Notes under the pieces: generated by a model
The model's input: only the letters and a program-made list of their open reading frames with translations
Database searches by the model: none
What the model was told of the DNA's origin: nothing
NCBI GenBank assembly: GCA_963662335.2
Contig: CAXXVD010000002.1
Location: 512,001-576,000 of the forward strand
Source of the DNA: Chloroflexota bacterium
Lineage (GTDB): Bacteria; Chloroflexota; UBA11872; VXOZ01
DNA: 64,000 nt
Direction: 5' to 3'
Shown: one piece after another, positions 1 to 64,000 of the stretch
How positions within the stretch are numbered: the first letter of the stretch is position 1
How the letters are laid out: each line of letters begins with the position of its first letter
Translations under genes and position numbers: made by a program

Positions 1-175
1 CATGCTTTGGACCAAGAGCGGGGGACAAGCCCCCGCGCTACAAGGTTTGAGGCCCCATGCTTTGGACCAAGAGCGGGGGACAAGCCCCCGCGCTACAGGG
101 TGTGGGGCCTCGTGCTTCGGACCAAGAGCGGGGGACAAGCCCCCGCGCTACGGGGATTGAGGCCTCGTGCTACGG
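1..175. repeat. Tandem repeat: three 55-bp units plus a partial fourth, each holding REP-A (GCGGGGGACAAGCCCCCGCGCTAC)
   Basis: Units start at 1, 56, 111 and 166. The core GGACCAAGAGCGGGGGACAAGCCCCCGCGCTAC is identical in the three full units. The array may extend left of the window. Confidence 0.9.
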
Positions 176-337
176 TCTAAGCGATGTGCCGGTGGCAGGC
201 TAAGTCAAGCGGTGGTGGGGTCTCAATTAGAGTCCAAGGGGCGTGCGTTCCGCTTTCATTCTCACCCCGTTGCAGGTATCCTTAATCGTACTACACTCCC
301 CTTGGCGCGAACGACATTCCAGGAGCGACTTCACTGC

Positions 338-3300
338 ATGAAGCAATTCACCCACCTGCATCTGCACTCGCACTACAGCCTGCTGGACGGCATGAGCCGC
401 ATGCCGGAGTTGATGGAGCGCGCGAAGGAACTCGGCTTCGCGGCGATCGGCCTCACCGACCACGGCGTGCTCTACGGCGCGATCGAGTTCTATGAGGAAG
501 CGCGCAGCCGGGGCATCAAGCCGATTATTGGCTGCGAGGTCTACGTGGCGGCGCGCACGCGCCACGACAAGGAGCCGAAGCTGGACGACCGGCAGTACCA
601 CCTGACGCTGCTGGCCAAGAATAACCAGGGCTACAGCAACCTGGTCAAGTTGGCCACCCAGGCCCAGTTGGAAGGCTTCTACTACAAGCCGCGGGTGGAC
701 CGCGAACTGCTGGAGCAGTATCACGAGGGCCTCATCTGCCTCTCCGGTTGCCCTTCCGGGGAGATTCCGCGCGCGTTGCAGGACGGCAACGAGGAAAAGG
801 CCCGGGAGACAGCGCAGTTCTACCGCGAGTTATTCGGCCCGGAGAACTTCTACATCGAAATCCAAGACCACGGCATGGCGTGGGAGCAGGAGGTTGCCAC
901 GAAACTCGTCGCGCTGGCGCGGGAACTCGACCTGCCGCTGGTGGCCACCAACGACGGCCACTACACCCGCCGCGAGGACGCCGAGGCCCACGACGTGTTG
1001 ATGTGCATCCAGACCAACAGCAAGGTCACCGACGAGAACCGCATGCGCATGGAGACGGAAGAATTCTACCTGCGCAGCGCGGACGAGATGTGGGAGCGGT
1101 TCGCGGACTTGCCCGAAGCCCTCGAGAACACCATGAAGATCGCGGAGGCGTGCAACGTGGAGTTGGCGCTGGACCAGCGCATCCTGCCCCACTTCGAGGT
1201 GCCGGCCGGGCATGACGAGCGTTCATATCTGCACGAGATCTGCACGGCGGGCCTGGCGAAACTCTATCCAGAAGCCGACGCCAACGCGCAGGAGCGCCTG
1301 GAATACGAGCTTGACGTAATTGGCGAGATGGGTTTTTCGTCGTATCTGCTGATTGCGGCGGACTTCGTGAACTGGGCCAAGGAGCAGGGCATACCCACCA
1401 CCGTGCGGGGTTCCGCGGCCGGCAGTCTCGTCTGCTACACCGCCGGCATCACCGACATCGACCCCTTGCACTACGGCCTCATCTTCGAGCGTTTCCTCAA
1501 TCCCTCACGCTACACCATGCCGGACATCGACGTGGACCTGATGGACGTGCGCCGGGACGAGGTCATCGAGTACGTGACGGCGAAGTACGGCGCGGATCAC
1601 GTGGCGCAGATCATCACCTTTGGGACCATGAAGGCGCGGGCGGCCGTGCGCGACGTGGGCCGGGCGCTCGGCATGTCCTACGGCGAGGTGGACCGGGTCG
1701 CGAAGTTGATTCCCATGATGTCAACGGTGACCGAGGCGCTGCAAGCCGCGCCCGAACTGAAAGACCTGATGGAAGACGAGCCCCAGGTGAAACGACTGCT
1801 GGGCCTGGCCGAGCGGCTGGAGGGCGTGGCGCGCCATGCCTCCACCCACGCGGCCGGGGTGGTGATTTCGCGGGAGCCGCTCACCGAGTACGTGCCCTTG
1901 CAGCGCAACGTCGGCGACGACGGCGTCATGACCCAGTTCGAGATGAACGCCATCGAGAAGATCGGCCTGCTCAAGATGGATTTTCTCGGCCTGCGCAATC
2001 TCACCGTGCTGGACCGGGCGGTGCGCTTCATCGCCCAGACGCGCGGCGAGGCGCTCGACCTGAAGCAAATCCCGCTGGACGACGGCACAACCTTCGAACT
2101 GCTCTCGTCGGGTGAGACCACCGGCGTCTTCCAGTTGGAATCGGACGGCATGAGGCGCTACGTAAAAGAATTGCAGCCGGACCGCATCGAGGACGTGATG
2201 GCGCTGGTGGCGCTCTACCGGCCGGGGCCGATGGCGTACATTCCCCAGTACGTGGCGCGGCGGCACGGGCGCGAGGAAGCCTCGGCGCGGCATCCGCTCA
2301 TGTCCGCGGTGCTGGAGCGCACCTACGGCATCATGGTCTATCAGGAGGACGTGATGGCGGTGGCGCAGGCAGTGGCCGGCTATACCCTGGCCGAGGCCGA
2401 CAAGCTCTGCTACGCCGTGCGCAAGAAGATCGCCCACGAGTTGCAGGAGCACCGGCAGCGGTTTGTGGCCGGGGCGGTGGAGAACGGCCTGGCGAAGCGG
2501 TTGGCGGAGGCCATCTTCGACGACTTCGAGCCGTTCGCGCGCTACGGGTTCAACCAGGCGCACGCCACCTGCTACGGCACGATTGCCTACCAGACCGCCT
2601 ATCTGAAAGCCAACTATCCCACCGAGTACATGACCGCGGTCTTGAGCACCGAGCTCGGCAACACGGACAGGATCATCGAGGTGGTGCGCGAGTGCGGGCG
2701 CCTGGACGTGAAGGTCTCGCCGCCGAACGTGAACGAAAGCGAATCCAGTTTTGCGGTGAGAGAGGGCACGGTCTATTTCGGGCTGGCCGCGGTGAAGAAC
2801 GTGGGCACGGCGGCGGCGGAGGCGATAGCCGCCGAGCGCGCGGAAGGGCCGTACCAGGATTTCTACGACTTTTGCGTGCGCATCGACCAGCGGGTGGTGA
2901 ACCGGCGCGCCCTGGAGAGCCTGATCAAGGTGGGCGCGTTGGACACCATGGGCGAGCGAGCGGCCCTGCTAGCCAGCCTGGACGACGTGCTGCCGGCCAC
3001 GCAGCGGGCGCAGAACGCCAGCAACCAGGGCCCCACGCTCTTCGAGACGTTCCTGGGCGAGGAGCAGGCCGCTGAACTCACCAGTTTTACGCTGCCCAAG
3101 ACGGACCCGGCGACGCCGGAAGAGAAGGGTCTCTGGGAAAAGGAACTGCTGGGCGACTACCTCTCGGAAAGCCCGTTCAAGGCGCATAGCGCGCAATTGC
3201 GCGCCGCCGCTGATACCACGGCGGCGGAGATTACGCGGGAAAAGGAAAACCGGCGGGTCACGGTGGCCGGGCGCATCGAGTCCGTGCGCAGGATATTCAC

Positions 3301-4051
3301 GCGCAAACAGGAGTACATGGCGGCGGTCGTGCTGGAAGATGAAAGCGGCCAGATTGGGGTGACGGTCTTTCCCAAGGCCTACGCGGAACACGCCGCGCTG
3401 CTGACGAACGGCGCGTTCGTGGTGGTGCGGGGGCGGGTGGAGTTGGATAGCCGCGACGACGTGCTGCGGGTGTTGGCGGAGAACGTGCGGCCTTTGGACG
3501 ATGCCGCTGCGGCCGGGGAGCCGGTGGCAAAAGAAAGTGGCGCCGCGCAACCGGCGTGGAACAACGCGCAGCCGCCGGCGGAGAGCGCGGCGGCTACACC
3601 GTCCGCGCGGGAAGACGGCCTGCCCGATTGGGTGCTGGACGGCAACGAAACTGCGGCGGAAGCGCCCGCCGCCGGTAACGAAGCCGGGGCCGGTGAACCG
3701 GAGCCTGCGCCGGCCGAGGAGGAAACCGCCGCGCCGGCCGCGCCCGCAGAAAGCTATCAGGATGTCTCACCGGATACCCAGCCGGCAGCAGCGGCGCCCG
3801 CGTCCAATGGGCCGGAGGTGGAACTGGTGCTCCAGCGCACTGACGATGACGCGCGGGACTTGCAGCGCTTGCAGCAGCTTGCCGAGGTACTGACCCGCAA
3901 TCCCGGCGACCTGCGCGTGACGTTGCGGATCGTGCTCAACGGCGTGCAGGCGCGTATCGACACGCACGATCGCATCGCGCTCACGCCGGCGGTGGAGGAC
4001 GAGATCGAGGGGCTGCTGGGCACCGCTCCCATGCGAAAGCCGGGCGCGTGA
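338..4051 (+). CDS. dnaE: DNA polymerase III subunit alpha
   Basis: PHP motif HLHLHSHYSLLDG, catalytic MPDIDVD, KMDFLGL, YGFNQAHA and an OB fold. ATG at 338 follows AGGAG at 321-325. Confidence 0.97.
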   Translation: MKQFTHLHLHSHYSLLDGMSRMPELMERAKELGFAAIGLTDHGVLYGAIEFYEEARSRGIKPIIGCEVYVAARTRHDKEPKLDDRQYHLTLLAKNNQGYSNLVKLATQAQLEGFYYKPRVDRELLEQYHEGLICLSGCPSGEIPRALQDGNEEKARETAQFYRELFGPENFYIEIQDHGMAWEQEVATKLVALARELDLPLVATNDGHYTRREDAEAHDVLMCIQTNSKVTDENRMRMETEEFYLRSADEMWERFADLPEALENTMKIAEACNVELALDQRILPHFEVPAGHDERSYLHEICTAGLAKLYPEADANAQERLEYELDVIGEMGFSSYLLIAADFVNWAKEQGIPTTVRGSAAGSLVCYTAGITDIDPLHYGLIFERFLNPSRYTMPDIDVDLMDVRRDEVIEYVTAKYGADHVAQIITFGTMKARAAVRDVGRALGMSYGEVDRVAKLIPMMSTVTEALQAAPELKDLMEDEPQVKRLLGLAERLEGVARHASTHAAGVVISREPLTEYVPLQRNVGDDGVMTQFEMNAIEKIGLLKMDFLGLRNLTVLDRAVRFIAQTRGEALDLKQIPLDDGTTFELLSSGETTGVFQLESDGMRRYVKELQPDRIEDVMALVALYRPGPMAYIPQYVARRHGREEASARHPLMSAVLERTYGIMVYQEDVMAVAQAVAGYTLAEADKLCYAVRKKIAHELQEHRQRFVAGAVENGLAKRLAEAIFDDFEPFARYGFNQAHATCYGTIAYQTAYLKANYPTEYMTAVLSTELGNTDRIIEVVRECGRLDVKVSPPNVNESESSFAVREGTVYFGLAAVKNVGTAAAEAIAAERAEGPYQDFYDFCVRIDQRVVNRRALESLIKVGALDTMGERAALLASLDDVLPATQRAQNASNQGPTLFETFLGEEQAAELTSFTLPKTDPATPEEKGLWEKELLGDYLSESPFKAHSAQLRAAADTTAAEITREKENRRVTVAGRIESVRRIFTRKQEYMAAVVLEDESGQIGVTVFPKAYAEHAALLTNGAFVVVRGRVELDSRDDVLRVLAENVRPLDDAAAAGEPVAKESGAAQPAWNNAQPPAESAAATPSAREDGLPDWVLDGNETAAEAPAAGNEAGAGEPEPAPAEEETAAPAAPAESYQDVSPDTQPAAAAPASNGPEVELVLQRTDDDARDLQRLQQLAEVLTRNPGDLRVTLRIVLNGVQARIDTHDRIALTPAVEDEIEGLLGTAPMRKPGA

Positions 4052-5082
4052 GCAGCGGCGCGCTCTATTCGCGACCGTTTGACTGCGGCGCGGCGGCGCT
4101 CCGCATCGGCGCGTTGTGCGTCTTGCTGGTGTTCTGCGGCGCATTCCCGCCGCCGCTCGGCGCATCCGCGCGCGCAAACGCCGCGGCAACCGCGGTAGGC
4201 GAGGAAGCGCGCTCTCCCAGGCAAGAGGGACGGGGTGAAGGCGCCGCGCGCTCGGCCCGGCCCGACCTGCGCGCCGGGGAGCGCTTCACCGTATTGCTGG
4301 TCGGCCTCGACCGGCGGCAGCCCACGGAACAGTCGCGCAGCGACGTCATCATGCTGCTCAGCATCGAGCGCAAGAGCCGCTCGCTCTCGCTGCTCTCGAT
4401 TCCGCGCGACCTCTGGGTAACCATCCCCGGCTATGGCTGGTACCGGGTCAACGCGGCATATTTCTTTGGCGAGGTCTACCAGGGCGATGGGCCGGCGTTG
4501 GCGCGCCGGACGGTTGAGGCGGTCTTCGACGTGCCTATACATGCCGTGGCGGCGGTTGACTTTGCTTCCTTCACCGCCCTCGTCGACGCCTTTGGCGGGG
4601 TTGACGTAACGGTTGCCAAGACCCTCGTCGACGACCGGTATCCCACGCTGGACTACGGCTACACGCGCATCGTCATTCCCGAGGGCGTGCAGCACATGGA
4701 CGGCGCCACGGCGCTGGTCTACGCCCGCACGCGCCACCCGGACAACGACTTCAAGCGCATGGGCCGCCAGCAAAACTTCATGCTCGCGGCGCGGACGAAA
4801 CTCTTTGCGGAAGAGTCGATCCGCGCGTTCCCCCTCCTCTACAAGCAGTTCAATGAGGTAATCGAGACCGACCTCACGCCGGGCGAGCAACTCTACTTGC
4901 TGCGCGACCTCTACCTGCTGCGCGACGCGCCGGTCAAGGCGCGTGTCATCGAGCCGCCTTTGGTCTACAACTACGTGACGGCCGGCGGCGCGCACGTGCT
5001 GCTGCCGGATTGGGAGCGCGTGCGGCCGATCATCGACGAGCTATTCGGCGGCGCGGTTGAGGAGCCGGCGGCCGCGGAGTGA
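4048..5082 (+). CDS. LCP (LytR-CpsA-Psr) family protein
   Basis: N-terminal hydrophobic segment; motifs LLVGLD, RSDVIM, SIPRDLWV, ALVYARTR and DFKRMGRQQ. GTGA overlap with the dnaE stop. Confidence 0.9.
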   Translation: MSSGALYSRPFDCGAAALRIGALCVLLVFCGAFPPPLGASARANAAATAVGEEARSPRQEGRGEGAARSARPDLRAGERFTVLLVGLDRRQPTEQSRSDVIMLLSIERKSRSLSLLSIPRDLWVTIPGYGWYRVNAAYFFGEVYQGDGPALARRTVEAVFDVPIHAVAAVDFASFTALVDAFGGVDVTVAKTLVDDRYPTLDYGYTRIVIPEGVQHMDGATALVYARTRHPDNDFKRMGRQQNFMLAARTKLFAEESIRAFPLLYKQFNEVIETDLTPGEQLYLLRDLYLLRDAPVKARVIEPPLVYNYVTAGGAHVLLPDWERVRPIIDELFGGAVEEPAAAE

Positions 5083-5187
5083 AAGACGATGCGGCTGCCG
5101 CCTGAATGCCGCGCGTTGCGTAACCGTCGCTGCCCCGAAAACAGCGGCGGTTACGCAAAGCTCCTGGCGTTGAACCTCTGGCGGGAT

Positions 5188-5221
5188 GGGGTAGGGGCAC
5201 GACATGTCGTGCCCCTACCCC
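5188..5221. repeat. REP-C perfect palindrome GTAGGGGCACGACATGTCGTGCCCCTAC
   Basis: Further copies at 27079-27106, 48542-48569 and 57586-57614. Confidence 0.9.
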
Positions 5222-5284
5222 GTCCCTGGCGTGGGACAACCTTTCGCGCGACCAGGATGGGATAGGCGGGCGGGGGACAAGCCC

Positions 5285-5498
5285 CAATGTTGTCGCATTA
5301 ACGTAGCGCGGGGGCTTGTCCCCCGCCGGTGTGCAAGGCACGGAGGGCGATCGCCGAAGGTTTCCCTCCGGCGGATGACGCCAACCTCTTGACCTTAGGA
5401 AGACGCAGGTTGCAAACCTGCGCTACCGGAGAAGACCTGCGCTACCGGAGAATTTGTACGCGAGCTTTGCCGTAGTTCTGTTTAATGCCACAGCATTG
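5285..5498. mobile_element. MITE family 1, copy 1 (214 bp), inserted in a REP-A
   Basis: TIRs CAATGTTGTCGCATTA / TAATGCCACAGCATTG. 11-bp direct repeat GGGACAAGCCC at 5274-5284 and 5499-5509. Reverse-complement homologue at 7983-8177. Confidence 0.85.
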
Positions 5499-5535
5499 GG
5501 GACAAGCCCTGGCGCTACGGGGATGCGCAACGTAG

Positions 5536-5559
5536 GCGGGGGACAAGCCCCCGCGCTAC
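5536..5559. repeat. REP-A (GCGGGGGACAAGCCCCCGCGCTAC), dispersed GTAG-type REP
   Basis: Same 24-mer on either strand at 18, 73, 128, 5303, 7931, 8136, 14945, 27198, 46424, 47244, 47370, 49374, 57720 and 57763. Confidence 0.92.
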
Positions 5560-5590
5560 GAGGATGCGTGAGGCAGTGGCGTCCAAAGGG

Positions 5591-5665
5591 GGAGCGGGAG
5601 ACGGGACTCGAACCCGCGACATCCAGCTTGGAAGGCTAGCGCTCTGCCAACTGAGCTACTCCCGC
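5591..5665 (-). tRNA. tRNA-Gly (anticodon TCC)
   Basis: Reverse complement reads GCGGGAGTAGCTCAGTTGGCAGAGCGCTAGCCTTCCAAGCTGGATGTCGCGGGTTCGAGTCCCGTCTCCCGCTCC. It forms a cloverleaf with a GTTCGA T-loop. The 3' end encodes CC but not a full CCA. Confidence 0.97.
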
Positions 5666-5833
5666 AGTGCGCTCCGCGCCTCTCCAGTATAGCCCAGCGG
5701 CCGGCGCGGTGAAATGGGATTCGGCGCGCCGGGCGGGTGTTTCACGGCTCTCCCGCCGCGCGACGGTTCGCGCCGCCGCTCTGCCGGCGAGGCGGCTTGC
5801 GGCGGCGGCGCGATGCGGTATAATCCAGATACT

Positions 5834-6187
5834 ATGAAACGGCAATGGTCCGGACAGCGTCGCTGGGGCGCGTACGTCTTGCGGCTCCTCACGGAGCGCC
5901 CGCGCGAACTCATCGAGCCGTCGATCGACGAGAGTCCCGTGCCCGGGTGGGTGTTGATCTGGTCGTTGATCCTCATCAAGCTCTTCATCGGCGGCGCAAT
6001 TCTCTTCTTCTTCAGCGCGGAAGAATCACTCATCTTCGTCATTGGCACCCATTGGATGGCGCCGGCGGCGATCGTGGCGCTGCTCTTGCCGCTGGGCGTC
6101 TATTGGGCGCGGCTGTGGCGAATGCGGCTGCGGCGCGCTGAGTTGCAGCGCGCCGAATGGCACGTCGAGCGGCCGCGCAAACGGTAG
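5834..6187 (+). CDS. Small hypothetical membrane protein (2 TM segments)
   Basis: Two hydrophobic stretches. ATG 5834 lies 9 nt after TATAAT (5819-5824). The start is uncertain. Confidence 0.6.
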   Translation: MKRQWSGQRRWGAYVLRLLTERPRELIEPSIDESPVPGWVLIWSLILIKLFIGGAILFFFSAEESLIFVIGTHWMAPAAIVALLLPLGVYWARLWRMRLRRAELQRAEWHVERPRKR

Positions 6188-6288
6188 GATTCCATTTCGT
6201 ATCGCGCTCGGGAATGCCGCCGGCAAGAGATTGAGTTTCACTCGCCGCGCCGTACAAGCGCCGCAAAGCGGCAATAGCCGCTCGCCAC

Positions 6289-6317
6289 TTGACTACCGCG
6301 CCCGCTTAGACTATGCT
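6289..6317 (+). promoter_or_regulatory. Sigma70-type promoter
   Basis: TTGACT-N17-TATGCT upstream of the solute-binding protein gene. Confidence 0.6.
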
Positions 6318-6451
6318 TACGCTGCAAGCATGGGGTGAATCCCATGTGTGGTTGTTTGTGGAGAAGACCCCGTTTGTTAGGGGTACATCCTCTGTTCTCA
6401 GGTGCGAGTGTGGAAACAGGGGAAGCGTATGCCACTACAGGAGGTTTGAGC

Positions 6452-7810
6452 ATGCGAAAGAGGTTGTCCCGCCGGACGTTTCTCGGCGGAAGCGCGCTGA
6501 CCGGCGCGGGGCTGCTGCTGGCGGCCTGCGGCGCGCAGCCGGTGGCAATGGAAGAGGCGCCGGCTGAGGAAGAGGCGAAGGAAGAGCCGAAGCCCGCAGC
6601 GCAGGAAGAGGCCAAGGCGCCTGAAGCCGCAGTGGTCAACTACCTGCACGTGGACCTGGCCCAGAACGAGATCTGGCAGAACTCCTGGGGTAACATCTTC
6701 GATACCTTCGCGGAGAAACATCCGGACCTCGAACTGACCGTAACCGGCACGAGCTTTGGCGAACTGCCGGCCAAGGCCGGCGCGGCACAGGCCGGCGGCA
6801 TCGCGTTCGACGCGGTGTACGGCTACTTTGCCTGGTTGGGCCCGTTCATCGAATCCGAGATTATTACGAATCTCGACCCCTTCCTGGCCGCGGACGCCGA
6901 CGTCTCTGCCGATGACTTCTATCCGGCCACGACAGAGAAATACCAGGGCAAGATCTACGGCTTTGCCTGGTTCAGCAACGGCAAAGAGATTTGGTTCAAC
7001 AAGAATCTCTTCACCGAAGCCGGCCTGAAGAATCCGGCCGAGAAGGAAGCCGACGGCGAGTGGACCTGGGATGCGCTGCTGGAAGACGCCAAGTTGCTGA
7101 CCAAGATGGAAGGCGACGAAATCGTGCAGGGCGGCGTGCGGCTCTACGCCGGGTACACGTCCTACCTTTGCATGTACGTCTGGGCGTACGGCGCGGACTT
7201 TTGGGACGAGGGCTGCACGGCCCCGACGTTTACGTCCGACGCGTTCCGCGAAGCGGTGCAGTTCCACGTGGACGTGGCCCTGAAGCACAAGGTCATGGGC
7301 GGCTCGTACACGGAGGGCACCCAGGCCATGTTCAACACCGGCTCGTTCAACGTGCGCACCTTCGAGGCGCAGATCACGCCGAACAATCTCTTCGAGATTG
7401 GCATGGCGCCGATGCCGAACGGACCGCAAGGGCGCGTCATCGCGCTGGCGAACAACGCCATGTACCTCGGCGGCTCCGGTGTGAATCCCGACGGCGGCTG
7501 GGAGTTCCTGAAGCATACGTTCAGCGCCGACGTGGTTGACGCCGTGGCGGCGATGGGCGGCGGGCGCTACGTGGCCAACAAGAACGTTACGCCGGCCACG
7601 ACCACCGACTACGAAAACGTCGACGTCTATCTCATGCAGGCTGCCAACAGCCGCATTACCCCCACGATCCTGAAGCAGTCCGAGTTCAACGCGGGCTGGC
7701 GGGAGACCTGGGACGAGATGGTCGCCGGCACGCTGACGGTGCCCGAGGGCCTGGAGCGCACGCAGGGTCAGTTGGAGAACTGGCTGGCCGAGGGCGGCTG
7801 CATCCAGTAA
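6452..7810 (+). CDS. Carbohydrate ABC transporter solute-binding lipoprotein (Tat signal)
   Basis: SRRTFL twin-arginine motif, LAAC lipobox, WFNKNLFTEAGL and WTWDALL (family 1 SBP). AGGAGG RBS. Confidence 0.88.
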   Translation: MRKRLSRRTFLGGSALTGAGLLLAACGAQPVAMEEAPAEEEAKEEPKPAAQEEAKAPEAAVVNYLHVDLAQNEIWQNSWGNIFDTFAEKHPDLELTVTGTSFGELPAKAGAAQAGGIAFDAVYGYFAWLGPFIESEIITNLDPFLAADADVSADDFYPATTEKYQGKIYGFAWFSNGKEIWFNKNLFTEAGLKNPAEKEADGEWTWDALLEDAKLLTKMEGDEIVQGGVRLYAGYTSYLCMYVWAYGADFWDEGCTAPTFTSDAFREAVQFHVDVALKHKVMGGSYTEGTQAMFNTGSFNVRTFEAQITPNNLFEIGMAPMPNGPQGRVIALANNAMYLGGSGVNPDGGWEFLKHTFSADVVDAVAAMGGGRYVANKNVTPATTTDYENVDVYLMQAANSRITPTILKQSEFNAGWRETWDEMVAGTLTVPEGLERTQGQLENWLAEGGCIQ

Positions 7811-7847
7811 GCGACGAAGACTGTTCGACGCCTAATGCGCCGAAAGC

Positions 7848-7888
7848 AGAGGCGGAGCACCCCCGCATGGGGGCGCTCCGCCTCTTTC
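7848..7888 (+). terminator. Intrinsic terminator-like hairpin
   Basis: AGAGGCGGAGCACCCCC-GCAT-GGGGGCGCTCCGCCTCT followed by TTC. Confidence 0.6.
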
Positions 7889-7982
7889 ACTTGATGTCGC
7901 GGCGGTTAGGAGTGATCCTGGCGGCCGGGTGTAGCGCGGGGGCTTGTCCCCCGCCGGGATGGTGTAGGGGCGGTTCGCGAAC

Positions 7983-8177
7983 TAATGCTGTCGCATTAGA
8001 CAGAACGACGGCAAAACTCGCGTCCAGAATCCCCGGTAGCGCAGGTTTGCAACCTGCGTCATGGTAGGGTCAAGAGGTTGGCGTTGTCTGCCGGAGGGAA
8101 ACTTTCGGCAATCGCCCTTCGTGCCTTGCACACTGGCGGGGGACAAGCCCCCGCGCTACGTTAATGCGACAGCATCA
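7983..8177. mobile_element. MITE family 1, copy 2 (195 bp), inserted in a REP-D
   Basis: TIRs TAATGCTGTCGCATTA / TAATGCGACAGCATCA. 10-bp direct repeat GTTCGCGAAC at 7973-7982 and 8178-8187. Confidence 0.88.
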
Positions 8178-8249
8178 GTTCGCGAACCGCCCCTGCGTCT
8201 TGGCAAGGAAAATGGCGCGTAACCCCACCCTAGAAGCGGTTTCTCGAAC

Positions 8250-8320
8250 TGTCATTCCGAGCGCAGCGAGGAATCTAGGGACGCTAACACCCTAGACTCC
8301 TCGCTACGCTCGGAGTGACA
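8250..8320. repeat. REP-B inverted pair (TGTCATTCCGAGCGCAGCGAGGAATCT ... AGATTCCTCGCTGCGCTCGGAATGACA)
   Basis: Paired copies also at 19251-19353, 51837-51946, 53614-53736, 59546-59635, 61522-61597 and inside MITE-2. Single halves near 15077, 39648, 47173 and 48442. Confidence 0.9.
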
Positions 8321-8379
8321 TGACACGCAGCCCCGCAAAGCTATCACGTCTGGCTCTATTGAATCCGCGAAAATCCCAC

Positions 8380-8408
8380 GTGACTTTATTCACAATCTTC
8401 GCTATAAT
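8380..8408 (+). promoter_or_regulatory. Sigma70-type promoter for hisC-hppA
   Basis: GTGACT-N17-TATAAT. Confidence 0.5.
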
Positions 8409-8548
8409 GCCTCAGTTGTAAATGCGCCGGCTTGGACCGGTTTGTACGCCTGTGGATTCTTTCCCTTGGCGCCGCTCATGGCTGCCGGGGAACTTCAGCG
8501 AACGAGCGAGAGACCGGCGCGGCGCGTGCAAGGGAGGCGAGGTAAACA

Positions 8549-9631
8549 GTGATTCCGGCTGCGCGAAAAGCCGTCCAGGAGATGTCGCCCTATGTGCCTG
8601 GGGAGCAGCCCCAGGGCGCGGGCTGGACGAAACTCAACACGAACGAGAATCCCTACACCTCGCCCAAGGCGCTGGCGGCGCTGGAAGGCCAGGCCTCGCA
8701 GGCGCTTTCGCGCTATCCCGATCCGTTGGCGCGGGACTTGCGGCAGAAGTTAGCCGAAATCTACGAAATCGACGTCGACTGGATCTACGTTGATAACGGC
8801 TCGGACCAGATTCTCAACCTCACCTTTCGCGCCTACGTAGACCGGGGCCAGACCGTGGCCTACACCTTTCCCACGTACCCCTATTACGAAGTGTGGGCGC
8901 ACATGCAGGACGCGGAAATCCAGACGGTCGCGCCGGGGCCGGAATTTGCCGTGCCCATCGACGAACTGGCCGGTTTGCAGGCCACGCTTACGGCAATTTC
9001 CAACCCGAATTCGCCCACCGGCACGTTCACGCCGCCCGCGGACATCGAGCGTTTGGCGCAGCAGTGTGACGGTTTGGTGGTCGTGGACGAGGCGTACGTG
9101 GACTTCGCGGCGGCCTCCGTCTTGCCCCTGGTGCGGCAGTATGACAACATTATCGTGTCGCGGAGCATGTCCAAGTCGTTCGGTCTCGCCGGAGTCCGTG
9201 TTGGATTTGCCTTCGGACAGCCCGAACTCCTGGAGCCGCTGTGGAAGCTGCGCGACTCATACAGCGTCAGCCGCCCCAGCCAGGCAATTGCGGTGGCGAC
9301 GCTGGACGACTACGACTGGATGCGGACGGTCTGCGCGGAGATCGGCGCGCGCCGGGAGCGGGTGGCGCGGCGGCTGGCGCGGGAGTTTCCCTGCATTGTC
9401 TATCCCTCGGACGCGAACTTCCTCTTCGTCGAGCCGACGCAGCACGCGGCGGCGGACGTTTTCGAGGCCTTGAAAGCGCAAAAGGTGCTGGTGCGCTACT
9501 TCCGCCAACACGGTTTGGAGCGCTACCTGCGTATCACGATTGGGACCGAAGAAGAGATGGAAACATTCTTCAGCGCCCTCAATGCGGTGTTGGAGCAAAG
9601 TCTAGTGCCAATCACGGGAGGTACAGAGTAA
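8549..9631 (+). CDS. hisC: Histidinol-phosphate aminotransferase
   Basis: KLNTNENPY, RYPDP, NPNSPTG, VDEAYVDF, PLP lysine in RSMSKSFGLAGVRVG, and LRITIG. Confidence 0.9.
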   Translation: MIPAARKAVQEMSPYVPGEQPQGAGWTKLNTNENPYTSPKALAALEGQASQALSRYPDPLARDLRQKLAEIYEIDVDWIYVDNGSDQILNLTFRAYVDRGQTVAYTFPTYPYYEVWAHMQDAEIQTVAPGPEFAVPIDELAGLQATLTAISNPNSPTGTFTPPADIERLAQQCDGLVVVDEAYVDFAAASVLPLVRQYDNIIVSRSMSKSFGLAGVRVGFAFGQPELLEPLWKLRDSYSVSRPSQAIAVATLDDYDWMRTVCAEIGARRERVARRLAREFPCIVYPSDANFLFVEPTQHAAADVFEALKAQKVLVRYFRQHGLERYLRITIGTEEEMETFFSALNAVLEQSLVPITGGTE

Positions 9632-9632
9632 C

Positions 9633-11744
9633 GTGGAACTTGTCTGGTCAGTGCCGATCGCCTGTCTGATTTCGGTAATCTTCGCCATTTGGCTCGCGTA
9701 CGACGTGTTGCGCCGCGACCGCGGTTCGGCGCAGATGCAGGAGATTGCCGGCATGATCTACGAAGGCGCAACCGCCTTCCTCAACCGGCAATACCGCACT
9801 ATCGCCGTTTTGGCGATAGTGGCGGCAATCGTGATTGGCGCCATCATCGGCTACTTCGCGTCCGACACGGAACTCGGCATCAAGACTGCGGTAGCCTTCC
9901 TGGTTGGCGCGATTTGTTCCGGCATCTCCGGCTTCGTCGGCATGCACATCGCGGTGCAGTCCAACGGCCGCGCCGCCAACGCCGCCCGCTCCAGCCTGGA
10001 AGAGGCGCTGAAGGTCTCGCTGCGCGGCGGCGCGGTCTCCGGTTTTCTCGTCGTGGCGCTGAGCCTGATTGGCGTCGGCGCGATGCTGCTCATCTACGGC
10101 GGCAATAACCTCACCCCGGAGAATTCCCTCTCGATTGTGAGCAGCATCGTAGGGTTCGGCTTTGGCGCGAGCTTCGTGGCGCTGTTCGCGCAGCTTGGCG
10201 GCGGCATCTACACCAAAGCCGCCGACGTGGGCGCGGACCTGGTCGGCAAGGTGGAACAGGGCATCCCGGAAGACGACCCGCGCAACGCGGCTGTGGTGGC
10301 CGACCTGGTGGGCGACAACGTGGGCGACTGCGCCGGCCGCGGCGCCGACCTCTTCGAGTCCACGGCCGCCGAGAACATCGGCGCGATGATCCTCGGCGCG
10401 AGCCTGGCGGTGGCGACGAATAACCTGGCGTGGGTGCTCTTCCCGCTCATCGTGCGCGCGTTTGGGCTGGTGGCGTCTATCGTCGGTGTCATATTGGCAC
10501 GAGGGGCTAATCCCGAGAACCCCATGAATGCCCTCAACAAGGGCTACTACGTCATTACGGCGCTTTCGATCGTCTTCATGTTCGTCTCGGTCTACTACCT
10601 GCTGGAAGACCTGATGTTCTTCTGGGCGGGTACCGTCGGCATTCTGACCAGCCTCGCATTTGTGTACATCACGCAGTACTACACCTCCGGTAGCTGGCGG
10701 CCGGTAAAGGAAATCGCGGAGGCCTCCCGCACTGGCCCGGCCACGAACATCATCAGCGGCTTTGCGATCGGCCTGGAAACTACTGCCACGTCGGTGCTGG
10801 CGATTGCCGTGGCGCTGGGCCTCTCGTTCTGGCTCGGCACGCTGGCCGAGGTGGAGGGCGTGAGCGCGGCGGTGAAGGGCATCTACGCCACTGCGGTAGC
10901 GACCATGGGCATGCTCATGAGCGCGGCCTACGTGCTCTCGATGGATACCTTCGGGCCGATTACGGACAACGCCGGCGGCATCACCGAGATGTCCGACGCG
11001 CCGGAAGAGGCGCGGGTGATTACCGACCAACTGGACTCGGTCGGCAACACGACCAAGGCGCTCACCAAGGGCTACGCCATCGGCTCGGCCGGTCTGGCGG
11101 CGTTCCTGCTCTTCCAGGCCTTTCTGGATGAGGTGCGCCACAAGCTGGACCTGCCCCACGAGGCGATCCAGGTGGACCTGGTGAAGGTGGAGGTCTTCAT
11201 TGGCGGCTTCATTGGCGCGATGGTGGTCTTCCTCTTTAGCGCGCTGGCGATTCGCGCCGTGGGGCGCGCGGCCAGCGACATCATCGAGGAGGTGCGCCGC
11301 CAGTTCGCTGAGAACCCCGGCATCATGGAGGGCACGGAGCGGCCCGACTACGCCCGCTGCGTGGACATTACGACCCGCTCGGCCCTGCGCGAGATGATTG
11401 TGCCGGGCGTGCTGGCGGTTGCCGCGCCCATCGTCGTCGGCGTCGCTTTGCGCTGGGAGGCGGAGGCGGCCTTCCTGATGGTGGGTACCATGTCCGGCAT
11501 CATCCTGGCAACTATCCTCAACAACGGCGGCGGCGCGTGGGACAACGCCAAGAAGTTCATCGAGGCGGGCAACCTCAAGGACGCCGACGGCAACGTAATC
11601 GGCAAGAACACCGTGGCGCACCACGCGGCGGTGGTGGGCGATACCGTGGGCGATCCTTTGAAGGACACGGCGGGTCCGTCGTTGCACGTGCTCATCAAGC
11701 TCTTCTCCACGATTACGCTGGTGCTGGCGCCGCTGTTCATCTAG
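9633..11744 (+). CDS. hppA: Membrane-bound ion-translocating pyrophosphatase (predicted K+-independent H+-PPase)
   Basis: GGGIYTKAADVGADLVGKVE, EDDPRN, DNVGD and GDTVGDPLKD. GNTTKA has Lys at the K+-dependence site. Confidence 0.95.
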   Translation: MELVWSVPIACLISVIFAIWLAYDVLRRDRGSAQMQEIAGMIYEGATAFLNRQYRTIAVLAIVAAIVIGAIIGYFASDTELGIKTAVAFLVGAICSGISGFVGMHIAVQSNGRAANAARSSLEEALKVSLRGGAVSGFLVVALSLIGVGAMLLIYGGNNLTPENSLSIVSSIVGFGFGASFVALFAQLGGGIYTKAADVGADLVGKVEQGIPEDDPRNAAVVADLVGDNVGDCAGRGADLFESTAAENIGAMILGASLAVATNNLAWVLFPLIVRAFGLVASIVGVILARGANPENPMNALNKGYYVITALSIVFMFVSVYYLLEDLMFFWAGTVGILTSLAFVYITQYYTSGSWRPVKEIAEASRTGPATNIISGFAIGLETTATSVLAIAVALGLSFWLGTLAEVEGVSAAVKGIYATAVATMGMLMSAAYVLSMDTFGPITDNAGGITEMSDAPEEARVITDQLDSVGNTTKALTKGYAIGSAGLAAFLLFQAFLDEVRHKLDLPHEAIQVDLVKVEVFIGGFIGAMVVFLFSALAIRAVGRAASDIIEEVRRQFAENPGIMEGTERPDYARCVDITTRSALREMIVPGVLAVAAPIVVGVALRWEAEAAFLMVGTMSGIILATILNNGGGAWDNAKKFIEAGNLKDADGNVIGKNTVAHHAAVVGDTVGDPLKDTAGPSLHVLIKLFSTITLVLAPLFI

Positions 11745-11790
11745 GGACGCCGGTTCTCGTGGGGTGACCTTGACAATAATATGGCAATTG

Positions 11791-11820
11791 CGTAGGGGCG
11801 GTTCGCGAACCGCCCCTACG
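11791..11820. repeat. REP-D perfect palindrome CGTAGGGGCGGTTCGCGAACCGCCCCTACG (intact, empty target site)
   Basis: Same sequence as the palindrome split by MITE-1 at 7964-8197. Confidence 0.85.
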
Positions 11821-11926
11821 TTGCGTTTGTCCACCCTTGCCCGGCCCAGATCGGCGGGCGAGACAAACACCTTTCCCCTGGCAAGGGATCGGTGAGCAAA
11901 AAAGTCAGCATCTCCCAGGGGAGAGG

Positions 11927-12073
11927 CTGACAGGGGTAGGTAAATGTCATTCCGAGCGCAGCGAGGAATCTAAAGATGCTGGTCTTGCATCGCTGTGCTT
12001 TAGATTCCTCACTCCGCTGCGCTCCGTTCGGAATGACAGGTGAGGTCGATTGTTGAATGCTTACCCCTATCAG
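11927..12073. mobile_element. MITE family 2, copy 1 (147 bp)
   Basis: TIRs CTGACAGGGGTAGG / CTTACCCCTATCAG. Flanks CAGGGGAGAGG and CAGGTGAGAGG (11 bp, 1 mismatch). Internal REP-B pair. Confidence 0.82.
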
Positions 12074-12124
12074 CAGGTGAGAGGGCCGGAGTGAGGGGAA
12101 AGTCCTACAAGACGGGGTACTCTA

Positions 12125-13678
12125 ATGCCTGAATTGCACTTCTACGGCGGCGCCAACGAAATTGGCGGCAACAAGATCCTGCTGGAGGACGGCGCTACCC
12201 GCCTCTTCTTCGACTTCGGCATCTCCTTCAAGGTGCGGAGCCTCTACTTCGAGGAGTTTCTCAATCCCCGATCGGGCTACGGCCTGAACGACTACTTTCA
12301 CACCGGTATGTTGCCGTTGCTGCAAGGTATCTACCGGACTGCATTGGAGCCGGACGACGCTTTCTGGTCGCGCTGGCAAACGGATTCCCGCTATCGCCCG
12401 CTCGACCACGTGGACGGCGTGCTGTTGAGCCACGCCCACGTGGACCACACCGGTTCGGTATCGTTTCTGCGGCCCGACATTCCGCTTTACACTACGGCGC
12501 TGACGGCGCTCATTTCCAAGGCGATTCAAGATAGCGCTCCCTCCGACATCGAGCGCGAACTTGTGTACGCCGTACCGCGCGAGAGCAAAGACGGCGTGCT
12601 GCGCACCGTCTCGAAAGCCCCATTGCAGCAGCGTCCGCTGCGTGTGCTCAACGGGCCGCTTTCGCTTGAGGCGGAGCGCTTCTGGCACGAATCGCCGCAG
12701 GCAACACGGAGCATGGAGGTAACGCCTGTTGAGGCGGCCGGTGAGACCGTTGGCGCGGGCAACAAGCTGCGCTGGTACCCGGTAGACCACTCAATCTACG
12801 GCGCGGCGGCCTTTGCGGTGGAAACGTCGTCAGGCTGGGTGGCCTATACCGGCGATCTGCGCCTGCATGGCCTGCGCGGCGAACAGACGCGGCAGGCGGT
12901 GGCGGCGCTGGCGGCGCTGAAACCGGCCGTCCTGCTCTGCGAGGGCACGCGCGGCGCAAACGGCGGTGACGCCACCGAGCAGGACGTCCAGGCCACGGCG
13001 GCGGAAATCGTCAAGGGGGCCGCAGGCAAACTGGTCTTTGCCGACTTTGGGCCGCGCAACGTGGAGCGGCTGCTCATATTCCGTGAAATCGCGCGGGATA
13101 CCGGACGCCGCCTGGCCGTGCTCAACAAGGACGCCTACCTGCTCGAGGCCATGCACGTAGCCGCGCCGGCCGAGGTGCCCGACTTTGGCACGGAAACGGG
13201 CTTTGCGCTCTACCAGAAGGGCCGCGCGCGCCTGAGCGGCTGGGAAAAGAACCTCGTAGAGCGCCATAGCGCCCTATTGGTAGACGCGGACGCCGTGCGC
13301 CGCAACCCCGGCGGCTACATCCTCTGCTTCTCGTTCTGGGACATCAACGAACTTGCCAGCCTTGCGCCCGTGCCGGCGGTCTACGTCTACTCCAGCAGCG
13401 AGGCGTTCAATGAGGAGATGGAGATGGACCGAAAGCGCCTGCGCAATTGGCTGGAACACTTTTGCGTGGAGATGCACGGTCTGGACGAAGGGCAGGACGG
13501 CCCGCTGCACGCCTCCGGCCACGCCAGCGGTGAAGAGCTCATCGACATAATTCGCCAAGTGCGACCGCGCACGCTCATTCCCATTCACACTGAGAAGGCG
13601 CGTTACTTCGAGGACGCGCTGGCAGGCGACGACATTGACGTTGTGCTGCCCTCGCACTGCCGCTCTTTGCAGTTTTGA
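12125..13678 (+). CDS. MBL-fold beta-CASP hydrolase (RNase J-like)
   Basis: GGANEIGGN, SHAHVDH, VDHS, YTGDLR, HASGHA and IPIHTE motifs. Confidence 0.8.
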   Translation: MPELHFYGGANEIGGNKILLEDGATRLFFDFGISFKVRSLYFEEFLNPRSGYGLNDYFHTGMLPLLQGIYRTALEPDDAFWSRWQTDSRYRPLDHVDGVLLSHAHVDHTGSVSFLRPDIPLYTTALTALISKAIQDSAPSDIERELVYAVPRESKDGVLRTVSKAPLQQRPLRVLNGPLSLEAERFWHESPQATRSMEVTPVEAAGETVGAGNKLRWYPVDHSIYGAAAFAVETSSGWVAYTGDLRLHGLRGEQTRQAVAALAALKPAVLLCEGTRGANGGDATEQDVQATAAEIVKGAAGKLVFADFGPRNVERLLIFREIARDTGRRLAVLNKDAYLLEAMHVAAPAEVPDFGTETGFALYQKGRARLSGWEKNLVERHSALLVDADAVRRNPGGYILCFSFWDINELASLAPVPAVYVYSSSEAFNEEMEMDRKRLRNWLEHFCVEMHGLDEGQDGPLHASGHASGEELIDIIRQVRPRTLIPIHTEKARYFEDALAGDDIDVVLPSHCRSLQF

Positions 13679-13723
13679 AAAGCGCCCAGCTAACTTTGGG
13701 CCGCGAAACGCAGCTTGGTCGGG

Positions 13724-13746
13724 CGCAGGTTGCAAACCTGCGCTAC
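13724..13746. repeat. REP-E (GTAGCGCAGGTTTGCAACCTGCG)
   Basis: Copies on either strand at 5404, 8036, 13724, 16456, 47311 and 49344. Confidence 0.9.
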
Positions 13747-13802
13747 CGGACGGCATGGGGCTCTCGAACGAATGAACGGTGAGTGGCAAACCGCAAACGG
13801 GT

Positions 13803-14894
13803 TCACACTTCTACCGGGCCTGTGAACACGTCTGCGGGAATGAAGCTGGCTCGTGCGCTTGAATGCACGTGGTCGACGCCTTCGGTGGTGACCTGGGCGA
13901 GGGCGGTGAAGTGGGTGTTTTCGCCGCTGACGCCGCTGCGGTTGCCGCCGCCGTGGCCGCGCAGCCAGTGGGGGTCGATGAGTTGCTTGCCCTGCCAGAG
14001 GCCCCGGGTGGCGAGCAGGTGGCCGAAGCGGGCGATGTCGGCGGCGCACATCACCGCCCAGCCGGGGCCGCTGCGCACCGGGTGTCCGGCGACGCGGTAC
14101 GGCGGGTCGAGGTAGGTGTAGGAATCCGGGATCGTGGGGTAGAAGTACTGCTGGGATTGCACGGTCTCGCCGGTGTACCAGTCCCAGTTGTCCGGCGCGA
14201 TGCCGATTGTGCCGAAGAGCCGTTCGTCCAGCACCTCTTTGAGGTCGCGTTGCCAGACGTGCGTCAGCGCCTGTCCCATGCGCCAGAAGCCGGCGCTGCT
14301 GTAGTGCTCCTGGGTGCCGGGCGGCACGTGGGCGTAGAGATCGTAGAAGGGGTCGCCGGTCCAGTTCGCCCAGGCGGGACAGGTCTTGTCGGCGTCTTCT
14401 TGGGTCTTGCCCGCGCGTCCGGCGGCATAGTGGCTGCCGATTTCCATGGGAAAGCCGCCCTGATGGGTGCGGCCAAACTGCGTGCCGATGATGTGCCGCC
14501 AGGTGAGATTCTTATGATTGCCCTCGTTTAGATGCTTGTGAGGATGCGAGAGTTCGCCCGCGCCCGTCCACGATTCATGGATGGGCGCGTCCACGTCCAG
14601 TAGGCCGTCCGCCGCCGCGAAACCGAGCAAGACCCACATGAAGGCCTTGCCCATGGAGGCGGTCTGGAAGCGGTAGCGCGGGTCGCCCCAGGTGTGCACG
14701 CAGTAACCGCCGCGGGTGAGCATCACGCCCCACTTATTGCCGGTGTGGTCTTCGCCGCCGAATTTCGCGCCGTGGAAGCCGAGCGTGCGCAGCCAGGCCT
14801 CGAACCGGCGGGGGTCTAGGCCCGCCTTTTGCGGGGTGATGGTAACCCAGTCTTCTTCGGGATAGGTTACCCAAGAAGGGATATTCCTACTCAT
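13803..14894 (-). CDS. Serine hydrolase (beta-lactamase/AmpC-like fold)
   Basis: SxxK in TASMGK, HYSS, and DIARFGHLLATRGLWQGKQLI. Confidence 0.75.
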   Translation of the reverse strand: MSRNIPSWVTYPEEDWVTITPQKAGLDPRRFEAWLRTLGFHGAKFGGEDHTGNKWGVMLTRGGYCVHTWGDPRYRFQTASMGKAFMWVLLGFAAADGLLDVDAPIHESWTGAGELSHPHKHLNEGNHKNLTWRHIIGTQFGRTHQGGFPMEIGSHYAAGRAGKTQEDADKTCPAWANWTGDPFYDLYAHVPPGTQEHYSSAGFWRMGQALTHVWQRDLKEVLDERLFGTIGIAPDNWDWYTGETVQSQQYFYPTIPDSYTYLDPPYRVAGHPVRSGPGWAVMCAADIARFGHLLATRGLWQGKQLIDPHWLRGHGGGNRSGVSGENTHFTALAQVTTEGVDHVHSSARASFIPADVFTGPVEV

Positions 14895-14960
14895 GCGTGT
14901 TGTCTCTCCCGATCAAGTCTGTGGCGCCTTTTGCAAAGCCGGAGGCGGGGGACAAGCCCC

Positions 14961-15020
14961 CGCGCTACGGTGATGCGGTACCGCGCGGGGCGCGCTACGG
15001 TGATGCGGCCGCGCGCGGGG
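14961..15020. repeat. 30-bp tandem duplication starting within a REP-A end
   Basis: CGCGCTACGGTGATGCGG...GCGCGGGG occurs at 14961 and 14991. Confidence 0.75.
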
Positions 15021-15176
15021 TAAGGCCCCACTGCGATTTACGTTCCTTGCTGTGCCATTAGAATTTTCGGTGCGCACTAGATTCCTCGCTGCGCTCGGAA
15101 TGACATGTGAGTGCGACCACGTGAGTGATAGATTGAATTGACAACGCAGGGCGCGACACATTTGGCTTCGGCTGAG

Positions 15177-16343
15177 CTACCTGGGCATCTCGCCTTTGCG
15201 CCGGTTGGGGCCGGGCCGGAAGTCCGGCACGTGCATGAGTTTGCTGCCTTGCGCAATGGATTCGGACGCCAGGACGGCCGGTGCGGCGGTGTCCATGGCC
15301 TTGTAGAGGTCGAACTCCAGCGGCGTGCCGTGCAGCACCGCGTCGCGGAAGGTGGCGTGGATGTAGTAGTCGGTATCGCTGTGGCCGCTGCCGCGCGCTT
15401 CCGCCGGCGCGTCGGTGCGCTGCGGGCGCCAGTCCACCTCGGCGTGGTCGTGCATCTGGGCGTCGGCCAGCCAGAGCTTGGGCTTATCCCGCAGCGAACG
15501 CGCCAGTTCCACCGAACCCTTGGTGCCCATGATGTGGCACCAGTGGTTGTCGCGGGGCGGCGTGGGCTGGGTGTAGGCCACGGCCAGGCGCATGAGCGTA
15601 TCTTTGGCCGTCTTCATGATGGCCAGTTGGATGTCCGGCTGCCGGATTTCCTCGTGGATGTAACTGGGCGAGCGGGTGCTCATGGCGGTGACCTCGGTCA
15701 CGCGGTCGTCGAGCACCATCAGGATCGGGCTGAGTTCGTGGGGCAGGTAGTGAATCGGCGGCATGAGGTTGATCCACGACGGTTCCGCGTCGGGGGTATT
15801 GGGCAAGTCGGCTATGGGCACGTGTTCCGCCGTGCCGCGCCTGCGGTGGTAGCGATACGACTCCTTATAGCCAATGTACTGGCCCTCGCAGAACGTAATC
15901 TTGCCCAGCTTGCCCTCCCGCACCAGGTCGCGCCAGGCGGCAAACTCGCCGGAGTGCCGCCGCTGCTCGCCAAGCTGGTAGACCTTGCCGCTGTGCTCCG
16001 CCGCCAGCACGATGCGCCAGCAGTCCTCCAGGGTGTGCGCGGCCGGAACCTCGGAATTGACGTGCTTGCCGGCCTCCAGCGCCTGCGCCGCCAGCGCGCC
16101 CTGCTCCTGGCAGCGCACCGTGAGCGCCACCGCGTCCACGTTGTCATCGGCCAGGAAGTCTGCGTAATTGTCGTAGGCGGCAATCGACTGCGGGTCTTGC
16201 AGCGGTTCGAGCGACCGTTCGTGCAATTCGGTGAGCGGGTCGCAGATGGCGGTGACGCGATAGCCGTTGAAATCGTCCAGCATCTTCAACCAGTGGCGGC
16301 CGCGCGGGCCAAGTCCGGTCAGGCCGATGCGAATCTCTTCCAC
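15177..16343 (-). CDS. Gfo/Idh/MocA family oxidoreductase
   Basis: IGLTGLGPRG Rossmann motif and AGKHVNSEVPAA. Confidence 0.85.
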   Translation of the reverse strand: MEEIRIGLTGLGPRGRHWLKMLDDFNGYRVTAICDPLTELHERSLEPLQDPQSIAAYDNYADFLADDNVDAVALTVRCQEQGALAAQALEAGKHVNSEVPAAHTLEDCWRIVLAAEHSGKVYQLGEQRRHSGEFAAWRDLVREGKLGKITFCEGQYIGYKESYRYHRRRGTAEHVPIADLPNTPDAEPSWINLMPPIHYLPHELSPILMVLDDRVTEVTAMSTRSPSYIHEEIRQPDIQLAIMKTAKDTLMRLAVAYTQPTPPRDNHWCHIMGTKGSVELARSLRDKPKLWLADAQMHDHAEVDWRPQRTDAPAEARGSGHSDTDYYIHATFRDAVLHGTPLEFDLYKAMDTAAPAVLASESIAQGSKLMHVPDFRPGPNRRKGEMPR

Positions 16344-16553
16344 GTTTTTCTTCTCCAGTTTACGAATAGTAGATGCACGGTTGCGGTTCTGTTCCGCATA
16401 CGAGTCTACAGGCTTGGCGAGATTCTTGCATGACCCGCAGCGGCGGGCGGAAGGACGCAGGTTGCAAACCTGCGCTACCGGGCAAGAAGGCGAGATGGAG
16501 AGAAGACAATCGGGCGAGTTTTCCCCTTACGCCGGCCCTCTCCCCAGGGAGAA

Positions 16554-16699
16554 CTGAAAAGGTATATAAATGTCATTCCGAGCGCAGCGAGGAATCTAAA
16601 GATGCTGACTTTGTAGGGCTGTGCTCTAGATTCCTCACTCCGCTGCGCTCCGTTCGGAATGACAGGTGAGGTCGACTATAGAATGCCTACCCCTGTCAG
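16554..16699. mobile_element. MITE family 2, copy 2 (146 bp, degenerate left TIR)
   Basis: Colinear with 11927-12073. Right end CCTACCCCTGTCAG. CCTCTCCCCAGGGAG repeated at 16537-16551 and 16700-16714. Confidence 0.75.
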
Positions 16700-16788
16700 C
16701 CTCTCCCCAGGGAGGGGGAGTGAGTGCCCGCGGCGGTTTGGGACGCTCAACCGGCGGCAGTGGCTAGGAGCGCGGCGGCGGCCGGGGC

Positions 16789-17304
16789 TTAGTAGCGGCC
16801 GCGGGCGTACTCTTTCGCCACCCGGTCCACCTCGCGTTGGGCGTCTTTGGCGGCCAGGGTCTGGCGCTTGTCGTAGAGTTTCTTGCCGCGGGCCACCGCG
16901 ACTTCCACCTTCACCCGGCCGTTGCGCAGGTAGAGGCGCAGCGGGATGACGGTCTGTCCCTTCATCTGGGCGTGCTGGCGCAGCGTGGCGATTTGGTCCC
17001 GGTGGAGCAGCAGTTTGCGCGGTCGCGTGGCCTCGTGATTGACGTAGCCGCCGCGTTGATAGGGCGAGATGTGCGCGTTCCAGAGCCAGGCCTCGCCGTC
17101 GATGACGCGCACGAAGCCTTCAGTCAGATTGACGCGGCCGGCGCGCACGGACTTAACCTCAGTGCCCAGCAGCGCCAGTCCCGCCTCGAAGGTGGCGTCT
17201 ATGTGATAGTCGTGGCGGGCGCGGCGGTTCGTGGCCACCACCAGGTTGTTGGGGTCGTGGACTTTGGCGGCCCGGCGCGCTTTCTTGGTCTTGGCGGAAG
17301 GCAT
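16789..17304 (-). CDS. smpB: SsrA-binding protein SmpB
   Basis: NRRARHDYHI, EAGLALLGTEVKS, RKLLLH and ARGKKLYDKR. Confidence 0.97.
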   Translation of the reverse strand: MPSAKTKKARRAAKVHDPNNLVVATNRRARHDYHIDATFEAGLALLGTEVKSVRAGRVNLTEGFVRVIDGEAWLWNAHISPYQRGGYVNHEATRPRKLLLHRDQIATLRQHAQMKGQTVIPLRLYLRNGRVKVEVAVARGKKLYDKRQTLAAKDAQREVDRVAKEYARGRY

Positions 17305-17394
17305 AGGTAGAGCCTGTCATCGGAGCGGCGCGCCGGAAGCCCAATGCCGGAACGTACCGTGGGGCCGGGGGCGCGCAAAGTTGCGGAACGCGCG

Positions 17395-17913
17395 TCACGA
17401 GGCGGCGTGTTGTTCCCGCGCCCACTGCTTCAGGTAGTCCCGCGCCTCCTGCGTGCGCGGATAGCGGTTCACGATCTCCCAGAAACGCCGGTTGTGCGAC
17501 GGTTCCAGCAGATGCGCCATCTCGTGCATCAGCACGTAGTCGCGCACCCACGCCGGAAACTCGGCCAGTACGTGCGAAAGGCGGATGGTCTTGCGGTGCA
17601 CGCTGCAACTGCCGAAGCGGCTGTTCTGGTTGGTGACGTAGGTTGCGGAGGCGATTTCCAGCTTGCCCCCGAAGTATTTGGCGTTGAGTGCGGCGGCGCG
17701 CTTGCGCAGCGGCTCGCCGTCATTGAGCAGCCGCTTGGTTTCGTGCCGTTCCACCTGCGCGCGCACTTTGGCCACGTAGTGCGCCTCTTCATCCTTGCTC
17801 AGGTGCGCCGGCACCAATACGCGCAGTTTACCGTCTCGAAACTGGGCGCTGACGGTCTTGACGCGCTGGCGGCTGCGGACTATTTCGATGTCGCGCGGGT
17901 CAATGGTGTACAT
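17395..17913 (-). CDS. M48/YgjP-like (DUF45) zinc metalloprotease-family protein
   Basis: RFGSCS and DYVLMHEMAHLLEPSHNRRFW (HExxH). The start is uncertain. Confidence 0.8.
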   Translation of the reverse strand: MYTIDPRDIEIVRSRQRVKTVSAQFRDGKLRVLVPAHLSKDEEAHYVAKVRAQVERHETKRLLNDGEPLRKRAAALNAKYFGGKLEIASATYVTNQNSRFGSCSVHRKTIRLSHVLAEFPAWVRDYVLMHEMAHLLEPSHNRRFWEIVNRYPRTQEARDYLKQWAREQHAAS

Positions 17914-18025
17914 GCAGGGCGTGTGGAAGCGCGAGTTTGCTTGGCGGGCCAAGGGAATACGTTAAGGTGTGACGATGTTGCCCGGGGCGCATTACTGCCC
18001 GGCGCATGTGTCCGCGCGCGGCAGC

Positions 18026-18307
18026 CTACGGCACGTCGACGCCCGTCTTGGCCTTGATCATGTCCGAGAAGGTCATCTTGGCCGGCACCATCTCGCCGAG
18101 AATGCGCTCCAGCGCCATGCCGTGGCTGCACAGTCCGTAGATCGTGAAGAAATCGCAGTCGCAGCGCCATTCGCCGTCCTGGAAAGAAACCACGTGCTCG
18201 TTATTATCGCCGCGCACGCGCACGGTGAAGGCGGTAAAACTGAAGCGGTCCCGCTCTTCCGTGTAGCGGTTCGCTTTCTCCACTTTTCCTATCAGACTGG
18301 AGTACAT
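18026..18307 (-). CDS. Small SWIM zinc-finger protein
   Basis: WRCDCDFFTIYGLCSH matches CxC-xn-CxH. Confidence 0.75.
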   Translation of the reverse strand: MYSSLIGKVEKANRYTEERDRFSFTAFTVRVRGDNNEHVVSFQDGEWRCDCDFFTIYGLCSHGMALERILGEMVPAKMTFSDMIKAKTGVDVP

Positions 18308-18645
18308 GCAAGCCCCCTTTTTGCAAAGCCGAGACGATCAGCAGCGTGGGTCTCCCACAAACGCGCCGCTAAACGGCGGCATACATGCTGCGCGCGGGTT
18401 GCGGCAAGGACGTTAGCAACGAGGTAGAGAAGAGACGCGCGGCGGACGCACAGAACGATGCCCGTATCTACCAGTATAGTCAGATTCGCGCTGTGGGTCA
18501 ACGATATTGTGGATAGTCCGCCAGCGGGTTAAAATACACCAAAGGGAATTGCGGGCATTGCTCCGCGCGGCGGAGAGCGCGGGCGCCGCCGCGCGAGGCG
18601 CAACGAGACCCCTTGTCAAGCGCTTAGGACACGGTTGTTCCGCTC

Positions 18646-19176
18646 ATGAACGGCATAAACAAGCGCGTGCTGGTGCTCAACCTCGACTACCGGCCGCTGA
18701 ACATCTGCAACGTGCGGCGGGCGTTCGTGCTCCTGCTCAACGGCAAGGCGGAGATGGTGGAGCAGTACGCCGACGACCTGGTGTCCGCCGAAACGCGGCA
18801 CTCGCGCCCCTCGGTAATCAAGCTGCACTACCTGGTGAAACGGCCGCCCGGCGGGCCGCGCCTGGTGCGCCAGGAGGTCTTCCGGCGCGACGGCCATACC
18901 TGCCAGTACTGCGGCGTGCGGACGCGGGAACTGACGCTGGACCACGTGCTGCCCCGCCACCGCGGCGGTGGCCATACGTGGGAGAACCTGGTCTCCGCCT
19001 GCAAGGACTGCAACCACCGCAAGGGCGGCCGCACCGCGGAAGAAGCCCGTATGCGACTGCGCGCCAGCCCCGGCAAGCCCCGCCTGAACGGCTACCTGGC
19101 CCACCTCCGCCAAGTGCCCATAAGACCCCACGAGACGTGGGTGCCGTTTCTCTATCCTGCCGGCAAGCCGAGTTAG
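18646..19176 (+). CDS. HNH endonuclease (stand-alone, HNH_5/McrA-like)
   Basis: VLVLNLDYRPL, RRDGHTCQYCG, TLDHVLPR and WENLVSACKDCNHRKG. Confidence 0.9.
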   Translation: MNGINKRVLVLNLDYRPLNICNVRRAFVLLLNGKAEMVEQYADDLVSAETRHSRPSVIKLHYLVKRPPGGPRLVRQEVFRRDGHTCQYCGVRTRELTLDHVLPRHRGGGHTWENLVSACKDCNHRKGGRTAEEARMRLRASPGKPRLNGYLAHLRQVPIRPHETWVPFLYPAGKPS

Positions 19177-19482
19177 TATGTTAGGCTTCTGTCTTGCCGC
19201 CAAAATGGAGACAAGAATTCCGCCGTCAGTCTGTCATGTCCTGTTTGACATGTCATTCCGAGCGCAGCGAGGAATCTAGAGTCCATACCGCATGGGCCCA
19301 ATGGAGAAAACACCCTAGATTCCTCACTTCGCTGCGCTTCGCTCGGAATGACAACAGACGACCCTTGCACTTACTGTTCTGGGACGTAGCACACGGAACT
19401 CCCGGCGTTGTAGATGGGCAGGCAGCCGCGCGACTGTAACCGGTGTGTCTGAAGATTCCCCCAGAAAATCCCCTGCCAGCCC

Positions 19483-19548
19483 TTGACAAAGTTCACCGAC
19501 TACTCTTTAATGAGATGCGTTCTCATTAGTATATGAGAATGGTTCTGA
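19483..19548 (+). promoter_or_regulatory. Sigma70 promoter with two overlapping or adjacent Fur-like boxes
   Basis: TTGACA(19483)-N17-TTTAAT. Palindrome AATGAGATGCGTTCTCATT at 19509-19527 and TGAGAATGGTTCTGA at 19534-19548. Confidence 0.7.
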
Positions 19549-19582
19549 GTAGTGATAAACTTAAGCAGGAGGCTTGGTGCAG

Positions 19583-20590
19583 ATGACTCGAATTCGACCC
19601 ATGACTCGACGAACCGTATTGGTTGCCGGTCTGGCCGGCGTGGGCGGTGCTTTGCTCGCTGCCTGCGGTACCGTGGCGGTGCAGCCGGCGGAGGCCCAGC
19701 CGGAGCCGGCGGCGGAAGCAGCCTACGCGCCGGTAACCATTGAGAACTGCGGCGTTACCATTACGTACGACCAGCCGCCGCAGCGCGCCGTGTCGATGGC
19801 GCAGCACGCTACCGAAGTGATGTTGACCTTGGGGCTGCAAGACCACATGGTCGGCACGGCCTACCTTGAAGATCCGATTCTGCCCGATGTCGCCGAGGCG
19901 TACGCAACGATTCCCGTGCTCTCGGACACGTATCCGTCCCGCGAGGTGTTCCTGGCAGCGGAGCCTGACTTCGTCTACGGCGGTTGGGTGAGCGCCTTCC
20001 GCGACGAGGTGGCCGGCTCGCGCGAGAGCCTAATGGAACTGAACATAGGCTCGTATCTTGCCCATGCGAACTGCCTGGAAGCGAAGGCCACCGTCGAGGA
20101 TGTCTTTGCCGACTTCCTCAACATCGGCAAGATCTTCGGTATTTCGGACCGGGCGGAAGCGTACGTGGCCGAGAAGCGAGAGCGCCTGGCGGAAATCAAC
20201 GCAAAGACCCAGCCGGCGGACCCGAAGGTCAAGGTCTTCGTCTTCGACAGTGGCGACGAAGCCCCGTATACGGCGGCGGGCACGGGTATCGTGAACGCGC
20301 TGCTGGAAGCGGCCGGCGGCGTCAACATCTTCGCGGACGTGGAAGGCGGCTTTGCCACGGTGAACTGGGAAACCGTCATCGAGCGCGACCCGGACGTGAT
20401 CGTGCTGCACCATGCCACGTGGTCCACGGCGGAAGAGAAGATTGAGTACTTGAAAGACACCGAGGTACTCGCGGCGCTAAGGGCTGTGCAGGAAGAGCGC
20501 TTTGTCATCGTGCCCTTCACGGCCACGCAGCCGGGTCCCCGCAGCATCGACGTCATCGAGACACTGTTCCAGGGCTTCTATCCTGAGTAG
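19583..20590 (+). CDS. Iron-chelate/cobalamin-type ABC solute-binding lipoprotein 1
   Basis: TRR signal, LAAC lipobox, PVTIENCG..PQRAV and VNWETVIERDPDVIV (class III SBP). Confidence 0.9.
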   Translation: MTRIRPMTRRTVLVAGLAGVGGALLAACGTVAVQPAEAQPEPAAEAAYAPVTIENCGVTITYDQPPQRAVSMAQHATEVMLTLGLQDHMVGTAYLEDPILPDVAEAYATIPVLSDTYPSREVFLAAEPDFVYGGWVSAFRDEVAGSRESLMELNIGSYLAHANCLEAKATVEDVFADFLNIGKIFGISDRAEAYVAEKRERLAEINAKTQPADPKVKVFVFDSGDEAPYTAAGTGIVNALLEAAGGVNIFADVEGGFATVNWETVIERDPDVIVLHHATWSTAEEKIEYLKDTEVLAALRAVQEERFVIVPFTATQPGPRSIDVIETLFQGFYPE

Positions 20591-20614
20591 CCAAGTAGCC
20601 GACAGGCGCAGCAC

Positions 20615-21727
20615 ATGGGGGCAGCAGTAGAACGAGCGACCCAGGACCAAAGCGAAACGCGCCCGGCGCCGCTTCGTTCCAAGCGCCGGGACGCGCGCTT
20701 TCCTTTGATTCTGCTCGCTCTGGCGGCGGCCTTAATGTTGACGCTGACACTGGCCGTCACCATTGGGCCGGTGGCGATCGCGCCTCTATCGGTGTGGCAG
20801 ATTGCCTTTTCGCGCCTGACCGGCCTTGCCGCGGGCGAGTGGTCTGCCGCCCACGAGAACATCGTGTGGCTGATCCGCTTGCCGCGCGTCCTCTTGGCGG
20901 CCCTCGTTGGCGCGGGGCTTGCCGTAGTCGGCGTCGCCATGCAGGCTGCCGTGCGCAATCCCCTGGCGGACCCCTACATTCTGGGGATTTCGTCCGGGGC
21001 GTCGCTGGCCGCGGTGCTGGTGATTCTGCTGGGCGTCTTCACGTTCTTTGGCATCTATTCACTCTCGGTAGCGGCGTTCCTGGGCTCGGTGATGGCCTTT
21101 GTCATCGTGCTTGTGCTCGCGCAGAACCGGGGCACGCTCTCACCGGTGCGGCTGATCTTGGTTGGCGTGGCGCTATCGTACGTGCTTTCGGCGGGCACGA
21201 GTTTCATCATCTTTCGCGCCGACGACGCCGAGGGGATCCGGTCGGTTCTCTTCTGGCTCATGGGGAGCGTGGCGGGCGCCAAGTGGAGCTACCTCACCAT
21301 ACCCTCGGTTGCGGTGCTGATAGGAACGACGTATCTGGTCTTGCAGGCGCGGCCGCTCAACGCCTTGATTGCCGGGGAGGAAACGGCTATCAGCCTCGGC
21401 GTGAACACAAATAGGTTTCGCCGCGTGCTGATGGTGGTGGCGGCCATGATCACCGGCGTGATGGTCGCTCTGGCCGGCGCCGTCGGCTTTGTGGGCCTGA
21501 TGATGCCCCACACGGTCCGGCTCTTCGTTGGGTCAGACCACCGCCGGGTTTTGCCGGTCAGCCTGCTCGCAGGCGCGATCTTCCTCGTGTGGGTGGACGT
21601 GCTCGCGCGCACGATTGTGCAACCTGAGGAGATGCCCCTGGGGGTGATTACGGGATTTATCGGCGGCCCGTTCTTCATCTGGTTGATGCGCCACCGGCGG
21701 GACGCACTGGGAGGAGGCCGTTCATGA
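20615..21727 (+). CDS. FecCD/BtuC-family ABC permease
   Basis: IRLPRVLLA, RNPLADPYILGISSGA, GEETAISLGV and GFVGLMMPH. Confidence 0.93.
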   Translation: MGAAVERATQDQSETRPAPLRSKRRDARFPLILLALAAALMLTLTLAVTIGPVAIAPLSVWQIAFSRLTGLAAGEWSAAHENIVWLIRLPRVLLAALVGAGLAVVGVAMQAAVRNPLADPYILGISSGASLAAVLVILLGVFTFFGIYSLSVAAFLGSVMAFVIVLVLAQNRGTLSPVRLILVGVALSYVLSAGTSFIIFRADDAEGIRSVLFWLMGSVAGAKWSYLTIPSVAVLIGTTYLVLQARPLNALIAGEETAISLGVNTNRFRRVLMVVAAMITGVMVALAGAVGFVGLMMPHTVRLFVGSDHRRVLPVSLLAGAIFLVWVDVLARTIVQPEEMPLGVITGFIGGPFFIWLMRHRRDALGGGRS

Positions 21728-22557
21728 CGTTGCACGTTGAAAACGTAACCTGGCGCGTGGAGGAGCAGACAATCCTGCGGGACGTGGCAGTGGACGTGGC
21801 AGCGGGAGAGCTTGTGGGAGTGCTGGGACCCAACGGCAGCGGCAAGTCCAGCCTGCTGCGGTGCATTTACCGCGCGCTAAAGCCCAATGCGGGATACATT
21901 GCCCTGGACGGCGACAACGTGTGGGACCTCGATCCGCGAGAGGCCGCGCGGCGCACGGCTACCGTCCTGCAGGAGACGCCCGGCGAATTTGAATTTGTGG
22001 TCTGGGAAATGGTGCTGATGGGCCGCACGCCGCATAAGAGCATGTTCGCGCGCGAAAACGCGGAGGACCACAACCTGGTGGAGAGCGCCCTGGCGCAAGT
22101 CGGTATGCTCTCTTTCGCGGACCGCTCCTTCGTGACGCTATCCGGCGGCGAAAAGCAGCGAGTCCTGATTGCCCGCGCTTTGGCGCAACAAGCGCGTTTT
22201 CTTATCCTCGACGAACCGACCAATCACCTGGACGTGCGCTACCAACTGGAAATTCTCGATCTCGTGCGCGGATTGCGGGTGACGACCTTTACCGCACTTC
22301 ATGATCTCAACCTGGCCGCAACGTACTGCGACCGCCTCTACATCATGTCGGAGGGAGAGATTGTGGCGGCAGGAACGCCGGAGGACGTATTTCAGCCGGC
22401 GCTGTTGCGCAAGGTCTTCGGCGTAGAGGCCGAGGTGCAAGTCCATCCCCGCACCGGCAAACTCCACATTGTCTTCCTGCCCGCGCACGCCGCCGCGCCG
22501 ATGGCGACGGCGTCCAATGAGACGCTGGCTGCGGCTGTGCTGGTTGGTGAGAGCTAA
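21724..22557 (+). CDS. Iron-chelate ABC transporter ATPase
   Basis: GPNGSGKS, LSGGEKQR, LDEPTNHLD and LHDLNLA. Confidence 0.94.
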   Translation: MTLHVENVTWRVEEQTILRDVAVDVAAGELVGVLGPNGSGKSSLLRCIYRALKPNAGYIALDGDNVWDLDPREAARRTATVLQETPGEFEFVVWEMVLMGRTPHKSMFARENAEDHNLVESALAQVGMLSFADRSFVTLSGGEKQRVLIARALAQQARFLILDEPTNHLDVRYQLEILDLVRGLRVTTFTALHDLNLAATYCDRLYIMSEGEIVAAGTPEDVFQPALLRKVFGVEAEVQVHPRTGKLHIVFLPAHAAAPMATASNETLAAAVLVGES

Positions 22558-22589
22558 AACGCCAGCACACACAGTGAAGGTGTTCCGCC

Positions 22590-23429
22590 ATGTCAGAGCC
22601 CCAGAGTGAGCAAGGGACGGACGATACGTCCCCGAGGGCCGCAGCAGAAACCAACGGCACGCCGTTTGATACGGTTGTAATCGTGGGTCGCGGCGGCTAT
22701 GGCGCCGCGCCGCGTGAAGAACTGGAGCGGGTTGTTGCTACGGTAGCGGGTTCCGGATGCTATCGGGATGTGCGCTACGCATTCATGGAGCAGGGCAAGC
22801 CGGCCTTGCCCGCGATGCTGGCAGAGTGCATGGCCGCGGGCGCGCGCCGCCTGCTGATTGTGCCCGCCCTTGTGCCAATGGATGGCACGCTGCGTTGGTG
22901 GCTGCCGCTCGCAATCCGTGACTGGGTGCGGGAGAACGTCGCGGATGGCACGATGGAAGTTGCGCTGGCGCCGCCGCTCGGCGACAGCGAACACTTGGCA
23001 GACGCGGTGAGCGCTGCGGTCGCGGACGCGGGCGGCTGCATGGAAGTCCGTGAGAATCCGAACATTTCGGACCGAAAACGCTCCTGGAACCTCATACCTG
23101 GACATCGCCATCAGGTGTTTCTCTGCCACGGGCCCCGCTGCACGTTGGCGAACGCCCCGGAGACGTGGGCGTATTTCCAGGAGAAGCTCAGAGAGAATAA
23201 ACTGCGGGGCAAGCGGGGCGTGATGACCGTGCGCACCGGTTGTCTGTATCCGTGCGACTTGGGGCCAGTCATGGTGGTGCACCCGGACGGCACCTGGTAC
23301 GGCGGCGTGGACGAAGCCGCCGTGGACCGCATTGTGGCCGAGCACCTCGTGGACGGAGAAGCAGTGCCGGAATATGCGTGCGTTCCCGGCGCGCCGGCTC
23401 GAAGCCGGCCGGGCTCTGAGGGCAGCTAG
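22590..23429 (+). CDS. Fusion of a CbiX/SirB-like domain and a thioredoxin-like [2Fe-2S] ferredoxin
   Basis: N-half has VIVGRGG..YAFMEQGKP..LLIVP..APPLG. C-half has LCHGPRC..TGCLYPCDLGPVMVVHPDGTWYG..IVAEHL. Confidence 0.75.
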   Translation: MSEPQSEQGTDDTSPRAAAETNGTPFDTVVIVGRGGYGAAPREELERVVATVAGSGCYRDVRYAFMEQGKPALPAMLAECMAAGARRLLIVPALVPMDGTLRWWLPLAIRDWVRENVADGTMEVALAPPLGDSEHLADAVSAAVADAGGCMEVRENPNISDRKRSWNLIPGHRHQVFLCHGPRCTLANAPETWAYFQEKLRENKLRGKRGVMTVRTGCLYPCDLGPVMVVHPDGTWYGGVDEAAVDRIVAEHLVDGEAVPEYACVPGAPARSRPGSEGS

Positions 23430-23769
23430 TTTTCCCACCGGTCTCGTGTGTGGGCCGCGCGCCGTGAGGTTAGACGTCTCCGTTCTTGGCGGTGGTTGAG
23501 GCAAACCACCGGTCTACGCTTCGGCTCTATCACTAGAGGGACGCCTTGTTCTCCAGGGAACGGGGCGTTTTTTGCATCCGGGATCGGTTGCTGCTTACGC
23601 ATGGGTGGCGGCGCCTTGCGCTGGGGATGTGTCACAGGAACACCGAAGGTTGCGGCCCACTGACGCCAGCCGCCCAAGGCGCCGTCGTGGCGGCCACCTG
23701 CCTCCAGGACGCATAGCCGCTGCAACTTTCGGCAAGAACCGGACAACTCAATTTGACTCCGCCTGCCCC

Positions 23770-23820
23770 TTGACAAAGCTATTGCAAACTGTTTTACTTT
23801 AAATGAAACGCATTCTCAAG
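23770..23820 (+). promoter_or_regulatory. Promoter (-35 TTGACA) with Fur-like box
   Basis: TTGACA at 23770, AT-rich -10 region, and TGAAACGCATTCTCA at 23804-23818. Confidence 0.55.
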
Positions 23821-23875
23821 AAGGTTGAGATTGTGAGTGAGAGGTAAACGTGCAATTGCGGAAAGGACTTTGGAA

Positions 23876-24898
23876 GTGACCAATTCTCGTCGCATGACCC
23901 GACGCGGCCTTCTTGCCATCGGTGTGGCAGGCGCGGGCAGTCTCCTGCTAGCAGGCTGTGGCACGGTAGCTGCCCCGCAACCGGCGGCGGAGCCGGCAGA
24001 GCCGGCGCCAGAGGCCGAGACCGCTTACACGCCCGTAACCATCGAGAACTGCGGCTTTACCATTACGTACGACCAGCCGCCGCAGCGCGCCATTACGCTC
24101 TCTCAGGAAGCGACGGAACTGATGCTGGCGTTGGGTCTGCAAGACAGCATGGTTGGCACATCGTATCTCAGAGACTGGGTGCACCCTGATTTCCAGGCGG
24201 CCTACGACCAGATTCCGGTACTTGCCGAGAAATATCCTTCACATGAGGTCACTCTGGGAACGGAGACCGACTTCGTTTACGCTGCCTTTGTAAGCGCCTG
24301 GAATCGTGAAGATGTGGCAGGGCCGCGCGATGCGCTCTTGAAGCTTGGCATCGCGTCGTACCAGTCGGCCGCCAATTGTAAAGAGGGCAAGGTGACCGTT
24401 GAGGATGTATTCGAGGACTTCCTGAAGATCGGGCAGATCTTTGGCGTGTCGGAGCGTGCCGAAGCGTACGTTGAAGAGCAGCGGGCGCGCTTGGCGGAAA
24501 TCCGCGCCAAGGCGGGACCGCGCGACCCGAAGGTCTCGGTCTTCATCTATGACGGTGGCACTGATTCGCCATACGCCGCGGTTGGCACGGGCATGGGGAA
24601 TGCGTTGGTCGAAGAGGCGGGCGGGGTCAACATCTTTGCTGACGTCGAAGGCCTCTACGCGACAGTGAACTGGGAGACCGTGGTCGAACGGGACCCCGAC
24701 GTCATCGTGCTGTTCGATATGCCTGGATGGTCTACGGCTGCAGAGAAGATTGAGTACTTGGAAAGCACCGAGGCGCTTCACTCAATCAAGGCCGTGCAAA
24801 ACAAGCGCTACGTGGAAGTGCGCTTCACGGTCGCGAACCCGGGCATTTACACCATTGACACCATTGAATTGCTCGTGAATGCTTTCTATCCCGAGTAA
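23876..24898 (+). CDS. Iron-chelate-type ABC solute-binding lipoprotein 2
   Basis: Paralogue of 19583-20590. TRRGLL signal and LAGC lipobox. GTG start after AAGGA. Confidence 0.9.
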   Translation: MTNSRRMTRRGLLAIGVAGAGSLLLAGCGTVAAPQPAAEPAEPAPEAETAYTPVTIENCGFTITYDQPPQRAITLSQEATELMLALGLQDSMVGTSYLRDWVHPDFQAAYDQIPVLAEKYPSHEVTLGTETDFVYAAFVSAWNREDVAGPRDALLKLGIASYQSAANCKEGKVTVEDVFEDFLKIGQIFGVSERAEAYVEEQRARLAEIRAKAGPRDPKVSVFIYDGGTDSPYAAVGTGMGNALVEEAGGVNIFADVEGLYATVNWETVVERDPDVIVLFDMPGWSTAAEKIEYLESTEALHSIKAVQNKRYVEVRFTVANPGIYTIDTIELLVNAFYPE

Positions 24899-24970
24899 TT
24901 GATACGCATTCCAAACTTGCTGTGAATGCGTGGTAGTAGCTTTCGCGTAATTGCGGAAAGGACATTGAAC

Positions 24971-25993
24971 GTGATCAATGCTCAGCGTATGACCCGACGC
25001 GGCCTTCTTGCCATCGGTGTGGCAGGCGCGGGCAGTCTCCTGCTAGCAGGCTGTGGCACGGTAGCCGCCCCGCAACCGGCGGCGGAGCCGGCAGAGCCGG
25101 CGCCAGAGGCCGAGACCGCTTACACGCCCGTAACCATCGAGAACTGCGGCTTTACCATTACGTACGACCAGCCGCCGCAGCGCGCCATCAGTCTCTCCCA
25201 GCAATCGACGGAACTGATGCTGGCGTTGGGTCTGCAAGACAGCATGGTGGGCACGGCGTTTCTCAGAGACTCGGTTCCCTCTGATCTCCAGGCAGCCTAC
25301 GAGCGGATTCCGGTACTTGCCGAAAAGTATCCTTCACATGAGGTTATTTTGGGAGCGGAGCCCGACTTCATCTACGCTGCTTTCGTAAGCGCCTGGAATC
25401 GCGAAGACGTGGCAGGGCCGCGCGATGCGCTCATGGAACTCGGCATTGCGTCGTACCAGACGGCCTCCAACTGCAAAGAGGGCAAGGTGGTCGTTGAGGA
25501 CGTTTTCGAGGACTTCCTGAACATCGGAAAGATCTTTGGGATAGCGGAGCGTGCCGAAGCGTACGTCGAGGGGCTGCGGGCGCGCTTGGCGGAAATCCGC
25601 GCCAAGACGGCGCCCGCCGACCCCAAAGTTTCGGTTTTCATCTATGACAGTGGGGGTGATACGCCGTACGCCGCCGTTGGATCGGGCATTCTGAATGCAT
25701 TGGTCGAAGAGGCCGGCGGGGTCAACATCTTCGCTGACGTCGAAGGACTCTTTGGGACAGTGAACTGGGAGACCGTGGTCGAGCGGGACCCCGACGTCAT
25801 CGTGCTGCTCGATGCCCCAGGGTGGTCTACGGCTGCGGAGAAGAGAGAGTACCTGGAGAGCACTGAAGCGCTTGCTTCCATCAAGGCAGTGCGGAATAAG
25901 CACTTCGTGGAGGTGCTCTTCACGGCCACGCAGGCGGGCATACGCACCGTAGACGCCATTGAAACGCTGGCGAACGGTTTCTATCCCGAATAG
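24971..25993 (+). CDS. Iron-chelate-type ABC solute-binding lipoprotein 3
   Basis: Close tandem paralogue of SBP2 with the same signal and motifs. Confidence 0.9.
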   Translation: MINAQRMTRRGLLAIGVAGAGSLLLAGCGTVAAPQPAAEPAEPAPEAETAYTPVTIENCGFTITYDQPPQRAISLSQQSTELMLALGLQDSMVGTAFLRDSVPSDLQAAYERIPVLAEKYPSHEVILGAEPDFIYAAFVSAWNREDVAGPRDALMELGIASYQTASNCKEGKVVVEDVFEDFLNIGKIFGIAERAEAYVEGLRARLAEIRAKTAPADPKVSVFIYDSGGDTPYAAVGSGILNALVEEAGGVNIFADVEGLFGTVNWETVVERDPDVIVLLDAPGWSTAAEKREYLESTEALASIKAVRNKHFVEVLFTATQAGIRTVDAIETLANGFYPE

Positions 25994-26046
25994 ACGTAGG
26001 AGAGGGTGTTTGCCCGCCCGGACAGCGACGGGGATTCAAGATTGAA

Positions 26047-26096
26047 GCGCGAACCGGCGCTTGGCAAGTTCCAAGCGCCGGTTCGCGCCACTTTTT
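26047..26096 (+). terminator. Intrinsic terminator between convergent genes
   Basis: GCGCGAACCGGCGCTTGG-loop-CCAAGCGCCGGTTCGCGC followed by CACTTTTT. Confidence 0.75.
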
Positions 26097-26124
26097 CCAC
26101 TCCCCACGGCCGCGGCGCATCCCT

Positions 26125-26940
26125 TCAGCGTGTTGGTTTACGGCAGCGGAGGTGGAGGAAGCAGGCGACGGCACGGGTGGCGGCGAGTTTGGGGTGGATG
26201 GCGATGGATTCGTCGCTGGCGTACGGTTCGGCGGATGCTTCTAGCGCCAGGCCGGCGGCGGTGAGCATGTTCAGCCAGTCGCTCAGGGTATGGAAGAAGC
26301 GGGGGATGCGAAACTTGGGAAAGCGCGCTTTCAGTTTGTCGGGCGCGGAGCCGAAAATCCACTCTTCGATCGTGCCCTGCTCCGAGGCAAAGTAGTCGCC
26401 GCACTCCATGGCCACCCGCCGGCCGCTCTCGTCCAGCACCCACTTGAAGCGCGGCGTCAGGAAGCACGGGTGGAGGATCGAGAACTGGAAGAAGCCGCCG
26501 GGCTTGAGGACCCGCGTCACTTCCTGGAGCGCGGCCGCCTGGTCGGGAATGTCCATCAGGCTCATAGTGGCCATGGCGAAGTCGAAACCGGCGTCGGCGA
26601 ACGGCAGGGCGACCCCGCTGGCCTGGAGGTATGCAATGCCCAGCGGCTCGGCACTTTCGGCTTGTTGGGCGTAGCGCACGAAGCGGCCGGCAATGTCCAG
26701 GGCGGTGAGGCGCGCGCCGCGTTGCGCGACCAGGCGGGTGTTGTGGCCTTCGCCGCAACCCACGTCCAGCCCGCGCAGTCCGGCCACGTCGGGCAGCATT
26801 GCCAGGAAGGCGGGCGTGTTGATGTGGTCGCGGTACTTGTCGTAGCCCAGGCGGGTGAGGGTGGTCCAGGCCTCGGCGTTTGCGTCCCAGAGTTCGCCGA
26901 CCGCGCGGTGGTCAGTGACTCTTTCGTCGTCCTTTCCCAT
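26125..26940 (-). CDS. Class I SAM-dependent methyltransferase
   Basis: LDVGCGEG, LPFADAGFD and RVLKPGG. Confidence 0.88.
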   Translation of the reverse strand: MGKDDERVTDHRAVGELWDANAEAWTTLTRLGYDKYRDHINTPAFLAMLPDVAGLRGLDVGCGEGHNTRLVAQRGARLTALDIAGRFVRYAQQAESAEPLGIAYLQASGVALPFADAGFDFAMATMSLMDIPDQAAALQEVTRVLKPGGFFQFSILHPCFLTPRFKWVLDESGRRVAMECGDYFASEQGTIEEWIFGSAPDKLKARFPKFRIPRFFHTLSDWLNMLTAAGLALEASAEPYASDESIAIHPKLAATRAVACFLHLRCRKPTR

Positions 26941-27205
26941 GCGTGTTCCTCTTCATGCGGGTCTACGATTAGGGTGATTCAGGAGAGGGACAAGAGCAAA
27001 TGCTAGCGCATGAGCCGCCGGGCTGTAAACTGAGACGGCCGCGCACGATCTGGGGGCCTAAGTCTCTAGCGCAACGGTGTAGGGGCACGACATGTCGTGC
27101 CCCTACACCTGTTGGCGAGTCCCATGAAGGCGCTTTTGCGGCGCCCTGCCACGTCGCTGTAACCGCAATGGGGACAAGCCCCCGGGATACGGCGCCGGCG
27201 GGGGA

Positions 27206-27334
27206 CAAGCCCCCGCGCTACGCTGATTCGACACAAGCCCCTGCGCTACGCTGACTCGACGCAAGCCCCCGCGCTACGCTGACTCGACGCAAGCCCCCGC
27301 GCTACGCTGATTTGACACAAGCCCCCGCGCTACG
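27206..27334. repeat. Tandem repeat of about 4.6 x 28 bp derived from a REP-A half (CAAGCCCCCGCGCTACGCTGAYTYGACR)
   Basis: Units start at 27206, 27234, 27262, 27290 and 27318. Confidence 0.9.
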
Positions 27335-27336
27335 GG

Positions 27337-28899
27337 TCAGCCGCGCAGCGCGCCCCAGAAGCGGACAAGGTCCTCACGCGGCAGCGCGCGGAGGGCGATG
27401 ACAAGACCGAGATAGACGGCCCCGGCCAGCGCCATGCCGGCCATGGCGGGAAAGTCGCGCGCCAGCCAGGCCACGGCGAACATGCCAACCCCGGCCAGCA
27501 GCGGCCGCCACGCCGCGCCGGCGATGGGCAGCGCAACGCGCTGGCGGCGGGCCACGACGACGAACGGCGCGAGCAGCACGATTTCGGAGAGCACCGTCGT
27601 CACCGCCGCCGCCGCATAGCCGTAAAGCGGAATCAGGACGGCGTTGGCGGCCAGGTTGAAGGCCGTGGCGAGCGCGAAAGCAATGAGGATCCATTTTTGC
27701 TGGTCCAGGGCAATCAGGACGTATTGCGTGATGGCGTTGACATAGCTGAAGGGCAGGAACCAGATGAGAATCGCCAGCGCCGTTGCGCCGTGGGGCAGAA
27801 ACTCGTCACCGCCCAGCAGCCAAATGAAGGGCGCGGCGTAGACGCTGAAGCAGACGGCGCCGCCCACGGCCAGCACGAGCATGAATTGCAGGGCCCGATT
27901 GAGAATGCCCTGCAGGGCGGCGCGGTCGGTCTCGGCAACGCGGGAGAGCGCCGGAAAGAGCGCCAGCACGAGCGTTGACGGCAACAGGGCAAAGGCTTCG
28001 ACGTATTTGTAAGCCGCGCCGTACACGCCCACCTCAGTCTCGCCGCGCAGCAAGTGCAGCATCTGGACGTCGATGCGGAAGAAGAGGAGGTTGAGCAGGG
28101 CGTTGAGCATGAGCGGCAGGGACGCCAGCATCAGCGCGCGGGCCCGTTGCCCGTCCCAGGGCGCGGCGGCGGTCGTATCGCTGGGCAGCGCGCGCAGCAG
28201 GGCGGCGGCGGTGACGACGTTGGCGAGCAGCGCCGTGACGCCCAGTCCCACGTAGCCCCAGCCGAGGCTAATCGCCACCGTGCCCAGGCCTACCGTGAAG
28301 AGCGCGGTGGCAACCTGCACCAGGGCGGTAAAGTCCATGCGCTCGCGGGCGGCAAAGAGGGAACTGGCGGTACCGGCGGCGTTGGCCGGGATGAGCGCAA
28401 CCGCCAGCAAGCCGGCGGTGACGATGGTGGCAACCTCCGCGCGCCCGGCGTACCAATAGGCCAACATGATCAGCAGCACAGTCGGCACGGCGGCCAGCGA
28501 GAGCAGGAACCGGATGCGCCGCACCAGCGCCAGGTATGCGGGGGCCGCGTCCGGGCGCCGGCTCACGTCCCGCGTGAGCAGCACGCCGAGGCCAAAGTCC
28601 GTAAGCGGGCCAAAGTAGCCAATTACGTTGACGGCCACGGCGTAGAGGCCGTAGTCCTGCGGCCCAATGACGCGCAGGTAGTAGGCGGCAAACGCCCACG
28701 AGAGGATGCGCGCCACGACCACGGCCAGCAGCGGCACGAGCGCGTTGCGGGCTATGCGCCGCAGAAAGGCCGGCCCGGCATGAATTGCTGATTCGGCCGT
28801 TACCGTGCGCCGGGCGAGCCACCCGAACATGAGCAAGGCAAGCGCAGTGAGCGCCGCGCCGCCGCCGAGGAACAGTGCGAAGGGAATCTGCTGAATCAC
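27337..28899 (-). CDS. Wzx/MOP-family flippase
   Basis: Many TM segments; IGPQDYGLY, TDFGL, FRIDVQML..EVGVYGAAY and LIPLYG. Confidence 0.85.
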   Translation of the reverse strand: MIQQIPFALFLGGGAALTALALLMFGWLARRTVTAESAIHAGPAFLRRIARNALVPLLAVVVARILSWAFAAYYLRVIGPQDYGLYAVAVNVIGYFGPLTDFGLGVLLTRDVSRRPDAAPAYLALVRRIRFLLSLAAVPTVLLIMLAYWYAGRAEVATIVTAGLLAVALIPANAAGTASSLFAARERMDFTALVQVATALFTVGLGTVAISLGWGYVGLGVTALLANVVTAAALLRALPSDTTAAAPWDGQRARALMLASLPLMLNALLNLLFFRIDVQMLHLLRGETEVGVYGAAYKYVEAFALLPSTLVLALFPALSRVAETDRAALQGILNRALQFMLVLAVGGAVCFSVYAAPFIWLLGGDEFLPHGATALAILIWFLPFSYVNAITQYVLIALDQQKWILIAFALATAFNLAANAVLIPLYGYAAAAVTTVLSEIVLLAPFVVVARRQRVALPIAGAAWRPLLAGVGMFAVAWLARDFPAMAGMALAGAVYLGLVIALRALPREDLVRFWGALRG

Positions 28900-28915
28900 G
28901 AACCTGCCGGGTGCA

Positions 28916-29257
28916 TCACTGCAAGAGAGCGTTGACCTTGCCTAAGACCGCGCTTACGACCTGCGTAGAAACCTGGCACGCGCAGCGAGCGCGCCTGGCC
29001 CGCCAGTCGAGGCTCTTGATTTGGTCGGCGAGCACGACACCGGTAATTTCGCCGGTAGGAGGAAGAGTGACCTCAAAGGGGTATCCTTTGACTTGCGAGG
29101 TAATGGGGCAGAACAGTGCGAGGCCGGCTTTCTCATTGTAGGCCGCCGGACTCAGCACCAGAGCGGGACGGCGGCCGGCCTGTTCGTGCCCAGACTGTGG
29201 ACTGAAGCGCAGCCGAACTATTTCGCCTCTGGCGGGAATATAGTCGCTGTCTACCAT
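28916..29257 (-). CDS. mazF: MazF/PemK endoribonuclease toxin
   Basis: PARGEIV..FSPQSGHEQAGRRPALVLSP..CPITSQVKGYPFEV..ADQIKSLDWRAR. Confidence 0.93.
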   Translation of the reverse strand: MVDSDYIPARGEIVRLRFSPQSGHEQAGRRPALVLSPAAYNEKAGLALFCPITSQVKGYPFEVTLPPTGEITGVVLADQIKSLDWRARRARCACQVSTQVVSAVLGKVNALLQ

Positions 29258-29490
29258 GCTTCGCCGCCCTGGGCCGGACCGGAATCCTGTTCAGAATGGA
29301 GATTGTCGGCTGTCACCTGAGCCAGCATATCAGCAAGATCATAGGACTCCTTGCGCAGTACGATATGATCGCCGCGCGGGATGATCTCGATCGCGGAGCC
29401 CTCGCGCACGTTCCACCGGCGCGCCACAGTCTCAGGAATGCGGATGATGAGGCTGGCGCCCAATTTGGAAACACGTAAGCGTGTGCTCAT
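29251..29490 (-). CDS. mazE: AbrB/MazE-family antitoxin
   Basis: KLGASLIIRIP, YDLADMLAQVTADNLHSE and GPAQGGEAW. Overlaps the mazF start. Confidence 0.88.
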   Translation of the reverse strand: MSTRLRVSKLGASLIIRIPETVARRWNVREGSAIEIIPRGDHIVLRKESYDLADMLAQVTADNLHSEQDSGPAQGGEAW

Positions 29491-29616
29491 GAGAACGTCT
29501 CCTTTCAGGTAATGGCACACTTTGGCGGCTGCTAGGCGGTAAGTAGAGTAGGCGCCCTCGCAAGACCGAACGCCGTGTGCGGAACAAGCGCTCTTCCCGT
29601 ATTTGAACTCGCTAGA

Positions 29617-30192
29617 TTACCGAGGAGAGGCGACGCCCTGGTACAAATCAGTCAGGTTGAGGTTGAATCCGGCCAGCGTGGGCGAAGTCAACACCTGTCC
29701 TTCGCCGTAGACGTCCACAACCCGGTAGCGCTCTTCGCGCAGAAGCAGCACCGTCACTGTCCACGCAACGGGATCCACCAACCAGTATTCGCTTACGCCG
29801 TGCCGCGCGTACAGGTCCCGTTTGCTCGTCCAGTCAGTCCTGGCAGTGGAATCGGAGAGAACTTCGACGACGAGAGCCGGCGCTCCCTGGATGTTGGCGG
29901 CGGTGACAATGTGCGCCCGCTCATTGGAGACGAAAAGCAGGTCGGGCTGCGTCACGACGGTTTCCGAGAGCACGACGTCGCAGGGAGCAAGGAGGACTTC
30001 CCCGAGACCGTTCGCTCTGACAAATGCAGAGAGCGCCCACCCGAGTTCGCGGACGACCCGCTGGTGGGCAATGTTCGGCGCGGTCTTTTCGACTAATTCT
30101 CCGTCAAGCAGTTCATAGCGGCGGTCGTCCGGCGTTTGCGCATAGTCTGCATAGGTAAGCACGGCCTTGGGCTGTGCGCTAGCCGCTTTCAT
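29617..30192 (-). CDS. Uma2 (DUF820) family endonuclease-like protein
   Basis: LTYADY..RYELLDGEL, QPDLLFV, PALVVEVLS and KRDLYARHGVSEYWLVDP. Confidence 0.9.
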   Translation of the reverse strand: MKAASAQPKAVLTYADYAQTPDDRRYELLDGELVEKTAPNIAHQRVVRELGWALSAFVRANGLGEVLLAPCDVVLSETVVTQPDLLFVSNERAHIVTAANIQGAPALVVEVLSDSTARTDWTSKRDLYARHGVSEYWLVDPVAWTVTVLLLREERYRVVDVYGEGQVLTSPTLAGFNLNLTDLYQGVASPR

Positions 30193-30312
30193 TGGAACTC
30201 CTCCTCGTGACGGGGCCAACTCGTTAACTGAGATTGAGTTCGCGCCGCCTGATTGCTCCACTCTCGCTATCGAGAATAGCCGCCGCGTGGGTTGAAGGCC
30301 CGCGCATAACGG

Positions 30313-30669
30313 TCAGTCCGTTTGCGGCGGGCCGGCTTCCAGCGGATAGCCGTCTTGCTGCCAGCCGACGATGCCGGGGCCGAGGTTGTAGAGGTCTTCA
30401 AGGCCCATGGCGGCGGCGATTTCGCAGGCAACCTGGCTGCTCTGGCCCACGTCGCAGACGAAGATGATCTTGTCGTCTGCTAGAAACTCCCACGGCTTTT
30501 GCAGGAGTTCGGGCAAGGGGGCCAGGGTGGAGTTGGGGATGCGAGCCTGGGCGAATTGGATGGGCGTGCGCACGTCGATGACCTGGTACTCGCCGCTGTC
30601 GATCATCTGCCGCGCTTCCGCGCTGTCCACCGTGCCAAAAGGAATGTCGGTATCTGCTTGCTGCGCCAT
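30313..30669 (-). CDS. Single-domain rhodanese-like protein
   Basis: VIDVRTP..ARIPNS, FVCDVGQSS and YNLGPGIVGW. Confidence 0.8.
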   Translation of the reverse strand: MAQQADTDIPFGTVDSAEARQMIDSGEYQVIDVRTPIQFAQARIPNSTLAPLPELLQKPWEFLADDKIIFVCDVGQSSQVACEIAAAMGLEDLYNLGPGIVGWQQDGYPLEAGPPQTD

Positions 30670-30986
30670 AGAGAGCCTCCGGAAAGTTAAATGCTACCGT
30701 ATCCATTCTATACGAACCGGCGCCGCTCGACACCGTTTGCGCGCTATGCCAGTTTAGCGGCCTCTTATGCAAGTAAAGGCGCTCAGGAGAGATTGCGCGG
30801 CGCGTATTTCCGGTGCGGCAGGATGGATTCGCGAGACCAATCCGCTTGCGCCGCGCCGACGCGGCCTGCGCCATTTCTCTATACTGTATGGCAATTGCGG
30901 CGACGTGGCTCATTGCTCGGACAAACGCGTAGCATGGCCGCCGTTTGGCGCATCGTCCCAATAGACATGAAAGGGAGAGTGCTCTC

Positions 30987-32018
30987 GTGAGTGACGTGTT
31001 CGATTTCGATACGTACATCATGGCGTACTACGACAAACATCCGCCTTTAATGCACTTTGCCGGCGAGAGCCGGGATGAGTGGTACGTCTGGCAGCAACGC
31101 TTACGTACCAAACTGCTTGAACTCATGGAGCCGTTTCCCGAGCAGACGCCGCTGGACGCGCGCGTCGTCGAGGAGCGGGAACAGTTCGGCGTGCACTACG
31201 AGAAAGTGGTGTATACCACCGCCGAAGACGTGCAGGTCCCGGCGTGGTTGCTCATCCCGGAGAACGTGGCAACGCCGGCGCCAGGCATCATTTGTCTGCA
31301 CGGCCACGGGGGGCCGTACGGCAAAGATCCCGTGGCGCACGTGGATCATGGCAAAGAGGAACTCGCGCGGGCGATCAAGAACTACAACTATGACTATGGC
31401 CTGCAGCTAGCCAAACGCGGCTTTGTAACGCTCTGTCCCGATGCGCGCGGCTTTGGCGAGCGCAGAGAAGGCTTTCGGCGTTTCGGCAATCGGGACGGCT
31501 GCAACGTGAACGGCATCATGACCTTCCTCTTCGGCATGAACCTCACGGCGTTGAACACGTGGGACGATATGCGCGGTCTTGACTATCTCGGGAGCCGCCC
31601 GGAAGTGGACGGGGACCGGCTCGGTTGCATCGGCTTATCCCTTGGCGGCACGCGCTCGATGTACCTCTCGGCGGTCGACGAGCGCGTAAAAGCGTCCACC
31701 GTGGTCTGCTATTTGACCACCTTCAAGCAGTACGCCCTGAAGCAGGGGAACTTCTGCGGCTCGCAGTTCGTGCCGGGGGTCTTGCGATACGCGGAAGTGG
31801 CGGACATATGCGGCCTGGTCGCGCCGCGGCCCCTCCTCATCGAGTCCGGCATACAAGACGGAGGCTTTCCGATTGAGGCGGCGCGTGAGGCGTATGCACA
31901 CTTGGAAACCATCTACGCGGCGGCGCAGGTATCGGAGAGCCTCTGGCTAGACGAATTCGACGGCGGGCACCGGTTCAGCGGCGCCAAGGCCTTCGATTTC
32001 TTCAACGCGTATCTGTAA
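30987..32018 (+). CDS. Alpha/beta hydrolase (dienelactone hydrolase/abhydrolase-7-like), copy 1
   Basis: ICLHGHG, DARGFGER, nucleophile elbow GLSLGG, APRPLL and DGGH. Confidence 0.85.
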   Translation: MSDVFDFDTYIMAYYDKHPPLMHFAGESRDEWYVWQQRLRTKLLELMEPFPEQTPLDARVVEEREQFGVHYEKVVYTTAEDVQVPAWLLIPENVATPAPGIICLHGHGGPYGKDPVAHVDHGKEELARAIKNYNYDYGLQLAKRGFVTLCPDARGFGERREGFRRFGNRDGCNVNGIMTFLFGMNLTALNTWDDMRGLDYLGSRPEVDGDRLGCIGLSLGGTRSMYLSAVDERVKASTVVCYLTTFKQYALKQGNFCGSQFVPGVLRYAEVADICGLVAPRPLLIESGIQDGGFPIEAAREAYAHLETIYAAAQVSESLWLDEFDGGHRFSGAKAFDFFNAYL

Positions 32019-32380
32019 GGCGGCGCCTCTGGGGGAGGTTGCGGCGCTTCGCGCAGGGCACAACGCGGCGCTGGCGACCGAGCCCAGGTATGCCTCCCCA
32101 AAGAGAGTTCTCCGCATACCGTCTCGCTGCCTATGGCGTCAACGGGCACAGCGTCTTTCCCTGATCGGCCGGCCTGTTTTGGCTCGTGCCGTCGTTTAGT
32201 CCCGCCCGCACACAGCCCTCTGCCAGGTTGCATGAGAGGCGCTACTGCAGGCTCTTGCTTTACGGCTGGGCTTGGCAGAGAGGTGCGATTGCAGCTATGG
32301 ATGAGAATTGGTGCGGTCTGTGGCGGGGTTGAGTAAGCGTATTGTAAGTATTCGGTGTGTTGAAGCAGGAGATGCACCCC

Positions 32381-33409
32381 ATGAGCGATGTTCTTGATTT
32401 CGATTCGTACATCATGGCGTACTACGATAAGCATGCCCCGTTGCTGCGCTTTGCCGGCGAGAGCCGGGATGAGTGGTACACGTGGCAACAGCGCTTGCGC
32501 GCCAAGCTGCTCGATCTCATGGAGCCATTCCCCGAGCAGGCGCCGCTGGAGGCGCGGGTCGTCGCGGAGCGGGAGCAGTTTGGCGTGCACTACGAAAAAG
32601 TGGTGTACACCACCTCGGAAGACGTGCAGGTACCGGCGTGGCTTTTGATCCCGGATGACGTAGCGCAGCCTGCTCCCGGTATCATCTGCTTGCACGGTCA
32701 CGGCTTTGACGGCAAGGATAACGTGGCGCACGTGGACTACGGTGAGGAAGAAAGGGCCCGGACGATCGAACGCGCCAATTATGACTACGGCCTGCAGCTT
32801 GCCAAGCGCGGTTATGTGACCCTGTGCCCCGATGCGCGCGGCTTTGGCGAGCGCGGAGAAGACTTTCGGCGCTACGGCAAACGCGACGGCTGTAACGTGA
32901 ACGGCATCAAGACCTTCCTCTTCGGGATGAACCTGATGGCGCTCAATACCTGGGACGACATGCGCGGCCTGGACTACCTGGCCAGCCGCCCGGAAGTGGA
33001 TGCGGACCGGCTGGGCTGCATCGGCCTCTCGTTTGGGGGCACGCGCTCCATGTACCTGGCGGCGGTGGACGAGCGCGTGAAAGCGGCTGACGTGGTCTGC
33101 TATCTGACCACGTTCAAGCAGTACGCGCTGAAGCAGGGGAACTTCTGCGGCTCGCAGTTCGTGCCGGGGGTCTTGCGATACGCGGAAGTGGCGGACATCT
33201 GCGGCCTGGTCGCACCGCGGCCGCTGCTGATCGAGTCGGGCATTCATGACGGAGGCTTTCCGATCGAGGCCGCGCGCGAGGCGTACGCCCACCTGGAGCG
33301 CATCTACGCGGCGGCGCAGGTACCGGAAAGCCTCTGGTTGGACGAATTCGACGGCGGGCACCAATTCAGCGGCGCGAAAGCCTTCGACTTCTTCAACGCC
33401 TACCTGTAG
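32381..33409 (+). CDS. Alpha/beta hydrolase, copy 2 (tandem paralogue)
   Basis: Highly similar to 30987-32018; elbow GLSFGG. Confidence 0.85.
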   Translation: MSDVLDFDSYIMAYYDKHAPLLRFAGESRDEWYTWQQRLRAKLLDLMEPFPEQAPLEARVVAEREQFGVHYEKVVYTTSEDVQVPAWLLIPDDVAQPAPGIICLHGHGFDGKDNVAHVDYGEEERARTIERANYDYGLQLAKRGYVTLCPDARGFGERGEDFRRYGKRDGCNVNGIKTFLFGMNLMALNTWDDMRGLDYLASRPEVDADRLGCIGLSFGGTRSMYLAAVDERVKAADVVCYLTTFKQYALKQGNFCGSQFVPGVLRYAEVADICGLVAPRPLLIESGIHDGGFPIEAAREAYAHLERIYAAAQVPESLWLDEFDGGHQFSGAKAFDFFNAYL

Positions 33410-33693
33410 GACGGAGATCGCGCCAGGCGCAGGCCGCGGGCGTTGTGGTGCAGCCGGTTGCGGCGCACCATCCGGCTGCGGCCGCCCAGACCGAGAATGC
33501 CCGTAGACGCCACCTCGGCGTAGACCGTCTCCTTGCTGGCCGTGTCCACCATGACGGCGCGAACCGTGCCGAGCAAGCGGTTCTTGTCGTCGTACACCCG
33601 CAGGCCGCGCAGGTCCTGGAACTGCGTATCGGGCGTGTCTGCCAACTCTTGCTCGTAGCGGCGGAGCGACATGTCTTTTCCCTTCTTCCTCAC
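33400..33693 (-). CDS. PRC-barrel domain protein
   Basis: DLRGLRVYD..LGTVRAVMVD..VYAEVASTGILGLGG. Confidence 0.7.
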   Translation of the reverse strand: MRKKGKDMSLRRYEQELADTPDTQFQDLRGLRVYDDKNRLLGTVRAVMVDTASKETVYAEVASTGILGLGGRSRMVRRNRLHHNARGLRLARSPSYR

Positions 33694-33802
33694 TGCTAAT
33701 CGCTCTTCATTCCCTACTTAACACTGTGCCGGGGAAGTGTGAGAGCAACGTGAGAAAGAGTTTGCCGCCAGGTTAAAGCGCGGTGATTGGGCGGAAAGAG
33801 TC

Positions 33803-35113
33803 CTACGCCGGCTGCGCGGCTTCTGCCGCGACCGGCGTCGGTTCCGCCGTGTCGTCCACGCGGAAGATGAACCAGGCGGCAATTGCCATCATGGGCAAGA
33901 AGGCGGCCACGGCGGCCGGGCGGCCCCAGCCGAGGCCGTCGGCAATCAGCGCCCAGAGCAGGGGGCCGATGATGGCGGCAAAGCGCCCCACCATGGCGTA
34001 GAGGCCGTAGAACTGGCCGATGTGCTGCGGCGGCGCCAGGCGCAGCATCAAGGGACGGTCGGCGGCCCACGTGCTGCCGAGCGAGAAGCCGCCAAGCGCC
34101 GCTGCTCCCCAGATGATGTTGGACGTGAGGTTGAAGAAGGGCACGACAATGGCCAGCGTAATGGCTACGGCCCATACCCCGATTACGATTAGCAGCGACG
34201 GCCGCGGCCCAATCCAGTCCACCACGAAGCCCCACGACAACCCGCCCAGCATGGCCGTGGTGATGCCCAGCATGAGCGCCAGTTGCGCCTGCGTCTCGGT
34301 AAAGTCCACTTCGTTCGTCAGGTAGATGCCCATGAAGATGATGAACGTGTTGGCGGCATCGGTATAGAAGACCCGGCCGATGAGAAAGCGCCGCAGGTTT
34401 GGCAGTCTGTCGAGGCGGGCAAGCGTGTTGCGCAAGTCGTGGAGCGTGCGCTTTACGGCCTCGCGGCCCAGGAAGACCGTGCCGGCGCGGGGGTTCTCGC
34501 GCACCCAGAGGAAGCACGGCAGGGCAAACAAGAGAAAGAGCACCGCCGTGAGCTTGAACACCAGCGGTTTGTCGGCGGGGTTTTCCTCAAGAATAGTGAG
34601 CCCCAGCAGGTTGTCCAAGACCATGAGCCCCATCAGCACGCCGATGAAGGAACCCATGTAGCCGATGCCCACGCCAAAGCCGCCCACGCGCCCGCGGTTG
34701 GTCTCGGTGCTCACCACCGGCAGCAGCGAGTCGTAGAAGATTAGGCCGGACTGGTAGAAGGTGTTGGCAACGATGAAGATGACGAGCGCCAGGAAGATTC
34801 CGGTGATGCCCAGCAGCAACGTCGCCGCGCAGCAGATGAGCGTTGAAACGACGAGAAACGGCATCCGGCGGGGGGTCTGATCCGAGAGCGCGCCCAGGAA
34901 CGGCGCGACCAGGAAGACGATGAACATGGAGAGGCTGTTGGCCAGCGCGTAGTCGCTGTCCCTCCCGCCCATGTCGTTCACGACCCACAGCGAGAAGTAG
35001 AGCGACACGATGTTCATCGAGAAGATCGTGTTCGCCAGGTCGTAGAGCACCCAGCTTCCTACCGATAGGAGCCTTGGGCGGTCAGGCGCGGCTGTGGCGG
35101 TTGCGGCGGCCAT
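33803..35113 (-). CDS. MFS transporter (UMF1/Atg22-like)
   Basis: SWVLYDLANT, APFLGALSD, FYDSLLP, RGRVGGFG and GQFYGLY; about 12 TM segments. Confidence 0.85.
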   Translation of the reverse strand: MAAATATAAPDRPRLLSVGSWVLYDLANTIFSMNIVSLYFSLWVVNDMGGRDSDYALANSLSMFIVFLVAPFLGALSDQTPRRMPFLVVSTLICCAATLLLGITGIFLALVIFIVANTFYQSGLIFYDSLLPVVSTETNRGRVGGFGVGIGYMGSFIGVLMGLMVLDNLLGLTILEENPADKPLVFKLTAVLFLLFALPCFLWVRENPRAGTVFLGREAVKRTLHDLRNTLARLDRLPNLRRFLIGRVFYTDAANTFIIFMGIYLTNEVDFTETQAQLALMLGITTAMLGGLSWGFVVDWIGPRPSLLIVIGVWAVAITLAIVVPFFNLTSNIIWGAAALGGFSLGSTWAADRPLMLRLAPPQHIGQFYGLYAMVGRFAAIIGPLLWALIADGLGWGRPAAVAAFLPMMAIAAWFIFRVDDTAEPTPVAAEAAQPA

Positions 35114-35323
35114 GGTTGCTTGGCGGCGCTCCTATGGGTAGGCAATCATTCGACTGATGGGTCGGCGGCGGCGCGCGGCGGGAACTCCCTTGCCGCAGAC
35201 ACGCGCACGCGCGGCTGTTGGGAGTATAGCAGGTGCGGCTACGGAATACACGGCGGCAGAACTCTCCGGAGAGCGAGCGCTGTCGGCTGGGCCGCACTGC
35301 GAGCCGCGGGCCTACCCGCCGGC

Positions 35324-36130
35324 TTAAGCGTACGGCGCGTCTAGTTCTTGGAGAATAGACGTAGCGAGAGCCGCCATGCCTTCGACCTGGGACACGTGGC
35401 GGTCGTAGGCGTCCGGAGAGACCCGTGTGTCGATGTATTCGACAGAGAGCGGCCCCGCGTAGCCGCACCGCGTGAGGCCGCGCAGGATGCCGGCAAAGTC
35501 GACACACCCCTGGCCGGGCGGCACGAGGATTTCGTCAAGCGTGTTGCCGGCGTCGCGCAAGTGGACGATGCGCGTGTGCGGAAACGTCGCGGAGAAGTCG
35601 CGGCCCTGCCAGGGGCCGGCGTAGAAGTGCGAAGGGTCCAGGGCAAGGCCGAGGTTCGGCGCGGACTCTGCCAGCCGCACGGCCACTGCCGGTAGTTCAG
35701 TGAGACAGTTGACGTGGGTTTCGAGGCACAGCGTGACGTTATGGCCGGCGGCAATGGCGGCAAGGCGCCGGAGTTCGTCGATTGCCGTATCCAGGGGCGT
35801 GCCGTTGGCGGGCGCATTGATGCAGATCGCGTAAAGTTCGTGAGAGGCGGCCAGGGCGCAAACGGCCGCAGTTTGCTCTGCCAGCGAAACGTCCGCGTTC
35901 CGGTCAAGCCCCACGTTCATGGCGCACAACGTGAGGTTCGCCCGCTCCAATCCGCGCCGGAGGGAAGCGGCGATGCTTTCACCGGAGCGGGCAAGCGCCG
36001 GGGCGCTCCCGTGCGCCCAATTCTGCACGCCCAGATCGACATAACGAAAGCCCAATCGCGCTATGCGCGCGAGTGCCTCGTCCAGCGGTTGTTGTGTGAA
36101 GCAGAGCGTAGAGCAGGCAAGTCTCAGCAT
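35324..36130 (-). CDS. Sugar phosphate isomerase/epimerase (xylose isomerase-like TIM barrel)
   Basis: CLETH, LDPSH, HLRD, PGQGCVDF and GYAGPLSVEY. Confidence 0.8.
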   Translation of the reverse strand: MLRLACSTLCFTQQPLDEALARIARLGFRYVDLGVQNWAHGSAPALARSGESIAASLRRGLERANLTLCAMNVGLDRNADVSLAEQTAAVCALAASHELYAICINAPANGTPLDTAIDELRRLAAIAAGHNVTLCLETHVNCLTELPAVAVRLAESAPNLGLALDPSHFYAGPWQGRDFSATFPHTRIVHLRDAGNTLDEILVPPGQGCVDFAGILRGLTRCGYAGPLSVEYIDTRVSPDAYDRHVSQVEGMAALATSILQELDAPYA

Positions 36131-36251
36131 GAGCTTGGCGAGATCTCCCGGTCCCGCGCGCTGGGCGCGACCATACCGTCGTACTTAGTCATCGAGTGGC
36201 CCCAGAGCGCGGCGCGCGACAATTGCACTCCCAGGCGCGCGCCTTCCACGG

Positions 36252-37073
36252 CTACGGCGCCCGCGTCGTCGCCGCGCGCATGGCGCGGACGAGGTCGGTG
36301 AGCGCGTCGTAGCGCCGCGCCGCCGGGGTCTCGTCTAGGAGGTTGATCAAGGCGCTGGCGCTGACCACGCCCTCGGCCAACTGAGCGATCGTGGCCACGT
36401 GTTCGGGACGGGAGACGCCGAATCCTACCGCCAGCGGTAGGTCGGTATGCTCCCGCACGCGGGCCAGGAAGTCGGGCAGCGCGGCGGAGAGTTGCTCGCG
36501 CGCGCCGGTGACGCCGGTGAGCGAGACGCAGTAGACGAAGCCGCTGCCCGCTTGGACGTTGGCCCGGATGCGCGACTCGGTGCTGGTGGGCGCGAGGAGC
36601 GGGATGAGGTCGAGGCCGTGGGCACGGGCCAGGCGGGCGAACTCCTGCCCCTCCTCCGGCGGCAAATCGGGAACAATGAAGCCGTCCAGGCCGATTTCCG
36701 CCGCTTCCGCCGCGATGCGCTCCAGGCCGTAGTGCAGAAACGGATTGTAGTAGCCCATGAATACGAGCGGGGTTTCCACGCCATCGTCCCGCAACTCGCG
36801 CACCAGGTTGAGCGCCATGCCTAGGGTCGTGCCCTGGTCGAGGGCGGTTTGCGAGGCGTGCTGGATGGTGGCGCCGTCGGCGAGCGGGTCGGAGAAGGGA
36901 ATGCCGAGTTCTACCACGTCCGTGCCGCCGGCCAGCAGCGCGCGCACGACGTCTTTCGTCTCCGCCGGCGTGGGATAGCCGACGGTGGCAAAGGTGAGCA
37001 GCGCGGCGCGGTTCTCGGCTTTGGCCTGGGCAAAGGCGGCGGCAAGGCGGCTTGTTTGACGAGATTGGCTCAC
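36252..37073 (-). CDS. trpA: Tryptophan synthase alpha chain
   Basis: [27 protein letters not shown] and VGFGV. The GTG start overlaps the trpB stop. Confidence 0.95.
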
Positions 37074-38287
37074 AGTTCCACCCCCAGTCCCTCGGCCACG
37101 ATGGTCATGTCCTTGTCGCCCCGGCCGGAGAGGTTGACCAGCACAATCTGATCCTGCGGAAGCGCACTGGCCAGTTGCGCGGCGTGGTACATGGCATGGG
37201 CGGGTTCCAAGGCCGGGATGATGCCTTCCGTCCGGCACAGATGTTGAAAGCCTTCCAGGGCCTGCGCGTCCGTTACGCCCACGTATTCCGCGCGCCCCAG
37301 GTCTTTCAAGTAACTGTGCTCGGGGCCGACGCCGGGGTAGTCCAGACCGGCGGAGATGCTATGGGGCTCGTAGATTTGCCCCTCGTCGTCTTGCAGCAAG
37401 TAGCTCTTCGCGCCGTGGAGGGTGCCGGGTGTGCCGGCCACCAGCGTCGCGGCGTGCGCGCCGCTCTCGAGGCCGTGGCCGGCGGCTTCTACCCCGATCA
37501 GGCGCACCTCCGCGTCATCCAGGAAGGGATAGAAAATGCCGATGGCGTTGCTGCCGCCGCCGACACAGGCCACCACCGCATCGGGCAGACGCCCCAGTTG
37601 CGCCAGGCATTGCTCACGAGATTCCCGGCCGATGACGCTTTGCAAGTCGCGCACGATTGTCGGATACGGGTGCGGGCCGACCACCGAGCCGATGATGTAG
37701 TGGGTGGTCTCGACGTTGGTGACCCAATCGCGGATGGTCTCGTTGATGGCGTCTTTGAGCGTGCGGCTGCCGGACATAACTGGAATAACGGTGGCGCCGA
37801 GCAACTTCATGCGGAAGACGTTGAGCGTTTGGCGGTGCACGTCCACCTCGCCCATGTAGACGATGCACTCCAGGCCGAGTTTGGCGCAGGCGGCGGCGGT
37901 GGCCACGCCGTGCTGTCCCGCGCCGGTCTCGGCGATGATGCGGGTGCGGCCGATGCGCTGGGCCAGCAGCGCCTGGCCGAGAGCATTGTTGATCTTGTGC
38001 GCGCCGGTGTGGGCCAGGTCTTCGCGCTTGAGGTAGATTTGCGCGCCGCCGATTTCGTCGCTCAGGCGCGCCGCGTGGTAGAGCGGCGTGGGACGGCCCA
38101 CGTAGTGGTCCAGCAGGACGTCAAGCTCGTGCTGAAACGCGGCGTCCACGCGGAAGCGGGCGTAGGCTTCCTCGAGTTCTTCCAAGGCCGGAATGACCGT
38201 TTCGGGGACGTAGCGGCCGCCGTAGTCGCCGAACTGGCCCCGTACGGTGAGTGGTGGTGTCGTCGCCATGAGTTGGCTCCTGTTCAT
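37070..38287 (-). CDS. trpB: Tryptophan synthase beta chain
   Basis: [40 protein letters not shown] and NLSGRGDKD. Confidence 0.97.
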
Positions 38288-38356
38288 GTTCTCAATGCGC
38301 TGCCCGGCGCGCGGCGCGCCGCGGCGAAGACGTTTTCAATGCAATTGCGCTCGCGC

Positions 38357-39427
38357 CTAACCGGCAACGGCCTGCGTCGCGAGCAGTTTCGGATAGTCGA
38401 TGTACATGGCGGCGCGGGCGTGGGCCATGGTTGCGCCGCCCACCGCCTGGGTTTGCTCAATGCCGCCGCGCAAGACTTCCGGCACGATGTCCGGGTCCTG
38501 TGCAAAGGCTTCGCGCCGCTCGCGGATGGGGTCGAGCATCCCGTTGAGGGCGGCGACCAGTTTGCGCTTCACCTCCACGTCGCCGACGCGGCCCTTGCGG
38601 TAGCGGTCTTTCAGTTCGTCTACTTCGGCCACGTCCGGGTTGAAGGCGTCGTGGTACATGAAGACCGGGTTGCCCTCCACGTGGCCGGGATCGGTGGCGC
38701 GCAGCCGCGTGGGATCGGTGTACATGCTCATCACCTTCTTCTGCACGGAATCCGCGTCGTCGCTCAGCAGGATGACGTTGCCCAGGCTCTTGCTCATCTT
38801 CGCCTGGCCGTCGGTGCCCATGAGGCGCGGCACCTCGCTCAGGCGGTGGGTGCATTCCAGAAAGACGCGGTCGTAGGTGCGGTTGAACCAGCCGGCGATG
38901 TCGTTGGTGAGTTCCAGCAGCGGCAGTTGGTCTTCGCCCACCGGCACGCAGAGTTCGTCGCCGTCCACGTGGGGCGGCGGCGGCGTGAAGAGCAGCACGT
39001 CGGCGGCCTGGGAAACGGGATAATTGTAGAAGCCGAGGTTGCCGGCGCGCTCGCCGTATTGCGCGCGCTCGCTCTTGATGGTGGGATTGCGCTCGACGTA
39101 GGCCATGGGCGTGAGCATCGAGAAATAGGTGGTGAGTTCGGTCAGGTCTTGAATCTGGCTTTGCAGCACGAAGAAGATGTTGGACTGCTTGGTGGGATCG
39201 AGCCCCACGGCAAGCCAGTCGAGCACCATTTCGCGCACCGATTCGACGATGCGGCGCGGCTCGTCGAAGTGCGTGCTAAAGGCCTGCACGTCGGCGAGCA
39301 GGAAGTAGCATTCGTACTCGCCCTGCATTTCGACCCAGTTGCGCAGCGCGCCGGCGTAATGGCCGAGATGCGCGGCGCCGGTGGTGCGCATGCCGGTGAG
39401 AATGCGTTTTTGGGGTGGTCGCTTCAC
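38357..39427 (-). CDS. trpS: Tryptophan--tRNA ligase
   Basis: HLGH (HIGH) motif, YPVSQAAD, VPVGEDQ and KMSKS. Confidence 0.95.
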   Translation of the reverse strand: MKRPPQKRILTGMRTTGAAHLGHYAGALRNWVEMQGEYECYFLLADVQAFSTHFDEPRRIVESVREMVLDWLAVGLDPTKQSNIFFVLQSQIQDLTELTTYFSMLTPMAYVERNPTIKSERAQYGERAGNLGFYNYPVSQAADVLLFTPPPPHVDGDELCVPVGEDQLPLLELTNDIAGWFNRTYDRVFLECTHRLSEVPRLMGTDGQAKMSKSLGNVILLSDDADSVQKKVMSMYTDPTRLRATDPGHVEGNPVFMYHDAFNPDVAEVDELKDRYRKGRVGDVEVKRKLVAALNGMLDPIRERREAFAQDPDIVPEVLRGGIEQTQAVGGATMAHARAAMYIDYPKLLATQAVAG

Positions 39428-39569
39428 AGTAGTCTGTCCTCCTCGCTTCGGCTCAAGCGATCATGTGATTAGAGGTGCTTCTTCTCGCTGGTGTTTGGTT
39501 GACATCTACATGCGAACGTCTGCGAGGAAACTCCGTCATCAATTTGAAAATGGCGCGGCGGCCTCCGTT

Positions 39570-39589
39570 ATTCCCGCGAAAGCGGGAAT
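39570..39589. repeat. Short palindrome ATTCCCGCGAAAGCGGGAAT (REP-H)
   Basis: Related copy GTCATTCCGGCGAAAGCCGGAATC on the minus strand at 40628-40651. Confidence 0.7.
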
Positions 39590-39717
39590 CCAGCGACCCG
39601 CACGCATACGCGCTGTCCCAGGCGGATGCAAGCTGCCGTGCTGCGCCCTAGATTCCTCGCTGCGCTCGGAATGACATGTACGGGCATGTGACACATTAGT
39701 TCCAAAGTCCACCTTGC

Positions 39718-39927
39718 CTAGTCTTCCCACCACTCCAGCGACTTACGCTGAAGTTCGAGGGAGGTGTACTGATCGCGATACTCGCGCAATCCACCGGCCC
39801 AGTTCAACCGCAATTTGCCTTTCCGGCGCGGCTTTGCCTTCTTTTCCAGCAGGAATTGCGCAAAGTCATAGACTTCCTGCTGCAACTCCGGCGGCAATTC
39901 CCGCACCAACTCCTCGAGTGTTTTCAT
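39718..39927 (-). CDS. DUF2281-like small protein (antitoxin-like)
   Basis: LPPELQQEVYDFAQFLLEK..LNWAGGLREYRDQYTSLELQ. ATGA overlap with the trpF stop. Confidence 0.75.
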   Translation of the reverse strand: MKTLEELVRELPPELQQEVYDFAQFLLEKKAKPRRKGKLRLNWAGGLREYRDQYTSLELQRKSLEWWED

Positions 39928-40610
39928 TGTGTTTCCTCTCTCAGTTGCGCAGTATCTCTTGCCCGGCGGATGAATGCCGCAATCTTGTCAGGGTCTTTCC
40001 TGCCGCCGGTTTCCACGCCGCTGCTCACGTCCACGCCCCAGGGCTGCACTTGGGCAACGGCGGCGCCGACATTGTCCGGAGAGAGTCCACCGGCGATGAG
40101 AAATCGACGGTCGCGCGGCACGCCACCGCCCAAGCTCCAATCCCAGGTTTGCCCAGTGCCGCCGGGTCCGTTGTCGGCGCCTTCCAGCACAAAAGCGGTG
40201 GCGTCCGTATATGGGGTCATACGTTCGTAGTCTTCTGCGGAATGCAGGTTGATGACTTTCCAGTGCATCATGCCCAACGCCGCGCAATAGTCGGGAGACT
40301 CCGCGCCGCACAACTGGGCGTATTGGAGCCCACTTACGGCGGCGACATTACGCACGGTTGCTGGGTCTTCGTTGACAAAGAGCCCCACGGCGGGCGGGCA
40401 CGCGGAGCCAAGTTGACGAATGATAGCGCCCGTATCTTCGACGGTCATGCACCGGCGTCTGCCCTTCACAAAGATGAAGCCGAGGAAGTCCGCGCCGTGG
40501 GCTGCGGCGGCTTCCGCGTCGGCCAGCGCCATGAGGCCGCAGATCTTCACTTTGGGCGCATTGGCAATTTGCTCGGTGATCTTCATGTAAGAGCTATAGG
40601 GAAATTTCAT
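39924..40610 (-). CDS. trpF: Phosphoribosylanthranilate isomerase
   Basis: KVKICGL, GGTGQTWDW, AGGLSPDNV and VDVSSGVE. Confidence 0.93.
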   Translation of the reverse strand: MKFPYSSYMKITEQIANAPKVKICGLMALADAEAAAAHGADFLGFIFVKGRRRCMTVEDTGAIIRQLGSACPPAVGLFVNEDPATVRNVAAVSGLQYAQLCGAESPDYCAALGMMHWKVINLHSAEDYERMTPYTDATAFVLEGADNGPGGTGQTWDWSLGGGVPRDRRFLIAGGLSPDNVGAAVAQVQPWGVDVSSGVETGGRKDPDKIAAFIRRARDTAQLREETQ

Positions 40611-41452
40611 TCGATTGCCTCACTCTGGATTCCGGCTTTCGCCGGAATGACTGATGAAGGGTTCGCGGAAGAAACTTGTGAGGCGGCTACTAGTTCAGCC
40701 ACTTTTGCCGCCGTGTCAGGAGCCGTAACCAATGCTTCACCGATGAGCATGGCGTCTACGCCCCAGCCGCGCAGCCGCGCCACGTCCGCGGGCGTGTGGA
40801 TGCCGCTTTCGCTAATCACCAGGCGGTCGCTGGGAATGAGCGCGCGGAGCTTGGCCGTGGTCTCCAACGTCGTCTCGAAGGTGTGGAGGTTGCGGTTGTT
40901 GATGCCGATGATTGGCGCGTCCACGTCCAGGGCGCGCGCGGTTTCATCCGCCGTGTGCACTTCCACTATGGCGGCCATGCCCCAGTCCGCCGCGCAGCGC
41001 AGCAAGGCCCGCAGGCGCGGCTGGGGCAATGCGGCCACGATGAGAAGCACCGCGTCGGCCCCCGCCGCGCGGGCCTCTACGACGTGGTATTCGTCTGTCG
41101 TGAAGTCTTTGCGCAACGCGGGCAGGGACGTGGCGGCGCGCGCGGCTCCCAAGTCCGCCAGCGATCCTTGGAAGAACCGCTCGTCGGTGAGCACGGAGAG
41201 GGCGCTAGCGCCGCCGGCTTCATAGGTTTGGGCGAGCGCCGCCGGATCAAGGCCGGGCGCGAAGACGCCTTTGGAGGGTGAGGCGCGCTTGATCTCGGCA
41301 ATCAGGCGAATGCCGTCTTGCCGCAGCGCGGCGGCGAAGTCGCGGGGCGGCTCCGTCGCCTCGGCCCTCTTCACCAGACCCGCAAGCGGAACGGCCGCTT
41401 GCCGCTCTGCCAATTCGCGTTCCTTATGTTCCAAGATGGTGTCCAGAATCAT
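40607..41452 (-). CDS. trpC: Indole-3-glycerol phosphate synthase
   Basis: IAEIKRASPSKG, SVLTD, LRKDF, GINNRNL and ISESGI. Start at MILDTIL. Confidence 0.95.
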   Translation of the reverse strand: MILDTILEHKERELAERQAAVPLAGLVKRAEATEPPRDFAAALRQDGIRLIAEIKRASPSKGVFAPGLDPAALAQTYEAGGASALSVLTDERFFQGSLADLGAARAATSLPALRKDFTTDEYHVVEARAAGADAVLLIVAALPQPRLRALLRCAADWGMAAIVEVHTADETARALDVDAPIIGINNRNLHTFETTLETTAKLRALIPSDRLVISESGIHTPADVARLRGWGVDAMLIGEALVTAPDTAAKVAELVAASQVSSANPSSVIPAKAGIQSEAIE

Positions 41453-41493
41453 GTGTTTTGTTCTTTCACCCTCACCCTCTCCCTCGGGAAGAG

Positions 41494-41640
41494 CTGACAG
41501 GGGTAGGTACTCTATAATCGACTTCACCTGTCATTCCGAACGGAGCGCAGAGGAGTGAGGAATCTAAAGCGCCGCCCTGGAAAATCAGCATCTCTAGATT
41601 CCTCGCTGCGCTCGGAATGACATTTACCTGCCCCTGTCAG
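41494..41640. mobile_element. MITE family 2, copy 3 (147 bp), between trpD and trpC
   Basis: TIRs CTGACAGGGGTAGGTA / TACCTGCCCCTGTCAG. Flanks CTCGGGAAGAG (41483-41493) and CTCGGGGAGAG (41641-41651). Confidence 0.85.
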
Positions 41641-41699
41641 CTCGGGGAGAGGGGACAAGAGTTGAGCCGCGTTTCTATTAGCCTCATCTAGATACGGCG

Positions 41700-42716
41700 C
41701 TAGGCGAGACTCTGACTGAGGCTGGCGAACGCTTCCAGCTTGGCGGCGGCCTGGCCGCTGTCGATGGCGGCGGCGGCTTGCCGCGCGCCCTCTTTCCAGT
41801 CAGTGGCGCGGCCGCTCACGACGAGACCGGCGGCGGCGTTCATGACCACTACGTCCCGGCGTGGACCCGGCGCTCCGGCCATCACGTCGCGCACGTACTG
41901 GGCGTTTTCTGCCACCGAGCCGCCCGCAATTTCACTCACCGGCGCGGTGGCGAGGCCGAAGTCCGCCGGCTCCAGGCGGTAGCTTTGCACACTACTGCCG
42001 TTCCACTCCGTCACCAACGTCGGGCCGCTCAGGGAAATTTCGTCCACGCCGTCGGCCTCGCCGTGCACGACCAGCGCCCGGCGCACGCCCAGCGCGCTCA
42101 GGGCGTGGGCGATGTCATCCGCTTGACCCGGGTCGGCGACGCCGAACACGCGGTAGCTTGCCCCGGCGGGATTGGTGAGCGGGCCGAGGATATTGAAGAT
42201 GGTGCGGATGCCGATTTCGCGGCGCAGCGGCGCGGCGAACTTCATCGCGGGATGGTACGCCTGCGCGAACATGAAGCCAATGCCGACCTGCTCGATACAC
42301 TGCGCCACCGCGTCCGGGCCCAATTCTATCTGCACGCTGAGCGCTTCCAGCACGTCGGCGCTGCCGCAGGCGCTGCTCATGGCGCGGTTGCCGTGCTTCG
42401 CCACCGGCTGGCCGGCCGCGGCCAGGACGATGGCATTGGCGGTGGAGACGTTGAACGTGCCCACGCCGTCGCCGCCGGTGCCGCAGGTGTCGGCAACCGG
42501 TTGGCTGACGGCAACCGGCAGGGCTTTCGCGCGCATGACGCCAAGACACCCGGCAATCTCGTCGGCGGTCTCGCCCTTGGCGCGGAGCGCCGTCACGAAC
42601 GCGCCGAACTGCGCCGGGGTGCAGGCCGCGTCCATGATCTCGGTCATCACTTCAGCCGCTTCGGCGCGGGTGAGCGACGCGCCCTCGATTACCTTGACAG
42701 TTGCTTCAAGTATCAT
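41700..42716 (-). CDS. trpD: Anthranilate phosphoribosyltransferase
   Basis: DTCGTGGDG, NVST, KHGNR, GSADVLE and FNILGPLTNP. Confidence 0.96.
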   Translation of the reverse strand: MILEATVKVIEGASLTRAEAAEVMTEIMDAACTPAQFGAFVTALRAKGETADEIAGCLGVMRAKALPVAVSQPVADTCGTGGDGVGTFNVSTANAIVLAAAGQPVAKHGNRAMSSACGSADVLEALSVQIELGPDAVAQCIEQVGIGFMFAQAYHPAMKFAAPLRREIGIRTIFNILGPLTNPAGASYRVFGVADPGQADDIAHALSALGVRRALVVHGEADGVDEISLSGPTLVTEWNGSSVQSYRLEPADFGLATAPVSEIAGGSVAENAQYVRDVMAGAPGPRRDVVVMNAAAGLVVSGRATDWKEGARQAAAAIDSGQAAAKLEAFASLSQSLA

Positions 42717-42744
42717 CTCTCCGCTCCCTTATGCGCGGCAGCCG

Positions 42745-43335
42745 CTAGCGTTTTCCGTGTTCATGTTGCTCAACGATATCGAGGAAGTTCTGCAGGAGTT
42801 TTTTGCCCCCAACGGTCAGAATGGACTCCGGGTGAAACTGCACCCCGTACACCGGATAGTCCCGGTGGCGCACGCTCATGATCGTGCCGTCGTCTGCTGT
42901 GGCCGTCACGTCGAGGACCGGCGGCAAGCGCTCCGGATCGATGATCAGCGAGTGGTAGCGCGTGGCGACAAACGGGTTCTCAAGTCCGGCAAAGACGTCG
43001 CTGCCCTGGTGATGGATGAGCGAAGTCTTGCCGTGCATGAGCGTCTGGGCGCGAATCACGTTCCCCCCAAAAACCTGGCCGATACACTGGTGGCCGAGAC
43101 AGACGCCCAGTAACGGCACCTTTCCCGCAGCCTGGGCGATGAGGTCGGTTGAAATGCCCGCCTCAGTGGGCGTGCAGGGGCCTGGCGAGACCACGATGCC
43201 GTCAGGCGATTGCGCCAATACCTCCGCCACCGTCGTCTTGTCGTTGCGCGCCACTGTCATTTCCGCGCCCAGTTCGCCCAGGTACTGCACCAGATTGTAG
43301 GTGAACGAATCGTAGTTATCCAGCATGAAGATCAC
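42745..43335 (-). CDS. trpG: Anthranilate synthase component II (glutamine amidotransferase)
   Basis: [26 protein letters not shown] and QFHPES. Confidence 0.95.
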
Positions 43336-44836
43336 GTTCCATCTCCTCCGCGACGTCGATTGCGCGCATGGTCGAGGCGGCCTTGTTGCAAACTTCCTGG
43401 TACTCTTCTTCGGGGTCGGAGTCCGCCACGATGCCGCCGCCGGCCTGGATGTACGCCGTGTTGTCTTTCACCGTCATCGTGCGAATCGTGATTGCCATGT
43501 CCATGTTGCCGGAGTAGTCGAAGTAGCCGACCGCGCCGCCGTAGGGCCCCCGCGCGGCGCCTTCAAGCTCGGAGATGATCTCCATGGCCCGCACCTTGGG
43601 CGCGCCGGAGAGGGTGCCGGCCGGAAAGCACGAGCGCAAGGCGTCGAAGGCCGTCTTGCCCGGCGCGAGTTCGCCTTCCACTTGCGAGACGATGTGCATC
43701 ACGTGGGAGAACTCTTCCACCACCATGAGCGTCGGCACGTGCACCGAGCCGGGACGGCAGACGCGCCCGAGGTCGTTGCGCCCCAGGTCAACGAGCATGA
43801 TGTGTTCGGCGCGTTCCTTCTCGCTGGCGAGCAATTCCGCGGCCAGCGCGGCGTCTTCCTCCGGCGTGGCGCCCCGGCGGCGGGTGCCGGCGATGGGGCG
43901 GGTGGTGGCGTGGGAGCCCTCCACGCGCACCAGCATCTCCGGCGACGCGCCGACGATCTGCACGTCGTCCAGGTTGAGGTAGAACATGTACGGCGAGGGG
44001 TTGATCATGCGCAGCGCCCGGTAGACCGAATAGGGATGCACGCCCAGGGGCCGGGACCAGCGCAGGCCGAGCACCGCCTGGATGATGTCGCCGGCGGCGA
44101 TGTACTCTTTCGCGGCGCGTACCATCGCGTGGTGGTCCGCCTCGGCCATGCTTGGGGTGGCCGGGCCGGGGGCGCCCGCGCCGCGCACGTTTGGCACCGC
44201 CTGGCGCAGGCGGGCGCCGGTTTCCTCGATCGCGTCCACCGCCGCATCATAGTTCGAGCCAACGTCGCCGTGGGGCGAGACGTAGGCAATGATGGTGAGG
44301 CTGTGCTTCACGTGGTCGAACATGATGAGGCTATCCGTGAACATGAAGATCGCCTCGGGCACGGGCGGCGCGTCCGCGGCCGGCAGGGGCACGCGCGGCT
44401 CGAAGTAGCGCACGGTTTCATAGCCCAAATAGCCTACGGCGCCGCCCTGGAAGCGCGGCAGGCCGGGCATCACGGCCAGAGCGGTCTTGGCGATTTCCTC
44501 TGCCAGCAGCGCCAGCGGATCGGCGTAGGCGCGGGTCTCGCGCGTGCCGTTTTGGGAGCGGATTGCCGTGCCCTTGTCCATGCGGATGGTGGTGGAAGGA
44601 TTCACGCCAATGAACGAGTAGCGGCCCAGGCTTTCGCCCCCTTGCACGCTTTCCAGCAGGAACGAGTAGTCGCCTTGGGCGAGCTTGAGGTAAGCGGAGA
44701 CCGGGGTTTCCAGGTCCGCGGGAATGGTGCGCGATAGCGGCACGGTCAGCCCCTGCGCGGTGAGTGCCTCCACGGTTTCGAAGTCCGGCTGGATGCCCGT
44801 AAATACGGCGCCCGGCGCGGTTTGTACGACAGCCAT
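43316..44836 (-). CDS. trpE: Anthranilate synthase component I
   Basis: [33 protein letters not shown] and [11 protein letters not shown]. Confidence 0.96.
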
Positions 44837-44867
44837 TATTCTTCCTCGTGCGGGCCGTTGCTACCTT

Positions 44868-45190
44868 AAACGAAAAATGCTCGTCCCCAAAGGGACGAGA
44901 CATAGCCTCGCGGTGCCACCCTTCTTGGCCGCAATGCGCGGCCCGCTTCGTTTGCTCAAGCACTCCCCGCCAAGCGGTTTCATGCTTGCCCCAAGGTATA
45001 CGGTAGGGGTTCCGGTGGCGCCTACTTGGCAACCGCAGCAAGCAGACGCCTTGCGTCATGCGCTTGCCGGGCCGTCGTTCGGGCCACGGCTCACAGGCCC
45101 ATTCCGCTCACCGCGCGCCGCCGGGATTTCACCAGTTCCCGGCTCTCTGGAGGCCGCCTTGCGAGCGTACTCTTCCTGATCATCGCCTTT
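44868..45190 (-). ncRNA. T-box riboswitch (Trp specifier) with terminator
   Basis: On the minus strand: stem I start GGCGATGATCAGGAAGAGTA, AGAGA/GGTGAAA elements, GAA-TGG specifier (45099-45101), T-box AAGGGTGGCACCGCG (about 44910-44924), and hairpin CTCGTCCCTTTGGGGACGAG followed by a T-tract. Confidence 0.92.
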
Positions 45191-45212
45191 GGAATCTTCA
45201 CTTGTGCCTCGT

Positions 45213-45241
45213 ATTCTAGGGCAGCCGCCGCGCGCTGTCAA
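45213..45241 (-). promoter_or_regulatory. Sigma70 promoter of the trp operon
   Basis: TTGACA-N17-TAGAAT on the minus strand. The -35 overlaps the upstream gene's stop codon. Confidence 0.8.
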
Positions 45242-46227
45242 GGGCGCGAGAGCACGACGGTGGGCGTGGGCTCGATAATGATGGCCGGCAATGGCGGTTT
45301 CTTGCGCTTGGGCGGGTGCAAGATTTCGGAGACCTTGACGATGCGGTAGCCTTCTTGCTTTAGGTCAGTCAAGATGTCGGGCAACGCCTCCATCGTGTGG
45401 TGGCTGGCCAGATGGGCAAGGATGATCGCGCCGTTCTGGAGTCGCTCGCGGATGCGCTGCCGGATCAGCGCCGGCGTAGCGTCTTCGCGCCAGTCGATGG
45501 TGTCAATCGTCCAGTAGATGCTCCAGTAGCCTTCGCGGACGACGAGGTCGAGGACGTGGGGATTGCGCGCGCCGTAGGGGGCGCGGAACCAGGGCTTGGT
45601 GCTCACGCCCCCAACCCGCTTCACGGCTTCTTCCGTGCGCCGGATCTCGCGGCGGATGGCGTCATCCTCGAGTGTGGTAAAGTCGGGGTGGGCGTAGCTG
45701 TGGTTCCCGATTTCGTGCCCGTCGGCGATCATCTGCTTGAGCAGTTCCGGGTAGCGGTCGGCGAATTCGCCGGTGATGAAGATGGTGACGCGCACGCCGT
45801 GCCGGCGCAGCGTTTCCAGCATGGACGGCGTGAAGGTGGCAGTGGAACCGGCGTCGAAGGTGAGAGCGACCGCGCGCGCCTCAGGGTCTCCGCGGCGCAC
45901 CTCCCAGATGCGGGTTGCGTAAGGAAGGCCCGTGAAGTCCGGCGTGGGAGACGGGGTTGGCGTCGGCGCGGCGGTTGGGATTGGCCGTGCGCCGGTACGC
46001 GTTGCCGGGCCCGGCGCTAAGACTATGGGCGTCGGCGGCGCCGTGGCGGCCGGCGCGCTGCCGCCAAGCGCGGCGCGCTCCGAGCCGGTCGCGCTGCACG
46101 CGGCCAGGACGAGCGCGCCGAGCAGCGGGCGCCACAGCCACGCGGGCACGAGAGACCGCACGCCCGCGAGCGTGTACGGCGCTGTGAGCAAAGCGAAAAC
46201 GCGAGAACGCGGGGACTTCCTAAGCAA
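45238..46227 (-). CDS. Polysaccharide deacetylase (NodB/CE4) lipoprotein
   Basis: LAAC lipobox, Pro/Thr linker, ALTFDAG, HEIGNHSYAH, FRAPYG, DTIDW and IILAH. The start is uncertain. Confidence 0.85.
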   Translation of the reverse strand: MLRKSPRSRVFALLTAPYTLAGVRSLVPAWLWRPLLGALVLAACSATGSERAALGGSAPAATAPPTPIVLAPGPATRTGARPIPTAAPTPTPSPTPDFTGLPYATRIWEVRRGDPEARAVALTFDAGSTATFTPSMLETLRRHGVRVTIFITGEFADRYPELLKQMIADGHEIGNHSYAHPDFTTLEDDAIRREIRRTEEAVKRVGGVSTKPWFRAPYGARNPHVLDLVVREGYWSIYWTIDTIDWREDATPALIRQRIRERLQNGAIILAHLASHHTMEALPDILTDLKQEGYRIVKVSEILHPPKRKKPPLPAIIIEPTPTVVLSRP

Positions 46228-46506
46228 GACACTACCCTTGCAGAGAGCAACAACGCGTAACGACCGGTCGGTGTATTCGAGGAGATTGCAGCGCGGAGCG
46301 GCGGGCCTGGCGAGGATGAACGTGCGCTACACACGTATTCTAGCTTAATGCGAGGCCTGGCGCTAGGCGCTTTGCCCGAGATGAGCCTCCGATTCTCATA
46401 GCGCTTGCCCATTAAATGGTGAAGCGGGGGACAAGCCCCCGCGCTACGTGAGAGGTGGCAGGGGCAATCCGCGCTGCCGGGTCTAAAACGCGCAAAGGAG
46501 AACGCT

Positions 46507-47142
46507 ATGTCCCGCTCGGCGTTGCTGCGGGAACTGCGCGCAGCCAAGCTGACGGCCGTCGTGCGCACCAAGACGGCGGAACAGGCGGTGCAAACGGCGC
46601 AGGCGCTCTACGCCGCGGGCATACGGTTGGTGGAAATCACGTTTACCGTGCCGGACGCCGCGGCCGTGATCGCGGCGGTGGCGGCGGATAGGCCCGCCGA
46701 CTGCCTGGTGGGCGCGGGCACGGTGACGACCGCCGCGCAGGCGCAGGCGGCGCTGGCGGCCGGCGCGCAGTTCATCGTGGGCCCCGTGCACCGGCCCGCC
46801 CTGGTGGAACTGGCGCACGCGGCGGACGTGCCCGCCATCATGGCCGGCCTCACGCCCACTGAAATCCTGGACGTGCATGAGTCCGGTTCCGACATGGTGA
46901 AGGTCTTCCCCATCGACAGCGTGGGCGGGCCGGGCTACGTCAAGAGCGTGCTGGGGCCGTTGCCGGATGTTCCCATCGTGGCCTCCGGCGGCATCGGCTT
47001 CGATAACTACCGCGCCTACCTGGAGGCGGGCGCGGCCGGCGTGGCGCTCGGTTCCGGCCTCATGCCGCCGGCGCTCATCGACGCCGGCGACTATGCCGGC
47101 CTCACGGCCTGCGCGCGGCGGTTCGTGGAGGAATTGGCGTAA
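46507..47142 (+). CDS. eda: KDPG/KHG aldolase family protein
   Basis: AVVR, EITFT, VGAGTV, TPTE, VKVFP, GPLP and SGGI. Confidence 0.85.
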   Translation: MSRSALLRELRAAKLTAVVRTKTAEQAVQTAQALYAAGIRLVEITFTVPDAAAVIAAVAADRPADCLVGAGTVTTAAQAQAALAAGAQFIVGPVHRPALVELAHAADVPAIMAGLTPTEILDVHESGSDMVKVFPIDSVGGPGYVKSVLGPLPDVPIVASGGIGFDNYRAYLEAGAAGVALGSGLMPPALIDAGDYAGLTACARRFVEELA

Positions 47143-47472
47143 GCGTGCGCTCGCTGGGGCGTGGCATTCGAGTGTCATTCCGAGCGCAGCGAGGAATCTA
47201 GCGCGCGCGGCCAGCAATCGCTATCGTCGGATTGCCAGCGTCGGTAGCGCGGGGGCTTGTCCCCCGCCAGAGGGAGACAGTAGGACGCGATAGGGCTAGC
47301 CCATATGGTACGCAGGTTGCAAACCTGCGCTACCGGACACGCGCGGCGTGGTATTCACTGCCATTCGGCGTAGCGCGGGGGCTTGTCCCCCGCCTCTGCA
47401 GGCGCAAAAGAGGACTGACCGCATCTCCGCCTCTTGACGGCGTTTGCGGTTTTGCACCGGAAAGAATCGGCA

Positions 47473-48408
47473 ATGCCTGACATCCTCTCCCTGGGCGAGT
47501 GCATGGTGGAGTTCTTTGCCGAGGAGCCGCTGGCGGAGGCGGACACGGTGGAGAAGGCGTTCGCCGGCGACGCGCTCAATCTACTGGCGGCGGCGTCGCG
47601 CCTGGGCAGTTCGTGCGGCTTTCTCTCGCGCGTGGGCAACGATCCGTTTCAGCCTTTTCTGCTAAACGGTTGGCGGAGTCTGGGTATTGACACGTCCCAC
47701 GTCAAACGGGTTGAGGGGCGCAACGGCATCTATTTTATCTCCACCTACGGGCACGGTGAACGCGAGTTCACGTATTACCGGGCCGGCAGCGCGCCCAGCA
47801 CCATGACTCCCGATGATATAGACCCCGATTACATCGCGCAGGCGCGGGTGCTGCACGTCAGCGGCATTACGCTGGCTATCTCCGAATCGGCGCGGGCGAC
47901 GGCGCTGGCGGCGGCGCGCATTGCCAATGAGGCGCAGGTGTGCGTGTCGTTTGACCCCAATTTCCGGCCGGCGCTGTGGCCGGCGGAGGCGGCGCGGGCC
48001 GCGGCGGAAGAACTCCTGCCGCACGTGGACATCGCCCTGCCCAGCGGTCCCGAGGAATCGGAGCAGTTGTTCGGCTTGGCGAGCGCCGAGGAAACGGCAG
48101 ACTACCTGCGCGGCTTTGGCGCGTACGCGGTGGCGGTCAAGCTAGGCGAAGGCGGCGTGTACCTGAGCACGGCAGACGGCAAGCGGCACGTGCCCGCGTT
48201 GCCAGTGCCGCGCGTGGCGGACACCACCGGCGCGGGTGACGCCTTCGACGGCGCGTTCTTGCACGGGCTGGTGCGGAACATGCCGCCATTGGAAGCGGCG
48301 CGCCTGGGCGTGGTCATGGCCGGCCTCAAAGTGCGCGGCCGGGGGGCGATCGCCAGCCTGCCGGGGAAGGATGAGGTCGAAGCGGCGCTGGCCGCCTGGG
48401 ACACGTGA
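47473..48408 (+). CDS. PfkB-family sugar kinase (KdgK-like)
   Basis: LGECMVE, AGDALN, FDPNFRPALW and DTTGAGDAF. Confidence 0.85.
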   Translation: MPDILSLGECMVEFFAEEPLAEADTVEKAFAGDALNLLAAASRLGSSCGFLSRVGNDPFQPFLLNGWRSLGIDTSHVKRVEGRNGIYFISTYGHGEREFTYYRAGSAPSTMTPDDIDPDYIAQARVLHVSGITLAISESARATALAAARIANEAQVCVSFDPNFRPALWPAEAARAAAEELLPHVDIALPSGPEESEQLFGLASAEETADYLRGFGAYAVAVKLGEGGVYLSTADGKRHVPALPVPRVADTTGAGDAFDGAFLHGLVRNMPPLEAARLGVVMAGLKVRGRGAIASLPGKDEVEAALAAWDT

Positions 48409-48595
48409 ATGCCGAGGGGCCGGTGAGCGACGCGCGCCTACTGTCATTCCGAGCGTAAGCGAGGAATCTAGAGCGCAGCGCGAGGACCTATCATCGTGAA
48501 AGCAGAATCCCCAATGTGCCAAAGGCCCTGCGCCTGGTAACGTAGGGGCACGACATGTCGTGCCCCTACCGATGTCTTACCTGCAAACACGGCGG

Positions 48596-49309
48596 CTAGA
48601 GCAACGGCAGGTCGGCCAGAGAGAGCACCTGCCACCAGTGGCCGGCATCGAGCACCTGGAGCATGAAGCGCGGCGTGCCCAGCGGCGTGATGGTGAACGA
48701 CGGGTCCAGCGGCGGATAGGCCGGGTTGGCGAAGAGTTCCGCGCCGGCTTGCAGCAGGTTATCAAGGGTCAAGGGTTGCTGCGCCGCCGCCACGAGCAGG
48801 GGTTGTCCCAGGGCGATGAGCGCGGCGGCGTCCGCGCCGGGCCGGGGCGCGCCGCGCACGTGGGCGAAGTACTCCACGCCGTAGACGGTTTGCAGATCGC
48901 CGTAGGGATTGTCCGGCGGGCGGTACGCGGCGGCGTAGAGCAGGGCCGGCGCGGGCACGTCGTCTATCTCTACGGCGAAGATGTCGCTCTTGACGTTCAA
49001 GTAGTAGGTCTCGCGGCTGGAAAAGAGCCGCACCTCGCAGCCGGTCTCGGCTTCACCGTGGCGGTGCGCGGCGTCTTGCCACGACTCGCCCGTCGCGCAC
49101 ATGCCGCCGACGCCCCACAGCGGCAGCGCCCGCCCGCCGTCCTCCGCCTCCTGCGCGTAGCGCGGCTCCGGCAGCGTGAAGAGCAGCTTGTTTTGCCGCA
49201 GACCAATGATGCCGGCAAAGCCGGAAGAGCCGGCAAAGCCGGAAGAGTCCGCGAAGCCGGAAGAGCCCGCGAACCGCTGGTCTACCGCGCCAAAGTCACG
49301 GAGTCGCAT
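48596..49309 (-). CDS. Nudix-like hypothetical protein with degenerate Nudix box
   Basis: GGMCATGESWQDAAHRHGEAETG; N-terminal FAGSSG-type repeats. Confidence 0.55.
   Translation of the reverse strand: MRLRDFGAVDQRFAGSSGFADSSGFAGSSGFAGIIGLRQNKLLFTLPEPRYAQEAEDGGRALPLWGVGGMCATGESWQDAAHRHGEAETGCEVRLFSSRETYYLNVKSDIFAVEIDDVPAPALLYAAAYRPPDNPYGDLQTVYGVEYFAHVRGAPRPGADAAALIALGQPLLVAAAQQPLTLDNLLQAGAELFANPAYPPLDPSFTITPLGTPRFMLQVLDAGHWWQVLSLADLPLL
49211..49273. repeat. In-frame 18-bp tandem repeat (about 3.5 units) encoding FA(G/D)SSG
   Basis: GCCGGCAAAGCCGGAAGA-type units. Confidence 0.75.
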
Positions 49310-49393
49310 GGGCTGAATGGCCTCTTTGGATGTTGACTCCCCGGTAGCGCAGGTTTGCAACCTGCGAGCTCTGGCGGGGGACAAGCCCCCGCG

Positions 49394-50773
49394 CTACGGG
49401 GAGATAATCGCGCGGATGCGGTCCGCGACCAGTTCCGGCTTGTCGCCGTCCAGGTTGAGCGGATTGATGGAGACGCTGCCTTCCTGGGAGCCGTACTGGC
49501 TGACGGCTATGGCCGGGTCGTCGTCGAAGAGGCGATTGACCAGGTCGATCGCGGAAACGCCGTGCACGGATTCGTCCAGCGTGACGCGCAGGGTCGGATA
49601 GGACGTGCCGTCGCGTCCGACCACCTCGGTAGAAACGCCGGCCACGTCAGCGAGAGCATCGGCGATTGCGTCCAGGCGGCGCAGCCACTCCTGCCGCGCG
49701 GCGGCGTGGTCGCGGCTGACGTATTTCCGCACCGCCGCCAGCAGGCCGGCGATTTCCTCTTTGCCCACCTTCATGGGTCTGCCGATGCCCTGGAGCGGCG
49801 GGCCGAGCAGGCGGCCGCTGTCGAGCAATTGCTCGCGGAGCGTCCACGTTTCCGGCATCACGTCCATGTCCTGGTGCTGGAGCGCCACCGAATCGATGAG
49901 GTCGCGGCGTCCCACCAGGATGCCGGAGGCTTGCGGGCCTTGGATCGCCTTGCCGCCGGAGAAGGAGACCAGGTCCGCGCCCGTGCCAATCAGGCCTTGC
50001 AAGTTTTCGGCGGGCGGCAGGCCGCCGGCCGCGTCCACGATCACGGGCACGCCGTGTTTGTGCGCCACGGCCACGGAGTCTTCCAGGCTCACCGCGCCTT
50101 CCACGGGCATTGCCACCCAGTGCACGGCCACCGTGCGTTCGTTGATGGCGGTCTCGATGTGCCAGGGCTCCGTGTAGCCGCCGGTGGGATGGCCGATGTG
50201 TCCGACCTCGACCAGCTTGGCCCCGGCCGTGCGCAGGGCGTGGTCGTAGGCGTTGCGGTGGATGCGCTGGACGACAACCTCGTTGGGAATTGCGTCAGTA
50301 TCCGGCAGCAGGTTCATCTTGTGGATGTCGAGGCCGGTGATGCAGGCGGCCGTGCCGACCAGCAGGCCCGCCGCCGCGCCCGCGGTAACGTAGCCGGCTT
50401 CCGCGCCGGTGACCGCGGCGAGGTAGGCGCCCGCCGCCTCTTGCAGTTCCTCGATGCGCACGCTCCACTGGGCCGCCTGGCGCATGGCCTCGAGCACGTC
50501 GTCGTCCATGGGCGTGCCGCCGAGACGGGTGAGCGTGCCGGCGGCGTTGATAACGCGCTTCACGCCCAGTTCGTGATAGAAGTCGCCCAGTTCCGCCGGC
50601 AACGTTGCCTTGCGCGAGCGCGCGGCTATCTGCCTGACGTCTTCGCTGTCGAACTGCCAGCGGCGGCTGGTCGCGCCTTGGCTGCCGAGACCCTTCTCCC
50701 GCGCGATTTCAATGACCCGCTGCCCGGTGATGCCGAGCATCGTGGCGGTCTCTTTGGTTGAATAGATCCTCAT
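49394..50773 (-). CDS. SelA-like/DgaE-type PLP enzyme with N-terminal HTH domain
   Basis: LGVKRVINAAGTLTRLGG, VTAGAAAG, VDAA, PLP Lys in FSGGKAIQGPQ, and GIGRPMKVGKEEI. N-terminal YSTKETATMLGIT..RRWQF. Confidence 0.8.
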   Translation of the reverse strand: MRIYSTKETATMLGITGQRVIEIAREKGLGSQGATSRRWQFDSEDVRQIAARSRKATLPAELGDFYHELGVKRVINAAGTLTRLGGTPMDDDVLEAMRQAAQWSVRIEELQEAAGAYLAAVTGAEAGYVTAGAAAGLLVGTAACITGLDIHKMNLLPDTDAIPNEVVVQRIHRNAYDHALRTAGAKLVEVGHIGHPTGGYTEPWHIETAINERTVAVHWVAMPVEGAVSLEDSVAVAHKHGVPVIVDAAGGLPPAENLQGLIGTGADLVSFSGGKAIQGPQASGILVGRRDLIDSVALQHQDMDVMPETWTLREQLLDSGRLLGPPLQGIGRPMKVGKEEIAGLLAAVRKYVSRDHAAARQEWLRRLDAIADALADVAGVSTEVVGRDGTSYPTLRVTLDESVHGVSAIDLVNRLFDDDPAIAVSQYGSQEGSVSINPLNLDGDKPELVADRIRAIISP

Positions 50774-50821
50774 GGCGATAGTCGCTTCCTCTCCGTATGC
50801 GTGTGCTCTGTGGATTCAGGT

Positions 50822-51670
50822 CTAGCGCGGCGGCGTGGCGTCGGGCGAAAGCGGCCCTACGGTGGCGTCGCTGCCGCGGTCGAAGTAGCCGCGCACGGGG
50901 TAGTTGTGCAGTTCGTTGCAGGCCAGGATGAGGCGTTCCACGGCCAGGTTGAAGATGCGCTCGCCTTTCTCGGCGCTGGCCGCGAACGGATCGCCCATCA
51001 CGCCCTCGTCGGCTTCCCGGCGGCGTTCCGGCCACTTGGCGAACTTGCCCACCACCGGATCGCGGAACCAGGGCGCCAAGCCGTTGGGCGTGCGCTTGTC
51101 CAAGTCCACCATGTGGCCGCGCAGGTAGAGTTGCAGCGAGGTCTCCCACTCGCCGCCGTGGCCGATGCTGTCGTCGCTGTCGCCCCACTCCTTCAGTTCG
51201 TCTTCCACCATGTGGAAGTACGTCACGTGGAGCGCCCAGATGTCCTCTTGCGCCAGCTTGACCGAGGTGGTTTGCGTGGGCGCGACATTGCCGCCGTGGC
51301 CGTTGAGCATGATCATGCGCTCGAAGCCGTTGGCCTTGATGCTGCGGCAGACGTCGCAGAGCACGGCGATATACGTCTCCAGCGTGACCGTAATCGTGCC
51401 GATGTGCCCCATGTTGAAGTGGGTGAAGCCGGTCCAGACCGGCGGCGCGACGATAATGGGGTAATCATCGGTGCGGGTGGCGGCCTCGGCGGCCAGGTAG
51501 TAGGGAATGCTGATGTCGATGTCGGTGGGGCTGTGCGGCCCGTGCTGCTCGATGGAACCCACGGGAATGATGACCACCGGATCGTGCTTGAGCGCCTCGT
51601 AGAGTTCGTGCCGCCACATCTCCTGCCAGAAGACTTTCTTGTTCGTGCCGTCGTAGGACCTGGTGTACAT
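50822..51670 (-). CDS. Creatininase-family amidohydrolase
   Basis: PVGSIEQHGPH..D, NGHGGN, HGGEWETS and GVMGDP..ASAEKG. Confidence 0.88.
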   Translation of the reverse strand: MYTRSYDGTNKKVFWQEMWRHELYEALKHDPVVIIPVGSIEQHGPHSPTDIDISIPYYLAAEAATRTDDYPIIVAPPVWTGFTHFNMGHIGTITVTLETYIAVLCDVCRSIKANGFERMIMLNGHGGNVAPTQTTSVKLAQEDIWALHVTYFHMVEDELKEWGDSDDSIGHGGEWETSLQLYLRGHMVDLDKRTPNGLAPWFRDPVVGKFAKWPERRREADEGVMGDPFAASAEKGERIFNLAVERLILACNELHNYPVRGYFDRGSDATVGPLSPDATPPR

Positions 51671-52081
51671 GTATCTCTTCCCTTCCAAATCATGCATGGT
51701 ACCGGCTTGGTCGTAGATAGGGTACCATGCCGCCCGTTTTCGTTGCGTTCAGCGAAGCAAAGTGTAAATGTCAGGTAATTCGTTGCCAGTTTTGGTAGCA
51801 ACAATTGGTGGGTCCACTGTGGTGTATGGCCACAACACATGTCATTCCGAACGGAGCGCAGCGCAGTGAGGAATCTACAGTGCTGGCGCCATTAGACCGC
51901 CGGGAGCATGGACCCTAGATTCCTCGCTGCGCTCGGAATGACATGTACTGTCGACGCTCTCTAGTGGAAACGAAATTCTGTCAACGAATTGTTCAACACG
52001 TGCGGCAATGGCCGTTGCACTGAGCCTGCTCTCTTGCAGTGTTCGCGTTTCTGAATTGCTGGAGAGAGAACCAAGTGTCGT

Positions 52082-52142
52082 GGGCCGCTTACTCTCCGTT
52101 CATGCTTCGACAGGCTCAGCACGAACGGAGAGTAAGCGGCCC
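52082..52142. repeat. REP-F palindrome (CCGTTC..CTTCGACARGCTCAG..GAACGG)
   Basis: Long hairpin; related copies at about 61666-61734 and 61755-61789. Confidence 0.75.
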
Positions 52143-52199
52143 ACTTGCTCTTGACCAACACATCGTCCGGGATTACCCATCACTCATTAGCATAGGACT

Positions 52200-53336
52200 C
52201 TATGCAGGCGCGGGCACGTCCACCCAGCCGCGCTCCTGGGCCGAAACGCCCACGGCCTCCATGATTTCCTGCACGCGCAGGCCGTCGCTGAAATCGGGAC
52301 TCATCGGCGCGCCGCTGTCCAGCGCTTCCAGGAAGTCCTTGAAGATGTGGATGAAGGCCTCGCCGTAGCCGATGCTGTGGGCGGCGGACGGCCAATAGCC
52401 GGACATGTAGTCGTGGTGCGCCGGGTCCGAGGCGTGGATCGTGCGGAAGCCGGACACCGGGCCGGGGTCGTCGCCGGCGTAGTACTGCAACTCGTTCAGG
52501 CGCTCGAAGTAGAAGCGCACCGAGCCTTTGCTGCCGTTGACCTCGAAGCCGAAGTTGTTCTTGTTGCCCCGCGCCAGCTTGGTGACTTCCAGGATGCCCT
52601 GCGCGCCGTTGGCGAACTGCAAGAGCGCCTGCGCGCAGTCGTCAACGGTCACCGCGCCGCTGCCGCCGCCGGGCGTGGGACGCTCCTTGATGTAGGTGGC
52701 GAGGTTGCCGCAGACGCTGCGCACGTCGCCCAGCAGGAAGCGCGCGGTGTCGAGCACGTGAGAGCCGATGTCGCCAAAGACGCCGAAACCGGCGTATTCC
52801 TGCTGCATGCGCCAGCCGAGCGGCGTGGCCGGATCGGCGAAGCGCTCGGCCAGGAACCAGCCGCGAAAGTGGTAGATCTCGCCCAGCGCGCCGTCCGCGA
52901 TAAGCTTTTGGGCCAAGCGAATCGCCGGGTAACGCCGGAAGTGGAAGCAGACGGTGTTGCGCACGCCGGCCTTCTCGACCGCCGCGACCATGGACCGCGC
53001 TTCCGGGACGCTCACGGCCAGCGGCTTTTCGCAGATGACCTGCTTGCCGGCCTCCGCGGCGGCAATGGCAACGTCGGCGTGCAGATGGTTGGGGGTGGAC
53101 ACGTCTACCAGGTCCACGTCGTCGCGGGTGACGGCCTCGCGCCAATCGGTCGATGATTCTTCCCAGCCGAGGACGGTTGCGGCTTCTTGCACGGCAACCG
53201 CGTCGCGCCCGGCGATTACTTTGAGCCGCGGGCGGTAGGGCACGTCGGGATAGAAGAGATTCACGTCGCGGTAGGCGTGGGTGTGGGCTTTGCCCATGAA
53301 GCGGTGGCCCACCAAGGCAACGTTGATGTCTGGCAC
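52200..53336 (-). CDS. Gfo/Idh/MocA family oxidoreductase
   Basis: VGHRFMGKAH, STPNHLH, CEKPL and GDIGSH. Confidence 0.88.
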   Translation of the reverse strand: MPDINVALVGHRFMGKAHTHAYRDVNLFYPDVPYRPRLKVIAGRDAVAVQEAATVLGWEESSTDWREAVTRDDVDLVDVSTPNHLHADVAIAAAEAGKQVICEKPLAVSVPEARSMVAAVEKAGVRNTVCFHFRRYPAIRLAQKLIADGALGEIYHFRGWFLAERFADPATPLGWRMQQEYAGFGVFGDIGSHVLDTARFLLGDVRSVCGNLATYIKERPTPGGGSGAVTVDDCAQALLQFANGAQGILEVTKLARGNKNNFGFEVNGSKGSVRFYFERLNELQYYAGDDPGPVSGFRTIHASDPAHHDYMSGYWPSAAHSIGYGEAFIHIFKDFLEALDSGAPMSPDFSDGLRVQEIMEAVGVSAQERGWVDVPAPA

Positions 53337-53886
53337 GGGTTTTTCCTTTCCCTTGGCCGCTGCGCGCGGCTGGCGCATGGCTCATGCGGGGACGAGGCTC
53401 TGTTCTTGCGAATTGTGCGGATCGCGCGGGCGGCGCGCTCCGGCACTGAGCGTAACCGACGCGGCGGCGGCTGGTCAAGGCGCGGCCGAGCAGGAATGCC
53501 TAAAGAGTCAAGCGTAAGGCAAGGCGTGTGCGCTTTGCGGAGGAAATTGGTTGAACGCAGACCGCGCGCGCTGCAGTGCGGCGCGTTTGTCCTTGCCCAA
53601 AGTGGCGCACCGGCATGTCATTCTGAGGAGCCCTTCGGCAAGCTCAGTGTAAACTCCGCGACGAAGAATCTCGTGCGGCGCCAATGCGAGGTCACTCGCT
53701 GTGCCCTAGATTCCTCGCTGCGCTCGGAATGACATGCAAACTCGCGCGACGAGAGTTGCAAGTTTGAGTTGACTGATGCCGGGTTGCGTATTTGCTTGTA
53801 CGTCTCTTTGCCGTATGGTCTAATGGTTGAAAGCAATGACGTAGCGGGCACATCGCGCGCCACGTCTCACGCGAGGAGGAAGCGGT

Positions 53887-54327
53887 ATGGCGAGCATCAC
53901 CATCCAGTTGAGCGCCCCCAATCTCGAACTCGCCGCTGTGCTGAAGGACGTTACCGGGGGCGTGCTGCACCAGAACGGCCCGTGGCTGACGATCGAGGGC
54001 AAGCGGCTGGAGATTGCGCGCGCCAAAGTCGAACAGGCCTGGGGCCGGCCGCTGACCGAGGAGCGGTGGCGGTCGCTCACGCAGAGCCGCCGCGGGCACG
54101 TGGTGGAGCACACCAGTCAGGTAATCGTGGTGCAGGACCAGCCGGCCGCGCCACCGGCCGCCGCTAGCGCCGAGCGCGGGCTGACGCTGACCCTGGACGA
54201 CGCCTGGCTCATGGAACGCCTGCAACAAGAGGCGAAACGGCGGGGCGTGACGGTAAACCAGCTTGCCGCGAAGGCAATCGAACGCTTTCTGCGCACCACG
54301 GCGGGCGGCGGAGCGCAAGGCCGGTGA
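53887..54327 (+). CDS. Hypothetical protein with C-terminal ribbon-helix-helix-like domain
   Basis: LTLTLDDAWLMERLQQEAKRRGVTVNQLAAKAIERFL. GAGGAGG RBS. GTGA overlap with the next gene. Confidence 0.6.
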   Translation: MASITIQLSAPNLELAAVLKDVTGGVLHQNGPWLTIEGKRLEIARAKVEQAWGRPLTEERWRSLTQSRRGHVVEHTSQVIVVQDQPAAPPAAASAERGLTLTLDDAWLMERLQQEAKRRGVTVNQLAAKAIERFLRTTAGGGAQGR

Positions 54328-56513
54328 CGCAATACGACGGCCTGGCGTCAGCCAATGCGGTGGAGTTCACTCGCTGGGACCAGGCGGCGCAGCTTGAGCG
54401 GTACCTCGACGCGCTTGCCATCCAAGCGTATGATTGGCGGCGCGCCCGGTGGCGGCGCGACTTCTCCGGCCTGCGGGCGTACGCGGAGTCCGTTGCGCCG
54501 AACCGCGAGCGCTGGCGGGAGATGCTGGGTAACTGGCCCACGGCGGCGGAGCGCGTGCCGTTGGAACCCGACCGCCACGTGGTGGCGGAGCGGGCCGACC
54601 ACACGGTCTACGCCGTCACGTTCGGCACGCTGCCGGGCGTGCGCTCGTTTGCCCATCTGCTCGTGCCCAAGCGCATTGAGGCCCCAAGGCCGGCCGTGAT
54701 TTGCCAGCACGGCATGGGCGGCTCCCCGCACTCGATCGCCGGACTGGTGGCGGCGGACGACGCCTACCACAAGTTTGGCCAGCGGTTGGCCGAACGCGGC
54801 TACGTGGTGCTCGCTCCGCACTGCATCAACTTCATCGAGTGGCGCAGCCGCCTGCACAATAAGGCGCTGCTGGTCGGGCGCACGCTGATGGGCCTGGAAA
54901 TCTGGCGCGAGATGCGGGTGGTTGACCTGCTGGAGACGCTGCCGTCGGTGGATAGCGAGCGCATCGGCTTCTACGGCCTCTCCCAGGGCGGCAAGATGGC
55001 GCTCTGGTTCCCGCCGCTGGAACCCCGCATCCGCGCCACCGTCATCTCGGCCTTCTACAACGAACGCACCAAGAAGCAACTCGTCGCCTCGCCCCACTAC
55101 CGGCCGTTCATCAACACCCGCGAACAATCGTATTTCGAGCCGGATTTCCTGACCGAGTTTTCGGACTACGACCTGGCTTCGCTCATCTGCCCGCGTCCGG
55201 TGATGATCGAGCACGGGCAGAAGGACAGTTCCTACTACATCGAGACTGCGCGCGAGGAGTTCTTTCCCCTCAAAGAAATCTATGAACGCCTCGGCGTCGG
55301 CGAGCGCTGCGAGTGGGGTGAATTCGACGGCCCGCACGAGATTCACGGCGTGGAGTCGTTCGCGTTTCTGGACCGCTGGCTGAACGACGGCAGTCCGCCA
55401 AAACGGAACGCCGCGCCGGTTGACGAAGAGGTCACGCCACCGCCGCCGGTTTTCGTGAACGAAGCCGCTATACAGGCCATGCGCGACGACACCAACGGCC
55501 AGCACGACCGCTACCTGGACAACCTGGCCGAGCTAGCCTACGCCGAGCGGGCGGCGCGTTGGCAGCGCGACTACACGGGCGTGGACGCCTACGAAAGTTC
55601 AGTGGCGCGGAACCGCCAGGCGTGGCTGGAGATGCTGGGCGGGCTGCCGCCGGCAGCGGAGCGCGTGCCATTGAATCCGGCGCGCCACGTAGTGGCGGAA
55701 CGCCCCGATCACACGGTCTACGCCGTCAACCTCGACGTGCTGCCCGGCGTGCGGCAGTTTGGCTACTTGCTCGTGCCCAAGGGGATCAGCGCGCCGCGGG
55801 CGGCCGTGGTGGCGCAGCATGGACTCGGCGGGGCCGTGCAGGCCGTGGCCGGGCTGCTGGAAGAGGACGACGCCTACCATCGCTACGGCCGGCGTTTGGC
55901 GGAGCGGGGCTACGTGGTCTTCGCGCCGCACTGCATCAACGGCACGCCCCGGCGCGTGCGGTTGCACAACAAGGCAATTGTGCTTGGTAGGCGGTTGATG
56001 GGACTGGAGATCTGGCGCGAGATGAAAGTGATCGACTACCTGCAAGCGCTGCCGGAAGTCGATCCGGCGCGCATCGGCTTCTACGGCCTTTCACAGGGCG
56101 GGACGATGACCCTCTGGCTTACGCCCCTGGAACCCCGCATACAAGCGGCGGTGGTGTCCGCCTATTTCAATGAGCGCACCCGCAAACTCAACGTGGAGTC
56201 CGAGCGCTACCGCGCGTACGTCACCACGGATGAATACCACCAGTACTACCTGGGCCAATTGCTGGAGTTTTCCGACACCGACCTGGGGTCGCTCATCTGT
56301 CCCCGCCCGCTGTTCATCGAGCAAGGCACGCGGGATAGCGCGGTCTACTACCAGGACGCGGAAATCGAGTTCCGGCGGCTCCACGCCCACTACGACCAAC
56401 TAGGGCTAGGCGACCGCTGCGTGTGGGGCCTGTTCGAGGGCAAGCACGAGATTCACGGGGAGCAGTCGTTCCCGTTTCTCGATAGATGGCTGGAGCACAC
56501 GCCGACCGCGTAA
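54324..56513 (+). CDS. Double-domain alpha/beta hydrolase (dienelactone hydrolase-like)
   Basis: Two homologous halves, each with QHG, GFYGLSQGG, ICPRP and HEIHG. Confidence 0.85.
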   Translation: MTQYDGLASANAVEFTRWDQAAQLERYLDALAIQAYDWRRARWRRDFSGLRAYAESVAPNRERWREMLGNWPTAAERVPLEPDRHVVAERADHTVYAVTFGTLPGVRSFAHLLVPKRIEAPRPAVICQHGMGGSPHSIAGLVAADDAYHKFGQRLAERGYVVLAPHCINFIEWRSRLHNKALLVGRTLMGLEIWREMRVVDLLETLPSVDSERIGFYGLSQGGKMALWFPPLEPRIRATVISAFYNERTKKQLVASPHYRPFINTREQSYFEPDFLTEFSDYDLASLICPRPVMIEHGQKDSSYYIETAREEFFPLKEIYERLGVGERCEWGEFDGPHEIHGVESFAFLDRWLNDGSPPKRNAAPVDEEVTPPPPVFVNEAAIQAMRDDTNGQHDRYLDNLAELAYAERAARWQRDYTGVDAYESSVARNRQAWLEMLGGLPPAAERVPLNPARHVVAERPDHTVYAVNLDVLPGVRQFGYLLVPKGISAPRAAVVAQHGLGGAVQAVAGLLEEDDAYHRYGRRLAERGYVVFAPHCINGTPRRVRLHNKAIVLGRRLMGLEIWREMKVIDYLQALPEVDPARIGFYGLSQGGTMTLWLTPLEPRIQAAVVSAYFNERTRKLNVESERYRAYVTTDEYHQYYLGQLLEFSDTDLGSLICPRPLFIEQGTRDSAVYYQDAEIEFRRLHAHYDQLGLGDRCVWGLFEGKHEIHGEQSFPFLDRWLEHTPTA

Positions 56514-56571
56514 GGGCCCTAAGGCGGTTGGTTTCCGGCCTGTTAAGCCAAGACTGATAGCTTCCGGCCCG

Positions 56572-57408
56572 TTAAGCGGAAAGGAAGCCGACGGACCGCA
56601 GGTGCGCCACGCTGCGCACGACCCGCTCCTGGCGCAGTTCCAGGGTCGGTTCCGGCTCGCCGCGAATGCCCTCGATCTCCAGGCTGTACGGGCCGTAGAA
56701 GCCGTGGTCGTTGGCGATCTGGCCGATGCGGGCGAAATCCACCGCGCCGCCGTCGCCCATGGCCGTGAAGTACCAGTCCCGGTAGCCGCCGCGGCTGTCC
56801 TTCAGGTGCATGTGCACGACGTACTCCATGACCTCTTCCAGTTGGGCGTACACGTCCGCGCCCTCGTTGTAGAAGAGGATGTTGCCGGTGTCGAAGTTGA
56901 TGCGGATGGCGTCGTGTTGGAGCGCCTGCATGGTGTCCAGGATGTTCTTTGCATTCTGCGTGATGCCGGGGTGGGTTTCCAGCGCGATGGTGAGGCCGTG
57001 CGAGGCCGCCACGTCGCCGATTGCGCTCAGTTTGTCGAAGAATTCGCGCCGGTCTTCCTCCGCCGGTTCGCCGCCCAGGCCGACGAAGTATTTCGCGCCG
57101 ATGAGGGCCGCCAGGCGCATGCGCTCGGCAATGCGGGCGTAGCCGTCGGGATCCATGAGGTTGTCCGAGCCGTTGGCGCTGATGACGGTGAGGCCGTTGG
57201 CGTCGAGTTCCTGCTTGAGTTTCTGAATGCCCTCGTCGCCCAACTTCTCGCTGGCGACTACGTCCTCGGGAATTTCCAGCACGCCGCCGTGCTGCTTCAT
57301 GGCGAGCTCGAGATGCGTGATGCCGGCCTGGGGCGCGAGGTCGATCGCCGCCCGCACGCCGTAACGGCCGTAGCAGTTGGTGAAAACTTCCAGTAAGTTG
57401 CTGGGCAT
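56572..57408 (-). CDS. Sugar phosphate isomerase/epimerase (TIM barrel)
   Basis: ALETH, NFDTGN, HMHLKD, GDGGAVDF and GPYSLEIE. Confidence 0.85.
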   Translation of the reverse strand: MPSNLLEVFTNCYGRYGVRAAIDLAPQAGITHLELAMKQHGGVLEIPEDVVASEKLGDEGIQKLKQELDANGLTVISANGSDNLMDPDGYARIAERMRLAALIGAKYFVGLGGEPAEEDRREFFDKLSAIGDVAASHGLTIALETHPGITQNAKNILDTMQALQHDAIRINFDTGNILFYNEGADVYAQLEEVMEYVVHMHLKDSRGGYRDWYFTAMGDGGAVDFARIGQIANDHGFYGPYSLEIEGIRGEPEPTLELRQERVVRSVAHLRSVGFLSA

Positions 57409-57817
57409 GATGCGCTCCTATGTGAGGGGTTCTGTTCGCTGCGCCCGAAACGGCCGCCGGCTGCACGGCGGCCGGCGCGCTCTTGTGGCTATTGTAACCG
57501 TCCGGCGCGGCGCGTGCTAAGCCGGTGCGCCGCGAACAGTGACGGATGTGCACAGCTATGGGTTTGGAAACACTCCCGTGTAGGCGTAGGGGCACGACAT
57601 GTCGTGCCCCCTACGCCTCTTGACAGTTTGAGTAGATGCGCAGTCTTGGGAATCTCCCCGCTAGTGCGACGGCATTAGGGGCGAGCCGCCGCGCTACCGG
57701 GTTGGCGTGGCGCAAAGAGGCGGGGGACAAGCCCCCGCGCTACGGTCTGGCAATGGGGCCGAGCGGGGGACAAGCCCCCGCGCTACGGGGTGGCGATCGT
57801 CTTTTCCCTCTCCTGTG

Positions 57818-57990
57818 CTGACAGGGATATGTATTCTATAGCCGACTTCACGTGTCATTCCGAACGGAGCGCAGCGGAGTGAGGAATCTAAAGCACAGCC
57901 CTGCCAAACCAGCAGCTTTAGATTCCTCGCTGCGCTCGGAATGACATTTACGAATTACTTTTACGAATCACTTTCACGTACCGCTGTCAG
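57818..57990. mobile_element. MITE family 2, copy 4 (173 bp, with internal AT-rich duplication)
   Basis: CTGACAGGG..GCTGTCAG ends and an internal REP-B pair. Sits between CCCTCTCCT and AGGAGAGGG. No clear TSD. Confidence 0.7.
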
Positions 57991-58018
57991 CGTAGGAGAG
58001 GGTAAGGGCAAAGCGGCG

Positions 58019-59503
58019 CTAGTGCCGCACGTCGGCGTCGCTGTACTCGGTGCGGAAGCCGGCGTGGTTGGCGGCCGTATTGCGGCGGTCGGCGGTGGTA
58101 TCGCCCTGGGGCTCGCGCGCCGGCAGGTCGCCGTCTTCCAGGTAGACCGAGTCCCGCGACCGGTGCCGCGCCCGCAGTTCCTCCCGCAGTTCCCGCTTCT
58201 TCGCGGCGAAACGCGCCTCGTGGGCCAGGTTGTGCAATTCCGACGGGTCGTCGGCCAGGTTGAAGAGATGTTCCGTCGCCCCCTCCGGGTACCAGATGTA
58301 CTTCCATTGGCCGTCCGTGATTGCCAGGTAGACGCACGGGATGCGTTCCGCCTGGGGCCAGCGGGGGCCGCTCATGCCTTCCAGGTAGCGGCGGGGTTCT
58401 GCCAGTTCGCCCCGCGCCAGCGCTATCAAGTCCTGCCCGTCGGTGTCGCCTGGCGGCTCGCCACCAGCTACTCCAACCAGCGTCGGCAGAATATCCGCGT
58501 GCGTTACCGGCGCGTCCACCGTCGTACCGTGGCGGCGGTTCTCCCAACTCTGCGGCATACGCACGATGAACGGCACATGGGCGGACGGTTCGTAGAAGAA
58601 GGTCTTGGCGCCGTTGCGCTGGTCGCCCAGCATTTCGCCGTGGTCGGAGGCGAACATAATGAACGTGTCGTTGAAGAGGCCGCAGTCCTCCAGGGCGCTG
58701 ATCAGGCGGCCGATCACGTTGTCGATCTGCGTGATAAGCCCGTAGTAGACGGCCCGCGCCGCGCGTATCGTCTCCGCGGGAATGTCCTCGAACGCCCGCC
58801 GCTGCGCCTGGCGTTGAAACGAAACGGGGCAGTCCGCGCTCTCGCGCCACACGCCTACGGCCGGCTCAGGTATGGGCGAATTCTGGTACATGGAGTAGTA
58901 CGGCTCCGGCGCGTCCAGCGGCGGGTGCGGCTTGGCGAACGAGCACCAGAGGAAGAACGGTAGCGTCGGATCCCGGCGCACCAGGATGTATTCCACGCAC
59001 TGCTCGGCGATCCAGGAAGTCAGGGTCAGGCTCTCCGGCACCGTTGCCAGGGTGGGATAGAGTTCGTTCTGGCCGAGGCCGTGGTGCATCGGTTGCTGGG
59101 CGTGGCCGGCGTGGCGCATGGCGCGGTAGTAGTCGTCGGGGAGGATCATCTCCTCGAAGCCGTGGCGCACGCGCTGCGGCCCGAAGTGCATCTTGCCGAT
59201 GGCGGCGGTCTGATACCCGCACGCGCGCAGGTAGGTAGGCAGGGTGCCCGCCCGGCCCATCACGTTGGAAGTTTGGTCGTTGTTGGCCACGCCGTGGGTG
59301 AAGACCTGCGTGCCGGTCATGATGCCCACCCGCGCCGGCACGCAGAGCGGACAATCGGCGTAGGCGCGGGTGAACTGCACGCCCTGATAGCCCAGCAGGT
59401 CGATGTGCGGCGTGCGCAGGAACGGCGGTTTGGCCGCGCCGACGGTGTCGAACCGCTGCTGGTCGGTAGTAATGAGCAGGATGTTGGGCTGACTGGCGGA
59501 CAC
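58019..59503 (-). CDS. Sulfatase (formylglycine-dependent)
   Basis: PNILLITTDQQR, CVPAR (CxPxR), IGKMH, KPHPP and SDHG. Confidence 0.92.
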   Translation of the reverse strand: MSASQPNILLITTDQQRFDTVGAAKPPFLRTPHIDLLGYQGVQFTRAYADCPLCVPARVGIMTGTQVFTHGVANNDQTSNVMGRAGTLPTYLRACGYQTAAIGKMHFGPQRVRHGFEEMILPDDYYRAMRHAGHAQQPMHHGLGQNELYPTLATVPESLTLTSWIAEQCVEYILVRRDPTLPFFLWCSFAKPHPPLDAPEPYYSMYQNSPIPEPAVGVWRESADCPVSFQRQAQRRAFEDIPAETIRAARAVYYGLITQIDNVIGRLISALEDCGLFNDTFIMFASDHGEMLGDQRNGAKTFFYEPSAHVPFIVRMPQSWENRRHGTTVDAPVTHADILPTLVGVAGGEPPGDTDGQDLIALARGELAEPRRYLEGMSGPRWPQAERIPCVYLAITDGQWKYIWYPEGATEHLFNLADDPSELHNLAHEARFAAKKRELREELRARHRSRDSVYLEDGDLPAREPQGDTTADRRNTAANHAGFRTEYSDADVRH

Positions 59504-59819
59504 GGTTAGCGATTCCCTCTACTCTACGGGCTGGCAGGCGTATGTACATGTCATTCCGAGCGCAGCGAGGAATCTAGAGATGCCGGTCTTGTAAGGCTGC
59601 ACCCTAGATTCCTCGCTGCGCTCGGAATGACATGTGAATTCGGCTATTGAATACATACACCTGTTAGCCCACTATGGGGCACGAGCGGGGCCGGCCACGC
59701 GCGATACCCCGCTCGCCATTGCAAATGCCGCTTCAAGACCCCGGTGCGTGCGGCCACGCGCGCGGCGGCCAAACCGGCGGGCGCGGCATGCGCCAATTCA
59801 CCTTGGCGCAACAGACAGC

Positions 59820-59847
59820 GGCGGGGTCGGGCGCGCCCGACCCCGCC
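59820..59847. terminator. GC-rich hairpin downstream of SBP gene
   Basis: GGCGGGGTCGGGCGCGCCCGACCCCGCC is a perfect palindrome with no clear T-tract. Confidence 0.4.
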
Positions 59848-59878
59848 TGCGCTCCTTTGCTACGTTCTTTGCGGCAGG

Positions 59879-61279
59879 CTAGCTGCCTCCCGCAAAGTAG
59901 GCCGCCATCTCATCGGTGATGAGCTTCTGGAACCAGTCCGCGTACTCGCGGGTGTCGATCTGGCCCAATTGGTACTGTTCGCGGTAGCGCGGCCGCGCCT
60001 CGTTGCGGATCTTCTCCCAGGCGCTGTACTTCAACATGCCCCAGCCGTGGGGGCGCGTCTGCTGCGCTTGCAGGAAGTACGCCTTGGGATCGATGCCAAG
60101 CTGGTTGCGGAACTCGGCCTGGGACACCTCGGAGTACGCCGGGTCCAGGAAGGGCGAGACCACGTGGCCGGCGGTGCGCGGGAAGCGGCCGGCGTTCTCC
60201 GGCGTCATGAACCAGCGGAAGACCGTCCAAATCGCGTCTTTGGCATCCTCGTTGCCGATCTGCAGGCCGTGATTGGAGATGCGGGCCGAGCGGCTGGGGC
60301 CGTCGCCGTCGTAGGGCAGGGTGCCGGCGGCCCAGTTGAAGTTGGTGTCCTGGTTGATGAAGGAGACCTGCATGCCGATCTTGCCGGTCACGAAGGTATT
60401 CATGCGCTGGCCGCCCTTCAACTCGTTGGCCTCGTCCGGGTTGGGCTGCACGTGGTACTTGACCTCGGTGACGTCCCGCCAGAACTCGAGCCCCTGCATG
60501 ATGCCGGGCGAGTTGATGAAGGCGACCTTCTCGTTGTCGTCCCACGGGCCCTGGCCGAAATACGTGCCGGTGGTCTCGCCGGCCGCGTTGCCGCCGCCCA
60601 GGCTGCCGCCAAAGCCGAACTGGCCGTCGCCGGTCAGCTTCTGGGCGTATTCGAGGAAGGTGTCCATGTTCCACCACTTGGCGTTCACGTCCACCGGCGG
60701 CTCCTGCAGGCCGGCCTCGGCAAACATGTCCTTGTTGTAGGCCATGGCGTCGGACGAGGTGCTGATGGGCATGCCACCGAGCACGCCGTCCAGCACCCAT
60801 TCGAACAGCGACGACTCGATGTACATCTCCCCCGGCACGAGTTTGTCGGCCTTGAAGAACTCGGTCAGATCGAGGATGGCGCCGGCCTGGTACATGCGGT
60901 CCCAGGTGAGCCAACCGTTGTGGACGAAGTCGAACGAGACGCCGCCGGCGTGGGCGGTCATGAACTTCTCGTAGACGCCGCGCCAACCGCCGGCTTGGCC
61001 GGCGACCTCGACCTGGATGTCGGTGTGCTGGTCGTTGAAGTCGTTGAAGATGGCGATTTCCTTCTCCTGCCGCGCCGGGCTTTCCGGCGAGGCGTAGACG
61101 AGGGTCACCACCTCTTTGGCCTCGGGCTGGGCGGCCTCGGCCTCAGTGGAAGAATCTTCCGCCGCGGGCGCCGCTTCACCGGCCATCTGCGCCTGCCCGC
61201 AGGCGGCGAAAAGGCCGGCAACGCCAATGGTAGCGCCGGTACCAAGAATGCGTCTTCGCGTAAGGTGCACGTTCGCCAT
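59879..61279 (-). CDS. Carbohydrate ABC solute-binding lipoprotein (Tat signal)
   Basis: TRRRIL, FAAC lipobox, YNKDMFAEAGL and WNMDTFL. Confidence 0.87.
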   Translation of the reverse strand: MANVHLTRRRILGTGATIGVAGLFAACGQAQMAGEAAPAAEDSSTEAEAAQPEAKEVVTLVYASPESPARQEKEIAIFNDFNDQHTDIQVEVAGQAGGWRGVYEKFMTAHAGGVSFDFVHNGWLTWDRMYQAGAILDLTEFFKADKLVPGEMYIESSLFEWVLDGVLGGMPISTSSDAMAYNKDMFAEAGLQEPPVDVNAKWWNMDTFLEYAQKLTGDGQFGFGGSLGGGNAAGETTGTYFGQGPWDDNEKVAFINSPGIMQGLEFWRDVTEVKYHVQPNPDEANELKGGQRMNTFVTGKIGMQVSFINQDTNFNWAAGTLPYDGDGPSRSARISNHGLQIGNEDAKDAIWTVFRWFMTPENAGRFPRTAGHVVSPFLDPAYSEVSQAEFRNQLGIDPKAYFLQAQQTRPHGWGMLKYSAWEKIRNEARPRYREQYQLGQIDTREYADWFQKLITDEMAAYFAGGS

Positions 61280-61448
61280 GGCTGCTGCCTCCTGTGCGCT
61301 TCAGCGCTCGTTCCCTGGCAACGATGGGCGGGATTCGGTATCCGCCGCCGCTGCTGCTGGCAGTATAGTTTTGTGGTTCTCGCGTTGTCAAGAGGATAGG
61401 AGCATAGCGGCGGTTCTCGGCGCGGCGGCTTTGCGGGACTGTGCTACG

Positions 61449-61598
61449 TGTCATACTGAGGGTATCGTTTCCTGTCATACCAAGGCCGCCGCCCGCTGTC
61501 ATGCCGAGGGCCGCCGCCCGCTGTCATTCCGAGCGCAGCGAGGAATCTAGTGCATCCGCGCGCGAGATTCCTCGTCGCTGCGCTCCTCAGAATGACAG
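61449..61598. repeat. REP-B pair preceded by three degenerate 24-25 bp tandem copies of its TGTCAT end
   Basis: TGTCAT at 61449, 61473, 61497 and 61522. Confidence 0.7.
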
Positions 61599-61836
61599 TT
61601 GACGGTTTCCAGAGTTATTGCCATTGCAGCGCGGCGGCCACACAAGGAATGAAGAGTGAAATCACTTCTCTCCGTTCGTGCTGAGTGCTGCGCGAAGCCC
61701 TTGTCGAAGCATGAACGGAGAGAAGCGCGGGCGTAGCTGTAAACCGCTTTCTCCGCCGTTCACCCTTCGACAAGCTCAGGGCGAACGGCTTAGTCGCGCT
61801 ATTTCCAGGGGAAGTGTCTTTCGAGGGCTGAAGTTC

Positions 61837-63243
61837 CTACCGCGCTTCGCCGCTGCCCAATTCGCCTTCCAGGTAGTCCACGAACTGGCGCGCGGTGCGG
61901 CCGGAGAAGCCGTTCTGCTGCTGCGCCCAGGTGACGGCGCGGGCGCGGAGGGCCGCTCCTCCAAGCGAGAGATTGCGCTGCGCGGCGAGGGCAGCGACGA
62001 TCGCCAGGTATTGCGCTTGCGTCGGCGCCGTGAACGCGATGCGGATGCCGAAGCGGTCGCTGAGGGAAAAGGTCTCTTGCAGCGTCTCTTTTGGGTGGAC
62101 TTCACCATCGAGAATCCCCGCGCGGTCTGAAAAATTCTCGCGCACGAGGTGGCTGCGGTTCGAGGTGGCGTAGATGACCACGTTGCGGGGCTGCGCCGCC
62201 ACGCTGCCTTCCAGGATCGCCTTCAAGGCCTTGTAGTCGGTCTCGTGCGGCTCGAAACTGAGATCGTCGACGAAAACGACGAATGACTGCGGCCTTGCGC
62301 GCAGAATCTCCACAATGCGGGCAAAGTCGCCGAGATCGTCTTTGGCGACTTCGATGAGGCGCAGGCCGCGGCCGGCGTAGCGGTGCAGCAGCGCCTTGAT
62401 GGACGAGGACTTGCCCGTGCCCCGGTCGCCGCAGAGCAGCACGTTGTTGGCGCGGTAGCCAGCCAGCAGGTGCTCCGTATTCTGCCGCAGAAGCCCCCGC
62501 TGGCGGTCGTCGCCGATGAGTTCCTCCAGGCGAATTGGGTCAGGATGCGGCACGCCGCGCAAGCGGCCGCCCTGGGTGGAGTGTTCCCAGCGAAAGGCGC
62601 GGTAGCGGGCAAAGTCGCCGGTGCCGTGCCGGTGGTAGTGGGCGGCCAGGAGCGGCACGGCCTGGCGCCAATCCGTCATAGCCGCAAGCGCGCGATGGGT
62701 CTCCGCCACCGGCGCGTGGTTGGCGGACGGGCCTAGGGGTTGGAAGTCCTCCCAGGCCAGATACGGCAGCGCCTCGTCCCAGCCTTGCGCGTGCGCGAAT
62801 GACCGCAAAGCGCTGGCCGCGAGCGCAAAGGCCCCTTGGAGAATCGCGAGATCTTGTTCCGCCAACGCGGTGAGCGCGGGGCTGAGGCCGTCCGGGCCGG
62901 TGAACGCGGCCTTGCGCGAAAAGGCGTTCTCGGCTTCCAGGATGCGCGTCAGGAGAAAACCTTGCCAGGCGTCGCAACGCCAGGCGTCGCCATGGGGCTG
63001 CGGCGCCGCTTGCAGTTCCGCGTAAGCGGCCAGCAGACCGCTGAGTTGCGCGGCCGCGGCCGTGAACTGGGCGGCCGATTCGCCCGCGGCCGCGTGCCGC
63101 AGCAGTGCGGCGTAGCCCTGCCCGATCGGCTCGTCCAGGACGTCGGTGTAAAGGGCAAGCCGCTCGAGGCCCCCGAGAACGGCGCGCGCCTGCGCGGAAG
63201 CGCTGTGCGTGCCGGCGAGTGTGCGCAAGGCAGTCTCACGCAT
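61837..63243 (-). CDS. DUF815-family AAA+ ATPase
   Basis: ANNVLLCGDRGTGKSS, FVDDLSFE, YKALKAILEG, YATSNR, SLSDRFG and SGRTARQF. Confidence 0.88.
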   Translation of the reverse strand: MRETALRTLAGTHSASAQARAVLGGLERLALYTDVLDEPIGQGYAALLRHAAAGESAAQFTAAAAQLSGLLAAYAELQAAPQPHGDAWRCDAWQGFLLTRILEAENAFSRKAAFTGPDGLSPALTALAEQDLAILQGAFALAASALRSFAHAQGWDEALPYLAWEDFQPLGPSANHAPVAETHRALAAMTDWRQAVPLLAAHYHRHGTGDFARYRAFRWEHSTQGGRLRGVPHPDPIRLEELIGDDRQRGLLRQNTEHLLAGYRANNVLLCGDRGTGKSSSIKALLHRYAGRGLRLIEVAKDDLGDFARIVEILRARPQSFVVFVDDLSFEPHETDYKALKAILEGSVAAQPRNVVIYATSNRSHLVRENFSDRAGILDGEVHPKETLQETFSLSDRFGIRIAFTAPTQAQYLAIVAALAAQRNLSLGGAALRARAVTWAQQQNGFSGRTARQFVDYLEGELGSGEAR

Positions 63244-64000
63244 GGGGCAGCCACTTCGCCGCCCAGCGCCGCCACGGGTCGTGGGTCTCCTGCATCCAGA
63301 GCAGCAGGCGGCGCTGCAGGTCGCGGCGGATGTCCCCGTACGCTGGCTCCTCCAACCGGTTTGTTAGCTCATGGGGATCGCGTTCCAGGTCGTAGAGTTC
63401 GTCGACGGCGTGCGGATTATAGACGTACTTGAAGTTTTGAAAGCGGATCAGGCGTGATGTGAACAGCCCAACCTCGTCGCCATGAAACTCGCAGCCCAAG
63501 ACCTCCCGCCAGGATGCGTGCTGGGGGTCGCGCCACAGCGGCTGTAGCGCGTCACCGTCGAGATTGTCGGGAATGGGGAGATTTGCGGCCTGCAATATGG
63601 TGGGCATGATGTCGATGAGGCTGGTGAATTGCGCGGTTGTGGAACCGGGGGGTGTATGTCCCGGCCAGCGCATGATCATGGGAATGTGGTAGACCTCCTG
63701 GTAGAGCAGGGGGCCTTTGTTGAATTGGCCGTGGCTGCCGGTGAAGTCGCCGTGGTCGGTGTTGAAGATGACAAGCGTTTCATCCCGGATGCCCAGGTCG
63801 TCGAGCGTTTGCAGCAGCTTGGCAAACAGTTCATCCAGGAAACTCACGAAGCCAAAGTACTTGGCGACGGCCGGCTGCCAGTCCTCCCAGGTGAAGTCCT
63901 GCACGCCCCGGTGGTACTTGTGCCGTATGTGCACCTGCGGCTTATTCTCAAAGGTGTCGTGGAAATTCGGCCACGGCGGGATCTCGTCCGGGTCATAGCG
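63236..64000 (-). CDS. Sulfatase-like hydrolase (C-terminal part; start lies outside the window)
   Basis: VIFNTDHGD, HIPMIMRWP, DIMPTIL and ELYDLERDPHELTN. Confidence 0.85.
   Translation of the reverse strand, partial: RYDPDEIPPWPNFHDTFENKPQVHIRHKYHRGVQDFTWEDWQPAVAKYFGFVSFLDELFAKLLQTLDDLGIRDETLVIFNTDHGDFTGSHGQFNKGPLLYQEVYHIPMIMRWPGHTPPGSTTAQFTSLIDIMPTILQAANLPIPDNLDGDALQPLWRDPQHASWREVLGCEFHGDEVGLFTSRLIRFQNFKYVYNPHAVDELYDLERDPHELTNRLEEPAYGDIRRDLQRRLLLWMQETHDPWRRWAAKWLPHA

Follow-up and report, generated by a model that had tools for sequence, protein, structure and literature searches.

Among the closest described systems is ISRm22, an IS4-family element of Sinorhizobium meliloti of which 10 of 10 copies lie in REPs, on the axis of palindromy (PMC1525189; PMC2266710), and which has been placed in subgroup IS4Sa (De Palmenaer et al., 2008, PMC2266710). 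The element studied here resembles ISRm22 in its family and in its REP-axis insertion. In contrast, ISRm22 is, compared by description, an autonomous IS only, presented in these two accounts (PMC1525189; PMC2266710) without a MITE partner or REP cargo, and its direct repeats are given as 6 bp by Tobes and Pareja (PMC1525189) and as 8–10 bp for the subgroup by De Palmenaer et al. (PMC2266710), against 11 bp here. IS231A, an IS4-family element of the Bacillus cereus group, likewise makes an 11-bp duplication, and its target motif GGGNNNNNCCC (PMC2577343, Table 1) is fitted by the main duplication found here, GGGACAAGCCC. Its non-autonomous derivatives, MIC231, are mobilised in trans via common inverted repeats (PMC6199540); these cassettes carry genes, however, whereas the present element carries REPs, the IS231 subgroup has ends starting CAT and elements of 1450–5400 bp (PMC2266710, Table 1), and IS231A is described in these sources without REP targeting. 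REPINs are small non-autonomous elements composed of GTAG-tagged REPs that multiply within a genome and are mobilised by RAYTs (PMC3116915; PMC3337134). They are described as moved by Y1/HUH chemistry, with neither TIRs nor target duplications, while here REPs are both the cargo and the target of a DDE element. REP-specific insertion has also been reported for IS1397, ISKpn1 and ISPsy8 (IS3 family) and for IS621, ISPpu9, ISPpu10 and ISPa11 (IS110 family) (PMC1525189; PMC3184786). The chemistry and recognition of these IS differ from those of the present element. IS3-type elements make 3-bp repeats, and those of the IS110 type lack TIRs and employ a bridge or seek RNA.

Our reading of the locus, to which we give a probability of roughly 0.85, is that the elements in the window (the whole 64-kb stretch of DNA analysed) are MITEs of an IS4-family IS that target the axis of REP-A and target themselves through the REP-A they carry. 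This would be a real but fairly ordinary IS4-type transposon, the twist being that it carries its own preferred landing site. REP-axis targeting by the IS4-family ISRm22 has already been published; a REP-targeting MITE that carries REPs is new.

In the window, one MITE with 16-bp TIRs is present twice, in inverted orientation, as delimited by repeat alignment and TIR matches: copy 1 at 5285–5498 (214 bp, plus strand, REP-A-bearing end at the left) and copy 2 at 7983–8177 (195 bp, minus strand, in the opposite orientation). Comparison of the two yielded a 146-nt inverted repeat (5287–5432/8030–8175, 91% complementary) and a 63-nt inverted repeat (5435–5497/7984–8046, 87% complementary), and a 19-column gap in their alignment corresponds to a 19-bp internal tandem duplication present in copy 1 only (5416–5452, plus strand, with 18-nt copies at 5416–5433 and 5435–5452). 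The TIRs lie at 5285–5300 (CAATGTTGTCGCATTA) and 5483–5498 (reverse complement CAATGCTGTGGCATTA) in copy 1, and at 7983–7998 (TAATGCTGTCGCATTA) and 8162–8177 (reverse complement TGATGCTGTCGCATTA) in copy 2. When TAATGCTGTCGCATTA was searched for with up to three mismatches, five matches were obtained in the window against 0.21 expected, a number reached in 0 of 100 shuffles; four of the five are the ends of copies 1 and 2, and the fifth (57662–57677, minus strand, TAATGCCGTCGCACTA) is a solo end of the same family adjoining a decayed half REP-A, a relic of a third insertion. With a length below about 300 bp, TIRs, flanking direct repeats and many copies, copies 1 and 2 have the features of bacterial MITEs. 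Both appear to have inserted long ago, given that they are 91% identical in the repeat alignment, that their TIRs are mutated and that one flank has decayed.

REP-A, REP-B, REP-D and REP-E are multi-copy, short GC-rich stem-loops with a GTAG/CTAC tag, and as such are GTAG-tagged REPs; their hairpin energies range from -12.3 to -20.4 kcal/mol (REP-A -13.7, REP-E -12.3, REP-B -20.4), with z-scores of -5 to -8.5. The window holds 17 REP-A, 6 REP-E, 4 REP-B and, for REP-D, one intact and one split copy; a REP-A/REP-E/REP-A cluster without TIRs is located at 47244–47396. Copy 1 splits a REP-A, with junctions reading ...GGCGGGGGACAAGCCC/CAATG...CATTG/GGGACAAGCCCTGGCGCTAC. The last 11 bp of the left half (5268–5284), which are the centre of REP-A, form the left duplication (5274–5284, GGGACAAGCCC) and recur as the right duplication (5499–5509) at the start of a decayed right half (5499–5518) in which CCCTGGCG replaces CCCCCGCG. 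Copy 2 splits a REP-D into halves at 7966–7982 and 8178–8194, with junctions reading ...AGGGGCGGTTCGCGAAC/TAATG...CATCA/GTTCGCGAACCGCCCCT, and the 10 bp at the centre of that REP (GTTCGCGAAC) are duplicated at 7973–7982 and 8178–8187. Each copy carries one REP-A (5303–5327, plus strand, GTAGCGCGGGGGCTTGTCCCCCGCC; 8135–8159, minus strand, located by repeat alignment) and one REP-E (approximately 5404–5426, plus strand, CGCAGGTTGCAAACCTGCG plus CTAC; approximately 8036–8058, minus strand, located by sequence). Unsplit examples of both targets are found in the window, namely an intact REP-A at 5535–5559, which lies 26 bp downstream of the duplication on the right of copy 1, and the sole intact REP-D at 11791–11820 (CGTAGGGGCGGTTCGCGAACCGCCCCTACG). 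The original prediction had described two diverged inverted copies with 16-bp TIRs, target duplications and cargo REPs, along with unsplit versions of both targets; all were found, each within 1 bp of where it had been placed. Since a palindrome axis with a stem of 6 bp or more occurs at only 119 of 127,880 possible centres across the window (0.09%), the insertion of two out of two copies on such an axis is not due to chance. Inverted copies flanking 5499–7982 also have the geometry of a composite transposon, which would move the 2.5-kb segment with its tRNA-Gly and two ORFs as a unit; however, copies 1 and 2 lie in different targets with separate matching duplications (GGGACAAGCCC and GTTCGCGAAC, respectively) and the outer flanks of the pair differ, and we find this explanation scarcely credible.

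Further copies were sought in a set of species genomes, outside which the window's own genome falls, with an exact 17-mer spanning the inner TIR and the head of REP-A; since an exact match including the REP-A head was demanded, the sample is skewed to young copies with that end intact. The 17-mer matched 45 loci, 36 of them in three Chloroflexota MAG chromosomes (39 occurrences), and the other 9 were chance matches with no similarity beyond it. The base outside the TIR was the REP-A centre, with at most one mismatch, at 31 of the 39 occurrences; three more had two or three mismatches, and five had other sequences. At least 30 paired MITE copies were obtained from the related genomes. Duplications of at least 10 bp flank 29 distinct elements from the related loci and the window, the autonomous IS described below among them (26 of 11 bp, two of 10 bp and one of 12 bp); this count was taken from 31 rows after removal of two (L031 351–2024 and L033 1864–3355) that paired an already counted left end in another way. 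At REP-A the duplication is formally 11 or 13 bp, since the C/G that ends the TIR is identical to the adjoining base of the target, and the targets other than REP-A favour 11 bp. Tabulation of the flanks, as the original prediction had suggested, placed 26 of these 29 targets at palindromic REP centres (24 REP-A and two other REPs), and three were non-palindromic. A strict test, requiring at least six contiguous complementary pairs about the duplication centre, was passed by 23 of the 29 (pair strings judged by eye), compared with 0.09–0.14% of all centres. In addition, OY760183.1 contains 21 copies of exactly 162 bp with only nine distinct sequences, one seen eight times and another six times, and the MITE has apparently been active there recently. 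In the nearest genome the intergenic DNA is too diverged for an empty and a filled orthologous site to be aligned, and the mobility of the MITE is deduced from its duplications, its identical copies and its varied targets.

The same copies could have arisen from one ancient insertion if homologous recombination or gene conversion had carried it from one REP-A to another, the REP halves serving as homology arms, so that the 11-mers would not be fresh duplications. Nearly all copies have the same flanks, which would make identical "duplications" automatic, and REP-rich intergenic stretches are heavily rearranged between species. However, with the asymmetric GTAG head of REP-A as the reference, the MITE lies head-first in 12 cases and tail-first in 11, which conversion of flanks would not yield; five elements occupy other targets, each with its own matching 10–11-bp duplication; and there is an element that has these ends and this duplication and bears a transposase. 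Spread by recombination is therefore very improbable in our judgement.

That transposase-bearing element is an autonomous IS of 1,194 bp at L031 351–1544, in the genome of a related member of the Chloroflexota. It shares its 16-bp TIRs with the MITE (ends CAATGCTGTCGCATTA and CAATGTTGTCGCATTA) and has an 11-bp duplication, GGGCTTGTCCC, in a REP-A target. Its single ORF encodes a 367-aa protein that matched Pfam DDE_Tnp_1 (PF01609; E = 7.5e-23, 81.8 bits, cut-off 23) and the NCBIfam IS4-family model NF033592 (155.9 bits, cut-off 115). Across 30 aligned sequences, D122, D190 and E298 do not vary, and their spacings of 67 and 107 residues fall within the D(60-110)D(100-150)E range of the IS4-family triad (PMC2266710). 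The signature Y-(2)-R-(3)-E-(6)-K is present as Y291, R294, E298 and K305 (YRKRWQIELFFRWLK), all invariant in the same 30 sequences. The duplication of about one helical turn and the TIRs starting 5'-CA are also those of the IS4 family. An AlphaFold model (pLDDT 88, pTM 0.86) had Tn5 transposase as all of its best five PDB structure matches (best E = 6.4e-9, TM-score 0.48–0.55), and a sequence-profile search of the PDB with the transposase gave no match. Together, these data indicated that the protein is an IS4-family DDE/YREK transposase with a predicted Tn5-like fold. The MITE and the IS are alike in their TIRs only, as blastn of L031 against the MITE gave no match inside 351–1544; the MITE has its TIRs in common with an autonomous IS of the same duplication length. 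Pfam searches of 47 ORFs and tblastn found no transposase in the 64-kb window, and the scan found a single copy of the IS, in a different species whose coding DNA is about 74–89% identical to that of the window. From the common TIRs, duplication length and target, we infer that an L031-type transposase may mobilise the MITE in trans. The proposal of a non-autonomous IS4-type element, and with it the expectation of an IS4-family transposase bounded by the same TIRs, was thus borne out by this IS, with its shared duplication and REP-A target and its score above the NF033592 cut-off.

The subgroup of this IS within the IS4 family is ambiguous, since its ends fit the IS4 subgroup, yet its transposase aligns with E. 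coli InsG over 49 aa (33% identity around the YREK motif, E = 6e-5) against 316 aa with ISRm16 (29% identity, E = 5e-28). Members of the IS4 subgroup have ends -AATR--------WTW, direct repeats of 10–13 bp and a length of 1400–1650 bp (De Palmenaer et al., 2008, PMC2266710, Table 1). CAATGCTGTCGCATTA fits this consensus at positions 2–5 and 14–16 and the duplications are 10–12 bp, but the IS is only 1,194 bp long and the BLASTP alignment with InsG is confined to those 49 aa; the ends fit the IS4Sa consensus CA------T as well. E. coli IS4 (insG), whose ends had been said to begin TAATG, with duplications of about 10–13 bp for elements of its subgroup, indeed has ends beginning TAATGCC and a 12-bp flanking duplication in its K-12 copy, and resembles the present element in its TAATGC ends and in the subgroup consensus that our TIR fits. 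It differs in its length of 1,426 bp and its 442-aa protein (367 aa here), with alignment only around YREK.

A different agent is conceivable, as REP-A, REP-B, REP-D and REP-E all bear the GTAG/CTAC tag typical of RAYT-associated REPs (PMC3733652): the element might be a REPIN- or BIME-like unit moved by a RAYT via its internal tagged REPs, with the TIRs incidental, and the TIR-less cluster at 47244–47396 would suit such a unit. However, every complete copy has the same 16-bp TIRs, which are common to an IS4-family IS, and a 10–12-bp direct duplication, as produced by a staggered DDE cut. No such duplication is known to result from Y1/HUH transposition. Moreover, no RAYT was seen among the 47 ORFs of the 64-kb window in Pfam searches, and movement by a RAYT seems to us extremely improbable.

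For the IS4-family transposase, the original prediction had gone on to propose that it recognises hairpin structure rather than sequence. Under this proposal an extruded hairpin or cruciform would be recognised, and any stable REP stem-loop would be a target whatever its sequence. Three differing palindromes were struck exactly on the axis, namely REP-A, REP-D and, in L005, a REP with stem bases swapped (GGGCGCCC-ACAAG-GGGCGCCC); variant-loop REP-A copies also served as targets (L022, GGGATGAGCCC; L038, GGGACGAGCCC); and on REP-D, the length of which is even, the stagger is 10 rather than 11 bp, which keeps the cuts symmetric about the axis. As worded, however, the claim lacked support, in that three of the 29 targets are non-palindromic, two of them (L024 and L036, one repeat family) being the same 11-mer GGGTGAGGGGG, and the main duplication fits the IS231A sequence motif. 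In addition, REP-E was never struck, although the same 125 kb of loci contain 40 intact copies of it, and neither was REP-B; the hairpins of these two (-12.3 and -20.4 kcal/mol, respectively) are about as stable as that of REP-A (-13.7 kcal/mol) or more so. Dimeric cut-and-paste transposases that act on duplex DNA have, as a general rule, target motifs that are symmetric (PMC2577343), so dyad symmetry alone is no proof of a hairpin. Recognition of a hairpin as such is therefore unlikely, although it is the least improbable of the alternatives considered here. Counting of the targets shows a strong preference of the transposase for GC-rich sites with two-fold symmetry, for which GGG-N5-CCC is a provisional rule that the REP-D (GTTCGCGAAC), L005 (CCCACAAGGGG) and GGGTGAGGGGG sites do not fit.

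The MITE consists of a 16-bp TIR, REP-A, a variable spacer, a conserved TTGACC block, REP-E, a second spacer and a 16-bp TIR. By counting, its preferred site lies on the REP-A axis, and no other REP is as common as REP-A in these genomes; intact copies number 122 for REP-A versus 40 for REP-E in 125 kb of MITE loci, a ratio that describes loci picked for holding MITEs and is not genome-wide. Given that each MITE carries a REP-A, every insertion adds a new preferred target. In L009, two stacked units of TIR plus half REP-A precede a complete copy, all within one split REP-A; L012 has about four such stacked units, and in L035 and L037 a full copy adjoins MITE fragments that start at the REP-A centre. 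These stacked insertions in MITE-borne REP-A show self-targeting, in keeping with the earlier suggestion that the element spreads its own landing sites, its carried REPs being struck by further copies. From what is known of the family, the transposase would bind the TIRs in trans and excise the element, and the two 3' ends would be joined to target strands 11 bp apart, gap repair giving the duplication. The element inserts symmetrically about the axis and in either orientation, and where the palindrome has an even length, as in REP-D, the stagger falls from 11 to 10 bp. Later copies land in MITE-borne REP-A, and recombination between stacked copies may then generate 38-bp arrays made up of a TIR and half a REP-A.

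Among named elements, those nearest to ours by transposase are the ISRm16/ISRel1-type elements of rhizobia, which have part of the TIR (CA..GCTGTC) in common with ours and differ in their duplication, which is 9 bp when the termini are taken as CA, and in belonging to another phylum. Among the handful of copies examined, two of the four ISRel1-type copies that are complete at both ends lay on the axis of GC-rich palindromes, as did one of the four copies of ISRm16; the targeting of ISRm16 is looser, three of its four copies lying outside REPs. The two ISRel1-type copies, L053 and L056 on Rhizobium plasmids, occupy the axes of the palindromes ...CTCGGGTCAAGCCCGAG... and ...CCAGGGTCAGGCCCTGG..., and one plasmid also contains a 265-bp MITE that has the same TIR and is inserted in the same kind of palindrome.

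The window is ordinary chromosomal DNA of a bacterium of 64% GC, with genes that include dnaE, a LytR-family gene, an H+-pyrophosphatase gene, smpB, the trp operon and a tRNA-Gly (5591-5665, minus strand). Two miniature elements (MITEs), copy 1 (5285-5498) and copy 2 (7983-8177), are inverted versions of one element; their repeat arms span 146 nt (91% complementary) and 63 nt (87%), and copy 1 is set apart by an internal tandem duplication of 19 bp. Both are bounded by a 16-bp terminal inverted repeat (TIR) of type YAATGCTGTCGCATTA, a motif found five times in the window with up to three mismatches against 0.21 expected, a count that none of 100 shuffles reached; the fifth match (57662-57677) is a solo end adjoining a decayed half REP-A. 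The TIR (5285-5300, 7983-7998 and the other ends) is in itself a near-palindrome, TAATGC-N4-GCATTA. Copy 1 is flanked on each side by GGGACAAGCCC (5274-5284 and 5499-5509), and joining its flanks through one 11-mer rebuilds REP-A, one of the GTAG-tagged palindromic REP families of the window. For copy 2 the flanking sequence is GTTCGCGAAC (7973-7982 and 8178-8187), and joining in the same way rebuilds a REP-D. Unsplit examples of the two targets lie at 5535-5559 (REP-A) and 11791-11820 (REP-D), and the internal cargo of each copy comprises one REP-A and one REP-E. Of all positions in the window that could serve as a centre, 0.09% are the axis of a palindrome whose stem reaches 6 bp or more, and two insertions out of two on such an axis are therefore not due to chance. 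The original prediction for this region, i.e., two inverted copies with TIRs, 11- and 10-bp duplications in a split REP-A and REP-D, intact targets elsewhere and REP cargo, was confirmed in every detail. The TIRs of both copies are mutated and the right flank of copy 1 is decayed, and thus the two look like old insertions. A composite transposon formed by copies 1 and 2 together was rejected, since each copy has a separate duplication around it. A search of the whole window against Rfam at gathering thresholds returned the tRNA-Gly and a T-box only, with no match on the MITEs or REPs, and a promoter and terminator scan of 5000-8600 gave no consensus site within either copy.

The family was then traced by scanning genome contigs with a 17-mer, present in both window copies, which covers the inner TIR together with the internal REP-A head. 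The scan matched 45 loci, the window itself not among them: 30 in OY760183.1, a complete Chloroflexota MAG chromosome, five in OZ242329.1, one in OZ244775.1 and nine in unrelated organisms with no similarity beyond the 17-mer. A distant-mode blastn search of 72,556 plasmids with copy 2 gave no match. At the DNA level, window genes share about 74-89% identity with those of OY760183.1, and the window therefore belongs to a related, separate species. The MITE of OY760183.1 is 162 bp long and has the same layout as the window copies (TIR, REP-A, spacer, TTGACC, REP-E, spacer, TIR), the spacers alone being different. Exactly 162 bp was found in 21 of 30 end-paired copies, which comprise nine distinct sequences, one present eight times and another six times; these repeated identical copies indicate recent bursts. 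In the OY760183.1 copies a conserved TTGACC block lies about 17 nt upstream of TACAAA; a promoter reading of this block was dropped, as the corresponding site is TGCAAA in the window copies. At three OY760183.1 loci (L007, L009 and L036) the REP-E inside the element has 15 bp inserted in its loop; the hairpin is thereby longer, and the copies measure 175-177 bp. In a comparison aimed at empty and filled orthologous sites, orthologous flanking genes were found for two MITE-bearing OY760183.1 loci (L032 with window 14277-17790, and L035 with window 54440-59489), and the intergenic DNA of these two pairs gave no alignment.

We next tabulated targets and duplications. Of the 39 occurrences of the 17-mer in Chloroflexota loci, 31 have the REP-A centre, with at most one mismatch, at the base that adjoins the TIR on the outside; three further junctions had this centre with 2-3 mismatches and five had other sequence. 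Pairing of ends with up to four TIR mismatches and a duplication of at least 8 bp gave 31 rows, two of which (L031 351-2024 and L033 1864-3355) were dropped because one left end had been paired with a second right end. The 29 duplicated elements that were kept (26 from OY760183.1, one from OZ242329.1 and the two in the window) have duplications of 11 bp in 26 cases, 10 bp in two and 12 bp in one. Their target is the REP-A centre in 24, including the loop variants GGGATGAGCCC and GGGACGAGCCC, and another palindromic REP in two, namely the REP-D of the window and GGGCGCCC-ACAAG-GGGCGCCC at L005. In total, 26 of the 29 elements lie at the centres of palindromic REPs. The remaining three targets are non-palindromic, GGGTGAGGGGG twice in one repeat family (L024 and L036) and GCATGCTACCC at L025. 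Relative to the asymmetric GTAG head of REP-A, the MITE lies head-first in 12 cases and tail-first in 11; the presence of both orientations fits a two-fold symmetric target and argues against spread by recombination through the flanks. At each junction the terminal C/G of the TIR re-creates the stem base pair that comes next in the split REP-A, and for this reason the duplication can formally be read as 13 bp.

No transposase was found among the 47 window ORFs scanned. A putative autonomous partner was found in the related genome at L031 351-1544, where a 1,194-bp insertion sequence (IS) with the TIRs of the MITE lies in a REP-A with an 11-bp duplication, GGGCTTGTCCC; a tblastn search with its transposase gave a best E-value of 1.1 in the window and recovered only this copy among all fetched loci. 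The IS has a single ORF of 367 amino acids, with the stop codon inside the TIR, and its product matches Pfam DDE_Tnp_1 and passes an NCBIfam IS4-family model with 155.9 bits (cut-off 115). An alignment of 30 relatives showed D122, D190 and E298 to be invariant, together with Y291, R294, E298 and K305, which gives a D(67)D(107)E spacing and a YREK signature; DDE spacing and this signature are among the features described in PMC2266710 as defining the IS4 family. The fold predicted by AlphaFold (pLDDT 88) appears Tn5-like, since the five best PDB matches of the model are all Tn5 transposase (best E = 6.4e-9); a PDB search with a sequence profile of the transposase alignment gave no match at E up to 1. 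Thus the IS4-family transposase that the original prediction had called for, bounded by the TIRs of the MITE, is present in a related genome. Metagenomes contain plentiful homologues with about 50% identity, many of them on contigs some 1.2-1.3 kb long, and a truncated homologue (P0003) is 82% identical. The sequence common to the IS and the MITE consists of the TIRs alone, and a simple deletion of the IS therefore does not account for the MITE. Its structure resembles a REP-A/REP-E module with one end on either side. A REP-A/REP-E/REP-A cluster without TIRs at window 47244-47396 has the order and spacing style of the MITE interior and is 75% identical to MITE positions 19-135; this cluster could be a progenitor-type module or a copy whose ends have been lost.

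The element had also been proposed to recognise hairpin structure rather than sequence, and this is not supported as stated, given the three non-palindromic targets of 29, the REP families left unused and the fit of the duplications to a motif. REP-E was never used as a target, with 40 intact copies against 122 of REP-A in 125 kb of MITE-chosen loci (a biased census), and nor was REP-B in the same biased census. The single-strand hairpin energies are -12.3 kcal/mol for REP-E, -20.4 for REP-B, -13.7 for REP-A and -17.0 for REP-D; the REP-E hairpin is thus about as stable as that of REP-A and the REP-B hairpin more stable, yet both are unused. The main duplication agrees with GGGNNNNNCCC, which is tabulated as the 11-bp target motif of IS231A, an IS4-family element (PMC2577343, Table 1), and symmetric staggered-cut motifs are described there as common among dimeric cut-and-paste transposases. 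Favouring symmetry over exact sequence, a swapped-stem REP (CCC...GGG) and loop variants also serve as targets, and the 10-bp stagger on the even-length REP-D is centred on its axis. In our reading, the transposase has a strong preference for sites that are GC-rich and dyad-symmetric, and REP-A matches this type of site best and most often.

REP targeting is established for IS elements of five families. Within the IS4 family, ISRm22 is reported on the palindromy axis of Sinorhizobium meliloti REPs in 10 of 10 copies (PMC1525189). The TIR described here fits the IS4-subgroup consensus -AATR--------WTW, and the duplications fall within the 10-13-bp range of the subgroup (PMC2266710, Table 1). 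For E. coli IS4 itself, we found TAATGCC ends and a 12-bp duplication, in agreement with the TAATG ends and duplications of about 10-13 bp named in the original prediction. In contrast, the 1,194-bp IS is shorter than the 1400-1650 bp of the subgroup, and its transposase aligns with InsG of E. coli IS4 around the YREK motif alone. The closest named relatives are rhizobial ISRm16 and ISRel1-type transposases, at 26-33% identity. In the few copies looked at, two of four complete ISRel1-type copies with both ends lie on the axis of ...CTCGGGTCAAGCCCGAG...-type palindromes, and one of four ISRm16 copies lies in an CCCCTCCCC-ACAAG-GGGGAGGGG hairpin. In addition, the Rhizobium etli plasmid NZ_CP006989.1 (locus L053) carries a 265-bp MITE (35-299) 67 bp from an ISRel1-like IS (367-1638) with the same TIR, both central in CTCGGG-TCAAG/CTTGA-CCCGAG-type palindromes; this pair, in a cultured bacterium, parallels the IS/MITE pair of Chloroflexota. 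Since some copies of these rhizobial elements also lie on palindrome axes, REP-axis insertion looks like a trait of this IS4-family branch and not a Chloroflexota invention. Mechanistically, this is conventional IS4-type cut-and-paste combined with a preference for symmetric targets. GTAG-tagged REPs are on record for Chloroflexi (PMC3733652). REP targeting by the IS4 family was likewise already known, whereas a MITE that targets REPs, has REPs as cargo and inserts into its own copies was not found in the literature searched, which included parts of PMC10969869, PMC3184786 and PMC3733652.

That the carried REP acts as a landing site, as had been proposed, was borne out by the junctions of four loci, in which a MITE-borne REP-A has been used by further copies. 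At L009 one split REP-A holds two stacked 38-bp units (TIR, AC and half REP-A) and then a complete copy; there are about four such units at L012 and two at L001. At L035 and L037, MITE fragments that begin at the REP-A centre directly follow a full copy. Insertion into the MITE-borne REP-A is read from these junctions, and recombination between the resulting direct repeats is inferred to have followed. Other tandem arrangements were seen. At window 27197-27345 an intact REP-A is succeeded by a stretch that resembles a decayed TIR and then by a tandem array of about five 28-bp units, CAAGCCCCCGCGCTACGCTGACTCGACG, each unit combining a half REP-A with a degenerate TIR remnant; this array resembles the 38-bp arrays of L009 and L012. 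Adjoining the IS, at L031 1545-2024 in OY760183.1, a MITE-like stretch has about seven REP-A units some 45 bp apart in place of the single REP-A. Window 3-181, just before the dnaE start, consists of three tandem 55-bp units with one REP-A in each.

Taken jointly, the MITE and the REPs might form a self-reinforcing cycle in which an IS4-type DDE element, and not a RAYT alone, spreads GTAG REP-A and REP-E as cargo; we give this reading as a whole, including REP-E hitch-hiking, the arrays and the half-site stagger, a probability of roughly 0.3. Every insertion would split one REP-A and bring in a new intact REP-A and a REP-E, and the element would thereby keep making its own preferred targets, much of the abundance of REP-E being due to hitch-hiking. 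Repeated self-insertion followed by recombination would yield the 38-bp TIR/half-REP arrays and perhaps also the 28-bp array at window 27206-27345. The change of stagger from 11 to 10 bp between odd- and even-length palindromes may mean that the two transposase subunits each position their cut by reference to their own half-site and not to the cut of the partner. The system touches on the old questions of how REPs multiply and how REP-targeting transposases choose their sites: here, in nature, a plain DDE transposon has the REP centre as target and REPs as cargo, and it offers a route for REP spread without a RAYT. In the related genome, dozens of near-identical copies occupy a limited range of targets (REP-A in either orientation, variants of loop and stem, a palindrome of even length and two sites that are not palindromic), and mutational work to separate structure from sequence in target choice could be guided by these. 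In these Chloroflexota, elements of this kind expand and rearrange the intergenic DNA, as shown by intergenic regions that cannot be aligned between species whose genes are 74-89% identical, and they can confuse the assembly and annotation of MAGs. Given its conventional mechanism, the system is a neat case rather than a surprise.

Further features of the window were recorded. A second repeat family, probably another MITE family, consists of long hairpin-like units with ends GTCATTCCGAGCGCAGCGAGGAATC and its reverse complement; 14 ends occur in the window, with units at 8247-8322, 11942-12074, 16568-16700, 41493-41627, 57817-57951, 59539-59678 and elsewhere, one of them lying downstream of copy 2, 60 bp past its right duplication. 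The T-box leader (Rfam RF00230, 99.5 bits) lies at 44888-45192 on the minus strand, upstream of the trp-operon gene for anthranilate synthase. Beside a FecCD/ABC transporter there are three paralogous genes for periplasmic binding proteins (Peripla_BP_2; 19574-20590, 23837-24898 and 24926-25993), and the latter two are 94% identical in DNA over the first 300 nt compared.
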